From contig OZ024743.1 in the NCBI GenBank assembly GCA_964016885.1, positions 296,856,001 through 296,920,000 of the forward strand: DNA of 64,000 nucleotides, written 5' to 3'. The DNA comes from Eledone cirrhosa (taxonomy: Eukaryota). The position numbers were made by a program, and so were the translations under genes. Below the pieces are notes generated by a model. It worked only from the letters and a program-made list of their open reading frames with translations, made no database searches and was not told where the DNA came from. How positions within the stretch are numbered: the stretch's first letter is position 1; each line of letters starts with the position of its first letter. Below, in pieces: positions 1 through 64,000 of this stretch.

Positions 1-3000
1 CGTTGCTCGGGTTTGTTCATTTGCTATGAAAATTTACATACAGGTAAACGTGGCTTGAAAGCGAATAAGCTTATCAATTAAGTGCATAAAGCGGTTATTA
101 AAAGTTACGAACCAATTAGCATTTTGGTCAATCAATGATGGGTTAATAATCTTCCAATAGCGAATTTAGTAGACCAAAGTTGCAAGATGGTGGCCCTGAT
201 GCCGCTGGGTGTCAGATCTGTCCGCCATGGGATACCCGACCAGGAAATAGTGTTCCAGGCGGCATAGCTCCAACACCTGCACCAACATCTATAGCACCTC
301 TTTGTAGACGATATTGCGTGTCATCCCTTGAGGAGTGTAAGCAAAAAGTCCATTCCTGCTCCCTACGCGGGAACAGGCAACATAAAGTTGGCCATGGGAG
401 AAGCATGGCTCCCCGAAATGGATGCCCGCCACCGACAATGTTTTCCCTTGTGACTTGTTAATGGACATGGCAAAACATGGTCTCACCGGGAATTGGGATC
501 GCCGGAAATCGAACGGGATATCTGACGCCGAGGGGAAAAGGTTCATCCTTGGAATGAAAACATTCTCCCCTCTTCCGCACCCCGTTACAATGGTGGCCTC
601 AATCAAGTGGGGCGTCAGTGACTTGACGACCCTGCGAGTACCGTTGCACTGCTTTGGTGGACGCAAGTTCCTTATTAGCATAATGGGACAGCCAACCCTA
701 AGCTTAATAATGTGAGGTGGGGGCCCTGTGGGCTCAAGAGAATTTAATAACTCCACCGGATAATTAACAATATCGTCGGGGTCTGACTCCGGTCGATAGA
801 TTTGAAGATGTGCTCTTTATCGGGAATCTTCTCAATCAGCTGCTCGTTAATAAAATTAACCATGTATTTTTCGGAGCAAGGATGGCTCTTTCACTGAGCC
901 AATCGAAGTTTTTACAGTTAGATGAGACCTCAGGAAAAATTGCTTTCCAAAGGTCAGAAGGGCTGCTCACAATGTTGCACAGGGAGTTGATTGCTATGCC
1001 GCCCTTGTCATCCGCAGGGACCTTGCCCTCACCAAGTGCTAAAATGTTCTGAGCAAATGCTGCAGACATGTTGTCACTTTGTGCTCAGGTACGAAGTCTT
1101 CACCTGGGGCCACAACGTGGACGACTTAAAGCAGGCAAGCACTTCATCAGCCCTTGTCCCTTTGGGGATGACAGACAGCGTTTTCCGAAAATCCCCTGAT
1201 AGCAGAAGGGTTACGCCACCCATAGGAGCCGTAGAATCCCTAATGTCTTTCAGGGTCCTGTCCAATGACTCAAGGGCACCCTTTTGTGCCATTGTGCACT
1301 CATCCCAAACAATGAGGCAACATTTTTTGAGAACCAAAGCTTCGTGTGAGCTCTTGCTGATATTGCATGTTGGTGTCTCAGTTTTTACTAAATCCAAGGC
1401 GAGTTTAAAGGTTGAATGTGCTGTCCTCCTTCTCGGCAGCAAAGTAGCAGCGATCCCGGACGATGCAACGGCCAACGCAATATTTTTCTCCTGACGAATC
1501 TTAGCGGGAATCAATTTTGTTACAAAAGTTTTTCCGGTACCCCCAGGAGCATCGAGAAAGTAAATACCCCCAGTCTGATTTTGAACCGCGTCAATGATAG
1601 TTAAATAGGCCAACCTTTGGTCCGACAGACGTTTGGGCTCATTTTCCTCTAAGTATTGGGAAAGAGATTCGATGTCATATGCTGTTTCCCGCAACAAATC
1701 CGAGACCAACGTGTTAGCTTCCTCTCTAACGGTTGACGGCAAGCCATACGTCGCCAACTCACTCCCACCCATGTCGGGGAGGGCGTCCTCGATATCAATG
1801 AGTGCCCTATTGTAGATAATGCCGCTGTAAGCAACTTCCACTGAAGGATACTGCAGATGAGCCAGGCGCAGGCAGTCCTCAGACATGAAGTCTCTGTACT
1901 TGACCCATAAAGATTTGGGATCACCCAATTCACACTTTTGAAGCAAAATGGCAAATAGTTCCCGTAGACCTTTAGGTGATTTCAACAAAGCACCCTCTGC
2001 TAAAGTGGAATCCCATTACGAATCATCTTCCAAAAGACCACGCTTAAAGCAAGCTTCCCGGTACGTATCACATATTTCCCCATCAACAGTTTTGAGGTCC
2101 TGAAAACTTTGTGGGCCTACAACTTCATGCAGAAGAAAGCGGAGATGAAAGCACTCATGCTGACTTGGGGGCACAGTGTTAACCCTTCCAAGATAGCTGT
2201 CAAATTTTACACCAGGATGTCTTTCAACAGCCTGACCTGACTTTCTTCGCACCCAAGTGTTTTTCGACCATATAAAGTCAGATGGAACCTGGGGGTACAA
2301 AATTGTTTGCGCAAATGTATCGAACTGGCAAAGTTTGAAGAAACCTGTCAGAGTGGTCTCTTTCGGATCGGCGGCCAGCTTGGCGGCGGTTTGGTCCGTA
2401 ATGTAAACCCTTTGTCCATTTTCCAAATGTACCGCAAGATGTACCATGGCGGGGTGCTGTTGGTGTAGAGGGAAACCAAATAGGTGCCAAAAAGCTTCAT
2501 TGCTAGTGATGTACCGCCCCGCCAGGTATTCTGTGAACTCATCAGAGCCTTTATTTACATATTTGCATATGTATTTTATAGACTTGACGGAGTTGCAAAA
2601 CTCAACGTTGATGTAGGCGTTGAACATCTTCAAGAGAAGCGGGCAGTAAGGGACCACCCATCTATTGTCGACTTGACCCCCCTTTACTGTTGTGGTGAAG
2701 CCACAGTTCTCGGGTCGTCTCCGCTTGTACAGGGGGTACCCATCGCCACCAGTCTGATTCTCGTCAACAAATTTTTTGGGGTATCCTTTACTGCACGACC
2801 CCCCTTTCAGACACGTGTGATGCCCATTAGGACCCGACGCACACGGGCCATGTTAGCTTTGACGATGTCATGTAATTCCTGGTCAGTTGCTGGGTTAGAG
2901 ATTTCAGCCGAAATGAAGCTGTCTATGGCATTTGAATTGATTTTATCAGCTAACCAAATCAAAATGTGAGCATGTGGCAGCCCTCGTTTTTGCCATTCGA

Positions 3001-4143
3001 CGGTGAACATGTCACATTTTACAGCCCCAAATACCTGACCTTTTTTTTTTATTAAAACCATGAGTTTAGCCAGTTTCAGTCTGAACACTCTGGCAATGAG
3101 GTCATGTCTGTTCGAATAATTTTGCCCAGGATTTTGTTCACAGGTTACATTCCGATTCATATGTCTATAGCATTAATCTGTTATATGAAGTGTTATTTTG
3201 CGGGTTATTTGCAATAAGCCGATTGAAAATGTCCCAGATAAGCCGTATGTCAATACGGAACGCTCCACTGCAGTGTTGTCATATAGGGAGTGAAGAGCAA
3301 CAGAGAGAGTAAAGCAGTTAAATTATAGAGAGGGGGAATATACGGAACGCTCCATTTGATCATATACATTGTTTCTCTCTCTGCAGTGTTATTATATAGG
3401 GAGTGAAGAGCGATAGAGAGAGTAAAACAGTTAAATTATAGAGAAGTCGTTATTGTTAAGTTTGTTGTTTTATAAATTCATTTGTTGCTTTTGAATATTT
3501 GTTATTTGATGTAAAATGTAACGTTTAGAGAGCAGTATGTATTTAGTGTTATCGGTTTTTTAAATTTTTATATTTGATGTATGAGTATCGTTATGACTGT
3601 AGAGAGGGGGAATCATCTATTGTAGAGAGAGGGAAGAACGACGGAGAGAATAAAGCTATGGTTGTTGTGTTGCTTAGGTTTCAAAGTTTGTGTCGCGTTC
3701 CTTCAAAAGAAGTTTTGTCGTTCTAAATTGTAATGTTGATAGGGTAGTAGATGGAGGCAGTAACCTTTTAAAGAGAGTTGCAGAGGAGATTGAGGGGCGA
3801 GTAGAGAGAGTGATGAGAGTTGGAGAGGAGATTGAGAGTTGAGTAGAGGAAAATATGAACCTTTTAAAGAGAGTTGCAACATGTATGTAGTTTCAAGTAT
3901 TTTTTATGGTAGTAGTGAGAGGAATGAAGCGTGTAAGAGAGAGGGTTACAGCATGTATTTAGTTTTATCGATTTTTTTCATAGAAGCAGGACATTTTTGA
4001 CAAAAATAATTACGTGTTGACCTGCCCTGGTAAATTTGGAGCACATTGGACAAAAATTCATCAAAATCGGTAGAGAAATGTGGAAATGCATAAAAATCAT
4101 ACACACACACAGACAGACATCTACCGTTTTATATATATAGAGA
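1..4143 (-). mobile_element. Helitron (rolling-circle transposon), decayed and internally deleted
   Basis: The 5' end on the - strand reads host A|TCTCTATATATATAAAACGGTAGATGTCTGTCTGTGTGTG...CCGATTTTGATGAA (TC at 4143). Rep and Pif1-helicase ORF pieces lie at 289-3160. The window edge reads AACCCGAGCAACG on the - strand, which looks like the first arm of a subterminal hairpin, so the CTAG end is probably just outside. Confidence 0.88.
289..3160 (-). pseudogene. Helitron RepHel (HUH Rep endonuclease + Pif1-like SF1 helicase), broken by stops and frameshifts
   Basis: HUH motif VEWQKRGLPHAHILIWL (2807-3160); KYICKYVNKG (2016-2657); Walker A FLDAPGGTGKTF plus IVWDEC and LSGDF (1074-1988); QFPVRPCFAMSINKSQG and FSHGQLYVACSRV (289-756). 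The coding region is split over at least 5 ORF pieces. Confidence 0.93.
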
Positions 4144-4308
4144 TATACCTGAGTCTTCTTAAATTTATAATGCCATTTACGCATTTGTGATATTATTTAT
4201 ACAACTATGAATAAAAGATATAATTCAATATACAGTAACCAAATCCGGGCATGTTATATTTGACTGCATCTGAAGCCACAAAAGACTATGGTCTCTGTGT
4301 TTAACGTA

Positions 4309-4739
4309 CCGAATATACTTGTAGATAAGCTGGGAAATATGCGACAAAAAAAAAAATCGATGTTAAAATGGACTTTTCAATTATATTCGAGGTTAATATT
4401 TTACCGATTTTCAACAACTTCAAAATTCTAAATATTTTCGTTTTGAAAGTAAACATTACACTGGTTTCACTTTGGAGGCGAATATTATACTGGTTTCACT
4501 TTCAACGTAAAATTCGTTCTTGATATGTTTTGAATGAATATGGCCTTCAAAACGTGCGGAAATTGGTAAACATCATTACGTAGTGGAGTTGTGAAACAAA
4601 AACTATATAAATATATTGTCTACTCTTGGGAATTTCAAAACTGCATCATCTACCTGTCGTGACTTATAAACGAGGTTTGGATGTTTGCCTATTTCTCAGA
4701 CATAAAATAGGAGTTCGACTTATATTCGGGTATACATGG
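4309..4739 (+). mobile_element. TA-flanked MITE (Tc1/pogo-like), copy 1
   Basis: TA|CCGAATATACTTGTAGATAAG ... CTTATATTCGGGTATACATGG|TA terminal inverted repeats; internal sequence shared with 7609-8072, 12405-12604 and 45521-45720. Confidence 0.7.
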
Positions 4740-5304
4740 TACTTATTCTAATTATTTTAAAATGTTTTAAAGTGATTGATTTAAAAATTATGTTTGACCT
4801 CATACTCCAGATTTTTGCGTAGATATTTTCTGGCATAAGGGAAAATACAACGCAGTTGTGTAGATTTAAGTGTCTTTATCAGATCACCTGTCATTTTACC
4901 CACAACTTGCTGCTAATTTATCATGTATACATATCTCTATATTAGATATTAATATATATATAGTCCTGTTGAAAATGATAAAGTGTTATAGGGGCTCTTA
5001 TTTTATTATCAAGGGAATACTGCTGTGAATCTCCTTTAGATTTAATAAATATCCTCCCACATACACCGACACCTCCATTTCTCATGATATGAATTTGTCT
5101 AACAGCTCTTGGCAACAACAATAGCAATAATTACAAACAATAAGAGCATGGTGGAGGATGTCTTCTTAACTGTGTTGTCTTGTGTTAATTTAGATTGAAT
5201 TGAATAGAGAGTATAGTTGGAGTGTTAGGAATACATAAGTATACACACACAGAAAGGGAAGGTGGAGGAGGAAAGAGAAAGAGAGAGGGAGTATATAAAT
5301 ATAT

Positions 5305-5466
5305 AGTCAGACATGGGGTGTGGTAAAGGAATCTGCTTTCCAGCTATGTAGTTTCGGGTCCAATTCACACTGCATACTATCTTCGGCAAGTGTCTTCCAC
5401 TATAACCTTGAGTTGACCAATGCTTTGTGAGTGAAATTTGGTAGATAGAGGTTGTGCAGAAGCCTG

Positions 5467-5470
<4 letters not shown>
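5305..5470 (+). mobile_element. tRNA-derived SINE (family 1), degenerate, with (TA)n tail
   Basis: Head AGACATGGGGTGTGGTAAAG and body GGCAAGTGTCTTC...TGTGAGTGAAATTTGGTAGA are shared with copies at 8730-8860(-), 19413-19570, 42700-42850, 43050-43200 and 47120-47260. Confidence 0.65.
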
Positions 5471-5502
<32 letters not shown>

Positions 5503-5505
<3 letters not shown>

Positions 5506-6262
5506 AGGGACTCGTTAGGTTTGTGGTACGGGTAATAGAGGGAAGTATCTAGGTCGAGAGTGACATCTAAGAAGTTGGCCCTAGTCAAATTAGAATCTAT
5601 AGTTATACTAAATCCTAGATTAGAGAAGAAAGAGCTTAAGTTTTTCCGAAACCCATCGGTGGTTCTGGGGCTAACCTTATGCAGGGCGAAGAGGCCGTCG
5701 TCTCGGTATAAACCTCCAGTTAGGCCGGTAAAGAAGTTCTTCAGGTTATGTAGGATGTACAGGCCCACAAGGTCGCTAATTTCAGCCGAGTCACTCGCCC
5801 CCATGCTAACGTCAAATGTGGTCTGAGATTTCTTGTTGATCCAGTAAGATCCATCGTGGTATAGAAAGGTCTTACGAGCGTGGAGGATAATAACTTGCTC
5901 GGCATCGGTAATGGTGGTAAAATTCCTGGCAAAGTTAATTGCGTCCTTCAGGAGGGGCTCCGAGATAGAGGCATAGTAGTTTTCTATGTCGAGTTGCAGG
6001 AAGCGAGTGTGGTGTTTATCGGGTAATTCTTGGAACCATGATATTGCCTCAGATGTTCTACTCCAGAGTGGAAGTGGTGAGGCTGCCCGCAATAATGGTA
6101 GAACTCTATCCAGGATCTTCTTACTGATAGAGCCGATGTCAGAACGAGTGGGGTTGATAAGTCTGACTGATGGTTTGTTGAGGAAATTTCCCTTATGGTC
6201 CTTCAGGGTAAAGTGCGGGGTCTTTACCCTTAAAGGTTCGGTTCGGTCATGTAATTTAAGGG
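5503..6262 (-). mobile_element. Penelope-like element reverse transcriptase fragment (probably Naiad-type)
   Basis: Open frame with TLKDHK..RLINP..SDIGSISKKILD, LDIENYY, FDVSMG..AEISDLVGLYIL, catalytic GLYRDDG, NFLDVTLDL and YHKPN. Flanked by (TA)n on both sides. Confidence 0.85.
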
Positions 6263-7074
6263 AATATATATATATGTATGTGTACATTTATGTTTAGTGG
6301 CTCACCACTGGATAGAAATGGTCATTCTGTTTTGTTAGGAAAAGTATGAAAAGCACTCTACGTGATGCAACTCATCCACCGTTGATGTTGAATCCTGTGG
6401 TTGGGGCAGGAACAGAGTTAAATATTGGTTTGATTAAAATAAAAGGAGGCCGGACTAGTGATGTTCCTTTAAAGTTTTATTGTTGCAAAATCATTATATA
6501 TATTTTGATGGCCTGATTACGTAAGATCCTTGTGATATCATCAGGTGTGTATGGCATAATTAGTTAATCAATAAAGGAATTATGGTAAAAATGAACAGAG
6601 AAACAGAGAAAGTATAGAAAAAATATTCGATTCGGAGATGGCCAGTGACATAGGTATTATTGTTGCCACCAAATAGCAAGCTAGTCGATGCAAAGCATTG
6701 TAGGTTTGGTAGGGTCAACCAAGGTGGGTGTGGGGCTAATAGATATTACCATGCCATTTAACCTCCATCTTCCACGCTAGCATGGGTTTCTGGCCACAGC
6801 GACCAACTGACCGAGGAGAAGGGCATAGGTCTTGAGTGAATATACATTGGCCAAAATCAGCTGTGATGGTGGAGAAGATCAGGTTACAGTAGATATGGAG
6901 GTCAGGTTATACAAATTTATAAAACGTCCAAAAAGAATTTATAAAGTGTTTAAAAAAAATATAATGAAAGTTGGGTGTTAAATAAATGAACAAAAATGAA
7001 TTATAAAAAATACATTACGTACAAATTACATTAAGAAAAATGTATAAATTAAAAAAGTTTAAATTAGGGGTAAG

Positions 7075-7077
<3 letters not shown>

Positions 7078-7132
<55 letters not shown>
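7078..7132. repeat. (TA)n microsatellite
   Basis: Perfect TA run. Confidence 0.95.
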
Positions 7133-7135
<3 letters not shown>

Positions 7136-7608
7136 AAAATGTGTTTTCATTCTAACATGGTGGATACCTAAATGTATTCGTAAGTGAATAATAATATAAT
7201 AATATTAATAATATTCGGTTTGTTTGCAAGCAAACAGCCTCATAACACCATGTGTGTTTTCTAGATGACTACGTCTTCCTTTTGTTTCAGCAGTAGCTGA
7301 GAGAAAACAGTTGACAATTGTTTCGGAATTATTGCTCCTTATTGAAACCATGTATCCTCGTCACTGCTACCCACTGGAACTACTGAGAATACATAGTGTT
7401 CTCAAAGGTTTACATCGGCTGATTATCCTCATTTGCATACTGAGCAATTTTACAGCCGGCTTTGCTGAAAATTAAAACAAAATTTGTTTTTGCTCTAACA
7501 TAGTGGATACTTAAAAAAAGCAATCCTGGTAATTCTGAAATACTAACTGAAATAAGTTCATAACATTTTCTATTCTGGTATAAGAAGAAATAATAATTAG
7601 AAAATATA

Positions 7609-8072
7609 CCACATACTCGTATATAAACCAAGAAATATGTGACAAAAAAAATTTGATGGTAAAATGGAGGGGACAGCTTATATTCAAGTCAATATTTTAC
7701 TAATTTTCACCAACTTCAATTTCTATGTAAATAAGGTGCTAAAATATTTTTGCTTTGGAGATGAATATTATGCTGGTTTTTCTTTGGAGGTGAATATTAT
7801 ACCAGTTTCACCTTCGAGATGAAATTTGTTTTTTCTGGTAAAAAATTATTAAGTAATATTGTAAAACAAAAACTATACTTTAAACAACTTAAAACATTTT
7901 AAATATTAAAATATTAAAACTATAAATATATTCTTCCCTCATGAGAATTTCAAAACTATACCATCTAAACATAATGTGTTAATTAGCTGCCTTGACTTAT
8001 ACACAGAGTTTCAATTTTTCCCTATTTCTCAGACATAAAATAGGGGGTTGACTTATATTTGAGTATATACAG
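7609..8072 (+). mobile_element. TA-flanked MITE (Tc1/pogo-like), copy 2
   Basis: TA|CCACATACTCGTATATAA ... CTTATATTTGAGTATATACAG|TA; colinear with 4309-4739. Confidence 0.7.
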
Positions 8073-8729
8073 TAAGTTTTTCCTACAGCTATCAATTTGG
8101 GGTTGTTGAGGTCCTGAGTTGGCATAAAGACAAGATCCACTCCCATTGCATAGTTTCTTAATGTTCCAAAACATTTGGATCAGCTCAGACAGTACTTCTC
8201 AGGGCCTGAACACAGCCCAAAGGGAGTTTCAGTCTTGAAATCATGAGGATAGTCTCAGTCAATTGAAGTTTTTTTTCTACTCACTATATTTAGTTGGCAA
8301 GGCTTTACATTTATACACTATACAGAACCTTCCTCTGAGGCATTTTCATATCTATTCTCTGTTCTTTTCTCACATATGAACATTAGCTGATGAGGGCACC
8401 CTAACACTAATGACAAATCTAACACTAGCCTTAAACCTAACAAGCCCTAACCCTAATGTATATTCCATGACAAAATATTTTTGTTTTCCTATTTCCAGAT
8501 TTGTCAAGGATTTTCACAATTTCTTTCCAAATCTCAGTGATAGCATTCATCATTTAGCGTCCATTTTTTTCATGCTGGCATAGGTTTTAAATACAATTCT
8601 AAATGGAGTAATTGTTAGCTAATAATAGTTAATTGCTAAGTTCACATAAATCTGACCACATCTTTAAAAAAGGACACATTGTGCAGTGTAGTCCTACACA
8701 CGCACGCACGCATGCATACACAATAGACT

Positions 8730-8860
8730 TTGTACATTTTCTGTCTATCAAATTCACTCACAAGGCATTTGTCAGCCCAAGGTGCTATGCAATGGGACAC
8801 AACCCAAAACCCTGTGGTTACCAAATGAATTCCTTAACCACAACTGCAATGTCTGCACCA
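8730..8860 (-). mobile_element. tRNA-derived SINE (family 1), degenerate
   Basis: The - strand reads GGTGCAGACATTGCAGTTGTGGTTAAGG...CACCTTGGGCTGACAAATGCCTTGTGAGTGAATTTGATAGACAG. Confidence 0.6.
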
Positions 8861-9037
8861 AAATATATTACAAAAATATATCACAATCTTCGCCAATTTA
8901 ATCTTTTCTGAACTACTTCCAAATAAGGTAAAAAGGAAAATGAAGGTATTGTCTTGGCCTTCTGCCAGAAAGGTTAACAAAAGCTGAAATATTTCACTGG
9001 CTTCTCCTGTAAGTGATCCGACACAATGATCTCACCT

Positions 9038-9600
9038 CTACTATTACTACTACTACCACTACTACTACTACCACCACTACTATTACCACCACCACTACTA
9101 CCACCACCACTACTACCACCACCACTCTATTACTACTACTACTACTACTACCACAACTACTCTTAACACCACTGCCACCAAGAACACCACCAGCATGCTG
9201 TTACCACTATCACCGTCAAGACCATTATTATTACTATTTAGTTACCAGTTGACAGTCACTTGTGTATTAACTACCACAATTATCTCATGCAACAATGTGT
9301 GACACCAATCTTCTGTATCAAAGAGATACATTGTTGGGAAAAAAATATATCAAACAAATGATCTTGAGATAACAACCACCACCACCACTACCACCACCAC
9401 CACTACCACCACCACCACCACTACCACCACCACCACTATAACTACTACCATCACCACCATTACTATCATCATCACCACCACTTCTATCATGCACCAACAT
9501 CATGGCCACTATTTCTACCATCATGACGGCCACCATAACCAACAATAAAACCACTGCCATCACCACCACCACCACCATCATCATTACTACTACTACTACT
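9038..9600. repeat. Degenerate (ACT/ACC/ATC)n triplet microsatellites (two blocks)
   Basis: Visible triplet periodicity at about 9038-9240 and 9370-9600. Confidence 0.9.
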
Positions 9601-11029
9601 GAAGGTAGCAATATATATGATACTTTGAAAGGAAGTATGGGCTGGCATCAGGAAGGGCATCTGACCATAGAAAAACTACTTCAAAATACCTAATTCAACC
9701 CAAGCCAGTATGGATAAACATGTAAAACACATAGTATGGCTAACCTAAGGCACTGACTATGGCTTTGATGCCAAATAACCTTTGTAACTCTAGTATACTC
9801 ATTACAATTTCAACTTCATATTGTTCTTCCAATATAGCATATTCAATATAGCATAGTTTTTTTACTCTACAGGGAAATCAAACTATACAAGAAATTTGAC
9901 ACTCGAAAATATTTTATAGATTTCCATTATGAAATAAGAGAAATTTACAGAAAAGATTAAACTCTTCTTCTTCACCCACTTATTCCTGAGAGAGTTGTGG
10001 GAGCAGAGTCCTCAAGCACCCCTTCCAGTGGGTCTAGTCAGAAGCAACTGTCTCCAATTGGTCCGGCTGAATCCTAGAGCAAGATTAAACTCTCCAAAAT
10101 AAAATGTAGTTTTTCACTATGTATCTTCATGAATATTGCCCAAAACCAGAGTGCTTGGGTATTCAGCAATCTAGGCTCACCCTAATATGTACACACCTTT
10201 TTCCCAGTATGCTTCCCCCTCTCCCAAATAAAATAATTTCAACCTATAATTTGGCAAGCTGAGAACCAAGTTCTTGACACTTTTTGTTCTGACCACATTA
10301 AGAAAATTACTAAACCTGTATTTCCTACTACACAGTCTATACTCATCCTTGCCAAATCATATGATCCTCTCCATCGCTTAAGATGTATCGACAAAGCTGC
10401 TACTCAGCAAAGACATTTAACAATTATTTTATTGATTGCAGGAAAGTTTTATGTAGTGTTATATAAATTGGGAGGGTTATTCAGCCATGTCAAAGACACG
10501 ACAACCTCCCTAGTACTGATAGCACAATAAAATGCACTTGGTAGAGCCTGGGAGCATATGTGAGCGTCTGTGAAAATCCATCCAACCCTTGCTAGCAGGG
10601 AAGATGTTAAATGATGATGATGATGATGATGATGATATATAAAATTGGGTAGACAGAAACTGTGTAGAAGCCTGTTGGATGGATTATACTTGGAATTCAA
10701 AGATCCAGCTTTGCTACATTTGGTGTCATGCTAATTCCACTTGAAAATTATGTTAAAACTGCATGTATTTGTGGAATACTCAACCACTTGCATGTTAATT
10801 CCCAATCAAACAACTGAATGCTTACTGTCAAAACCAATGTAGCGTCCATCATGTCATACTATTCTAATTTCCTCTCATGCAAGAATACATTGTCTTTCAT
10901 TTTAAAATAATTTCTCTCATAAACAAAGCATTTATAAATATTCACAATTGGTATTCAGTAAATTTAATTCCGTCCAATTATTTCCTATTTCTGCAGGCAA
11001 TTATGTATTATATTATACTTTATAATATA

Positions 11030-11228
11030 TGAGGATTAGCTGAAAAGTTCATAGGCTCAAAGTCATTGAGGGAGTAATGCTAGAGCTGTAAAATCTTGCA
11101 GGCATTAATCTCAACTCTTCTTATTAATAACTGCATCGTTTCTTTCCAGGGACTATCTTGAAAAATAAACATCATTTGGTCATTCCACAATATGCTGGTC
11201 AGCCTATGAACTTTGCAACTGACCCTCA
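11030..11228 (+). mobile_element. Mariner-type MITE with TIRs and TA target duplication
   Basis: TA|TGAGGATTAGCTGAAAAGTTCATAGGCT ... AGCCTATGAACTTTGCAACTGACCCTCA|TA; partial copies at 48441-48583(+) and 51728-51843(-). Confidence 0.8.
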
Positions 11229-12069
11229 TACTATTAGTGAAGGCACACAGTTAGTGTGTTGAGCTCATGATCATAAGGTTGTGGGTTTCATTCCCAGACC
11301 AAGTGACTAAGGCATTTTATTTCACATGATGCTAGTTCATTCAGATGAAAATGAACACCAACAGCAGCTTTCAGCTCTGTGATGGACTGACATCCCATCC
11401 AAGGGAGTGAAAGCCTTGTACTCATGGTCATTTAATTCCCATGAAACCAAGATAATCTTTGGCCTTCATCCAACTCATGCAAGCATAGATAAAATGGCTG
11501 TATCTCTAACATTATATTTTTATTACATTAATGATACAATCTGCTTTTTAGAGAGAGAGAAAGAAGGGGTAGAGTTGTTTATCGTGGACAAAAATCCTTT
11601 AAATATAAACCAAATAAAGTCTATCAGGTGGTGCCCACGCATGGCCAGAGTCTAGTGATTGAAACCAGTAAAATGATAAAAGAATAAATTACAACACTAT
11701 CACAGGCACCAAAGATATTCTTGATTATGTTGGGTTTTTTTACTGTTTCGTCAGGGCAAGGAAGGAAGAAATTATTTATGATCTTAGGACCTTTTCCCGA
11801 GCTTTTGAATTGATGGGATGCAGAGAGGAAGGTATCCTCAAAGCAGAGACCTCATCTGAATGCTTATAAGAATAATAATCACTCTGCATTATTCAGTTCT
11901 TGTACAGTGTTGTCAAATGTTTGTTTACATTGATTCTGTTTTTGACATGAAATTAACATCATCATCATCACCATTTAACATCCATTTTTCCACGCTAGCA
12001 TGGGTTAACAGACGTGAAGATTTCCTCTAATTATGTTAAGGAATTCGTTTTGAAACAATTATTGGATAT

Positions 12070-12604
12070 ACTCTGGGGTCCCAAGTAATAGAGGGCAGGT
12101 TGGACTAAGTAGTGGGGTGGTGGACATTTGCTTAAATTCTTATAAGCGCAGGCGAGGGGAATCGGTAATTGTATAGTGTACGTTCATAAATATGGGATTT
12201 CTTGTAATGTTTTTTTTTTGTCATATATAATGTTTTTTTTAATGTAAAATAAAATTATTATTAGATTTTCCAGCTGATGTATCAATATGAATCACTTACA
12301 ATAAAATTTCACTGGAGATAGATTAGCAAAATTTAATAAGGGGGTGGGAAGAAGGGATCTGAAAAATTAATACGAGGTGGGGGGATTATTCAAGACCTGA
12401 GAGTACTCGAATATAAGCCAAGGAATATGTGACAAAAAAAAATCGATGGTAAAATGGAGTGGGGATCAGTTTAGATATGGCATCTAAACGTGTTGATTAG
12501 CTGTCTCGGCTTATAAATATGGTTTGGATTTTTGCACATTTCTCAGACATAAAATAGAGAGAATGGGGCTTATATTTGGAAGGCTTATATTTGAGAATAT
12601 ACAG
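12070..12604 (+). mobile_element. Two nested TA-type MITEs
   Basis: TACTCTGGGGTC...GACCTGAGAGTA (about 12070-12404) sits inside the left TIR of copy 3 of the 4309-type MITE (12405-12604). Confidence 0.55.
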
Positions 12605-13584
12605 TATGTTATCATTCCACATGATGCAACAAAGTACAATTGTTAGGAGTCTAATATACACAGCATTGTGTATCTGTATGTCTAAATATATTTGTCTTTG
12701 TGTAACCTTTTATAAAATTTCTCGCTCTCTCTCTCTTGTTATTCTCTCTTTCTGTTTTACATAGAATAGTTGTTGTGCTGAGAGAAAAAAAAAGACAGAG
12801 AGAAAGAAAAAGACATAAATAGAGAAATAGACAGAGATGTGTAATAGAAAATCATTTTCATGAGAAAGAAAGAAAGAGAGGGAAGAGGGAATAAAAAGTT
12901 TGATGTCATAAAGGGGACTAGAAAGTGTAAGAGAGGATAGAGAGACACACACAGTGAAAGAGAGGTGGTGGGTAAAAGTATGAAAAACAATCTGTGTTAA
13001 GAAAGAGGGAGAGAGAGAGAGATGTTTTATAGAATTTTATTTTCATGGAGAGAGAGAGAAGAAAAAGGGTTTGACATCATAAAAGAGAATAGAGAGAAAG
13101 AGACACATATCAAGAGAAAGAGATACAGAGAAAAAGAGGTGTAGAAAGGGCAAGTAGGAAAAAGCATTAATGCAATGTTGGTTTCTAACTTCATAATGAC
13201 ATATATTTAGAAGGATTCAATTGGCTGGCCAGTTAGCTAGCCATCTTCAATTTATCTATTGTCAGTGCTTGAAACATCATAAACTGTAACTATTAAATAT
13301 ATGCTGTCAATTTTGACAGTGGGGCTCACTAGTAATAATTATTTCTAACATTGGCATATGGCTAACAAAATAATTTTGAAAATAATCAAGGATTCAGAGG
13401 GATTTATTTATATAACGTTTTCATTATCAAGCTGTAAATGTTCTTACCTAAATTTAGGATGGAAGATTTTAAAATAAATATAAACCTTTTAAAACACAAT
13501 TTTATATTATAAAACCAGGATTCATTTTAGGCAATTTGGTATATTTGATTAGCTCTCACTAATTTGTGTAACTTTTCTTTGCAG

Positions 13585-13711
13585 GAAGATTTTCATTATG
13601 AATACACTGAATGTGATCAGTATGGAGGACGGTGGAGAGTTTCTGTCCCAGAACCAAACAAGTGTGTTGGAGGGAAGACCCCTAATGAGACTATTAGAGG
13701 GAAAGATTGCT
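13585..13711 (+). CDS. ELAPOR: ELAPOR-family coding exon A (EDFHYEYTECDQYGGRWRVSVP...GKDC)
   Basis: ttttctttgcag|GAA ... TGCT|gtaagt; 127 nt, phase 0 to 1. Confidence 0.93.
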
Positions 13712-15406
13712 GTAAGTACACATTTCATCATTTGAAACTTTTATCCCTATTCATTTTACTTATTTATTTATTCCACTGTAAACTGACTGGCATTAGAAAG
13801 GGCATCCGGCTTTAATAATCAAAATTCAAAACCAACATCAATTACTATCTTCTCTCTCCTTAAATTATGTTCCCTCTATCTTGTCCTTATCCCTTCTGAG
13901 TAACCCCTTGCATTTTAGAGGCTTTATTGCCTTGTTTAGTGGTGGATTGGTAGTATCAGTAGAGCGTCGAACAACATGCTTTGCAACATAATTATGGCCC
14001 TTTATGTTCTGTGTTTGACTCTTGCTGAGGGCAACTTTGCCTTTCATCCTTTCATGGTCAATAAAATAAAATATCAGTCAAGTACTGGGGTTGATATAAT
14101 CAATTTTGAGAACACATAGAGTAGCACTTTGTGTTTCTTATTACTTGCACAACCAAAGTTTGTAGGGGCGTCCCAATGGACAGTCGATGATATGATGCCT
14201 TACTTATAGTGAGAAAAACAAAAAAGAAAGAACACTGGCCAAACATCCAGCACCTCTGGCATTGTGGTATCTTACTTCTCATGGGTAAGAGAGCAGAAAA
14301 GTACAAGACAATAAAACATAGTACGAGGAGAAAATGGAGGAGGGCAGAGTATGTAACAGGAATAAATAACAACAAATGGACAATGCTATCTACAGAAGGA
14401 ATACCAAGGAGTCAAGGCAGACACAGGATGAAATTTATGGGTGCTGTGTGCAGGCACACCATCAACCTGCATGTCGTGACATAAGAGAGCAAGGGGTGAC
14501 TTAAAGGCTAGGCACCAGCAAGGGTATCTGGTCACCCATGATGAGTAAGAAGCCTTTCATGGGATTTGCAAACCTTAACCCCTTGATTTAGTAAGGAAAA
14601 ATGAGCTTAAAACAGTTGCTGCTACTGCATATTGATATGTTTATAGACATTACATAGATGCATGGAACAGGACTAGGGTAATTAGTGGACAAATAATGAC
14701 AGAGAATAATTATGATGATGATTATGACTGTTCACTGGACTGTAAGTCATGATAGCTGTAGACTCTCACAAAACCACCATTACTACCATTATTTTCCTTA
14801 AAAGTAACTTAAAAATGCATTTGTTTGTGTTTGTATGTTTGTTTGCATGTGTGTGTGTTCATTTGTTTAGTCAGTCAGTTAAATCAAAAATCAAGTTTAA
14901 CAAGTTATATAGCAAGTCTATGACTAGTCAAACATTTATCTATTCACAGCATCTATTTACGTCTATTCACAAGCATTATATTATTTTGAACTACTCTTGA
15001 GTATGTCTTTGTAGCAATATTCATTTTATATTATAAAAAGAAAATTCCAGATTTTCTACCTAGAACACACCTTTTGCTTAATCTGTTTTCATTGCAAGTG
15101 AACGATGAGAATTTATGAAAATAAACAACATAAATTGAAATGTTTTGATTGATTGATTAACAAAAAAAGTTGTCTGTAATTTGCTTTCATTACTTGGAAA
15201 TATAATTGTAACAAACTTGCACACTTGCTATTTTCCAAAACCGCATGAAAGGATTTAGCGGAAATTGAAAATATCTAAAAGTGGGTTTGATATTTTATTT
15301 CAAATATTTGTGGACAAATTGGTGTAAGAATCTACAATATTAGAATAAAGACTTCAATTCTTTTAATGTTGCAGTCATAGTGCTGTTTTGTACTTTTCTA
15401 GAAAAG

Positions 15407-15459
<53 letters not shown>

Positions 15460-18400
15460 TCGACAGAGTCCCCCGCTCCATTATCTGGTGGGCTCTTAGA
15501 AAACTAGGCGTTGACGAATGGCTTGTGAGAGCTATACAAGCCATGTATAAAGAAACAGTCAGCAAGGTTAGAATTAACAACGAATATAGTGAAGAGTTTA
15601 GCGTAAAAGTTGGCGTCCATCAGGGCTCTGTTCTCAGCCCCCTACTATTTATTATTGCCCTTCAGGCTATAACAGAGGAGTTCAAGACCGGCTGCCCATG
15701 GGAACTCCTATACGCAGACGACCTGACACTCATAGCGGAATCAATGGCCGAGCTAGAGAAGAAATTCCAAACATGGAAGCACGGCCTAGAATCAAAAGGC
15801 CTTAAAATTAACCTGGCTAAGACTAAAGTTCTAGTTTGTAGGAAAGAAAATAAGGCGGCGGTCCCTTCTGGGAAATGGTCGTGCTCGGTGTGTAGGAAAG
15901 GCGTAGGTAGAAACTCCATTTTATGTCCTAAATGCAAAGTATGGGTGCATAAAAGATGTAGTGGGATCACAGGTAAGCTAACTAAGAACATAGATTTTAC
16001 ATGTGGCCGGTGCTCTGGTGCAATAAGTAGCAGCAAGTGCCCACAAAATACTAGCTCTTTCAATTGCGCAGAGGGTTCTATAGAAATAGTGGACAGTTTC
16101 CGTTACCTGGGTGATAAAATCAGCAGTGGGGGAGGGTGCTCTGAAAGTACAGTAGCTAGAGTCAGAACTGGTTGGAAAAAGTTCAGAGAGCTTATACCAC
16201 TATTAGCTGCTAAAGGGTTCTCCCTAAAAATGAAAGGCAGGTTGTACGATGCCTGCATACGAACAGCAATGTTGCATGGCAGTGAGACCTGGGCATTGTG
16301 TGCAGAGGATATACGCAGACTAGAGAGGAACGAAGCTTGCATGCTCCGCTGGATGTGTAACAGTAATATACGTGAACGGCAAAGCATAAACGAACTAAGG
16401 AAAAAATTAGAAATAAGAGGGATCAGATGTTGTTTACTCGAGAGAAGGCTACGTTGGTATGGACACGTGATGCGCATGAAAGTCGATAGCTGTATAACAA
16501 AGTGCAGGGCAATAAAGATAGACGGTAGCCACGGAATAGGCAGACCTAGAAAAACCTGGGACGAGCTGATAAACTCCGACCTCACACACTTACACCTCTC
16601 CAAGACAATGTCACTGGACCGAGACCTTTGGCGGTACTCAGTAACAGAGAAGACCCGCCTTACCTAAATACATAGTAAAACCTACTACAGCCAGTAGGCA
16701 TCTCTAACAAAATACCACCCCCACCCCATCCACACCACCCCGTTCTATGTAAAGTTATGTTGGTGCCACACCATCCAGGCCGAAACAAATGAGATCGTGT
16801 AGGTGTCACGACAAAAAAACACACAGTCCACGCTGTAATGTGGCCGTGTAGGCAACACGGTAAAAACCTCCCAGACCCACACTGTAAATGTGGTTGGTGT
16901 TAGGAAGGGCATCCAACTGTAGAAAACCTGCCAGACAGTCCTATGCGAGCAAGACAATCACTCTTGCCTCAAGTGGGACTACCCCCGTCCAAACCCATGC
17001 AAGCGTGGAACACGGACGTTAAACGTTGATGATGATGATGATGATGATGATATATATATAAATAACGTCATCATCATCATTTTCACGTCCATTTTTCCAC
17101 GCTTGATGGGTGAGACAGGTGGTTCTCAGCACAGCATCTCTCCATTTGTTGAGTTCCTTCATCATCTCCTCTGTGAGTTTCAGTGATTTGAGGTCAGCTT
17201 TCATAACCTCTGCCCAGGTCTTTCTTGCTCTACATCTACTGCAGCTTCCTTCCACTGGGATTTCCTGGCACCTTTTCACTCAGTGATCATTGTCCATATG
17301 TATCACATGTCTATACCAACACAGTTTTCTCTCCTGCACACCACCTTGGATTCCTCTTAAACTCAGCTTTGCCCACAGTTCATCCAAGTTCTGCTTTTCT
17401 CTCACATATACATATACATTGCACATCCAACAAAGCATGGTTGCTTTTTTTCCCTCCAATCTATGGATGTCCTCTGCAGACACAGCCCATGTTTCAATAC
17501 CATGCAGCATTGCACTTCGCACACAGGCATCATACTTTTTGTAGTGAACAATGGGAATAGCTCTCAAAACGTTTTCCATTCTATCCTTATTTTAGCTATT
17601 ATGCTCACATAGCACCCTCCTCCATTGCTAATTCAGTCGCTTAGATAGCAGAAGCTATCAACCACTTCTATAAGTCTGTGACTGGAAAAGGTTTACATCA
17701 CTGGCATTTTCCCCCTTGGTTACCCATGTGCATCTTCTACATATTATCCCATTACATTTCTTGTGTACCCAAGATTTTCATTGTGTATATCATATGTGGT
17801 TCATGCCTACTTCCTTTTTACATATTAAGTCCACTTCCCTTATGGAATCAGGGTTCTATCTTCTCTCCTACTCACTAGCACACTAACACTTTAGTTTTGG
17901 TTAAGTTTACTCTCAGACCTTTTGATTCCAAATTCTGTTTCCATAGTCAGAACTTATTTTCTAGTTCTTTAATGGATTTGACTATAAGGACCAGATCATT
18001 TGCATAGAGAAGTTCCCATGAGCAGCCGGTCTTAAACTCCTATGTTATAGCTTGGAGGATTATAATGAATTGTAGCGGGCTAAGAATAAACCCTGATAAA
18101 CTCCTGCCTGTACCTTTAATTCCTCACTAAACTCATTACCTACTTTCACTTTGTTCTGTACAGCTCCTCTCTATGGCTTGCACTGCGCTCATAAGCCATT
18201 CTTCTACGCCTAATTTCTTTCAGGACCACCATATAATAGATCAAAGGCCTTTTCTAGATCAATGAAAGCTAGGTATAGTCACTTATTTTTGACTAGGAAC
18301 TTCTCTTGTAGTTGCCTCACTAAAAAGATGGCATTTGTAGGACTTTTCCCAGGCATGAAATGAAGCTGCATCTCGTCTAATTTGACTCTTTCTCTAATTT

Positions 18401-19376
18401 GTTGTGCTATAACTCTTTCCATCACTTTCATAACTTGGTCCATTTGTTTTATTCCTCTATTGTTGTTCCTTTCTAGGGCATCACCTTGTAGCAATTTATG
18501 ATTGTACTGCTGCACCAGTCATTGGGTATGACACTGTCTTGTATTACCTGATTGACTATATGAGTTACTAGTTCGACTCCTCCCATTTTTCTTTATTTTC
18601 ATCTGTCTCTCATAGTAACATTTCCAGGCCTCTTTGTTTTGAGCATCTGTAGTACTAAATGCATGGGTGTCACTTCTAACACATTTTCCCCCAACAACAT
18701 CATGATTTACACCTACACACTGCCTTGCAATGTGAAACACTTTGCATCTCTGATCCTCACGCCTCAGGATGTTGGCAAACTTTCTTGCTTCAGCCTCTCT
18801 CTGAGCTGTGTATACCTGTTGCCTAGCTTCTTTCTTAGCTACCTAGTACCAGTATCTGTTACCCCCATTTTTCCAGTCTTTTCATACCTGTCTCTTGGCT
18901 TAATGGCTCAGTTCACAGAGCTGTTCCACCACCAGGTCACACTCTGTCTGGCTCTGCATGATGTTCTACTCCAGCCACAAGTCTCGTCAGTTGTTCACAA
19001 AAGGTTGTCATGCAAGAATTTCCATTTGTCCTCTACATCATTTGTATCTAGCTCGTCATCTCTCTCATCAAATGCCTTTCTAAACCTATATTTAACTGAA
19101 AGGTCCTTATATGTATGTGTGTGTGTGTGTTGCAAACGCTATGTTAGTCACTTTTAATTACCTTTCTTTAACAACTCAAGTTTGGTCTATATGCAAATGA
19201 GCATCACCAACTGATGTTTCATACACAAAATCCATATAGGCTTTACCCTATTTTGTTTAGTAGCGAGTGAGTAAATGTCCCTGAATCCAGAAATAGCTAT
19301 CTGGCATTCTCACTGCTACTGATAAAGCTGTGACATGATCACAGGATGAACCGCATGATGTCAGTGCTACTTATAA

Positions 19377-19418
<42 letters not shown>

Positions 19419-22400
19419 TAGGCACGGCTGTGTGGTTAAAAAGTTCACTTTACAACCACATGATTTTGGGTTCCATACCACCACATGGCTCCTTATGAAA
19501 ATGTCTTCTATAACCTTGGGTCAACAAAGGCTTTTGGTAGACTGTATGTAAGTGTAAAAAATGCCTGTTGTGTATATCTGAGTAGGTGTGTCAGTTGCCA
19601 GAAATGTCATATAACAATTTATAAAATCATTGGTAATATTTGTTTATGTCACTCATAAACAATACACTCTCCTTGCAGTGTAATAGTTCGATGGAACATA
19701 AAATAAGTATGGGTTGACATCAGCAAAAGCATATAGCCATAGAAAAAACTGCCAGAAAAATACCTTGTCCAACCCATACAAGCATAATGATGATGATAAG
19801 ATAAGATAAACTATGAAGTAAGTCACAAATAAATGATGGGGTAAGGGGAAGATGAATTGGTTTGAAACACAAGACAGAATAATTGCAGAATTGATATTTA
19901 CCATCACCGTCTCCACCATGCAATTCAAATAGAGGTGTATATGAAAGTCTAAATTATGTTTATATATGATAAACATATATGTCTGACTATGAATGTTTTA
20001 AGCTGTGATCTGGTCACAATATATATCTCTGATGGAAAAAAATACCTGAAACGCTAGTGTCTGGTGTTCTCACACTGCTACTGAGATAGTTGTGACATGA
20101 TCACAGCTTAAAGCATTTGTAGTGAGACATAAACATATTGCATATACCTTCATATGTATCCCTATTATAATGTACATAACTTCTGATTTTTTTCATATCC
20201 AGTTTTTCTCTCAATACGTTTGTGCTTTCTTGTTCATAAACAGTAACACTATACATTCAGTGTAGCTTCCTCTCTGTGCCTCTCTCCAGCCGTTGCATAT
20301 CCTCTGTGAATTCAGTATCAGAATTCTCTTTTCTATACCCCTTTGATGTTACATATTTAAAAATAGGCATATTTAATTTAAAATGTTAATTTATTTTATT
20401 TGAAAATCTCCCCTGACCAATAGTCTGTTTTTCACATGTGTTTCTTAGATGAAAGCCTGGAATAAATTGATTCTGAATTTTCCACTTCTGTGTATGAAGT
20501 TAAATGTGGCACAATATTTCCAATACTAGAAACAAAGGAATTATAGAAGTCCTGTTTCATCTATTTTGGTTGCTTTAGATTTTCATGATGATGATGGGCA
20601 TATAATTATCACGTTGATGGTGATGATGACTGCAATGGTGATGACGATGGGGATGGTAATGATGATAGTAAGGATGATAATGATGGCAGTGGTGATGATG
20701 GTGATGAGGATAATGGTGATGGTGAAGATGATGTTGATAGTGATTATGATGATGATGACGATGATGGTCATGATGATGGTGATGGTGAAGATATAGTAAG
20801 GATGATAATGTTGGCAGTGGTGTTGGTGATGATAGTGATGATGATGCTGGGGAAGATGGTGTTGATGATGATAGTGATGATGATGATGACGATGTTGGTG
20901 ATGATGACGACAGAGGTGATAATAGTGAGGATAGTGATGATGATGACTAGGATGACAATTGTGATGATGGTGGAGATGATGGTGGCAAATACTGATAGAA
21001 TGTAATATATCAATATGAACATGTGTTATAGTGACTGTGAAATGACCTGTAAAGTTTTGCTAGGCTTTTGCCATTCAGAAGAAATGAAGATTCTGCAGTG
21101 GAAGAAAACAGCAGCCGTTGCAGATGAAATGGGATTCCAGGGAATATAATATTTGGCAATAACTTATATACTGTTATTACTTGTTGAAAGTCATTCCATT
21201 TCTGCTGTCAACAGCTGGTTTGGCAGTATCGGTAGAGCGTCAGACACCATGCTTTGCAGCATAGTTATGGCCCCTTTGCGTTCTGAATTCAAATCCGCCG
21301 AGGTTAACTTTGCCTTTCATCCTTACGAGGTTGATAAAATAAAGTACCAGTGGTGCACTGAGGTAATCGCTGGCCTTGTGCCAAAAGTAGACACTCATAG
21401 GGCAGTGGATTGGCAGTATCGGTAGAGGGTCGGACGCCATGCTTTTACGCATAGAGTTACAGTCCTTTATGGTCTGAGTTCAAATCCCGCCGAGGTTAAC
21501 TTTGCCTTTCATCCTTACGAGGTCGATAAAATAAAGTACCAGTAATGTACTGGGATAATTGCTGGCCTTGTGCCAAAAGTAGAAACAATTATTACTGTCA
21601 TCATCATCTTTATTATCAGTATCATCATCATCACTATTGGCAGCATCATCATCACCAATACCACCACCACTAACACCACTATTATCATCATCATCTTCAT
21701 CAACATTGTTATCATCATCACCTCCATCATTAACATCAATCTGTCATCATCATCACCATCATTGTCACCACCACCACCACCATCGAATTTCAATTACCAG
21801 CTTCACACCAACAGCTTATGTTATTTTATCTAATCAAATATTTTTTGCTATTTACCATTTCAGCCTATACATGTGATGCTGGCCACTATCTTGATATCCA
21901 AGGCAATCAAGAATGCTTACCATGTCCAAAAGGTACATATTCTCTTGGTGGGGGAATCCGGTTTGACAGCTGGGATCAGTTACCTAAGGGATTCTATGTT
22001 AAAACAGAAAAGTTCTCTGAAATTGGAATGTTATCCAGCAATGAAGAGTATGTAACTGAGAAATCCAATTGTTCCAAGTAAGTTCTATTTCTCTTCCTTT
22101 CCTCTTTTTCTTGTATGTTCTTCTTCAAATGATATATAACTATTACGTCTTCTGATCAGTGTTCTTTTGGTACAGGATCATCATCAGCTTCACCACTACC
22201 ACCACCACCACCATCATCTTCACTACTACCATCATCACCGTTTAACATCTATTTTTCATGCCTGTATGGGTTAGAGGGGTTGTCAGATACTGTGGCTTGA
22301 CTGGTCAGGTGATTACATCCTGCTCTCAAGGTCTGTTTCTGGTTTGGTTTCTGCAGCTGGATGCCATTCTTAATACCAACCACTTTACTGTGTGTACTGG

Positions 22401-25400
22401 GAGGATTTTATTGCAACTCTGGCACTACCGCCATAAAGGGTGGACTGGGTGCTATTTATCATGGCACCAGCACTGATACTTTACAGGGAGGATGGTGCTT
22501 TTTGTTGTGGAACTATCACTACCCTCTTACAGGGTGGGCTGTTGAGAGTTAAACATATTAACCCCTTTCATACCAATGCAACTGTGACAACCCCTGGTTC
22601 TATGGTAAAAAACCTTTAATTTTAACCTTTTAGCATGTAAACCAGCCATGTCTGGCCAGGGTTCTCTCACCTCTTTCTATTCAAACCAGACCGTCTGTTC
22701 ATATTGACGTTAAGGTATTGTTCTCAAAATAAATAACATAAAAATATCGTGGATTCAATATTATGTGAGATAATTATGTAAGATAAAGCCTTTACCACAA
22801 AAATACAATAGTATAATACAATAGAGTAATGTAAATGTTAAAGGGTTAAACCCTTCATATTTAAATTAAAGCATCCTGTCATTATTTAATGTAAGAATCT
22901 TTTGTTATGTTCCAGATATCATAATATTAATGAAAAAGTCAGTTGTTTTACTATGTCTTACCATGTCTTACCAAATTCTTTATTTTCAAAATTAATTGAA
23001 AGCTATGCACAGTGCATTTCATTAGAAATATGTTAATAAAAGGGTTAAACATAGATGGAGACTTGGCAGTGTGGTTAAGAATGTGTACTGGGGTGGCTGT
23101 AGATTATAGGCAATGGTGAGTGGTTATGAATAGTTACAGAAATGGCTGAGTAGTTAAGAATAGTTACAGACGGCTGAGTGGTTAAGAATAGTTACAGACA
23201 TGGCTGAGTGGTTAAGAATAGTTACAGACGGCTGAGTGGTTAAGAATAGTTACAGACATGGCTGAGTGGTTAAGAATAGTTACAGACATGGCTGAGTGGT
23301 TAATAATAGTTACAGACATGGCTGAGTGGTTAAGAATAGTTAGAGAAATGGCTGAGTAGTTAAGAATAGTTACAGACATGGCTGAGGGGTTAAGAATAGT
23401 TACAGACATGGCTGAGTGGTTAAGAATAGTTACAGACGGCTGAGTGGTTAAGAATAGTTACAGACATGGCTGAGTGGTTAAGAATAGTTACAGACGGCTG
23501 AGTGGTTAAGAATAGTTACAGACATGGCTGAGTGGTTAAGAATAGTTAGAGACATGGCTGAGTAGTTAAGAATAGTTAGAGACATGGCTGAGTGGTTAAG
23601 AATAGAGACATGGCTGAGTGGTTAAGAATAGTTACAGACATGGCTGAGTGGTTAAGAATAGTTACAGACATGGCTGAGTGGTTAAGAATAGTTACAGACG
23701 GCTGAGTGGATAAGAATAGTTACAGACATGGCTGAGTGGTTAAGAATAGTTACAGACATGGCTGAGTGGTTAAGAATAGTTAGACATGGCTGAGTGGTTA
23801 AGAATAATTACAGATGGCTGAGTGGTTAAGAATAGTTACAGACATGGCTGAGTGGTTAAGAATAGTTACAGACATGGCTGAGTGGTTAAGAATAGATACA
23901 GACATGGCTGAGTGGTTAAGAATAGTTACAGACATGGCTGAGTGGTTAAAAATAGTTACAGACATGGCTGAGTGGTTAAGAATAGTTACAGACATGGCTG
24001 AGTGGTTATGAATAGTTACAGACATGGCTGTGTGGTTAAGAATAGTTACAGACAGCTGAGTGGTTAAGAATAGTTACAGACGGCTGAGTGGTTAAGAATA
24101 GTTACAGACGGCTGAATGGTTAAGAATAGTTACAGACATGGCTGAGTGGTTATGAATAGTTACAGACATGGCTGTGTGGTTAAGAATAGTTACAGACGGC
24201 TGAGTGGTTAAGAATAGTTAGACATGGCTGAGTAGTTAAGAATAGTTAGACATGGCTGAGTGGTTAAGAAAAGTTACCGCCGGCTGAGTGGTTAAGAATA
24301 GTTACAGACATGGCTGAGTGGTTAAGAATAGTTACAGACATGGCTGAGTGGTTAAGAATAGTTACAGACGGCTGAGTGGTTAAGAATAGTTACAGACGGC
24401 TGAGTGGTTAAGAATAGTTACATACATGGCTGAGTGGTTAAGAATAGTTACAGACATGGCTGAGTAGTTAAGAATAGTTACAGACATGGTTGAGTGGTTA
24501 AGAATAGTTACAGACGGCTGAGTGGTTATGAATAGTTACAGACATGGCTGAGTGGTTAAGAATAGTTACAGACATGGCTGAGTGGTTAAGAATAGTTACA
24601 GACATGGCTGAGTAGTTAAGAATAGTTACAGACATGGCTGAGTGGTTAAGAATAGTTACAGATGGCTGAGTGGTTAAGAATAGTTACAGACGGCTGAGTG
24701 GTTAAGAATAGTTACAGACATGGCTGAGTGGTTAAGAATAGTTACAGACGGCTGAGTGGTTAAGAATAGTTACAGACATGGCTGAGTGGTTAAGAATAGT
24801 TACAGACATGGCTGAGTGGTTAAGAATAGTTACAGACATGGCTGAGTAGTTAAGAATAGTTACAGACATGGCTGAGTAGTTAAGAATAGTTACAGACGGC
24901 TGAGTGGTTAAGAATAGTTACAGACATGGCTGAGTGGTTAAGAATAGTTACAGACATGGCTGAGTGGTTAAGAATAGTTACAGACGGCTGAGTGGTTAAG
25001 AATAGTTACAGACATGGCTGAGTGGTTAAGAATAGTTACAGACATGGCTGAGTGGTTAAGAATAGTTACAGACATGGCTGAGTGGTTAAGAATAGTTACA
25101 GACGGCTGAGTGGTTAAGAATAGTTACAGACGGCTGAGTGGTTAAGAATAGTTACAGACATGGCTGAGTGGTTAAGAATAGTTACAGACGGCTGAGTGGT
25201 TAAGAATAGTTACAGACATGGCTGAGTGGTTAAGAATAGTTACAGACATGGCTGAGTAGTTAAGAATAGTTACAGACATGGCTGAGTAGTTAAGAATAGT
25301 TACTGACATGGCTGAGTGGTTAAGAATAGTTACAGACGGCTCAGTGGTTAAGAATAGTTACAGACATGGCTGAGTGGTTAAGAATAGTTACAGACGGCTG

Positions 25401-28400
25401 AGTGGTTAAGAATAGTTACAGACATGGCTGAGTGGTTAAGAATAGTTACAGACATGGCTGAGTAGTTAAGAATAGTTACAGACATGGCTGAGTAGTTAAG
25501 AATAGTTACTGACATGGCTGAGTGGTTAAGAATAGTTACAGACGGCTGAGTGGTTAAGAATAGTTACAGACACGGCTGAGTGGTTAAGAATAGTTACAGA
25601 TGGCTGAGTGGTTAAGAATAGTTACAGACATGGCTGAGTAGTTAAGAATAGTTACAGACATGGCTGAGTTGTTAAGAATAGTTACAGACGGCTGAGTGGT
25701 TAAGAATAGTTACAGACATGGCTGAGTGGTTAAGAATAGTTACAGACGGCTGAGTGGTTAAGAATAGTTACAGACATGGCTGAGTGGTTAAGAATAGCTA
25801 CAGACATGACTGAGTAGTTAAGAATAGTTACAGACATGGCTGAGTGGTTAAGAATAGTTACAGACATGGCTGAGTAGTTAAGAAAAGTTACAGACGGCTG
25901 AGTGGTTAAGAATAGTTACAGACATGGCTGAGTGGTTAAGAATAGTTACAGACGGCTGAGTGGTTAAGAATAGTTACAGACATGGCTGAGTGGTTAAGAA
26001 TAGTTAGAGACATGGCTGAGTGGTTAAGAATAGTTAGAGACATGGCTGAGTGGTTAAGAATAGTTACAGACATGGCTGAGTGGTTTAGAATAGTTGCAGA
26101 CATGACTGTGGTTAAGAATAGTTAGAGACATGGCTGAGTGGTTAAGAATAGTTAGAGACATGGCTGTGTGGTTAAGAATAGTTAGAGACATGGCTGAGTG
26201 GTTAAGAATAGTTAGAGACATGGCTGAGTGGTTAAGAATAGTTACAGACGGCTGAGTGGTTAAGAATAGTTACAGACACGGCTGAGTGGTTAAGAATAAT
26301 TACAGATGGCTGAGTGGTTAAGAATAGTTACAGTCATGGTTGAGTGGTTAAGATTAGTTGCAGACATGGCTGAGTAGTTAAGAATAGTTACAGACATGGC
26401 TGAGTGGTTAAGAATAGTTACAGACATGACTGAGTAGTTAAGAATAGTTACAGACATGGCTGAGTGGTTAAGAATAGTTACAGACATGGCTGAGTAGTTA
26501 AGAAAAGTTACAGACGTCTGAGTGGTTAAGAATAGTTACAAACATGGCTGAGTGGTTAAGAATAGTTACAGATGGCTGAGTGGTTAAGAATAGTTACAGA
26601 CATGGCTGAGTGGTTAAGAATAGTTAGAGACATGGCTGAGTAGTTAAGAATAGTTAGAGACATGGCTGAGTGGTTAAGAATAGAGACATGGCTGAGTGGT
26701 TAAGAATAGTTACAGACATGGCTGAGTGGTTAAGAATAGTTACAGACATGGCTGAGTGGTTAAGAATAGTTACAGACGGCTGAGTGGATAAGAATAGTTA
26801 CAGACATGGCTGAGTGGTTAAGAATAGTTACAGACATGGCTGAGTGGTTAAGAATAGTTAGACATGGCTGAGTGGTTAAGAATAATTACAGATGGCTGAG
26901 TGGTTAAGAATAGTTACAGACATGGCTGAGTGGTTAAGAATAGTTACAGACATGGCTGAGTGGTTAAGAATAGTTACAGACATGGCTGAGTGGTTAAGAA
27001 TAGATACAGACATGGCTGAGTGGTTAAGAATAGTTACAGACATGGCTGAGTGGTTAAAAATAGTTACAGACATGGCTGAGTGGTTAAGAATAGTTACAGA
27101 CATGGCTGAGTGGTTATGAATAGTTACAGACATGGCTGTGTGGTTAAGAATAGTTACAGACAGCTGAGTGGTTAAGAATAGTTACAGACGGCTGAGTGGT
27201 TAAGAATAGTTACAGACGGCTGAATGGTTAAGAATAGTTACAGACATGGCTGAGTGGTTATGAATAGTTACAGACATGGCTGTGTGGTTAAGAATAGTTA
27301 CAGACGGCTGAGTGGTTAAGAATAGTTAGACATGGCTGAGTAGTTAAGAATAGTTAGACATGGCTGAGTGGTTAAGAAAAGTTACCGCCGGCTGAGTGGT
27401 TAAGAATAGTTACAGACATGGCTGAGTGGTTAAGAATAGTTACAGACATGGCTGAGTGGTTAAGAATAGTTACAGACGGCTGAGTGGTTAAGAATAGTTA
27501 CAGACGGCTGAGTGGTTAAGAATAGTTACATACATGGCTGAGTGGTTAAGAATAGTTACAGACATGGCTGAGTAGTTAAGAATAGTTACAGACATGGTTG
27601 AGTGGTTAAGAATAGTTACAGACGGCTGAGTGGTTATGAATAGTTACAGACATGGCTGAGTGGTTAAGAATAGTTACAGACATGGCTGAGTGGTTAAGAA
27701 TAGTTACAGACATGGCTGAGTAGTTAAGAATAGTTACAGACATGGCTGCGTGGTTAAGAATAGTTACAGACGGCTGAGTGGTTAAGAATAGTTACAGACA
27801 TGGCTGCGTGGTTAAGAATAGTTACAGACATGGCTGAGTGGTTAAGAATAGTTACAGACGGCTGAGTGGTTAAGAATAGTTACAGACGGCTGAGTGGTTA
27901 AGAATAGTTAGACATGGCTGAGTAGTTAAGAATATTTACAGGCATGGCTGAGTAGTTAAGAATAGTTACAGACATGGCTGAGTGGTTAAGAATAGTTACA
28001 GACGGCTGAGTGGTTAAGAATAGTTACAGACGGCTGAGTGGTTAAGAATAGTTACAGACATGGCTGAGTGGTTAAGAATAGTTACAGACGGCTGAGTGGT
28101 TAAGAATAGTTACAGACATGGCTGAGTGGTTAAGAATAGTTACAGACATGGCTGAGTGGTTAAGAATAGTTACAGACATGGCTGAGTAGTTAAGAATAGT
28201 TACAGACATGGCTGAGTAGTTAAGAATAGTTACAGACGGCTGAGTGGTTAAGAATAGTTACAGACATGGCTGAGTAGTTAAGAATAGTTACAGACATGGC
28301 TGAGTAGTTAAGAATAGTTACAGACGGCTGAGTGGTTAAGAATAGTTACAGACATGGCTGAGTGGTTAAGAATAGTTACAGACATGGCTGAGTGGTTAAG

Positions 28401-31400
28401 AATAGTTACAGACGGCTGAGTGGTTAAGAATAGTTACAGACATGGCTGAGTGGTTAAGAATAGTTACAGACATGGCTGAGTGGTTAAGAATAGTTACAGA
28501 CATGGCTGAGTGGTTAAGAATAGTTACAGACGGCTGAGTGGTTAAGAATAGTTACAGACGGCTGAGTGGTTAAGAATAGTTACAGACATGGCTGAGTGGT
28601 TAAGAATAGTTACAGACGGCTGAGTGGTTAAGAATAGTTACAGACATGGCTGAGTGGTTAAGAATAGTTACAGACATGGCTGAGTAGTTAAGAATAGTTA
28701 CAGACATGGCTGAGTAGTTAAGAATAGTTACTGACATGGCTGAGTGGTTAAGAATAGTTACAGACGGCTCAGTGGTTAAGAATAGTTACAGACATGGCTG
28801 AGTGGTTAAGAATAGTTACAGACGGCTGAGTGGTTAAGAATAGTTACAGACATGGCTGAGTGGTTAAGAATAGTTACAGACATGGCTGAGTAGTTAAGAA
28901 TAGTTACAGACATGGCTGAGTAGTTAAGAATAGTTACTGACATGGCTGAGTGGTTAAGAATAGTTACAGACGGCTGAGTGGTTAAGAATAGTTACAGACA
29001 CGGCTGAGTGGTTAAGAATAGTTACAGATGGCTGAGTGGTTAAGAATAGTTACAGACATGGCTGAGTAGTTAAGAATAGTTACAGACATGGCTGAGTTGT
29101 TAAGAATAGTTACAGACGGCTGAGTGGTTAAGAATAGTTACAGACATGGCTGAGTGGTTAAGAATAGTTACAGACGGCTGAGTGGTTAAGAATAGTTACA
29201 GACATGGCTGAGTGGTTAAGAATAGCTACAGACATGACTGAGTAGTTAAGAATAGTTACAGACATGGCTGAGTGGTTAAGAATAGTTACAGACATGGCTG
29301 AGTAGTTAAGAAAAGTTACAGACGGCTGAGTGGTTAAGAATAGTTACAGACATGGCTGAGTGGTTAAGAATAGTTACAGACGGCTGAGTGGTTAAGAATA
29401 GTTACAGACATGGCTGAGTGGTTAAGAATAGTTAGAGACATGGCTGAGTGGTTAAGAATAGTTAGAGACATGGCTGAGTGGTTAAGAATAGTTACAGACA
29501 TGGCTGAGTGGTTAAGAATAGTTACAGACATGACTGTGGTTAAGAATAGTTAGAGACATGGCTGAGTGGTTAAGAATAGTTAGAGACATGGCTGTGTGGT
29601 TAAGAATAGTTACAGACATGGCTGAGTGGTTAAGAATAGTTACAGACATGGCTGAGTGGTTTAGAATAGTTACAGACATGACTGTGGTTAAGAATAGTTA
29701 GAGACATGGCTGAGTGGTTAAGAATAGTTAGAGACATGGCTGTGTGGTTAAGAATAGTTACAGACATGGCTGAGTGGTTAAGAATAGTTAGAGACATGGC
29801 TGAGTGGTTAAGAATAGTTACAGACGGCTGAGTGGTTAAGAATAGTTACAGACACGGCTGAGTGGTTGAGAATAGTTACAGACATGGCTGAGTTGTTAAG
29901 AATAGTTACAGACGGCTGAGTGGTTAAGAATAGTTACAGACATGGCTGAGTGGTTAAGAATAGTTACAGACGGCTGAGTGGTTAAGAATAGTTACAGACA
30001 TGGCTGAGTGGTTAAGAATAGCTACAGACATGACTGAGTAGTTAAGAATAGTTACAGACATGGCTGAGTGGTTAAGAATAGTTACAGACATGGCTGAGTA
30101 GTTAAGAAAAGTTACAGACGGCTGAGTGGTTAAGAATAGTTACAGACATGGCTGAGTGGTTAAGAATAGTTACAGACGGCTGAGTGGTTAAGAATAGTTA
30201 CAGACATGGCTGAGTGGTTAAGAATAGTTAGAGACATGGCTGAGTGGTTAAGAATAGTTAGAGACATGGCTGAGTGGTTAAGAATAGTTACAGACATGGC
30301 TGAGTGGTTAAGAATAGTTACAGACATGACTGTGGTTAAGAATAGTTAGAGACATGGCTGAGTGGTTAAGAATAGTTAGAGACATGGCTGTGTGGTTAAG
30401 AATAGTTACAGACATGGCTGAGTGGTTAAGAATAGTTACAGACATGGCTGAGTGGTTTAGAATAGTTACAGACATGACTGTGGTTAAGAATAGTTAGAGA
30501 CATGGCTGAGTGGTTAAGAATAGTTAGAGACATGGCTGTGTGGTTAAGAATAGTTACAGACATGGCTGAGTGGTTAAGAATAGTTAGAGACATGGCTGAG
30601 TGGTTAAGAATAGTTACAGACGGCTGAGTGGTTAAGAATAGTTACAGACACGGCTGAGTGGTTAAGAATAATTACAGATGGCTGAGTGGTTAAGAATAGT
30701 TACAGTCATGGTTGAGTGGTTAAGATTAGTTGCAGACATGGCTGAGTAGTTAAGAATAGTTACAGACATGGCTGAGTGGTTAAGAATAGTTACAGACATG
30801 ACTGAGTAGTTAAGAATAGTTACAGACATGGCTGAGTGGTTAAGAATAGTTACAGACATGGCTGAGTAGTTAAGAAAAGTTACAGACGTCTGAGTGGTTA
30901 AGAATAGTTACAGACATGGCTGAGTGGTTAAGAATAGTTACAGACGGCTGAGTGGTTAAGAATAGTTACAGACATGGCTGAGTGGTTAAGAATAGTTAGA
31001 GACATGGCTGAGTGGTTAAGAATAGTTAGAGACATGGCTGAGTGGTTAAGAATAGTTACAGACATGGCTGAGTGGTTAAGAATAGTTACAGACATGACTG
31101 TGGTTAAGAATAGTTAGAGACATGGCTGAGTGGTTAAGAATAGTTAGAGACATGGCTGTGTGGTTAAGAATAGTTACAGACATGGCTGAGTGGTTAAGAA
31201 TAGTTAGAGACATGGCTGAGTGGTTAAGAATAGTTAGAGACATGGCTGAGTGGTTAAGAATAGTTAGAGACATGGCTGTGTGGTTAAGAATAGTTACAGA
31301 CATGGCTGAGTGGTTAAGAATAGTTAGAGACATGGCTGAGTGGTTAAGAATAGGTGATGATTCTTCAGTGAGATGGAATTGGTCTGCTACTCTAAGAACC

Positions 31401-34400
31401 TGCATTTTTTTTACCCTCAACGATACAGACATCATTATCATCATCATGTCTGTTTATCTTTAATGGCATGGGTCAGACAGATCATTACAGACCAAGTCAG
31501 TACTCAAAGTTACAATCTTCCTACATCAGCCAGGGGCCATGTTTCACTTATATACATTCCAGTATTGGTATGGTTTCTATAGCTGGATACTTTTCCTAAT
31601 TTCAATCACTTTATAGTGTGTGTGTACAGGGTGTATTTTATTCTGACTCCAGCACTTGTTGGGTGGGAATTGTCATATCCTTCACATGACAGAAGAATCC
31701 TCTCAACCCTTTATCTGTCCATCTATCTTGGGATTGCTATTGGGATTTGTGCTTTAATTTTGTTATTGTTGTTCTGGTTCAAAGAAAGATACATTGATAA
31801 ATATAAACAAATAGCTATAGACATGTAGGTAGATAAGTAGATAGACAAACAAGCAGACAGATAGATAGATATATAGATAGATAGATATCTACTTAGGTAG
31901 CTAACTATATATAGTTGCTGTTCTACCACTGACCAGTATGTCAACAGTATGAGAGAGAAAATATCAGTGTAGAGGAGAGATATCAAAGCACATACATTCT
32001 CAAATGATTGGTCATTTTATTTATGGAATATATCAAAGTTTAATAGAAAAATAAAATAAAAAGAAAATTTAGATTGAGAAGAATGGAATGTAAGTAAAAT
32101 AAGAAAATATAAAGAAAAAAGAGACCTCCTCCCAGAAAAGGGAGGGAATGGCAAGGACTTAGTGTCACAGAAGAATGGGGAGGGGGAGGGTGATTGAGCT
32201 CCGGGCATAGGGTGTGGCAGTAAAGGGGCTGCGCCCAAATTCTAAATTACCAAACAAATCTAGCATAAAGTGCGTCACTTGATTCGTGTGTTTTATTATT
32301 ATGATATGCACACACATGAGAGGTAGTGGTGAGTGAGTATGTAACTGCTAATTAATATAGTGACTTGATGATCTTCTTTGCTAGATAAAAATCTAAATCC
32401 ATTCATTATTCACACAAGAATCAGTGAGTGGACATGTAACCAAATATTCATTTGTAAAATAATTGTTTCTACTTTAGGCACAAGGCCAGCAATTACCCAG
32501 TGCATTACTGGCACTTTATTTTATCGACCCCGTAAGGATGAAAGGCAAAGTCAACCTCGGCGGGATTTGAACTCAGATCGTAAAGGGACGTAACTATGCT
32601 GGAAAGCATGGCGTCCGACCCTCTACCGATACTGCCAATCCAGTAAAATAATATCCTGACATAATAACCAAACAGCTCAGAGAGAGAGGGGGGGGGGGCA
32701 GAGATAGATAGATAGAGAGAGAGAAAGAGAGAAACTGTTATTGACTGATAGCCCTCCCACTGTATCCTTCCTTTGTAATTTATGGTGACCCCCATTTAAG
32801 TAGAAATGTAGTAGGTGTGTATAATATGATTTATAGTAGAGGGCTGATATTTAATTTTGAGTGTGTGTGAGTGTGTATTGTAGTTGTGTCTATTTTGTGT
32901 ATGTTGAGTGTGGCGAAGTCATAAAGAATTAGTGGGTGTATAGATGGGGTGAATGTGAAAATAGAGAGAATGTCTATAGATGAGAGAGAAGTGAGTAAAT
33001 GTGAATGCATGTTGTGGGTGTGTTGTGTTATGAATGTTGTGTATGTTGTTATTGTGTGTTGTTGTGTTGTGTGTGTGTTGTTGTCTGTAGTATTGTAGCC
33101 ATGTGTGTTGTGTTGTGTATGTTGTAGTCATGTGTATTGTGTTGTGTATGTTGTAGTCATGTGTTGTGTTATGTGTGGTGTTGTAGTCGTGTGTTGTGCG
33201 TGTGTGTTGTGTGATATTGTAGCCATGTGTGTTGTGTTATGTATGTGTGGTATTGTAGCCATGTGTGTTGTGTTGTGTATGTTGTGTATGTGTGGCGTTG
33301 TCATCTGCATTGTTGTTGATATTAGATCCAGTTCAGCAGACTTATGATCTAATTCATTTTGATCTTAACCATTCTATGTTTTCTCTGGAATTATCTAATG
33401 TGTTCCTATTTTAAGACAGCAGGAGATCCAGAGGTAGACCATGAGCAAGATGGTTGGATAACATTCATGAGCTCAGCTGGTCTCACTTGGGGATCCAGCT
33501 AGATCAACTGTAGATGGTTGCTTTGATAGTACTCACTGGAATGTGTGTCTGAGGACTCTGCTCCTATCCTCCCCACCAGGATTACATACGTGAAAAAGAA
33601 GAAATAATTGTTTCTACTTTAGGCACAAGGCCAGCAATCACCCAGTGCATTACTGGTACTTTATTTTATCGACCCCGTAAGGATGAAAGGCAAAGTCAAC
33701 CTCGGCGGGATTTGAACTCAGATCATAAAGGGACGTAACTATGCTGGAAAGCATGGCGTCCGACACTCTACCGATACTGCCAATCCACCGCCCTGTAAAA
33801 AAGAAGAAATAATAAAAATAATAATGATTTCTACTGTAGGCACAAGGCCAGCAATTTAGGGAGAGGAGAAAGTCTATTAAATGAGCCCCAGTGCATGACT
33901 GGTGTTTTATTTCATCGACCTCATAAGAATGACACAAGTGTCACAACACACTGAGAGATTATTGGCTACACACTAAAGTGCCACAACACATTTAGAGATT
34001 AGTTGTGACACACTTCCATGGTGCATCTAGAGATTATTAGTAACATACTAAACTGTCATTCACCTAGAGATTATTGGTGACACAATAAAGTGTCATGATG
34101 CACCTAAAGCTTATTGGTGATATACTAAAGTGTCATGACACACCTAGAGGTTATTGGTGATATACTAAAGTGCCATGACCGACTTAGAGGTTATTGGTAT
34201 ACACTAAAGTGTCATGACATACTTAGAGTTTATTGGTGATATACTAAAGTGTCATGACACAGTTCAGAAATCTCTGGTGGATAGGTTCTATTGTGAGTTG
34301 TGTATTATCATCATTATATTTTTATGTGTCGGTGGGCGGTGGATTGGCAGTATCGGTAGAGGGTCGGACACCATGCTTTCCAGCATAGTTACGTCCCTTT

Positions 34401-37400
34401 ACGATCTGAGTTCAAATCCCGCCGAGGTTGACTTTGCCTTTCATCCTTACGGAGTCGATAAAATAAAGTACCAGTAATGCCCTGGGTAATTTCTGGCCTT
34501 GTGCCTAAAGTAGAAAAAATTATATTTTTATGTGTCAGTCTTTCAAAACTCCTCATACATAAACTGTTATAACTCTTAAAACCCTCTACTACACGAAACT
34601 GCATTAACAAGACTTTCTTTGAAAAGTATAAAACAGCACTATGATTGCATCACATTAAAAGTCTTCACTCTAATATTGCAAATTTTCTCAATGTTCTGTA
34701 CCTTAGTAAAGGTATCATACAGAGTTGAATTAACAAAGATATTTTTTGTTAAATTTTTACAGGATATTAAGAGTTAATATGGTCTAATAAATAATATTAG
34801 ATGTGTTTGTTTACTGACTTTATTTAGGTCAGTATTCTGGTCTCCCGAAAGAAGTTGTTAGAGCGTCACATTAAAATGCTTTGTGGTATTTGTTCTAGCT
34901 CAGTGCTCTGAGTTCAAATCCCAGAGCTCAACTTTTCCTTTAATGTTTTCAGAGTTGATAAATAAAGTACCATTCCAAGTAATGGATATGATTCCTTATG
35001 GTATCAATCTTGGCCCTTTGCATTCTGAGTTCACCTGTAACATCATTGGTGTCAAGCTGTATCTGCCATTGCCTTTCTCTTGGACAACATTGGTGGTGTG
35101 AGAGAAGAGACTTGCATGCATGTATGACTGCTGGTCTTCCACAAAACACCTTTCTCAGAGTTGCAGCTTTCAAGTGCAAACCCTTGGCCAACCCTGACTG
35201 AAGGGAGCTTTCATTTTTTTTACACTATCTTCTTTTTCTTCTTCTTCTTTTTCTTTTCTTCTTCTTTTTCTTTTTCTTCTTCTTTTTCTTCTTTTTCTTT
35301 TTCTTCTTTTTTTTCTTCTTCTTCTTCTTCTTCTTCTTCTTCTTCTTCTTCTTTGCCCACTTATTCCTGCAAGGGTCATTGGGGCAGAGTCCTCAAACAC
35401 TCCTTCCAGCAGGTCCTATCACAAGCAACTGTCTTCATTTGATCCGGCTCGATCACCAAGCGTGACCAGCCATGCTCATGGATGTTATCCAACCATCTTG
35501 CCCTAGGTCTCCTACCGGTTGGTTTTGCCTGTAAAATCTGTCCAGCGATTCTTTCTTGAGACATTCTAACCACATGCCCATAGTATCGGAGCTGTGATTT
35601 CTTAATTCGGAGAAGTAGTGGCTCTACCTGGAGTGACTCTCCGAGCTATGCACTCTATCGAGTAATATTACTCCAAAGACCCTTTGGAGGAACCCCAATT
35701 TGGCTGCTTGTATTCGCGATCTTATTCTTTCGGTCATTACCCAAGATTCCTTGAAGATAGTGAGTTTGGCCTCTATGCCTACTGCTCTTCTTCTGATTAC
35801 TGAATCCTGAAATTGGCACATTACTTAATTCAACCTCCTGCCTTCCATCACTTGTGAACACTGCCCAAGTTACTTGGACTTCTCTACCTGCTTCAGTGGA
35901 ACTCCATTCACATGTAGAGTGCACTGCGCAGGCTTCCTTGAGAGGATGAGTGTTTCAGTTTTCGCAGTACTGATTTTCATTCCAGCCATGCAGCACTTGC
36001 CGTCAAACCTATCAAGTGCAAGTCAGAGATCACCTTCACTCATCCTCAAAATTAATTTTGTTCCAGTTGCTTCATCTATATTTCACTTATAACTTTTAAA
36101 CCAACTATGGACCCTTGGTGCCTGTGATCCCCAAACTTTTCACTACCACTGACTCCTTTTATTTAAATGAATTTTCCTCTACATAAAAATCACAATGGAA
36201 AGAGAGAAATGTATATATTTAGAAAAAAGTGGATATCCAATATCATGTGCATATTAAATGTTTGATCTTAGATCAACAGTGGCTCAAACTTTTAGCTACC
36301 ATTAATATTTTGATCTTAACAATGTTTCATAAGCTTTTGGCTATCATTGGCCCCATTGAAATCTGTAATTATTAGGTTTACCATAACTTTTAAGGCTCAA
36401 ACCTGGACAGTTTTCAATTTTTATTATAAGTACCAGTACTTATATAATAATGAAGTGATTTCATATTCTAACTGTTAAGTTATTTGGTACTAAACTGCCC
36501 AAGTATGGTTCTATGATATAAACTGCCCAAGACCACCCAAGGTTCTATGATATAAAACAGCTTGTTTTAGAATATATATGCTTAAATTGAAACATCCCAT
36601 CATAGTTTTATGTAAGAAACTTTTCATATACAAAGTCTGTTGAAAAAGTATTCGACCTTAGGTTGGGGCAAAAATGATGTACCTGGAGGAGTTCAATTGC
36701 TAATCCTCTTTGAAGTAAGGTGATACTTCCACTGTTTGAAGCATCTCTGGAATGACTCTCGTATGATGTCCTCTTGGATCCCAAAAAAGTCAGAAGGAGC
36801 CATGCCTGGAGATTAAGGAGCCGAGAAAATGAGTGAAATGCCTTTCTTTTCATAAAAACCTTAGATCTCTTGTGCTGAATTGTATTACAAAGTCATTGGA
36901 GGATACCCTGATAGTACACCTTGTCTTTCTGGTTTATACTCATAATGCACAATACCTTGGTAGTCAAAGAAAACTGCATCCTTTCCAATTTCCTTTTGCA
37001 TGTAGTCATGTCTTTTGTTGGTAAGCTTTATTCATTTCCTCTTTGTGGGGTTAATTACCTCTCTAAAACAGTTGTTTCATGTAACATCTTCTTAATATTC
37101 AGTTGGTGGGGATTGTCTGTAATATATTGGTGTGGGTCCGGGAACGTATGTAAAATTATATGAGTTCGTCAATTTTTTGTAATTGTATAAGTGCTCTGTC
37201 ACAAAATATGTTTGGAAAGCATTGCCCTTTAGGGAAATAATATTTTTGAAATTACTTCTGTTGCTGCTATCATTACCACACTACTGTTGCCATAGCTACA
37301 GCATTGGTTTTACTATCATTGCAACACTGCTGTTGCTATAGCGATAGCAGTTGCTGCTATTATTATAGTGCTGTTGTTGCTAACACTACAACACTATTGT

Positions 37401-40400
37401 TGCTAACTCTTCAGTACTGTTGTTGCTGCTACCACCATCACCAACACTGCTGTTGTTGCTAACACTACAGTATTATTGTTGCTATCACTACAAAGTTGTT
37501 GCTAAGACTACAGTAATATTGTTACCACCACCACAACACTATCATTGCCAACACTACAGCAGTATTATTGCCAACACTACAGCAGTATTATTGCCAACAC
37601 TACATTACTATTGTTGCCAACACTATAACACAATTGTTGCTATAGTACAGCACAGCTGTTGCTAATACTAACACTATTGTTAACAATACACTGTTATTGT
37701 TGCTATCACTACAGTACTATTATTGCCAGTACTACTATTGCCAGTACTAGAGCACTATTGTTGCTACCACTACAGTATTATTATTGCCAGTACTACATCA
37801 CTATTGTTGCTACTACTGCAATACTATTATTGCCAGTACTACAGCACTATTGTTGTTTCCAGACGCAAAAGAGCATGGGCGAAGCAACTTTTCTACTACA
37901 CTACTATTATTGCCAGTACTACAGCACCATTGTTGCTACCACTACAGTACTATTATTGCCAGTACTATAGCACTATTGTGCTACCACCACAGACCTAATT
38001 GATGTTACTACCAATTACAAAACCATAGTTGTCAAGACTGTAACACTATTGTTACTAATATCACTAGTATAACAAACTAGACTATATACGCGCCTTAGTA
38101 TACATAAACAATTCCAATCATAGTTATTTTTTACAGCAATAATTATTTCATAACCACAAAGATATGGTCCGAACGTGGAAGAGCCGAACTTCCACTATCA
38201 TTGCCTCCATCTCTCTTGCCACCCCCATCTCTCTGTATGGTGAGCCAATGGGGTCCCACATGCTGGCCTGCCCACAGCCCCATGGACAGAATGGAGAAGC
38301 CATTTCCCCGGAGGATGGTAAGGGAGATAGAATGCAAGTATTGTAGATCAACAAGAAACATGCATTTACTGTACACTACAGCATTATTGTTGATAATAGT
38401 TCATATAGAATAAGTCTGATAGCTCAACAGCCTCGTACATATATTTTATATAGATTACATGCCATTGTGTTAATACAAATAGTCATATGTTGACAACAAA
38501 ACTATGTGCCAACTACCTCATGGAACACACGTGGGTGTCAACTAACATCATTACCTATTTAACTGCAAATAACAAATGCATGTGTATTTGTATGGTGGTA
38601 GTGGGAGAGATGAAAGAAGAGAGGTGGGTGAAAGAGTAGAAGAATTATTTTCTAATTACACTTAATTTCAAAACGCTACTTAAAGTGTTGGCATTGTAGA
38701 ATAACAATCCACAGTAACTCCTCAATTCTTTGCAAGTTTTCTTAAAAAGTTGCGTTGATTTTTTTTTTTTCTTTGAAAATTTGTAATTAGAGTGTTATAA
38801 AGAATGAGTTTATTCAAAAGCTAAATAATAAAATAACAGAGAAAAGGATGGTAAATATTTAATGTTGGCATTGTAGAATACTTATAGGAATTAGTATTGG
38901 ATAGTAGTTTACTTAACAGACTGTTCCAAGCTAGGAACTACTGAGCTCTGTAAGCAGAAAGATAAAAGGCATCTCTTTCTAGGTTTTTTTATCAACTGAA
39001 CATGTTTTGTGATATATATTTTATAAAAGTTCAGGCTTTATACTATATAGTATGTGTTCCAATTTGTTATAGATGTCACACCTCTCCCTCTTTCTCTCTC
39101 TCTCTATATGTATATATAATTTTCTCTTCTTTCTATTTACTTTTTATCTCTATACATATCATTTAATGTCCGTTTTCCTTACAGTTTATAGGTGTATGTG
39201 AGAGAGAGAGAGAGTCGATGAATTGGCAGAATTGTTAAAACATTGGTTTAAATGCCTCTCAGTATTTGTTCTGTGTTTTCTGAGTTCAAATCCTGCTGAG
39301 GTCTTTCATCTCCTCGGTACTTACTTTCATAGCTTATTCCATTATTGCTGTATGTGTGTTGATTTTGTTATATATATAAATGGATGTAAAAGGGCAATAA
39401 TGGTTTATATGTGCTGGTACCACAATAAAATACACCGAAGTACACTTTGTAAAGAGGGTGGTGATAGGAAGGGCATCTAGCTGTGGAAACCATGCCAAAC
39501 AAAGGGTTGAAGTGACTCTCAGTTGTGTTAAAGGCATGACAACCTCTCTTGTGTTGGTACCACGATAAAATACACCCAGTACTCTCTGTAAAATGGTTTT
39601 TAATAGGAAGGGTATCTAACTGTAGAAACAATACCAAAACCATAATGTGAGATATGGGCAACTGACCTGTCAATGAGAGGACAATAACTTTAAGTATTGA
39701 TTTGCTTTGTTAAATGATGATATATACTATCATCATTATTTTACATCAGTGTTTCATACTACCATGAGTTGGTTGAGTTGTCATGTTTGCACAGACAAGT
39801 CAGGTGACCACGTCTTGCTCATATGTTCCAGTTTGGCATAGTTTCTACAGGTGGGTGACATTCCTAGCACCAACAACTTTACAATGTGTACTGGGTGCAT
39901 TTTATTGGGGAACTAGTACTATCACTTTACTGAGTTGGCTTGGTGCTATTCATCATGAGAACAGTACTACCACTTTACAGAGTTGGTAATAGAGTAGTAA
40001 GATGTGAGCATTGCAGGAGTGGTACTGTACAAACAGTGGCAAGAAGGAGAGTGTGTATGGGAGTAGGTGTCAGGCTGTGGGTGTGGTTTGATAGACACAC
40101 ACACACACACGTGCACACACACACATACATATATGGTAAAGTTGGAAGAGTACTCTATCTGTGGGTCCCAAATCTTCAACCTGTATTGACACCATTTTGT
40201 GAATGGTATCAATATAGACTGAGGATTCGGGGCCCGTCTCAGAAAAATCTGAAACATGTGGCCGAATAAATGTTTGTACCTAAATGAGAGCATGTAATAA
40301 ATATATATATATAAACTTGAACATAAATTATTCCCCTTTGTCTCTCTCTGTAATCAACTCTCTTTTGTCTTTCGAGGCTGCTACTAACTATATTATCCCA

Positions 40401-43400
40401 TCAGCTGTTTCTTCCTCTATGCTTTCCTTTCTTTCCTCTTTCTTCAGTAATTTAAATTTTTTAACAGTTATATATGCCCCCACACCCCCCACCGCAAGGT
40501 GGTCGTGGAGGTGCCATGGCAAAAAAGCACCCAGCCCACACTGTAAAGTGGACGTGTAGGCGCCACGAAAAAGCACCCAGCACTCACTGTAAATGAGGTT
40601 GGTGTTAGGAAGGGCATCCAGCTGTAGAAGTCAAGCCAGATCAGTTCCTGTATGAGCAAGGCATGGTCAGCCGACCAGACACTGCCCACAACAGGACAAC
40701 CCGTCTAACCCATGCTAGCGTGGAAGAACGGACGTAAAATGGTGATGATGATGATTGATGCCATGTATTTTTTAAGCTGTCTCACACGCACCCTCTCTAT
40801 TGTATGTATTATATATTTTTCTCATCATCATCATCGTTTAACGTCCATCTTCCACACTTGCATGGGTTTGGACGGGAATTTTCCCACTTGAGGCAAGATT
40901 GGTTGTCTTGCTCGTATAGGACTGTCTGGCGGGTTTTCTACGGCTGGATGCCCTTCCTAACACCAACCACGTTTACAGTGTGGACTGGGAGGTTTTTACC
41001 GTGTTACCTACACGGCCACATTACAGCGTGGACTGTGTGTTTTTTTGTCGTGGCACCTACACGACCTCATTTATTTCGGACTGGATGTTGTGGTACCAAC
41101 ATAACTTTACATTGAAAGAGGTGGGGGGTAGTGGGACGGGGGTGTATTTTTGTTAGAGGTGCCTACTGACTGTAAGTTTCGCTTTGCACTTCGGCAAGGC
41201 GGGTCTTCTGTGTTACTGTGTAGCGCCAGAGATCTTGGTCCAGTGACATTGTCTTGGAGAGGTGTAAGTGTGTGAGGTCGGAATTTATCAAGTCATCCCA
41301 GGTTTTTCTGGGTCTGCCTACTCCGTGGCTACTGTCTATTTTTATCGGCCTGCACTTTTTTCATGTTCTCAATATTAAGGTATATAAATATTGAGTTTTG
41401 TCATGTATTACTCACTACCATGACTGAATCTTAACCATCTACTATGTCAGGGTATGTCATGCATCATCTTATTTTATCTGATGAGGACGTACTGAAATAT
41501 GTATAATAAAATATACTTGATCACAAGAATATCTATTTTGTTAATATTTTGAATTAATATTAATAACTCTGGAAAACCATTCTGTTGAGTGCTTCCAATC
41601 TATTGTAAAACTCTTTCTTTGATTTATTCATTGAACCTTGTTTAACTTTTAAATATATATATATATATAAGGAAAAGAAATTGAAAAATATTTATTTACT
41701 TTATCGATTTCACAGTTCTTATGATTATCAAAAGTAAAATTGAGATGGAGGGTTTGTGTGTCTGTTGTGTGTCTTGCATCTAACTGGATTTTGAAAATTC
41801 TTTGTTTTATACAAAAAAAAAAAAAAAAAATAGTGGCTCGGATTGTTATTTGTTTAAAATGGAATTTTGTTGGTTGATGACAGTCATCTGATTAGGTACA
41901 GTAATTTTCACACTAGAAAAACTGGCACAAAATTGCTATTTGCCATTTTATTTGTTGGTAACAGTCACATGATTAGGCTTAGTAATTTTTGCACAAAAAA
42001 AAGATGGTCAGAAAGTGAGAGAAGAGTTGAAAAATCGGAGTTTTCTGGTTCAGTGAGTATGGCTGATGTTGAAGTGCTGAGGAATGTCAGATTTTAAGAG
42101 GTGTCAAATTTCAGAATTCCTATTGTAGTTGAATGTAGAAGGAATTGGTTTAGTGACTGGATGAATCATAAGTAACCAGGCAGTCAATGCATTTTTATTG
42201 CAAATTTCACAGATAACCTTTTGAACATCTGCTTATTTGTGTTTGGTTATCCAAGTTTTGTGCATTTTCTTATATTCTTAAAACTAGTTCTGTTTGATGT
42301 ATTTATAATTTCATACTGTATAACCAGAATTTGAATAACTATCATTCGGAATATAAATGTTAGACTGCCTGGTTACTTATGACTCACCTTGTATAGATTT
42401 AAAAAAATTAAAGTATTTTGGAGATGATTTTTTTATCAGTTACAAAATCATTCATTTGATCTTTTGTTATTCACTACAAAAACACAGCAATAATAGTGTC
42501 ACTATTATCACCTCATTCTGAAGATGAGACTGTGACATTTGCAAAATGATATTAAATTTAGGAATGCTAATGTTCCAAACTAAGCTTAGGAGACTAATAA
42601 GGAAATATTTAAAAAATCACGTCTAGAAGATTAAACTGAAATGTAGTTATGTTGTCAATGTAACATGCTTGAAATAAAATTTGTTCTCTATATATAAATA
42701 TATAAGCATAACTGTATGGTTAAGAAGTTCACTTCGAAACCATGTGGTTTTGATTCAGTCCCATTGGATGGCACCTTATGCAAGTACGTTCTACTTTAAC
42801 CATATGTTGTAAGTGAAATTTGGTAGATAAATACTGTGGAAGCACATAATTTATATACAGGTGTGTGTGAATATGTGATTGTGGGTACATGTATATGTTT
42901 AAGGCTCATAAGTGAGTATTTTGACAAATAGATTCAATAAACGAATAGACTTTTGAAAAATAAATACTGGGCTTGATACAATAAAAATTTCTGAAACCAG
43001 TAAAAGATGTGTGTGTGTGTGTGGCACCAGCGATGATGTTATATTGTCTTCATAGCCAAGTTATTAAGACATTTGCTTCAAAATTACAAGATCTGGGTTC
43101 AATCACACTGTGTGGCATCTTGGGTAAATGTCATTTACCATAGCCTTGTGGCCACCCAACTTATGCAAGTGAAATTGTGTTTACAGAAACTTGTTTGGAA
43201 TCCGGTTAAATGGATTGTACCTGTAATTCAAAGGGTCAGCTTTTTCATACAGTGTGTTATGTTAGATCTTTTTTCAAATTATGTTTATGGTATATGTGTA
43301 TGTGGAATACTCAACTGCTTGCATGTTAATTTCTGGGTTAATTTCACAAGCAGGCTATTCCATTGATCAAACAATTGGAACACTCATCGTTGAAACCAAC

Positions 43401-46400
43401 AGAGATCCATTTACATTTTTTTAAACACTTTTAAATCTTACTACACATAGACATTTGCTACATGAAAAATTACTTTTATACTCCTGACAAGAGATATGTA
43501 TGCTAATATTAATCTTGTTTTGTAAAGACATTTAAATGACTTGTATCATAATCTGCTTTCTTTTTGTGAATGTTGTTATAAATACAGTCTTCATCTATGC
43601 AGTCAACATTTTCTTCATCTATGCAGTCAACATGATTGCTGGCTTCTCGATTAGCTTGAAGCAGTATGTTTTTATTTCATTGTATTTTATATATCTTTAT
43701 TTTTAGTGATAATAAAACACTGCATCAGTTATTGACAACAGGCTTCCTAAAATCTATTTTGATTAAACTGGTGATTATATATATATATATATATGTTTAT
43801 GTTAGTTAAGTGTGTAACTACAGTTACAGGCAGTGCACCGTTCAAAGCACTCAATGCTGTTACAAGGTCCGTCTCGTGTTGGTTTGTATTCCAGAGTTAA
43901 GGCGGCTGTAGTGTGAGAGTATAAATAAAGTAAATAGGATCGAAGTCAGTATTGCAGCATATTACAATTGTTTCAATATTGATCAGCTCAGGGTAAAATC
44001 ATAACGACTGGGGCTCAACTCTTCCTCGACAGCTCAGATATGTAAGTTTATATGAGCAAAGACACATCCAAAATATATGTTTTAACAGTGACTTTGATCC
44101 TCTTCTCATGTGCATAGGTTGAAGCATATATCTAGTATGCACTACTCTAGCCTTGAGACAGACTTTAGACTTTTTCTATGACTAACTGTTTCTTTTTCAT
44201 TCTGGTCATTGTTGAGACCCCAGGTGTCCTCGGTTCTCCAATCTGCTGATTTCCTCTGTAAAATCAGAAAGACAGCAGCTTGCCTGAGGAAAGAGTCCCT
44301 TGCAGTGGGTGTTGCTGGCTACTCTCTGTGGAAATGCCTTCACCATTTGCTTGCAGGGCACAGCTTAAATATACCACTGACACTGGGGTGCAGAGCCTGT
44401 CACTCCCTTATCTTTTCCTTTCCTGTCATTGCTTAACTTTTTTCTTTTTCTTTCTATTTCGTTATCTATAAATGGGCCAGAATTGTTAATAAAACATTTG
44501 GTTTCATAGAATACTGTTTGATTACTCTCCAATAGTTATCTTCCAAATCTTGTTTATGTGGCAGCAGATAAAATCAAATTGCGATTTTGCACACAAGGTC
44601 AAAATGTGGAATATTTGATTAAAATCTACTTATATTGTCTCTGGAGGAAAGAAAAGAAAAGTTGTTTTTTGACAGGATTTGAACTTAGTATGTATAAAAC
44701 TGTAACTAGTTATTGTATTTTTTTTTCATCTAGCACTTAACTATTTCTGTATGTCTATTGCATTCTAAAATAAATGGTAATGGGAACATTCATAATGATA
44801 GCATTCAACAAACCACACAACACAAAATATATATAATCTATAGTTTAGAGAATATTCCACCCAACTGATATTTATGATTTTACTAATGTTGTTAGTGATG
44901 CTGTGAACAAATAAATAATAATAACAATAAAAAGAGATGAGATTTGTGAAATCTTATAAAATAAAAAAGAAAAATATCCATTTTGTAAAGATATTCCTTA
45001 TCTATGTACCATCTTATTGATTTCATTGTTGATTTCGAATATAAAAACTAAACATAGCACAGGTATAGCTATTGACGTTTGCCGTGTAATTACTACTATT
45101 ACTTTTAGCTTCGTTGAACAGCTAATTAGATTTTCGCTAAATCTACCAACTAAAAATTCTATGTAATTCCTCATAACAACAAACTGTTGTCAGCCAGACT
45201 GTCTAGTCTTATTGTGATATCAATGTATTATTACATTTAAAGACTGGCAGTTTATATATGTATGTATGTATATTATTATTATGCAATAATATGGCTAACA
45301 TTAATACATTATCAGCCCCACCATTTCCTTCTTACCACAAATACATTGTTCGAGATTAACAGAAATGTTGGATGTATCAAGTTATTCTGAAGTTAACAAA
45401 CTATCACTTAACCATTCTCTGAAGCTGAGTTATTGATTTAGCTCAAATGCTATTTGCATGGATAAGAGAAGTAATGTGGACTATTGAATTGACTGGTACC
45501 TCTTTTATTAAAATGATGTACCATATACACTTGAATATAAGTTGGTAACCCCCTATTTTAGGACCGAGAAATGGGTAAAAATCCAAACCCTATATATAAG
45601 CTGAAGCAATTATTCATTACATTGTTTAGATGGCATATGCAAGCAAACCCCCCCCCCCCCATTTTACCATCAATTTTTTTTGTGTCACATATTCCTTGGC
45701 TTGTATTCGAGTATATACTGTAAATGTAATGGGCACAACGTATCCAAATGGGTAACCCTTTTGATATCACTCCACCTGAGATCAACACTGGTTTTATGAT
45801 AAACAAATTTCTGTTTTAACACTTTTGACATCAAACTACCTGAAACACTCCTTCTAGCAGGTCCTGGCAGAAGCAACCATCTCCAACTAATCCGGCTGGA
45901 TCCCCAAACAAGACCAGCCAAGCTCATGGATGTTATCCAACCATCTTGCTTGGGTCTACTCCTGGGTATCTTGCCGATTGGTTTTGCCCATAAAATTTGT
46001 CCAGCGATTCTTTCATGAGACATTATAACCACATGCCCATAGTATAGGAACTGTGTATTCTTAATTGTTTATTTTCAAAATTCATTGAGAAACATAGGCA
46101 GTGTATTTCAATAGAAATATGGTAATGAAATGGTTTAAAGTGTTTGTATATAATGTAGGAGTGATATGTAAGGAATGATATGTAAGCCTTCTAAATTTTA
46201 TGTAAGAACGTGATGTTATGTTCCAATTTCCTCCAAATTCTTGATTATTTTGTGAAGTAACTGAAGTATTTCATTAGAAATATGGTCTTAAAAGGGTTAT
46301 TAATATGTTTTCTTCACAATTATGGAGTTTTGGGTTTGATCCCATTGTGTGGCATTTTGTGCCAAACTTTTGAATGAAATTGGGTAAACAGAAACTGTTT

Positions 46401-49400
46401 GGAAACCCTCCGAATGAACTTTAACTGCATTTCAAAGAGCTCTATTAAAATGAATCTCCCTGTGAATTACTTTAATAGTACTCCCATCTGGGGAATATCC
46501 AGCCACTTATATGTTAATTTAACGATTTGACTCTTTTGTTGATCAAACAACTGTAACATCACTCATCCACTCATAAAGTAAACAAGGCTCTTCAGTCAAG
46601 TTAATTATGATAACCTCCTTAGTGCTGGTACCATGATAATACACCCAGTACACTCAATAAAGTGGTCGGTGTTTGGAAGTGTATCCAGTCATACAAATGC
46701 TCACCAATCACCAAACAAAGAGTAGAGAGAACTCTTCACATGTGCCAGTGATGGTCCCATAATAAAATGTACACGATACACTCTGTAGAGTACAGAAATG
46801 TATGTAAAGGAGATGTAAGCCTTCGCCTCCCAAAGAAACTGTCCGAGAGGTCAGTGGCTGTGTCTAAGTACTGATTTAATCTGTGGTGATCTGATCAACC
46901 TTTGCTAGCAGGGAGAAGGGATGTTAAATGATGATTCCGGTTTAGAATAAGTACAACGTATTCTTGCATATTATAAGAAGCATCTAAAAAGGTTGGTGTC
47001 AGGAAAGGCATCTGGCTGTAAAACATTGCCTCAAAAAGTCCTATCCAGCCCATGCCAGGATGGAAAAGTCGCTGTAAAAATGACGATGATGAAGATATAT
47101 GAAGGAGAGAAATAGGCAAGCACAAGCATGATAGGTATAAGCTTTACAATCATACGGTTTAAAGTTCTATCCCATTGCATACCACCTTGGGCAAGTCTTC
47201 AACTATAGCCTCAAGCCTTATGAGTGAATTTGGTAAGCAGAAACTATATGGAAGCATAAACAACATGCCTCCTGTCTTAGTGGCTAGACATGTGAAGATC
47301 AGTATCTATTTAAAAAACAGGACAGTTGATATCTAGTTGTAGAATACTGGTTCATAAAGGTTTATCCAACCCATGCCAGCATTCAAAGTGAATGTAAAAA
47401 TGATAATGATGATGGGGCTGTTAATATTGGTGGTAGTGGTCTTAGTTTTGGTTCTGATGATGCTACTGCTGATAATGACAATGACTACTGTAGTGTGTAT
47501 TCTAAAAAGAAATGTCTGTCTCGAGCCTGAAGGCTCATCAGGCTCGTGCTTATCCTGGTTTCTGTGGTGTTAAGTGACTGAGAATGTGGGACATCTCCCT
47601 TGGACAGGACACCAGTCCATAGCAGGATTCCCCCCCCCCCCCCCAGCTTCTGCTGGTACCCATTTGCAGCAAAGTAAACTGGAGCAACGTGAAATGAAGT
47701 GTTTTTACTCACAAACACACAACACAACCCAGTCCAGGAATTGAACCCACAGCATTATGATCATAAATCTAACACACTTACCACTAGTGTGTATTACATT
47801 GTAAAAAATAGGATCTTGGTGATTTGTGTTTGTCATGTAGTTTCTCTATTGTTCTTTATTAAAGTTTTAAATATTGTTTTATACTTACTTTTATACCATT
47901 TTATCTATTTAAAAAAATATTTAGTTATGGATGGATCCCGAAAGGAAACTTCATTGCTGCTTACCCCAAAGATTGTGCCACGTCCCTTGTTTACACTGTC
48001 AACCTGGTGAAACCTGGCTCTGTAACATTTGAATACCAGTTTTCTGAATCAGCTTCTTTGCTTCAGTTTCTGGTAAGTTTATAACTCTACTGAAATATTT
48101 ATTTTGTATTTTGTATTTTTCATAAAAGTACCATTGGTGGACCAGTGACAACAGTAGATCAGTTTTATAAGGGAAGATACCATACTTTCTTGTGTATAAG
48201 ATGCACTTTTTTTTATATTTTACCTAAAATTTTTATGGGAAAATCTACCTGTGTCCTATACACAGAAGGTATGAATATAATATAATATAATAATACTAAT
48301 TTCTAATTTAGGCACAAGGTCAGCAATTTTGGGGAAAGAGGAAAGTCAATTATATTGATCCCAGTACTTGACTGGTATATTTTATTGACTTCAAAATAAG
48401 CTTATGTTATACAGCTTACTACATTAGTTTATATAGATTACGAGGGTCGGCTGAAAAGTTCATAGGTTGACTATGAAAGATTGATGCTAGAGCTGTGAAA
48501 TCTTGTCTGCATTAATTTCAACTAATCTTATTAATAACTGCAATGTTTCTTTCAGGGACTATGTTGAAAAATAAACTTCATTCCAGAAGAGTCAACCCTA
48601 CATTAGTTTATATTATATTATAGTAGAGCAGATATGAAAATATATAGTCTTTGTGATTGTATGTCATGAATTGTTGGTAATTTTAATTATTCTGTCATTA
48701 GTATTTGTTTATGTAAAAATATGTATTAATTTATTTTCCCAGATACAAAATAGTCAGTGCCAAAATCTGGTGAGGGACCGACCAAACCAATATCCTCCTG
48801 CAACAGAGAAAGGCCAATGGAATATTGTCACAGTAAGTTATTTTTTAGTGTTAGCATAGGTATGAAAGGATTAACAAGTGAGCTACTACATATAAATTAC
48901 AATAGCATTAGTAGCTGAATGGTTAATCATCAAAATCCATTTTCCCTGCTAGCAAAAGGTTGGACAAGTCATCACTGACAACTCAGTAACTAATGGATGC
49001 CAGTGACCTCGCAGACAGGCTCGGGGTTACATCTTGTTTACATATATTTCCGTATTTTACAGAGTGTACTTGGCATGTTTTATCATAACACCATCACTAA
49101 GGAGGTTGTCGTATTTTCGGTATAATTGAAGAGTCCTCTGGACATTTTGTTTGGTAAGTTTTCTATGGCTGGTTGCCCTTCCTATCAATCACCACTTTAC
49201 AGAATATACTGATTGTGTTTTATCATGACTCCAACAGTAAGAAGGTTGTTGTATCATTAAGGGAGGCTGCATCTCACTCATGCATGTTTCTACACTTTAT
49301 AGACTGTACTAGGTGTATTTTATCATGGCACCAGCATTAGGGAGGTTGTCATACTCATGACACAACTAAAGAATCTTGTCAATCCTTTGTTTGGTAAGTT

Positions 49401-52400
49401 TTCTATGGCTGGATGCCAACTACTTTACAGGGTGTACTGCACCGGCATTAGAGAGGTTATCATTTTTGTAAGGTGACAAAAGAGTCCTCAAATCTTTTAT
49501 ATATAAATATATAATTGCAATAAATAACTATAAGCTATATATCTCCCTGAGAGCAAAAGAGTCAGCTTCATGGCTTTTGAGGAGAACAAGATCAGTTTGA
49601 AAGTTAGTTATGTTAATCCTGTTTTTATATCCACAGAAGAGATAACAGAAAAGCATTTAAATACATTTGTTAAAAAAAAAAGCATTAACAAACAACACCA
49701 CAAGTAACTAATAGCTAATATGAGGATATCCTTAGCATGGATGGAAAAATATACTCTGTAAAGTGGTTGGTGATCAAACAGACTATATAGGATAGGATTC
49801 TCCAGTCATGCTGAGTGCATGACAACCTCTCTAGAGCTGGTGCTATGATGAAATGCACTCAGTACACAGTGTAAAGTGTTAGAGCTGGTGCCCTGATAAA
49901 ATACACCCAGTACACTCTGAAAAAGCTGTAGGCTGGTTTCACTAAGTGTACCTGGTATACTCAATAAAGTTGTTAGCATTAGGAAGGGTATGTTGCTATA
50001 GAAACTATACCAAATATGGAATGTATGAGCTAGATGTGGTTCTTCAACCAGTCTAGTCTTGGAACTTGATGACTCTTCAAACCCATACCAGCATGAAAAG
50101 CAAGTATACAATTTTGATGAGGATGACATTTCTGAAGTAGAAATCCTGATAAAACGCTAAATGTTTTCTTTTTGTTTTTTAGTTACATTTGGAGTCTGGC
50201 ATGAATGTCCTTTTCTGGAAAGCTTTTAGTTTACCATCAAATGAGAATGATGAAACTGTTATGAGACCAGTTCTAATAAGGAAGATTCAAGTAGAAGGTG
50301 AACAAATTTTAATTCATGTATTTTTGCTATTTGTATGTTCTATGTGATGATAATATTATAGGATTGTCAGAAATAAGTGTGGCAAATTGGCAGAATTCGT
50401 ATAGCATCAGTTAAAATGCCAATGGGATATTTGTTCTGGCTCTTTACATTCTGAATTTAAATCCTACCGAAGTCAATTTTGCCTTTCATCTCTCCGGTCT
50501 TAATAAAAAAAAAATATCATTCAAGTACTGCGGTTGATTTAATCATCATTGCCCTTCTCCCAAATTTGCTAGTATTGTACCTAAATTAAAAATCAATAAT
50601 ATATTACTTTTTGTGAAGTTGTGGGGCTTTGTGGTTAGGGTGCTCAGCTCACAGTCTTAAAGTCATGAGTTTGATTCCTGGTGGTGTGTTGTATCTTTGA
50701 GCAAGACACATCATTTCTCGTTACTCCAGTCCGTTCAGCTGGTAAAATTAGGTTGTACTTGTGAATCAAAGGGCCAGCCTTATCACACACTCTATCACAC
50801 TGACTTTGTCTTAGAATTTTGTTAAGGATACGAGAATCTGTGGAATGCTCAGCCACATTCATATTATTCGCATGCGCAATTTCATGAGCAGGCTGTTCTC
50901 GTATGAACAACTGAAACATTCGTTGTTGGAATAGCTAGGGTCCAACACACACACACACACTCATACACCATCTTTTGATGCTTCTGTAACCTCTGACATT
51001 GTGTATTACTATTAATACTTGGATTGTCAGAATCAGTAGAGCATTGGAGAAAATGCTTTGTGGCATTTAGTGACAGCTCTTTACATTTGGAGTTCAAATT
51101 CTGCCAAGCTCAACTTAGTCTTTCATCCTTTCAATACAACCCCCCCCCCCCCACCTCACCTCAAATTGCTGGCCTTGTTCCAGTGTTAGAAATAATAATT
51201 AATATTATTATTTATTAATTAGAAACTCCCACAATCTTTAGCAACAGTTGGCACCTTGCCCCTGGTGTTGGGTGTTGGGCTTCCATCAGTTTTGCTGATG
51301 GGTGTTCCACTTGTTTGGTCAATAGAACAGCTTGCTTGTGAAATTAATATGCAAGTAGCCGAGCATACTGTAGACATGTGTACCCTTAATTCACAGGGGG
51401 ATTCAGCACTATATGGTATGTGACAAGGCTGGTCTTTTGAATAACATGTATAGCTCATTTTTCTCTGTCTGAATTGACTGGAGTAATATGAAATAAAGTA
51501 TTTTGCTCAAGAACACAACCATTGTTGAAAATAGAACTCCTGACCTTACAATCATGAGTTGAACACCCTAACCACAATACCATGCACCTTCACTGCCCCA
51601 TGTGTAATGTTAAAATAAACATGATGCTATACAGATAATTCATATATTTATTGATGAATATATAATGTTAAGTGAAGGTGTGTAAATTAGTCATTAGAGC
51701 GTTGGATTTACAATTGTGAGGTTGTGCCTGGAAAGAAACAATGCAGTTATTAATAAGAAGAGTTGAAATTAATGTATGCAAGATTTCACAGATCTAGCAT
51801 CATTCATTCATAGTCAGCCTATGAACTTTCCAGCCAACCCTCGTATATCTGGCTCTGTAGTTTTGAATATTCAACTACATATGCAGGATATCGTCTTTCC
51901 ACAAAAAACAATTTCACATCATCACTACATTGAATTCTAAAATAAGTATAAATCTTACCTTGATTAAGTAGAACATTATGGAGTATGTATTATTTCTATA
52001 GACATTTATATAACAGCAGTAATATTTGAAATAGTATATCAATTGTTATATTAGTATCAACTAACAATTGTTGTTTTCTTTATCAGGGGTGGCATTTAGT
52101 TCGGAATGTACGAAATGTCGCAATGGTACCTACAGTAATGGCACTGGGTCATCATTCTGCAAACCATGTCCAGAAAACACCTATTCCAAGCGAGGAGCTA
52201 TTGAATGTACACTATGTGATACAGTGTCAGAGTATTCATGTAAGTTGTTTGTTTTTATTTTTCCAATATATGATGTCATGGTTTTATTAAAACTGCCTGT
52301 CAGTTATATATATATATGTTTCTAGAACTTGATGTGTGTGTGTGTGTGCTTGTAGTACTGTTGCTCTGATAAAATGTATCTAGTGTGTTGTGTAAAGTTG

Positions 52401-55400
52401 TCAGTGCTCGGAAGAGCATCTAACCATAGAAAACACGGCAAACGTAGATTTATGAGGATTCTTTTGTTGTGTCAAGGGCATGACAATGTCCCTAGTGCTG
52501 GGGCTTTCATAAAATACACCTCTTACACTCTGTAACATACAGAAACGTACTTGAATACATGAGCAAGATGCAGCCTCCCCAGTCTCTCTGTTGTGAGGAA
52601 AGTGGTTCTGATTGAGGGTTGACTTGATCTGTGATAACTTAATCAACCAATGATGATGATCATCATCACCGTTTTATGTCCGTTCTTCCACGCTAGCATG
52701 GGTTAGACAGGTTGTCCTGTTGTGGGCAGTGTCTGATCGGCTGACCATGCCTTGCTCATACAGGAACTGATTTTGGCTTGATTTCTACAGCTGGATGCCC
52801 TTCCTAACACCAACCTCATTTACAGTGAGTGCTGGGTGCTTTTTTCCGTGGCGCCTACACGTCCACTATACAGTGTGGGCTGGGTGCTTTTTTGCCGTGG
52901 CACCTCCACGACCACCTTGCAGTGGGAGGGTGTTGGGGCATATTGTCTGTGTATATATAATGTCTGGTTACTCTTCAGTGCTACTGGTAACATGTAACCC
53001 AGAACAACCTGTGCATAGTCAGGTCATCGGTGACTAAACTGGCAACCCCACGTTAAGCAGTTGTCTCTTTAATTACTGTTAAATTGTGAATTGCTGCTTG
53101 TGTAGTATCAGAATTATTGTTACTACCCATGGTTCCCGAAATACTATTTCGTTAGTCCATAAGATATCTGCAGATTTTTAATGATACTTGTAAAATTATA
53201 ACACTGCATCCAATCTAGAAGATGTCAGTTATCTCCCTTACCTTTGTTTACTAGCATTTATACATACTTCTGGCTCATTCACATATAGACCTTTAGAACT
53301 ACTGTAGTGTTAAAGGGTGCAGGTGAAATGTCTGTTGAGCAGGACAGGAGTCGGATCAGAGTCAAGGAGTTCTAATACAATAGATAGTGTCATACATCAA
53401 TGGGACACCAGAACAACAAATCAAGTATCTGTAAAAAACAAAAGAAACCTGTCAGAATTATCACACCTCTATCTATCCCAGTTCTGAATATAGTCGTTTA
53501 GGTAATGAGAGCATCACATCTGATGAAGAAGAGCCATGGTGTAGACTGGCTAATGCAGCAGATATGGCTACTCTTTGTGGCAATGTATTTGTCATCTTAT
53601 CTATGGGATGTTGCTAAGATATACTGAGACATGCTGAGACATGCAACTGAGGATGAGAAGCTTGCCTTTTTTTTTTAATCATTCTTCTGTTTTTTTTTTT
53701 TTTCTGAGTATATTTGAAAAAAAAAAAAAAATTAATATTTTTCATTAATGCAAAAAAGAAAAAAACATAATTCAAGTTATTTCATATTTTTATATTATAG
53801 CTCATGAATCTGGAAGTTGTAGAAAAAAACTACACTGTCGTGAAATGGATTATTATGAATATCAGACTCCTTGTAATAAAGAAGGCTTGGTAAGATAAAT
53901 TGAATGACTTTTCCTGAAAGAGGTTTAATTGTTAATAGTAAAAATGATTGACAAGATCCCAGATCTTATTCGTTTACCGAGTGGGGTGGAACTTGTTAAA
54001 TTGGATCAAGGAAACAATGTTTCCATTGGTCTTTCTGTTGCTGATACTTTCTACCAGTTGCAACTCCTGGCAAAAAGAGCAACATAAAATAAAGTGTCTT
54101 GCTCAAGGGCATAATGCATCACCTGATCCATGAAGCGAGCTTGTAACCTCACAATTGTGAATCCAATTCCCTAACCACTAACCTATGCCCCTTCACTAAT
54201 TGTTAATAAAAGAGCAATATTTAATCTTCAAAGTGTGTAGTGAAGTTTTTGACAGTGTGCTTGTGTGTAAATCTTTCAGTCATATTTCTTGAATTGTGTG
54301 CCCATAATTGAATGTATGTTATTTAAACCCTTTGATACCAAACCACCTGAGATTATTTTACTATACAAAAAAAAAAACAACAACAATTATTTTACTATAC
54401 TAAGCTGTTTATATTCACCTAAAAACTTCCATCATAATTCTATGTAAGAATCTTTATGTTCCAACCACCAGCTTAATAATGATAAAATTATCTATAGTAC
54501 AAAATCCCTTTAGATTTGTTTATTTTCAATATTTGAAAATCAGAGGCAGTGTCTTTTGTTAGAAATATAATAATTGTTTCTACTTTTGGCACAAGGCCAG
54601 CAATTACCCAAAGCATAGCATCCGACCCTCATGTTAGAAATATAATAATGAAAATGAAAATTATTGTGTACAATGCTCAGGTGCACTACGAGCACAGGTG
54701 CACTATAATAATTGTTTCTACTTTTTGGCACAAGGCCAGCAATTACCCAGTGCATTACTGGTACTTTATTTTATCAACCCCATAAGGATGAAAGGCAAAG
54801 TTAACCTCGGCAGGATTCGAACTCAGAATGGCAAGGGCCGTAACTATGTGTCAAAGCATAGCGTCTGACCCTCTACCGATACTGCCAATCCACCGCCGTA
54901 ATAATAATGAAAGACTAAAGCTATTAAAAAAAGCAAGCATGATGCAAATGTTCAATAGGCATAAGTGTGATTAGGTATTCTAAATAGCCATGATGTTTCC
55001 TTTAACAATTGCTAGTTTGTACTGGAAGTGTTGAATTGTTTTTCATGGCTTGTATCATTATTTAGCCACCATTGACATGATGTAGCACTGTAATTTGGTT
55101 ACTTAGTGAACAACATTCTATTTGACACTCCAATGCTGCGTTTCTCAACCGGTGTTCCCCAGAATCCTAGGGATCTGCGAGAAACAATGATAAATAAGCT
55201 TCTGTGCTTTTGAGTAATAAATTTGACAAAAAAAGAGGATAATTTTTTTCCTTAAACTGGTTATTCCCCCCAAAAATTGCTGATTTTGTGGACCTTTTTG
55301 AAGCAATGTTTTACAGCTGGATGTCCTTTTTAGTTCCAACCATATTAGTTGCCTTTGTATGTAGTGAGACAGTATATCTATTCTAAACTAGATACACACA

Positions 55401-56513
55401 CACACATGTATGTATGTACATATGCATGTACATATGTATTTGATATTAGATGTTATAAGCATCAGTTTTCAGTAATTCTCTGCAAATTCTTTCTCAATTT
55501 TTATGTTATTTTCTATGATGAGTTTTTGAATTAATTTCAATTTACTTCAGACACAAACGAAATACATGTGGATGGAGCCGATGCATTGCCGAACAGATTT
55601 GCCCAATGCAACACAACTTCCTCCACCCAGTAAAGTGGAGAAGTGTCCTCAGTGTAATCCTGGAATGATGAGTGTTCTTGGAGCTGGCTGCAAATTCTGT
55701 GCAAATAATGAATATTCAGATGGGGCATCACCTTGTCAAAAATGTCCAGTTTCTACCTCTCCACAGATGGGCTATACATATAAATGGTGGTATACAATGC
55801 CCCCAAATATAACCTCTCATTGTCTTAATTTAGAAGGTAAGACTTCCATTTTCCTATGAATTAAAATGAATAGAGTGTTTTAAAATATAAAGACCAGCAT
55901 TATAAGACTCTCATACCGACAACTAAACTATCTTGAAAGCCATCCAAATATTTTATTTATTTGTTCATTGGGCTCTTAAACCCTGATAGAATTGTAGGGG
56001 TGTCATGATGTTGTACAACATTTATTTGGACAATTAAAACTGCCCATCTCTTACCAGCATTGATCCCAGCTGGTTTCTTCAAGAGAGAAAGACAGAGAGA
56101 ATGAAGCCCAGTACTGAACTTCAAAATGATGACAATGGTGAGGGTGGTGATAATGGTGATGATGTGGTGTTTCAGATGTGGGTGGGTAAATGATAGCAGG
56201 GGTGATGAGAGGAACAAGAAAAACTTGTGCACTGCGGTGGGGGAATGAAGTGGAGCTGATGTACATGTGTATGTGTGTGTAAGAGAGAGAGAAAAAGAGA
56301 TTTATAAATACATATATAGTGAAGATGATTTTTAAAAATACATATATTTGTAATAATTAGGGAACAAAGAATCAGTGTTGCATCATATTTAATAACATAT
56401 TACATATGTTTCACTGCTGATCAGCTCTTGAGGAATGATCAATTATGTTTGTTCCTGACTCTGGAATTGAAAGCTCCTCAGATAGGTGCTTTCACATGTA
56501 GACTCGCATCCAA

Positions 56514-56547
<34 letters not shown>

Positions 56548-57333
56548 GCAGGCATGGAAAAGCGAAACTTAAAAATGATGACCCCCCCCCCCTTCTCATT
56601 TTTTTCTACCAAATTCATAGTCTCCATAGTGTTTCCCAACATGTCAACTGAAGCCACCAGCCACAATAACGAAATCACTGTCATTCACCATTGAAGTAGC
56701 CTATAAGAAGATGCCATATAAGTGGTCATTCTGCTTGTCTGCAAGTACAGTTTGTGGAACGCATACAGAGATTGTTGTAGCTGTTGTATCCCCCGAGGCT
56801 AGCCTAAGTTTAATTATGCTATTATATACTCTGACTACTTCAATTACGTGGTCCATTCATTTCTTACCTAGCAGTATTCCTACACAAACCACACAAACAC
56901 TGCTACTCACTGAGAAAAATGTGTACCTATGTTCCTTGTCTGTGATGAATCACACACACTTACTTATACTTGTATTCATCCTGAAACACATGCACACACA
57001 TACACAGATAGAGAAAGTGTGTGTGTGAAAGAGATTTATAAACATATATAGTGAAGATGATCTTTCAAAATACATTTTCCGAATTGTGTATTAATATTAC
57101 AAAATCTTTTTCCAGAAACTGATTGTGTTACAAATTCTAGTTGGATACCTGCTAAAAGCTACATTCATACGAAATATGGACCTGGTGAACGCAGCTATCT
57201 CTTACTAGTCCTTGAAATACCTGGTTTCCGGGGAAACGAAGCTATTATCTTGGATAAAGGAGTGAAACTGGGCCAGTTGACATTTGTATTTGAAACTAAC
57301 TGTTCAAATCAATGTCAGTTCTACTTCATGGTG
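13585..57333 (+). CDS. ELAPOR: ELAPOR1/2 (KIAA1324/KIAA1324L, UPF0577) family endosome/lysosome-associated apoptosis and autophagy regulator; partial gene, 9 coding exons: 13585-13711, 21864-22077, 47925-48072, 48743-48832, 50183-50297, 52087-52239, 53801-53889, 55551-55836, 57116-57333
   Basis: The exons splice in frame through GT-AG sites into 480 uninterrupted codons. The translation carries family motifs HYEYTECD..GGRWRVSVP, GTYSLGGGIRFDSWDQLP, WIPKG..I, LVYTVNLVKPG, GMNVLFW, GVAFSSEC..C..GTY, CP.CNPG, YKWW.T.P, IPGFR and TFVFET.C...C.FYFM, in the same order as vertebrate ELAPOR1/2 (recalled, not aligned). Assignment to paralog 1 or 2 is not possible. Confidence 0.93.
14210..14520 (+). 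mobile_element. Old LINE (RTE-like) 3' fragment
   Basis: RRKWRRAEYV...NKWT...PR..GR resembles the RKWRWAGHV..RWT..PR..RGR C-terminus of RTE ORFs. Confidence 0.45.
15458..17051 (+). mobile_element. RTE-clade LINE family A, young 5'-truncated copy inserted in (TA)n
   Basis: Open RT frame to the stop at 16667 (HQGSVLSP, YADD, FRYLG, RLRWYGHV, GRPRKTW) with an embedded PHD finger, a 3'UTR and a (GAT)n tail; TA runs on both sides. Confidence 0.93.
17069..19110 (-). mobile_element. Old degenerate RTE-clade LINE
   Basis: (CAT)n tail at 17069; interrupted peptides YDACVRSAMLHG.ETWA, SWVHKKC (PHD remnant), RGIK.MDQVMKVMERV, RQLQEK and GKCVRSD. Confidence 0.85.
19413..19570 (+). mobile_element. tRNA-derived SINE (family 1)
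   Basis: GACATAGGCACGGCTGTGTGGTTAAAAAGTTCAC...CCACATG...GGGTTCC head with A/B-box-like motifs. Confidence 0.65.
20585..21000. repeat. Degenerate (GAT/GGT)n microsatellite
   Basis: Triplet periodicity. Confidence 0.9.
21214..21593 (+). mobile_element. Tandem pair of young tRNA-derived SINEs with Meta/MESC-like core (family 2)
   Basis: Two copies (21214-21393 and 21400-21593) of TGGCAGTATCGGTAGAG...GAGTTCAAATCC (A/B boxes) followed by TTTGCCTTTCATCCTTACGAGGTCGATAAAATAAAGTACCAG. Confidence 0.85.
21594..21785. repeat. Degenerate (CAT/CAC)n microsatellite
   Basis: Triplet periodicity. Confidence 0.9.
21864..22077 (+). CDS. ELAPOR: ELAPOR-family coding exon B (SYTCDAGHYL...GGIRFDSWDQLP...SNCS)
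   Basis: ccatttcag|CC ... TCCAA|gtaagt; 214 nt, phase 1 to 2. Confidence 0.94.
22562..23044. mobile_element. piggyBac-like (TTAA) MITE with a second TTAA MITE nested at 22626-22845
   Basis: Outer TTAA|CCCCTTTC...AAAAGGG|TTAA; inner TTAA|CCTTTTAGCAT...ATGTTAAAGGG|TTAA. Related pieces lie near 36480-36620, 45745-46300 and 54322-54545. Confidence 0.65.
23110..31352. repeat. 8.2-kb minisatellite array, 28-30 bp unit (CAGACATGGCTGAGTGGTTAAGAATAGTTA), roughly 280 copies, with higher-order duplications
   Basis: Directly visible tandem units; 30-mer (GACATGG) and 28-mer (GACGG) variants are interspersed. Copy number is estimated from array length divided by unit size. Confidence 0.98.
32462..32642 (-). 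mobile_element. Young Meta-core SINE (family 2)
   Basis: Reverse complement of the 21400 copy; flanked by the direct repeat GTAAAATAAT. Confidence 0.85.
33000..33310. repeat. Degenerate TG-rich low-complexity repeat
   Basis: GTGTTGTGTATGTTGTAG-like reiterations. Confidence 0.8.
33607..33792 (-). mobile_element. Young Meta-core SINE (family 2)
   Basis: Full-length copy with the target duplication AAAAAGAAGAAATAAT on both sides. Confidence 0.85.
33940..34265. repeat. About 40-bp minisatellite (CACCTAGAGGTTATTGGTGATATACTAAAGTGTCATGACA-like), about 8 degenerate units
   Basis: Repeated TAGAG.TTATTGGT...ACTAAAGTGTCATGA. Confidence 0.8.
34331..34518 (+). mobile_element. Young Meta-core SINE (family 2)
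   Basis: 18-bp target duplication ATTATATTTTTATGTGTC at 34313-34330 and 34519-34536. Confidence 0.88.
35225..36045 (-). mobile_element. RTE-clade LINE family C 3' fragment with expanded (GAA)n tail
   Basis: ESWVMTERIRSRIQAA.LGFL, MSQERIAGQILQAKPTGRRPRARWLD; the (TTC)n at 35225-35352 is the tail. Smaller pieces lie at about 9965-10080(-), 33425-33600(+) and 45840-46065(-). Confidence 0.8.
36631..36980 (-). mobile_element. Mariner transposon relic (3' part and TIR)
   Basis: - strand pieces VFFDYQGIVHYEY, DKVYYQGIL, P*SPGMAPSDFF (the PYSPDLAPSDF motif) and FQRCFKQW; TIR TA|CAAAGTCTGTTGAAAAAGTATTCGACCT. Confidence 0.75.
37260..38060. repeat. Degenerate triplet-derived minisatellite (ACT/ATT/GTT; about 24-bp period in its 3' half)
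   Basis: Recurrent TATTATTGCCAGTACTACAGCAC and TATTGTTGCTACCACTACAGTA. Confidence 0.75.
40472..40755 (+). mobile_element. RTE family B 3'UTR-only insertion with (GAT)n tail
   Basis: Near-identical reverse complement of 52659-52948 and of the 3'UTR of the LINE at 60535-60780. Confidence 0.85.
40822..41358 (-). mobile_element. RTE family A 3' fragment
   Basis: (CAT)n tail, 3'UTR and ORF end (GRPRKTWDDLINSDLTHLHLSKTMSLD) match 16500-17050. Confidence 0.88.
41470..41513 (+). ncRNA. Minimal type-I hammerhead ribozyme motif (Penelope pLTR-like)
   Basis: TATTTTAT-CTGATGA-GGACGTACT-GAA-ATATGTAT-A-ATAAAATA: 8-bp stem I, intact CUGAUGA/GAAA core, quasi-palindromic stem III and an AUA cleavage triplet. 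Stem II is weak. Confidence 0.55.
42156..42391. mobile_element. Tc1/mariner-like MITE
   Basis: Inverted repeat TGAATCATAAGTAACCAGGCAGTC / GACTGCCTGGTTACTTATGACTCA; right end CACCTTG|TA. Confidence 0.65.
45521..45720 (-). mobile_element. TA-flanked MITE (4309 family), copy 4
   Basis: TA|CCATATACACTTGAATATAAG ... CTTGTATTCGAGTATATACTG|TA. Confidence 0.65.
47925..48072 (+). CDS. ELAPOR: ELAPOR-family coding exon C (YGWIPKGNFIAAYPKDCATSLVYTVNLVKPGSVTFEYQFSESASLLQFL)
   Basis: atatttag|T ... CTG|gtaagt; 148 nt, phase 2 to 0. Confidence 0.92.
48743..48832 (+). CDS. ELAPOR: ELAPOR-family coding exon D (IQNSQCQNLVRDRPNQYPPATEKGQWNIVT)
   Basis: ttttcccag|ATA ... ACA|gtaagt; 90 nt, phase 0 to 0. Confidence 0.9.
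50183..50297 (+). CDS. ELAPOR: ELAPOR-family coding exon E (LHLESGMNVLFWKAF...RPVLIRKIQVE)
   Basis: tgttttttag|TTA ... GAAG|gtgaac; 115 nt, phase 0 to 1. Confidence 0.91.
50615..51590. mobile_element. Inverted pair of CORE-like tRNA SINEs (family 3): 50615-50945(+) and 51250-51590(-), with a degenerate family-2 SINE between them
   Basis: GTGGTTAGGGTG.TCA.CTCA...TTGAGCAAGACAC..ATTTC..TTACTCCAGTC..TTCAG...AAAGG.CCAGCCTT.TCACA...CTCAGCCAC in opposite orientations. Confidence 0.7.
52087..52239 (+). CDS. ELAPOR: ELAPOR-family coding exon F (GVAFSSECTKCRNGTYS...CDTVSEYS)
   Basis: tttatcag|GG ... TCAT|gtaagt; 153 nt, phase 1 to 1. Confidence 0.94.
52659..52948 (-). mobile_element. RTE family B 3'UTR-only insertion
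   Basis: (CAT)n tail followed by sequence matching 60535-60780. Confidence 0.85.
53801..53889 (+). CDS. ELAPOR: ELAPOR-family coding exon G (SHESGSCRKKLHCREMDYYEYQTPCNKEGL)
   Basis: atattatag|CT ... TTG|gtaaga; 89 nt, phase 1 to 0. Confidence 0.9.
54712..54897 (-). mobile_element. Young Meta-core SINE (family 2)
   Basis: Full-length reverse-complement copy. Confidence 0.85.
55551..55836 (+). CDS. ELAPOR: ELAPOR-family coding exon H (TQTKYMWMEPMHC...CPQCNPG...YKWWYTMPPN...LE)
   Basis: ttacttcag|ACA ... GAAG|gtaaga; 286 nt, phase 0 to 1. Confidence 0.94.
57116..57333 (+). CDS. ELAPOR: ELAPOR-family coding exon I (ETDCVTNSSWIP...IPGFRG...TFVFETNCSNQCQFYFMV)
   Basis: ctttttccag|AA ... GTG|gtaatt; 218 nt, phase 1 to 0. 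Confidence 0.92.
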
Positions 57334-57628
57334 GTAATTTATCAGCTTTTTTTTCTTACTCTTTATATAATGAACATTTCTGTTTATTAAGTGTAAGACC
57401 TTATTTTTTTTTTTTGTAATCACCATTTATGTATTTTCATTTATGCAGAGAGTAGAAAAATTTGAAGTGAGCATCTTCCTGTAGATGTGTAATGTTAGTG
57501 TGCATGAATAGCAGAGCACAAATGAGCTGAGAGAAAAACTGGGTATAAGAATAATCAAATGTAATGTGCAAGAGACGATTGTACTTGTTCGGGCATGTGA
57601 TGCATATGGAAGATAGAGATTGTATAAA

Positions 57629-60052
57629 GAGGAAAGAAAGTTCAAGCATGTTCTACAACGTGAGGACCAAAAACGTGAGGTGTTCAGGATTGCCAGGCAA
57701 TGTGTCAAGGAAAACCGTGATATTGTCGGGGAGAAGTGTGTACTTAACGATGATGGCATACTTGCCATCACCGACGCTGATAAGAAGGTAGCTTGGAAGT
57801 GTCACTACGAAAGGCTTCTAAATGAGGAGAACAAATGGGAGAAAGACAGTCTCCCCCAGATCGATCCAATAGAGGGACCAGCAGTGTTAGTTGAAGGTAG
57901 TATAATAAGTAAGGCAATCAAAGATATGAAGACGGGTAAGGCGGCTGGGCCTTCGGAAATAGTTGCTGAGATGCTGAAGGCATCTGGTTCGGTGGGACAC
58001 GCCATGGTCACCCGGATAGTTAACCAAGTCGTACAGAATGGGGTTGTTCCGAAGGACTGGCGTAGCAGCATCGTCGTTAACTGCTATAAGGGAAAAGGAG
58101 ATGCCCTAGATAGGAGTAACTATAGAGGCATTAAATTAATCGACCAGGTCATGAAGGTCACGGAAAAAGTTATAGCGCAACTAATCAGAGAGAGAATTGA
58201 TCTAGATGAAATGCAGTTCGGGTTTGTGTCAGGCAAAAGTACCACAGACGCTCTTTTCATTGTACGACAACTACAGGAGAAGTACCTAGCTAAAAGTAAA
58301 CCCCTATACTTAGCTTTCGTCGACTTGGAGAAAGCCTTCGACAGAGTCCCCCGTTCCATTATCTGGTGGTCTCTTAGAAAACTAGGTGTTGACGAATGGC
58401 TTGTGAGAGCTATACAAGCCATGTATAAAGAAACAGTCAGTAAGGTTAGAATTAACAACGAATATAGTGAAGAGTTTAGCGTAAAAGTTGGTGTCCATCA
58501 GGGCTCTGTTCTTAGCCCCCTACTATTTATTATTGCCCTTCAGGCTATAACAGAGGAGTTCAAGACCGGCTGCCCATGGGAACTCCTATACGCAGATGAT
58601 CTAACGCTCATAGCTGAATCAATGACCGAACTAGAGAAGAAATTCCAAACATGGAAGCACGGCCTAGAATCAAAAGGCCTTAAAATTAACCTGGCTAAGA
58701 CTAAAGTTCTAGTTTGTAGGAAAGAAAATAAGGCGGCGGTCCCATCTGGGAAATGGCCATGCTCAGTGTGTAGGAAAGGCGTAGGTAGAAACTCCATTTT
58801 ATGTCCCAAATGCAAAGTATGGGTGCATAAAAGATGTAGTGGGATCACAGGTAAGCTAACTAAGAACATAGATTTTACATGTGGCCGGTGCTCTGGTGCA
58901 ATAAGTAGCAGCAAGTGCCCACAAAATACTAGCTCCTTCAACTGCGCAGAGGGTTCTATAGAAATAGTGGACAGCTTCCGTTATCTGGGTGACAAAATCA
59001 GCAGTGGGGGAGGGTGCTCTGAAAGTACAGTAGCTAGAGTCAGAACTGGATGGAAAAAGTTCAGAGAGCTTATACCACTATTAGCCGCTAGAGGGTTCTC
59101 CCTAAAAATGAAAGGCAGGTTATACGATGCCTGCATACGAACAACAATGCTGCATGGCAGTGAGACCTGGGCATTGTGTGCAGAGGATATACGCAGACTA
59201 GAGAGGAACGAAGCTTGCATGCTCCGCTGGATGTGCAATAGTAATATACGTGAACGGCTAAGCATAAACGAACTAAGGAAAAAATTAGAAATAAGAGGGA
59301 TCAGATGTTGTTTACTCGAGAGAAGGCTACGTTGGTACGGTCACGTGATGCGCATGAAAGACGACAGCTGTATAACAAAGTGCAGGGCAATAAAGATAGA
59401 CGGTAGCCACGGAGTAGGCAGACCCAGAAAAACATGGGACGAGCTGATAAATTCCGACCTCACACGCTTACACCTCTCCAAGACAATGTCACTGGACCGA
59501 GACCTTTGGCGGTACTCAGTAATAGAGAAGACCCGCCTTACCTAAATACAAAGTAAAAACCTACTACAGTCAGTAGGCATCTCTATCAAAACACACCCCC
59601 GTCCCACCACCCCCACCCCATCCACACCGCCCCTTTCAATGTAAAGTTATGTTGGTCCCACAACATCCAGGCCGAAACAAATGAGATCGTGTAGGTGTCA
59701 CGACAAAAAAACACACAGTCCACGCTGTAAATGTGGCCGTGTAGGCAACACGGTAAAAACCTCCCAGCCCCACACTGTAAATGTGGTTGGTGTTAGGAAG
59801 GCCATCCAGCTGTAGAAAACCCGCCAGACAGTCCACGCTGTAATGTGGCTGTGTAGGCAACACGGTAAAAACCTCCCAGTCCCACACTGTAAATGTGGTT
59901 GGTGTTAGGAAGGGCATCCAACTGTAGAAAACCCGCCAGACAGTCCTATGCGAGCAAGACAAACACTCTTGCCTCAAGTGGGAAAACCCCCGTCCAAACC
60001 CATGCAAGCGTGGAACACGGACGCTAAACCTGATGATGATGATGATGATGAT
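57629..60052 (+). mobile_element. RTE-clade LINE family A, young 5'-truncated copy with uninterrupted RT ORF (to 59545)
   Basis: KAAGPS, YKGKGD..NYRGI, QFGF, FVDLEKAFD, HQGSVLSP, YADD, PHD insert, FRYLG; (GAT)n tail. Only 9 aa differences from the 15525-16667 copy over 380 aa. Confidence 0.95.
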
Positions 60053-60534
60053 GAAGTGTAGAATACTCAAAATGTGGAAGATGAAGAAAAAAAAATGGGA
60101 TGAGGCCCAACCCCTGCCAGCATGAAAAGTAGATGACAATGATTATGTTTAGCCTATTTATTGTTTTTTTCTGTTTAGTGAAGGTGCATTGCTTTGTTGT
60201 TAGTGTCTTAGATTAACAATCATAAAGTCATAAGTTTAATTCCTAGACAGGGTAGTTTGTCGTTTCCATAAGCAAGGAACTTCCTATCATGTTGCTTCTG
60301 TTCACTCAGCTGAAAATGAATACCAGAGGCAGCAGGGAGTTAGCGTTGCAATGGACTGGTAGTTTGTACTATTAGTTGCTTAATGCTCAAGAAATAATGC
60401 TCTGACATAATTAAAAAAACATTTTTGAAGAAGTACTCTGTCTGAAACAGAACTCACTATTTACTACAGCACAGAACCTGTGCTATTTTATCAAAATTAT
60501 AACTCCTTATCTGCACCAATATACAATATTAGTA

Positions 60535-63500
60535 TCATCATCACCGTTTTACGTCCGTTCTTCCACGCTAGCATGGGTTACACGGGTTGTCCTGTTGTGG
60601 GCAGTGTCTGGTCGGCTGACCATGCCTTGCTTATACAGGAACTGATTTGGCTTGATTTCTACAGCTGTATGCCATTCTTAACACCAACCTCATTTACAGT
60701 GTGGGCTGGGTGCTTTTTTGCTGTGGCACCTCCACGACCACCTTGCAGTGGGAGGGTGTGGGGGCATATTGTCTATATGCTTCAGCTTGTACCCAAGGGA
60801 GGTCGGGTACTCTGTATTACTGCGTGACGCCAGAGGTCACGGTCATGTGTCATCGCCTTGGAGAGGTGTAATTGGGTAAGGTCGGCTTTTATCACTTCAT
60901 CCCAGGTCATCTTGGGTCTCCCCACTCCACGGTTTCCATCGACTTCTAGTGCTCTGCACCTTTTTATGCAGCTGTCATCCTTCATACGCATTTGATTCCT
61001 CTTATGCTCAGTCTCTCTCTCAATTCATTTATGCTTTGTCGGTTGCGTATATTACTATTACACATCCATCGGAGCATGCAGGCTTCGTTTCTCTCTAATC
61101 TACGTAAGTCTTCCACCTTCAGCGCACAGGTCTCACTACCATGTAACATTGCTGTTCGGATACACGCATCATACAGTCTGCCTTTCGTTTTGAGTGAGAA
61201 GTCTTTTGCAGCTAGCAGTGGCAGTAGTTCCCTGAACTTCTTCCATCCTGTTCTTACCCTAGTTATTGTACTTTCTGAACACCCACCTCCGCTGCTAATT
61301 CGGTCACCTAGGTAGCAGAAGCTGTCTACTGTCTATACAGAGCCCTCCCAGAGATTGGTGGTACTTGTTTCCTGTGGCTGTGTGCTGCTTGCTGTCCCAG
61401 TACAGCTGCTGCATGTGAAGCCTACATTCTTAATTAAGCTTCCTGAGATCCCACTACATCTCTTGTGTACCCATTGTTTGCATTTGGGGCAGAGAATGGA
61501 GTTCCTACCTACACCTTTCCTACATACTGAGCAAGGCCATTTCCCTGAGGGGATCTGGGTTCTGTTTTCTCGTCTACTTACAAGGACCTTAGTCTTTGTC
61601 ATGTTGACTTTGAGACCCTTTCTTTCTAGTCCCTGCTTCCAAGTTTGGAATTTCTTCTCTAGTTCTACCATAGATTCAGCTATAAGTGCGAGGTCATCAG
61701 CATACAGGAGTTCCCATGGGCATCCGGTCTTAAACTCCTCCGTTATTGCCTGCAGGTCTATGATGAACAGGAGAGGGCTAAGAACAGAGCCCTGGTGGAC
61801 ACCAACCTGTACGCTAAATTCCTCGCTATACTCACTGTTAATCCTAACTTTGCTGACTGCTCCCCTGTACATGGCTTGTACAGCTTTCAGAAGCCATTCA
61901 TCTACTCCTAGTTTTCTAAGAGCCCACCAGATTACAGCACGTGGAACTCTATCAAAGGCTTTCTTGAGATCGACAAATGCCAGGTAGAGTGGCTTACTTT
62001 TAGCTAGGTACTTTTCCTGTAACTGCCTCACAAGGAAGAGGGCATCAGTGGTGCCTCTTCCTGGTACAAACCCAAATTGCATCTCATCTAGTTTCACCTG
62101 GTCCCTAATCAACTGTGCTATAACTCTTTCTGTTACTTTCATGACCTGGTCCATCAGCTTTATACCTCTATAGTTTCCTCTATCGAGTGCATCACCTTTC
62201 CCTTTGTAGCAGTTGACAATGATGCTACTGCACCAATCATTTAGTGTGACCTACAGACCCAGATGCCTTCAGCATCTCGGCAGCTATACCCGATGGACCG
62301 GTTGCCTTCCCCATCTTCATATCTTTGATTGCCTTACTTACTACGCTGCTGCTGACTTTTACTGCTGGCCCCTCTATAGGGTCTACTTGGGGTAGGGTCT
62401 CTTCTTCCCATGCATTCTCCTCATTTAGTAATCTATCATAATGACTCTTCCATGCAACTTTCTTCTCAGCACTTGTGAGGGTAAGCTCACCTTTATCATT
62501 CCGGATACACTTCTCTCCAATGACATCACAATTCTCTCTGACACACTGCCTCGCAATCTTGAACACCTCCTGTTTCTGGTCCTCAAGTTGCAAAACATGT
62601 TTGAATTTTCTATCCTCTGCTTCCCTCTTAGCTAAGTATACTTGTCGCCTAGCTTCCCTCTTGGTTTCTATGTAATGTACCCTGCTCCCCCCGTTCTTCC
62701 ATTCTTTCCATCCCTGTCTCTTGGCCTTAACTGCCTCATCTACTTTATTGTTCCACCACCAAGTCACTCTCCTCCTGCTTGTGGTCTTACTCCAGCCACA
62801 GACCTCATCCGTCGCCTCTAGTAAGTTATTTTTTAGGAACTCTCAGTGCTCGTCTACATTGAATGTCTCTATCTGTTCTTCTCTACTGTCGTAGGCGTTG
62901 AGTAAAATATCTTTAAATCTGTTACTGGCTGAGGGGTCTTTCAGCTTCCAGATCTTTCTTCTCCAGGTTGGCCTCTGTTTCCAGGTTCATCTAGTTTTGA
63001 CCGTGAGGTCACTGACAACTAAGCTATGTTGGGAGGTACATTCCTCACTAGGGAAGGCTTTTGTGTTTACGACCGTCCATCTGTCACGTCCTCTGATGAG
63101 GATAAAATCTATCTGACTAGAATGCTCCCCTGATCTATAGGTGATCAGGTGGTTGTCGGGTTTTTTGAAGTTTGTGTTACATATCGATATGTCATTGGCG
63201 TCGCAGAATTCTAGAAGTCTGAATCCTTCTTCATTTCTTGTGCCAACTCCATGGCCTCCATGGACTCTATTGAAGCCGTCACAGTGTTTACCTACGTGTC
63301 CGTTAAAATCTCCTGCGATGATTAGGAAGTCATTGTCGTTTGTTAGAGCAGTAGTGTGCATTAGGGACTCGTAAAATCTATCTTTAAGTTCGTTTGACAA
63401 CCCCGATTGGGGTGCGTAAGCTGATATTATTGTGGTAATTGTTTTATTCAGGACTAGTCTGAGTTTAATGATTCTTGCATTTACCCTGTACACTGAGATT

Positions 63501-63930
63501 ACTTTATCTACCCACTTGTCAGCTAGTAGTATACCTACACCACCCATCCCATCGTCATTTCCCACCCAGAAAAATTTGTAGCACCGACTTTTTCCTACAA
63601 GGACTCTAGCAGACTCTCCTCTCCATCTAGTCTCTTGCACACAGCATACATCAATTTCCTTTCGCTCTAGCATTTCTACTATTTCTCCTGCTCTTCCTTT
63701 TATTGTGCTTACATTGATGGTACCAACTCGGAGTTTTGGGCATTTGTCGACACTCGTAGGCAAGGGTCGATTTTTGCAGGGGTGTGTGTGTGCTTCCTTT
63801 CTCTGGATTGGGGCTTCACATGGGTGCTTGGTAGCTCGCGGATTCATATTCATTTCATCTATTAATTCAGAGTTGCTCCAATTTATTCTCAGCTCATCCA
63901 TACATAACGGTAGGAAAATTCAGGGCTAGA
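60535..63930 (-). mobile_element. RTE-clade LINE family B, near full length (APE endonuclease + RT + PHD), pseudogenised
   Basis: APE motifs GTINV, VQETRW, SAYAPQ, GDFNGH, QIDFIL and SQH (62987-63901); RT at 61333-62154 with YADD. Frameshifts or deletions near 62987, 62240, 61335 and 60992, and a stop near 62845. (CAT)n tail at 60535. Confidence 0.93.
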
Positions 63931-64000
63931 AGAACAGTGGTGGTGGTAATAACTTAATTATTATAATTAGTAGTATCTTAATTATTATCATAATTTTCTT

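What the first reader, a model, noticed from the sequence alone, without database searches (positions are those of the whole stretch)
23110..31352. 8-kb intronic array that appears to be the amplified tRNA A-box head of a SINE: about 280 tandem Pol III A-boxes with no B-box
Seen: the unit CAGACATGGCTGAGTGGTTAAGAATAGTTA contains TGGCTGAGTGG, which matches the A-box consensus TRGCNNARYGG and tRNA D-arm sequence (TGGCNGAGTGGTTAAG). It also matches SINE heads in this window: CACGGCTGTGTGGTTAAAAAGTT (19424), CAGACATTGCAGTTGTGGTTAAGG (8855, -), TGTATGGTTAAGAAGTT (42713) and AGACATGGGGTGTGGT (5309). Array variants CACGGCTG and GGCTGTGTGG recapitulate SINE alleles. No GTTCRA B-box was seen in the array. 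Inference: a minisatellite born from a SINE promoter. It could act as a factor-binding or insulator-like array, a source of 28-30 nt tRNA-fragment-like RNAs, or (antisense) SINE-silencing small RNAs, or it could be neutral.
Basis: partly seen in the sequence, partly recalled or inferred. Interest (0 to 1): 0.72.

Follow-up and report, generated by a model that had tools for sequence, protein, structure and literature searches.

The report
Intronic minisatellite from a SINE head
An 8-kb tandem repeat in an intron of an ELAPOR-like gene consists of about 280 copies of the first 30 letters of a common short jumping element (a SINE); it holds only one of the two promoter boxes used by RNA polymerase III, and it is likely a neutral repeat expansion, one of at least 14 arrays grown from that element's front end in a genome crowded with long minisatellites.

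Summary
The array is real: 23113-31353, about 281 units of 30/28 nt, found at this locus only (139 of 139 exact genome hits), in a 25.8-kb intron of an ELAPOR-like gene. The unit matches the first 29 nt of a dispersed tRNA-type SINE at 26 of 29 positions (0 of 2000 shuffles reach it; tRNA-Ser matches only 15 of 16). No SINE body, B-box or T-run is present, and only 143 units keep the A-box consensus. TFIIIC anchors on the B-box, array variants are not depleted in the A-box, and 8 of 60 evenly spaced 10-kb stretches of this genome hold arrays of 8 kb or more. The same SINE head forms at least 13 other independent arrays, against one from the B-box segment (p about 0.005-0.06, depending on how loci are grouped): a head bias like human partial-Alu 5' repeats and reptile SINE-derived satellites. 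Other notes of this scan report SINE-head arrays elsewhere in this genome. Verdict: SINE-derived minisatellite, likely neutral; new member of a known kind.

The parts
23113..31353 (+). Minisatellite, about 281 units of 30/28 nt; unit = SINE nt about 1-29 incl. A-box; internal block duplications of 3.1-3.4 kb and 0.8 kb
23049..23112 (+). Degenerate left edge; 23049-23078 is an older unit (22 of 30 identical to the main unit) that carries the T-type SINE head
22558..23048 (.). TTAA-flanked MITE-like element with CCC...GGG ends and a second, nested one (22622-22849); its right end abuts the first degenerate unit
   Evidence: sequence; many dispersed copies of the inner part; very high contig depth; the MITE label is inferred from its ends
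21863..22077 (+). ELAPOR-like coding exon upstream of the array (start approximate); donor GT at 22078
   Evidence: (weak PF07699/PF23091 hits)
22078..47924 (+). Inferred 25.8-kb intron that holds the array, which starts about 1,036 nt after the donor
   Evidence: GT/AG ends with matching phase; no ELAPOR-like exon found between by motif scan
47925..48075 (+). Next ELAPOR-like exon (galactose-binding domain; end approximate)
   Evidence: PF23032 E 2.2e-10
19415..19560 (+). Full SINE copy of the parent family (T-type head), used as query for the family profile
5308..5467 (+). SINE copy of the parent family
   Evidence: E 1.1e-30
8729..8856 (-). SINE copy of the parent family
   Evidence: E 2e-20
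42701..42842 (+). SINE copy of the parent family
   Evidence: E 1.3e-25

Best explanation
The array is a single-locus minisatellite whose 30-nt unit is the first 29-30 bases of a tRNA-type SINE, and it likely arose by a short local duplication of one SINE head, likely grew by slippage and unequal exchange, and is likely selectively neutral and spliced out with its intron. Shown: the unit's identity with the SINE head; its confinement to this locus; the absence of SINE body, B-box and T-run; near-identical internal blocks of 3.1-3.4 kb and 0.8 kb (99.1% and 98.7%); sister arrays from the same head, 4 of 18 with the SINE body still directly 3'. Inferred: the founder belonged to the A-type subfamily (56 of 236 exact heads) and its body was lost or never present; the first duplication was seeded at the 5' junction, perhaps by the 6-nt match between the adjacent MITE end and the head core, which lie exactly one unit apart; the large blocks record recent unequal crossing-over or gene conversion; without a B-box TFIIIC would not anchor, so the A-boxes are passengers.
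For: Unit versus SINE consensus 26/29, score 43, shuffle maximum 32, 0 of 2000; best of 74 unrelated minisatellite units scores 19; tRNA-Ser scores 27. 139 exact genome hits, all 139 in the window. No body on either flank. A-type heads 56, T 170, C 5, G 5; 16 of 17 fetched A-type heads continue into SINE body past profile position 60. Head arrays at 18 other places, 17 with 5 or more units, each group with its own spacer. 134 kb of 600 kb evenly spaced sequence is minisatellite; 8 of 60 stretches hold arrays of 8 kb or more. 8 of 25 substitution types fall in the 11 A-box positions, 9.2 expected without constraint (counted by hand). B-box binds with nanomolar, A-box with micromolar affinity, and ETC insulator sites carry B-boxes (PMC12409998, passages). 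Short-read contigs hold the unit at depth 147-818 against 6-16 for the flanks, so the repeat is not a pure assembly artefact (possibly the assembly's own sample, not independent).
Against: Head arrays are over-represented against B-box-segment arrays (13 against 1, single-copy ratio 577:418), which pure chance duplication does not explain; the cause is unknown. This array, unlike the others examined, carries mostly the canonical A (262 of 276 cores), although the others were found with a T-requiring pattern. The founder's body is missing, so in-place birth is inferred from sister arrays, not seen here. Neutrality was not tested with population, binding or RNA data.
Confidence: 0.78

Rival explanations
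1. The array is a multivalent landing pad: hundreds of weak A-boxes would hold TFIIIC (tauA) by avidity without a B-box and act as an insulator or loop anchor within the ELAPOR-like gene.
For: 143 canonical A-boxes in 8.2 kb; canonical A in 262 of 276 cores; head bias among SINE-derived arrays.
Against: No B-box within 4 mismatches in the array or 200 nt downstream; ETC sites are defined by B-boxes and tauA binds transiently (PMC12409998, passages); variants hit the A-box at the unconstrained rate; the sister arrays amplify a head without the invariant A (with the selection caveat); the A allele is simply a SINE subfamily state.
Confidence: 0.05
2. The spliced intron, or Pol III, releases 28-30 nt RNAs resembling 5' tRNA fragments or guides against the SINE family.
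For: The array lies sense in a transcribed intron; the unit shares 15 of 16 nt with the tRNA-Ser D-arm.
Against: No B-box and no TTTT on the + strand; three units fold worse than shuffles (z +2.0 sense, -0.5 antisense), so no processing structure; intron RNA is SINE-sense and could not pair with SINE transcripts without antisense transcription (inference).
Confidence: 0.04
3. The unit was not duplicated in place but copied in from another SINE head or head array by templated repair, then expanded.
For: No SINE body here; the degenerate left unit is T-type while the array is A-type; four C9 arrays within 0.3 Mb share one unit and only one has a body; C8 and C15 units are nearly the same.
Against: The exact unit occurs nowhere else in the assembly; a degenerate 22/30 unit at the edge fits gradual in-place turnover.
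Confidence: 0.1
4. The unit comes from a tRNA-Ser gene rather than from the SINE.
For: 15 of 16 match to genomic tRNA-Ser.
Against: The SINE match extends to 26 of 29 and explains both flanks of the core; tRNA-Ser does not; no tRNA gene in the window.
Confidence: 0.01
5. Much of the array length (the 3.1-3.4 kb block pair) is an assembly duplication.
For: Blocks are 99.1% identical.
Against: The blocks differ by 26 substitutions and several unit indels; short-read contigs show the unit at hundreds-fold depth (not a copy number).
Confidence: 0.04

Closest known systems
TE-derived minisatellites of the human genome, including 136 repeats of a partial Alu at the 5' end of a full Alu (Ahmed and Liang 2012, PMC3389668; abstract and passages seen, supplements not seen)
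   Same: Tandem repeat of 10-100 bp whose unit is part of a SINE; 5' partial duplication in front of a full element (seen here in 4 of 18 sister loci); hotspots within the element; expansion after insertion.
   Different: Most human cases have two or few units (average 88.6 bp for the Alu 5' class); here a 30-nt unit reaches about 281 copies and the body is absent at this locus.
SINE-derived satellites (sSat1-3) of squamate reptiles (Vassetzky et al. 2023, PMC10702118; parts 1, 3 and 4 of 5 read, supplements not seen)
   Same: Arrays of a SINE portion, a few to hundreds of units, independent origins, some covering the tRNA-related head, longer arrays more uniform, variants without a terminal SINE remnant.
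   Different: sSat units are about 70-290 nt and often multi-locus and subtelomeric; this unit is 30 nt, single-locus and 82 Mb from the nearest contig end.
Mouse VNTR family from SINE B1 (Bois et al. 1998) and Alu minisatellites (Jurka and Gentles 2006); seen only as table and reference entries in PMC9659126 (passages)
   Same: SINE segment amplified into a locus-specific VNTR.
   Different: 7SL-derived SINEs, internal segments, not the A-box head.
Extra-TFIIIC (ETC) sites and tRNA-gene insulators (PMC12409998, passages)
   Same: Pol III promoter element outside a transcribed Pol III gene.
   Different: ETC sites carry extended B-boxes; this array has A-boxes only.

Membership tests
Minisatellite (VNTR-type tandem repeat) | Head-to-tail units of 10-100 bp | tested here: met
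   period 30, 280.7 copies
Minisatellite (VNTR-type tandem repeat) | Length polymorphism between individuals | not testable with these tools
   only three runs of one sample were listed; no long reads
SINE-derived tandem repeat (sSat / TE-derived TR) | Unit similar to part of a SINE and shorter than it | tested here: met
   26 of 29 to profile positions 1-29 of a 166-position family profile; 0 of 2000 shuffles
SINE-derived tandem repeat (sSat / TE-derived TR) | Parent is a dispersed tRNA-related SINE | tested here: met
   7 other copies in the window, 11 long hits in 600 kb, 577 and 418 exact motif pairs genome-wide; head shares 15/16-type core with tRNA-Ser; B-box-like segment at tRNA spacing. 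Target-site duplications and partner LINE not tested; family name not determined
SINE-derived tandem repeat (sSat / TE-derived TR) | Longer terminal unit running into the rest of the SINE (usual in major sSats, absent in minor variants) | tested here: not met
   no body on either flank; met in 4 of 18 sister loci
Squamate-type sSat | Subtelomeric preference | tested here: not met
   82 Mb from the end of a 378.8-Mb contig; 14 head-array loci lie at 0.15-0.99 of the half-length from an end
Squamate-type sSat | Same unit at many loci | tested here: not met
   139 of 139 exact hits at this locus
Pol III type II promoter | A-box | tested here: met
   143 canonical matches
Pol III type II promoter | B-box about 30-100 bp downstream | tested here: not met
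   none; best match has 4 mismatches in the array and in 200 nt downstream
ETC site / tDNA insulator | Extended B-box | tested here: not met
ETC site / tDNA insulator | TFIIIC occupancy | not testable with these tools
   no binding data
tRNA gene array | Cloverleaf with anticodon and T-arm | tested here: not met
   ARAGORN 0 genes

The most novel reading that the evidence does not exclude
The A-box head of this SINE family is a genome-wide hotspot for minisatellite birth because Pol III machinery bound at SINE promoters stalls or nicks DNA there, and the resulting B-box-free A-box arrays, of which this canonical-A array is the strongest case, hold TFIIIC by avidity and act as length-variable insulators inside genes.
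Probability: 0.05. Interest if true: 0.75.

Novelty: new member of a known kind. Interest (0 to 1): 0.2.

Why it matters
Taken alone the locus is an ordinary SINE-derived minisatellite and a usable length marker in an ELAPOR-like intron. The point of some value is the head bias: at least 14 independent arrays from the first 25-40 bases of one SINE family against one from its B-box segment. How minisatellites are born is largely unexplained (known mechanisms cover 6% of human TE-derived repeats, PMC3389668), and a family with many independent births at one element end, from dimer with body to 25-kb array, is a ready test set. If the avidity idea held, it would be a new way to recruit TFIIIC without a B-box, but nothing here supports it.

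Tried and rejected
Coding: 88 of 281 units shift the frame; longest stop-free stretch inside the array is 101 aa, with 167-326 stops per frame; rejected. tRNA gene or tRNA-Ser origin: rejected. RNA structure: no stable fold. Variants as SINE alleles: not beyond chance. Expression: no RNA holder listed; this is no evidence either way. The three listed runs hold 0.06-0.08 of the array's words, come from one sample and match the flanks without differences, so they may be the assembly's own sample; one contig runs from 30 letters inside the array through the right flank, one letter short of the tool's bridging threshold; no contig covered 23076-23105 at the left edge (a hole proves nothing). Body-motif control (0 tandem hits) is weak because that motif is rarely exact in single copies (0 of 43 covering hits). 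One search suggested the head is better conserved than the rest of the SINE (10 of 46 exact against 1 and 0), but those loci were partly chosen through heads; the evenly spaced sample did not show it (identity 0.71-0.73 against 0.60-0.79, n 7) and the genome-wide ratio to the B-box motif is 577:418. The raw count of 1,675 three-unit matches is not evidence by itself: the reversed pattern scored 478, and one array supplies at least 629 units. Subtelomeric clustering: not seen in my 14 loci. A genome-wide census of A-type head arrays was not obtained, so whether canonical-A arrays are over- or under-represented stays open. Literature: five searches listed no paper on SINE-head minisatellites in cephalopods; subscription papers are mostly outside the library, and one search returned nothing.
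Full report
Observation. The array spans 23113-31353, period 30, 280.7 copies, 92% matches. Splitting at the core gave 281 intervals (192 of 30 nt, 86 of 28, 2 of 26, 1 degenerate of 49) and 45 distinct strings, the commonest in 96 copies. The order of variants shows block duplications: 23502-26579 against 26580-29900 aligns with 2,945 matches and 26 mismatches plus unit indels, and 29096-29891 against 29892-30687 with 786 of 796. An exact 28-mer of the unit has 139 hits in the 3.0-Gb assembly and all 139 are in the window, so the unit is single-locus. ARAGORN finds no tRNA in the window.

Setting. Exons on the + strand hit ELAPOR Pfam domains (PF23032 E 2.2e-10, PF23091 E 2e-15, PF23031 E 2.6e-11; 5 of 8 fragments hit some family). 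A GT at 22078 and an AG at 47924 join in phase, and a motif scan found no ELAPOR-like exon between them, so the array is inferred to lie about 1 kb into a 25.8-kb intron, sense to the gene. Directly left is a TTAA-flanked MITE-like element (22558-23048) with a second nested in it. The 30 nt after its end match the main unit at 22 of 30 and carry a T-type head. The locus is 82 Mb from the nearest end of its 378.8-Mb contig.

Origin. I built a profile from 29 genomic copies of the SINE at 19415 (29 of the 40 hits). Array units hit profile positions 3-29; neither flank holds the body. The unit aligns to the consensus at 26 of 29 (score 43; 2,000 circular dinucleotide shuffles reach at most 32), to tRNA-Ser genes of this genome at 15 of 16 only (score 27; 11 of 12 fetched loci called tRNA-Ser), and the best of 74 unrelated minisatellite units scores 19. 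The one core difference from the consensus, A for T, which makes the A-box canonical, is a SINE subfamily state: exact 21-nt heads number 170 T, 56 A, 5 C, 5 G, and 16 of 17 fetched A-type heads continue into the body.

Recurrence. Pattern searches for tandem heads found other arrays. One search gave 1,675 matches, of which only the first 100 (to contig C12) were listed, so my list is a lower bound; its reversed control scored 478, so raw counts mean little. I fetched 20 stretches covering 18 places: 17 have 5 or more units, with units of 25-40 nt and sizes from 5 to at least 629 units (25 kb, end not reached); 4 of 18 have the SINE body directly 3' of the last head. Grouping four neighbouring C9 arrays and two neighbouring C2 arrays leaves 13 independent loci besides this one. 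The matching two-unit search with a B-box-segment motif found one locus (39 units) and with a body motif none (weak control). Single copies carry the exact head and B-box motifs at 577:418. Thirteen of 14 gives p 0.005; stricter grouping (10 of 11, 8 of 9) gives 0.022 and 0.056. Caveats: body-less heads are not in the 577, the 418 include a younger-looking subfamily, and arrays may copy from one another. A head bias is thus likely but not firmly measured. These arrays are nearly all T-type, lacking the invariant A, but they were found with T-requiring patterns; a census of A-type arrays was not obtained. Their positions are not clustered at contig ends (0.15-0.99 of the half-length), unlike what two earlier notes say of their own sets.

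Background. In 60 evenly spaced 10-kb stretches, TRF found 74 arrays of period 15-100 with 5 or more copies covering 134 kb of 600 kb; 17 are 2 kb or longer (15 not low-complexity) and 8 are 8 kb or longer, each with its own unit. An 8-kb locus-specific minisatellite is ordinary here.

Function. Eight of 25 substitution types fall in the 11 A-box positions (9.2 expected), so there is no sign of constraint (counted by hand). A review states that the B-box is the main TFIIIC site (nanomolar against micromolar) and that ETC insulator sites carry extended B-boxes (PMC12409998, passages). Three units fold no better than shuffles (z +2.0 and -0.5), and frames are broken by the 28-nt units. Intron RNA would be SINE-sense (inference). 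Short-read contigs of one sample match the flanks without differences and hold the unit at depth 147-818 against 6-16, which argues against a pure assembly artefact but is neither a copy number nor an independent individual.

Mechanism. Shown: identity with the SINE head, single locus, loss of everything 3' of about nt 29, block duplications, sister arrays with and without body. Inferred: a short duplication at the 5' junction of one SINE copy, possibly seeded by the 6-nt match between the MITE end and the head core one unit apart (the spacing could equally be a relic of an older unit), followed by slippage and unequal exchange; neutrality. Confidence about 0.93 for origin, 0.78 for the whole.

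Comparison. It works like, and meets the definition of, a TE-derived minisatellite (PMC3389668, abstract and passages: 23% of human minisatellites; 136 partial-Alu 5' repeats). It resembles squamate SINE-derived satellites (PMC10702118, parts 1, 3, 4 of 5) but has a shorter, single-locus, non-subtelomeric unit. It fails the type II promoter and ETC tests. Three tRNA-derived octopus retroposons are known (Ohshima and Okada 1994, seen only as a reference entry in PMC3531059); I did not determine which, if any, this family is. An octopus repeat annotation gives SINEs 11.6% of that genome and did not mention satellites in its main text (PMC13282606, passages). Five searches listed no paper on cephalopod SINE-head minisatellites; supplements were not seen. 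Earlier notes of this scan describe such arrays elsewhere in this genome; none lies near this locus.

Verdict. Real, correctly traced to a SINE head, likely neutral; new member of a known kind; interest 0.2.

Noticed in passing
L160-L162 (G000:C12:19.216-19.241 Mb and beyond): A SINE-head array of 40-nt units, at least 629 units and 25 kb, far larger than the one in this window; its far end was not reached.
   Followed up: partly
L154-L157 (G000:C9:52.23-52.52 Mb): Four separate head arrays within 0.3 Mb share one 37-nt unit, in both orientations; only one has a SINE body, which suggests copying between neighbouring sites.
   Followed up: partly
L153 (C8:41.99 Mb) and L163 (C15:31.69 Mb): Head arrays on different contigs have 31-nt units that differ by one base; shared origin or convergence not resolved.
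   Followed up: no
L149:3990-4010 (G000:C2:266.92 Mb): A second head array also begins just after a MITE-like GGGTTAA end, as at window 23048; such ends occur about 0.15 per kb per strand in the evenly spaced sample.
   Followed up: partly
L169-L172 (G000:C12:37.32 Mb): A 39-unit, 40-nt array made of the SINE's B-box segment, with the head still upstream: a B-box-type array that would be a better candidate for TFIIIC binding than the A-box arrays, if its variant B-box works.
   Followed up: partly
G000:C1:441.19-441.22 Mb, C2:325.65 Mb, C4:78.69-78.75 Mb: Long tandem clusters of tRNA-Ser-type genes (periods about 1.68 kb, 2.4 kb and 0.84-0.99 kb; 324 exact D-arm matches genome-wide).
   Followed up: no
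L173-L232: 22% of evenly spaced sequence is minisatellite, with many stretches filled end to end by locus-specific units of 16-63 nt.
   Followed up: partly
window 289-3172: Broken Helitron-like Rep/PIF1-helicase reading frames on the - strand (label from recalled motifs, not scanned).
   Followed up: no
window 15402-19157, 57617-59545, 60982-63919: Several RTE-type LINE fragments, one with a 642-aa open reverse-transcriptase frame (label recalled, not scanned); a possible partner LINE for local SINEs.
   Followed up: no
window 21216-21583: A 192-nt tandem dimer of a second tRNA-like SINE family with its own B-box-like motif at 21478.
   Followed up: no
window 33936-34261 and 37367-37984: Two further small minisatellites (40-nt and 23/46-nt units) in the same ELAPOR intron.
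   Followed up: no
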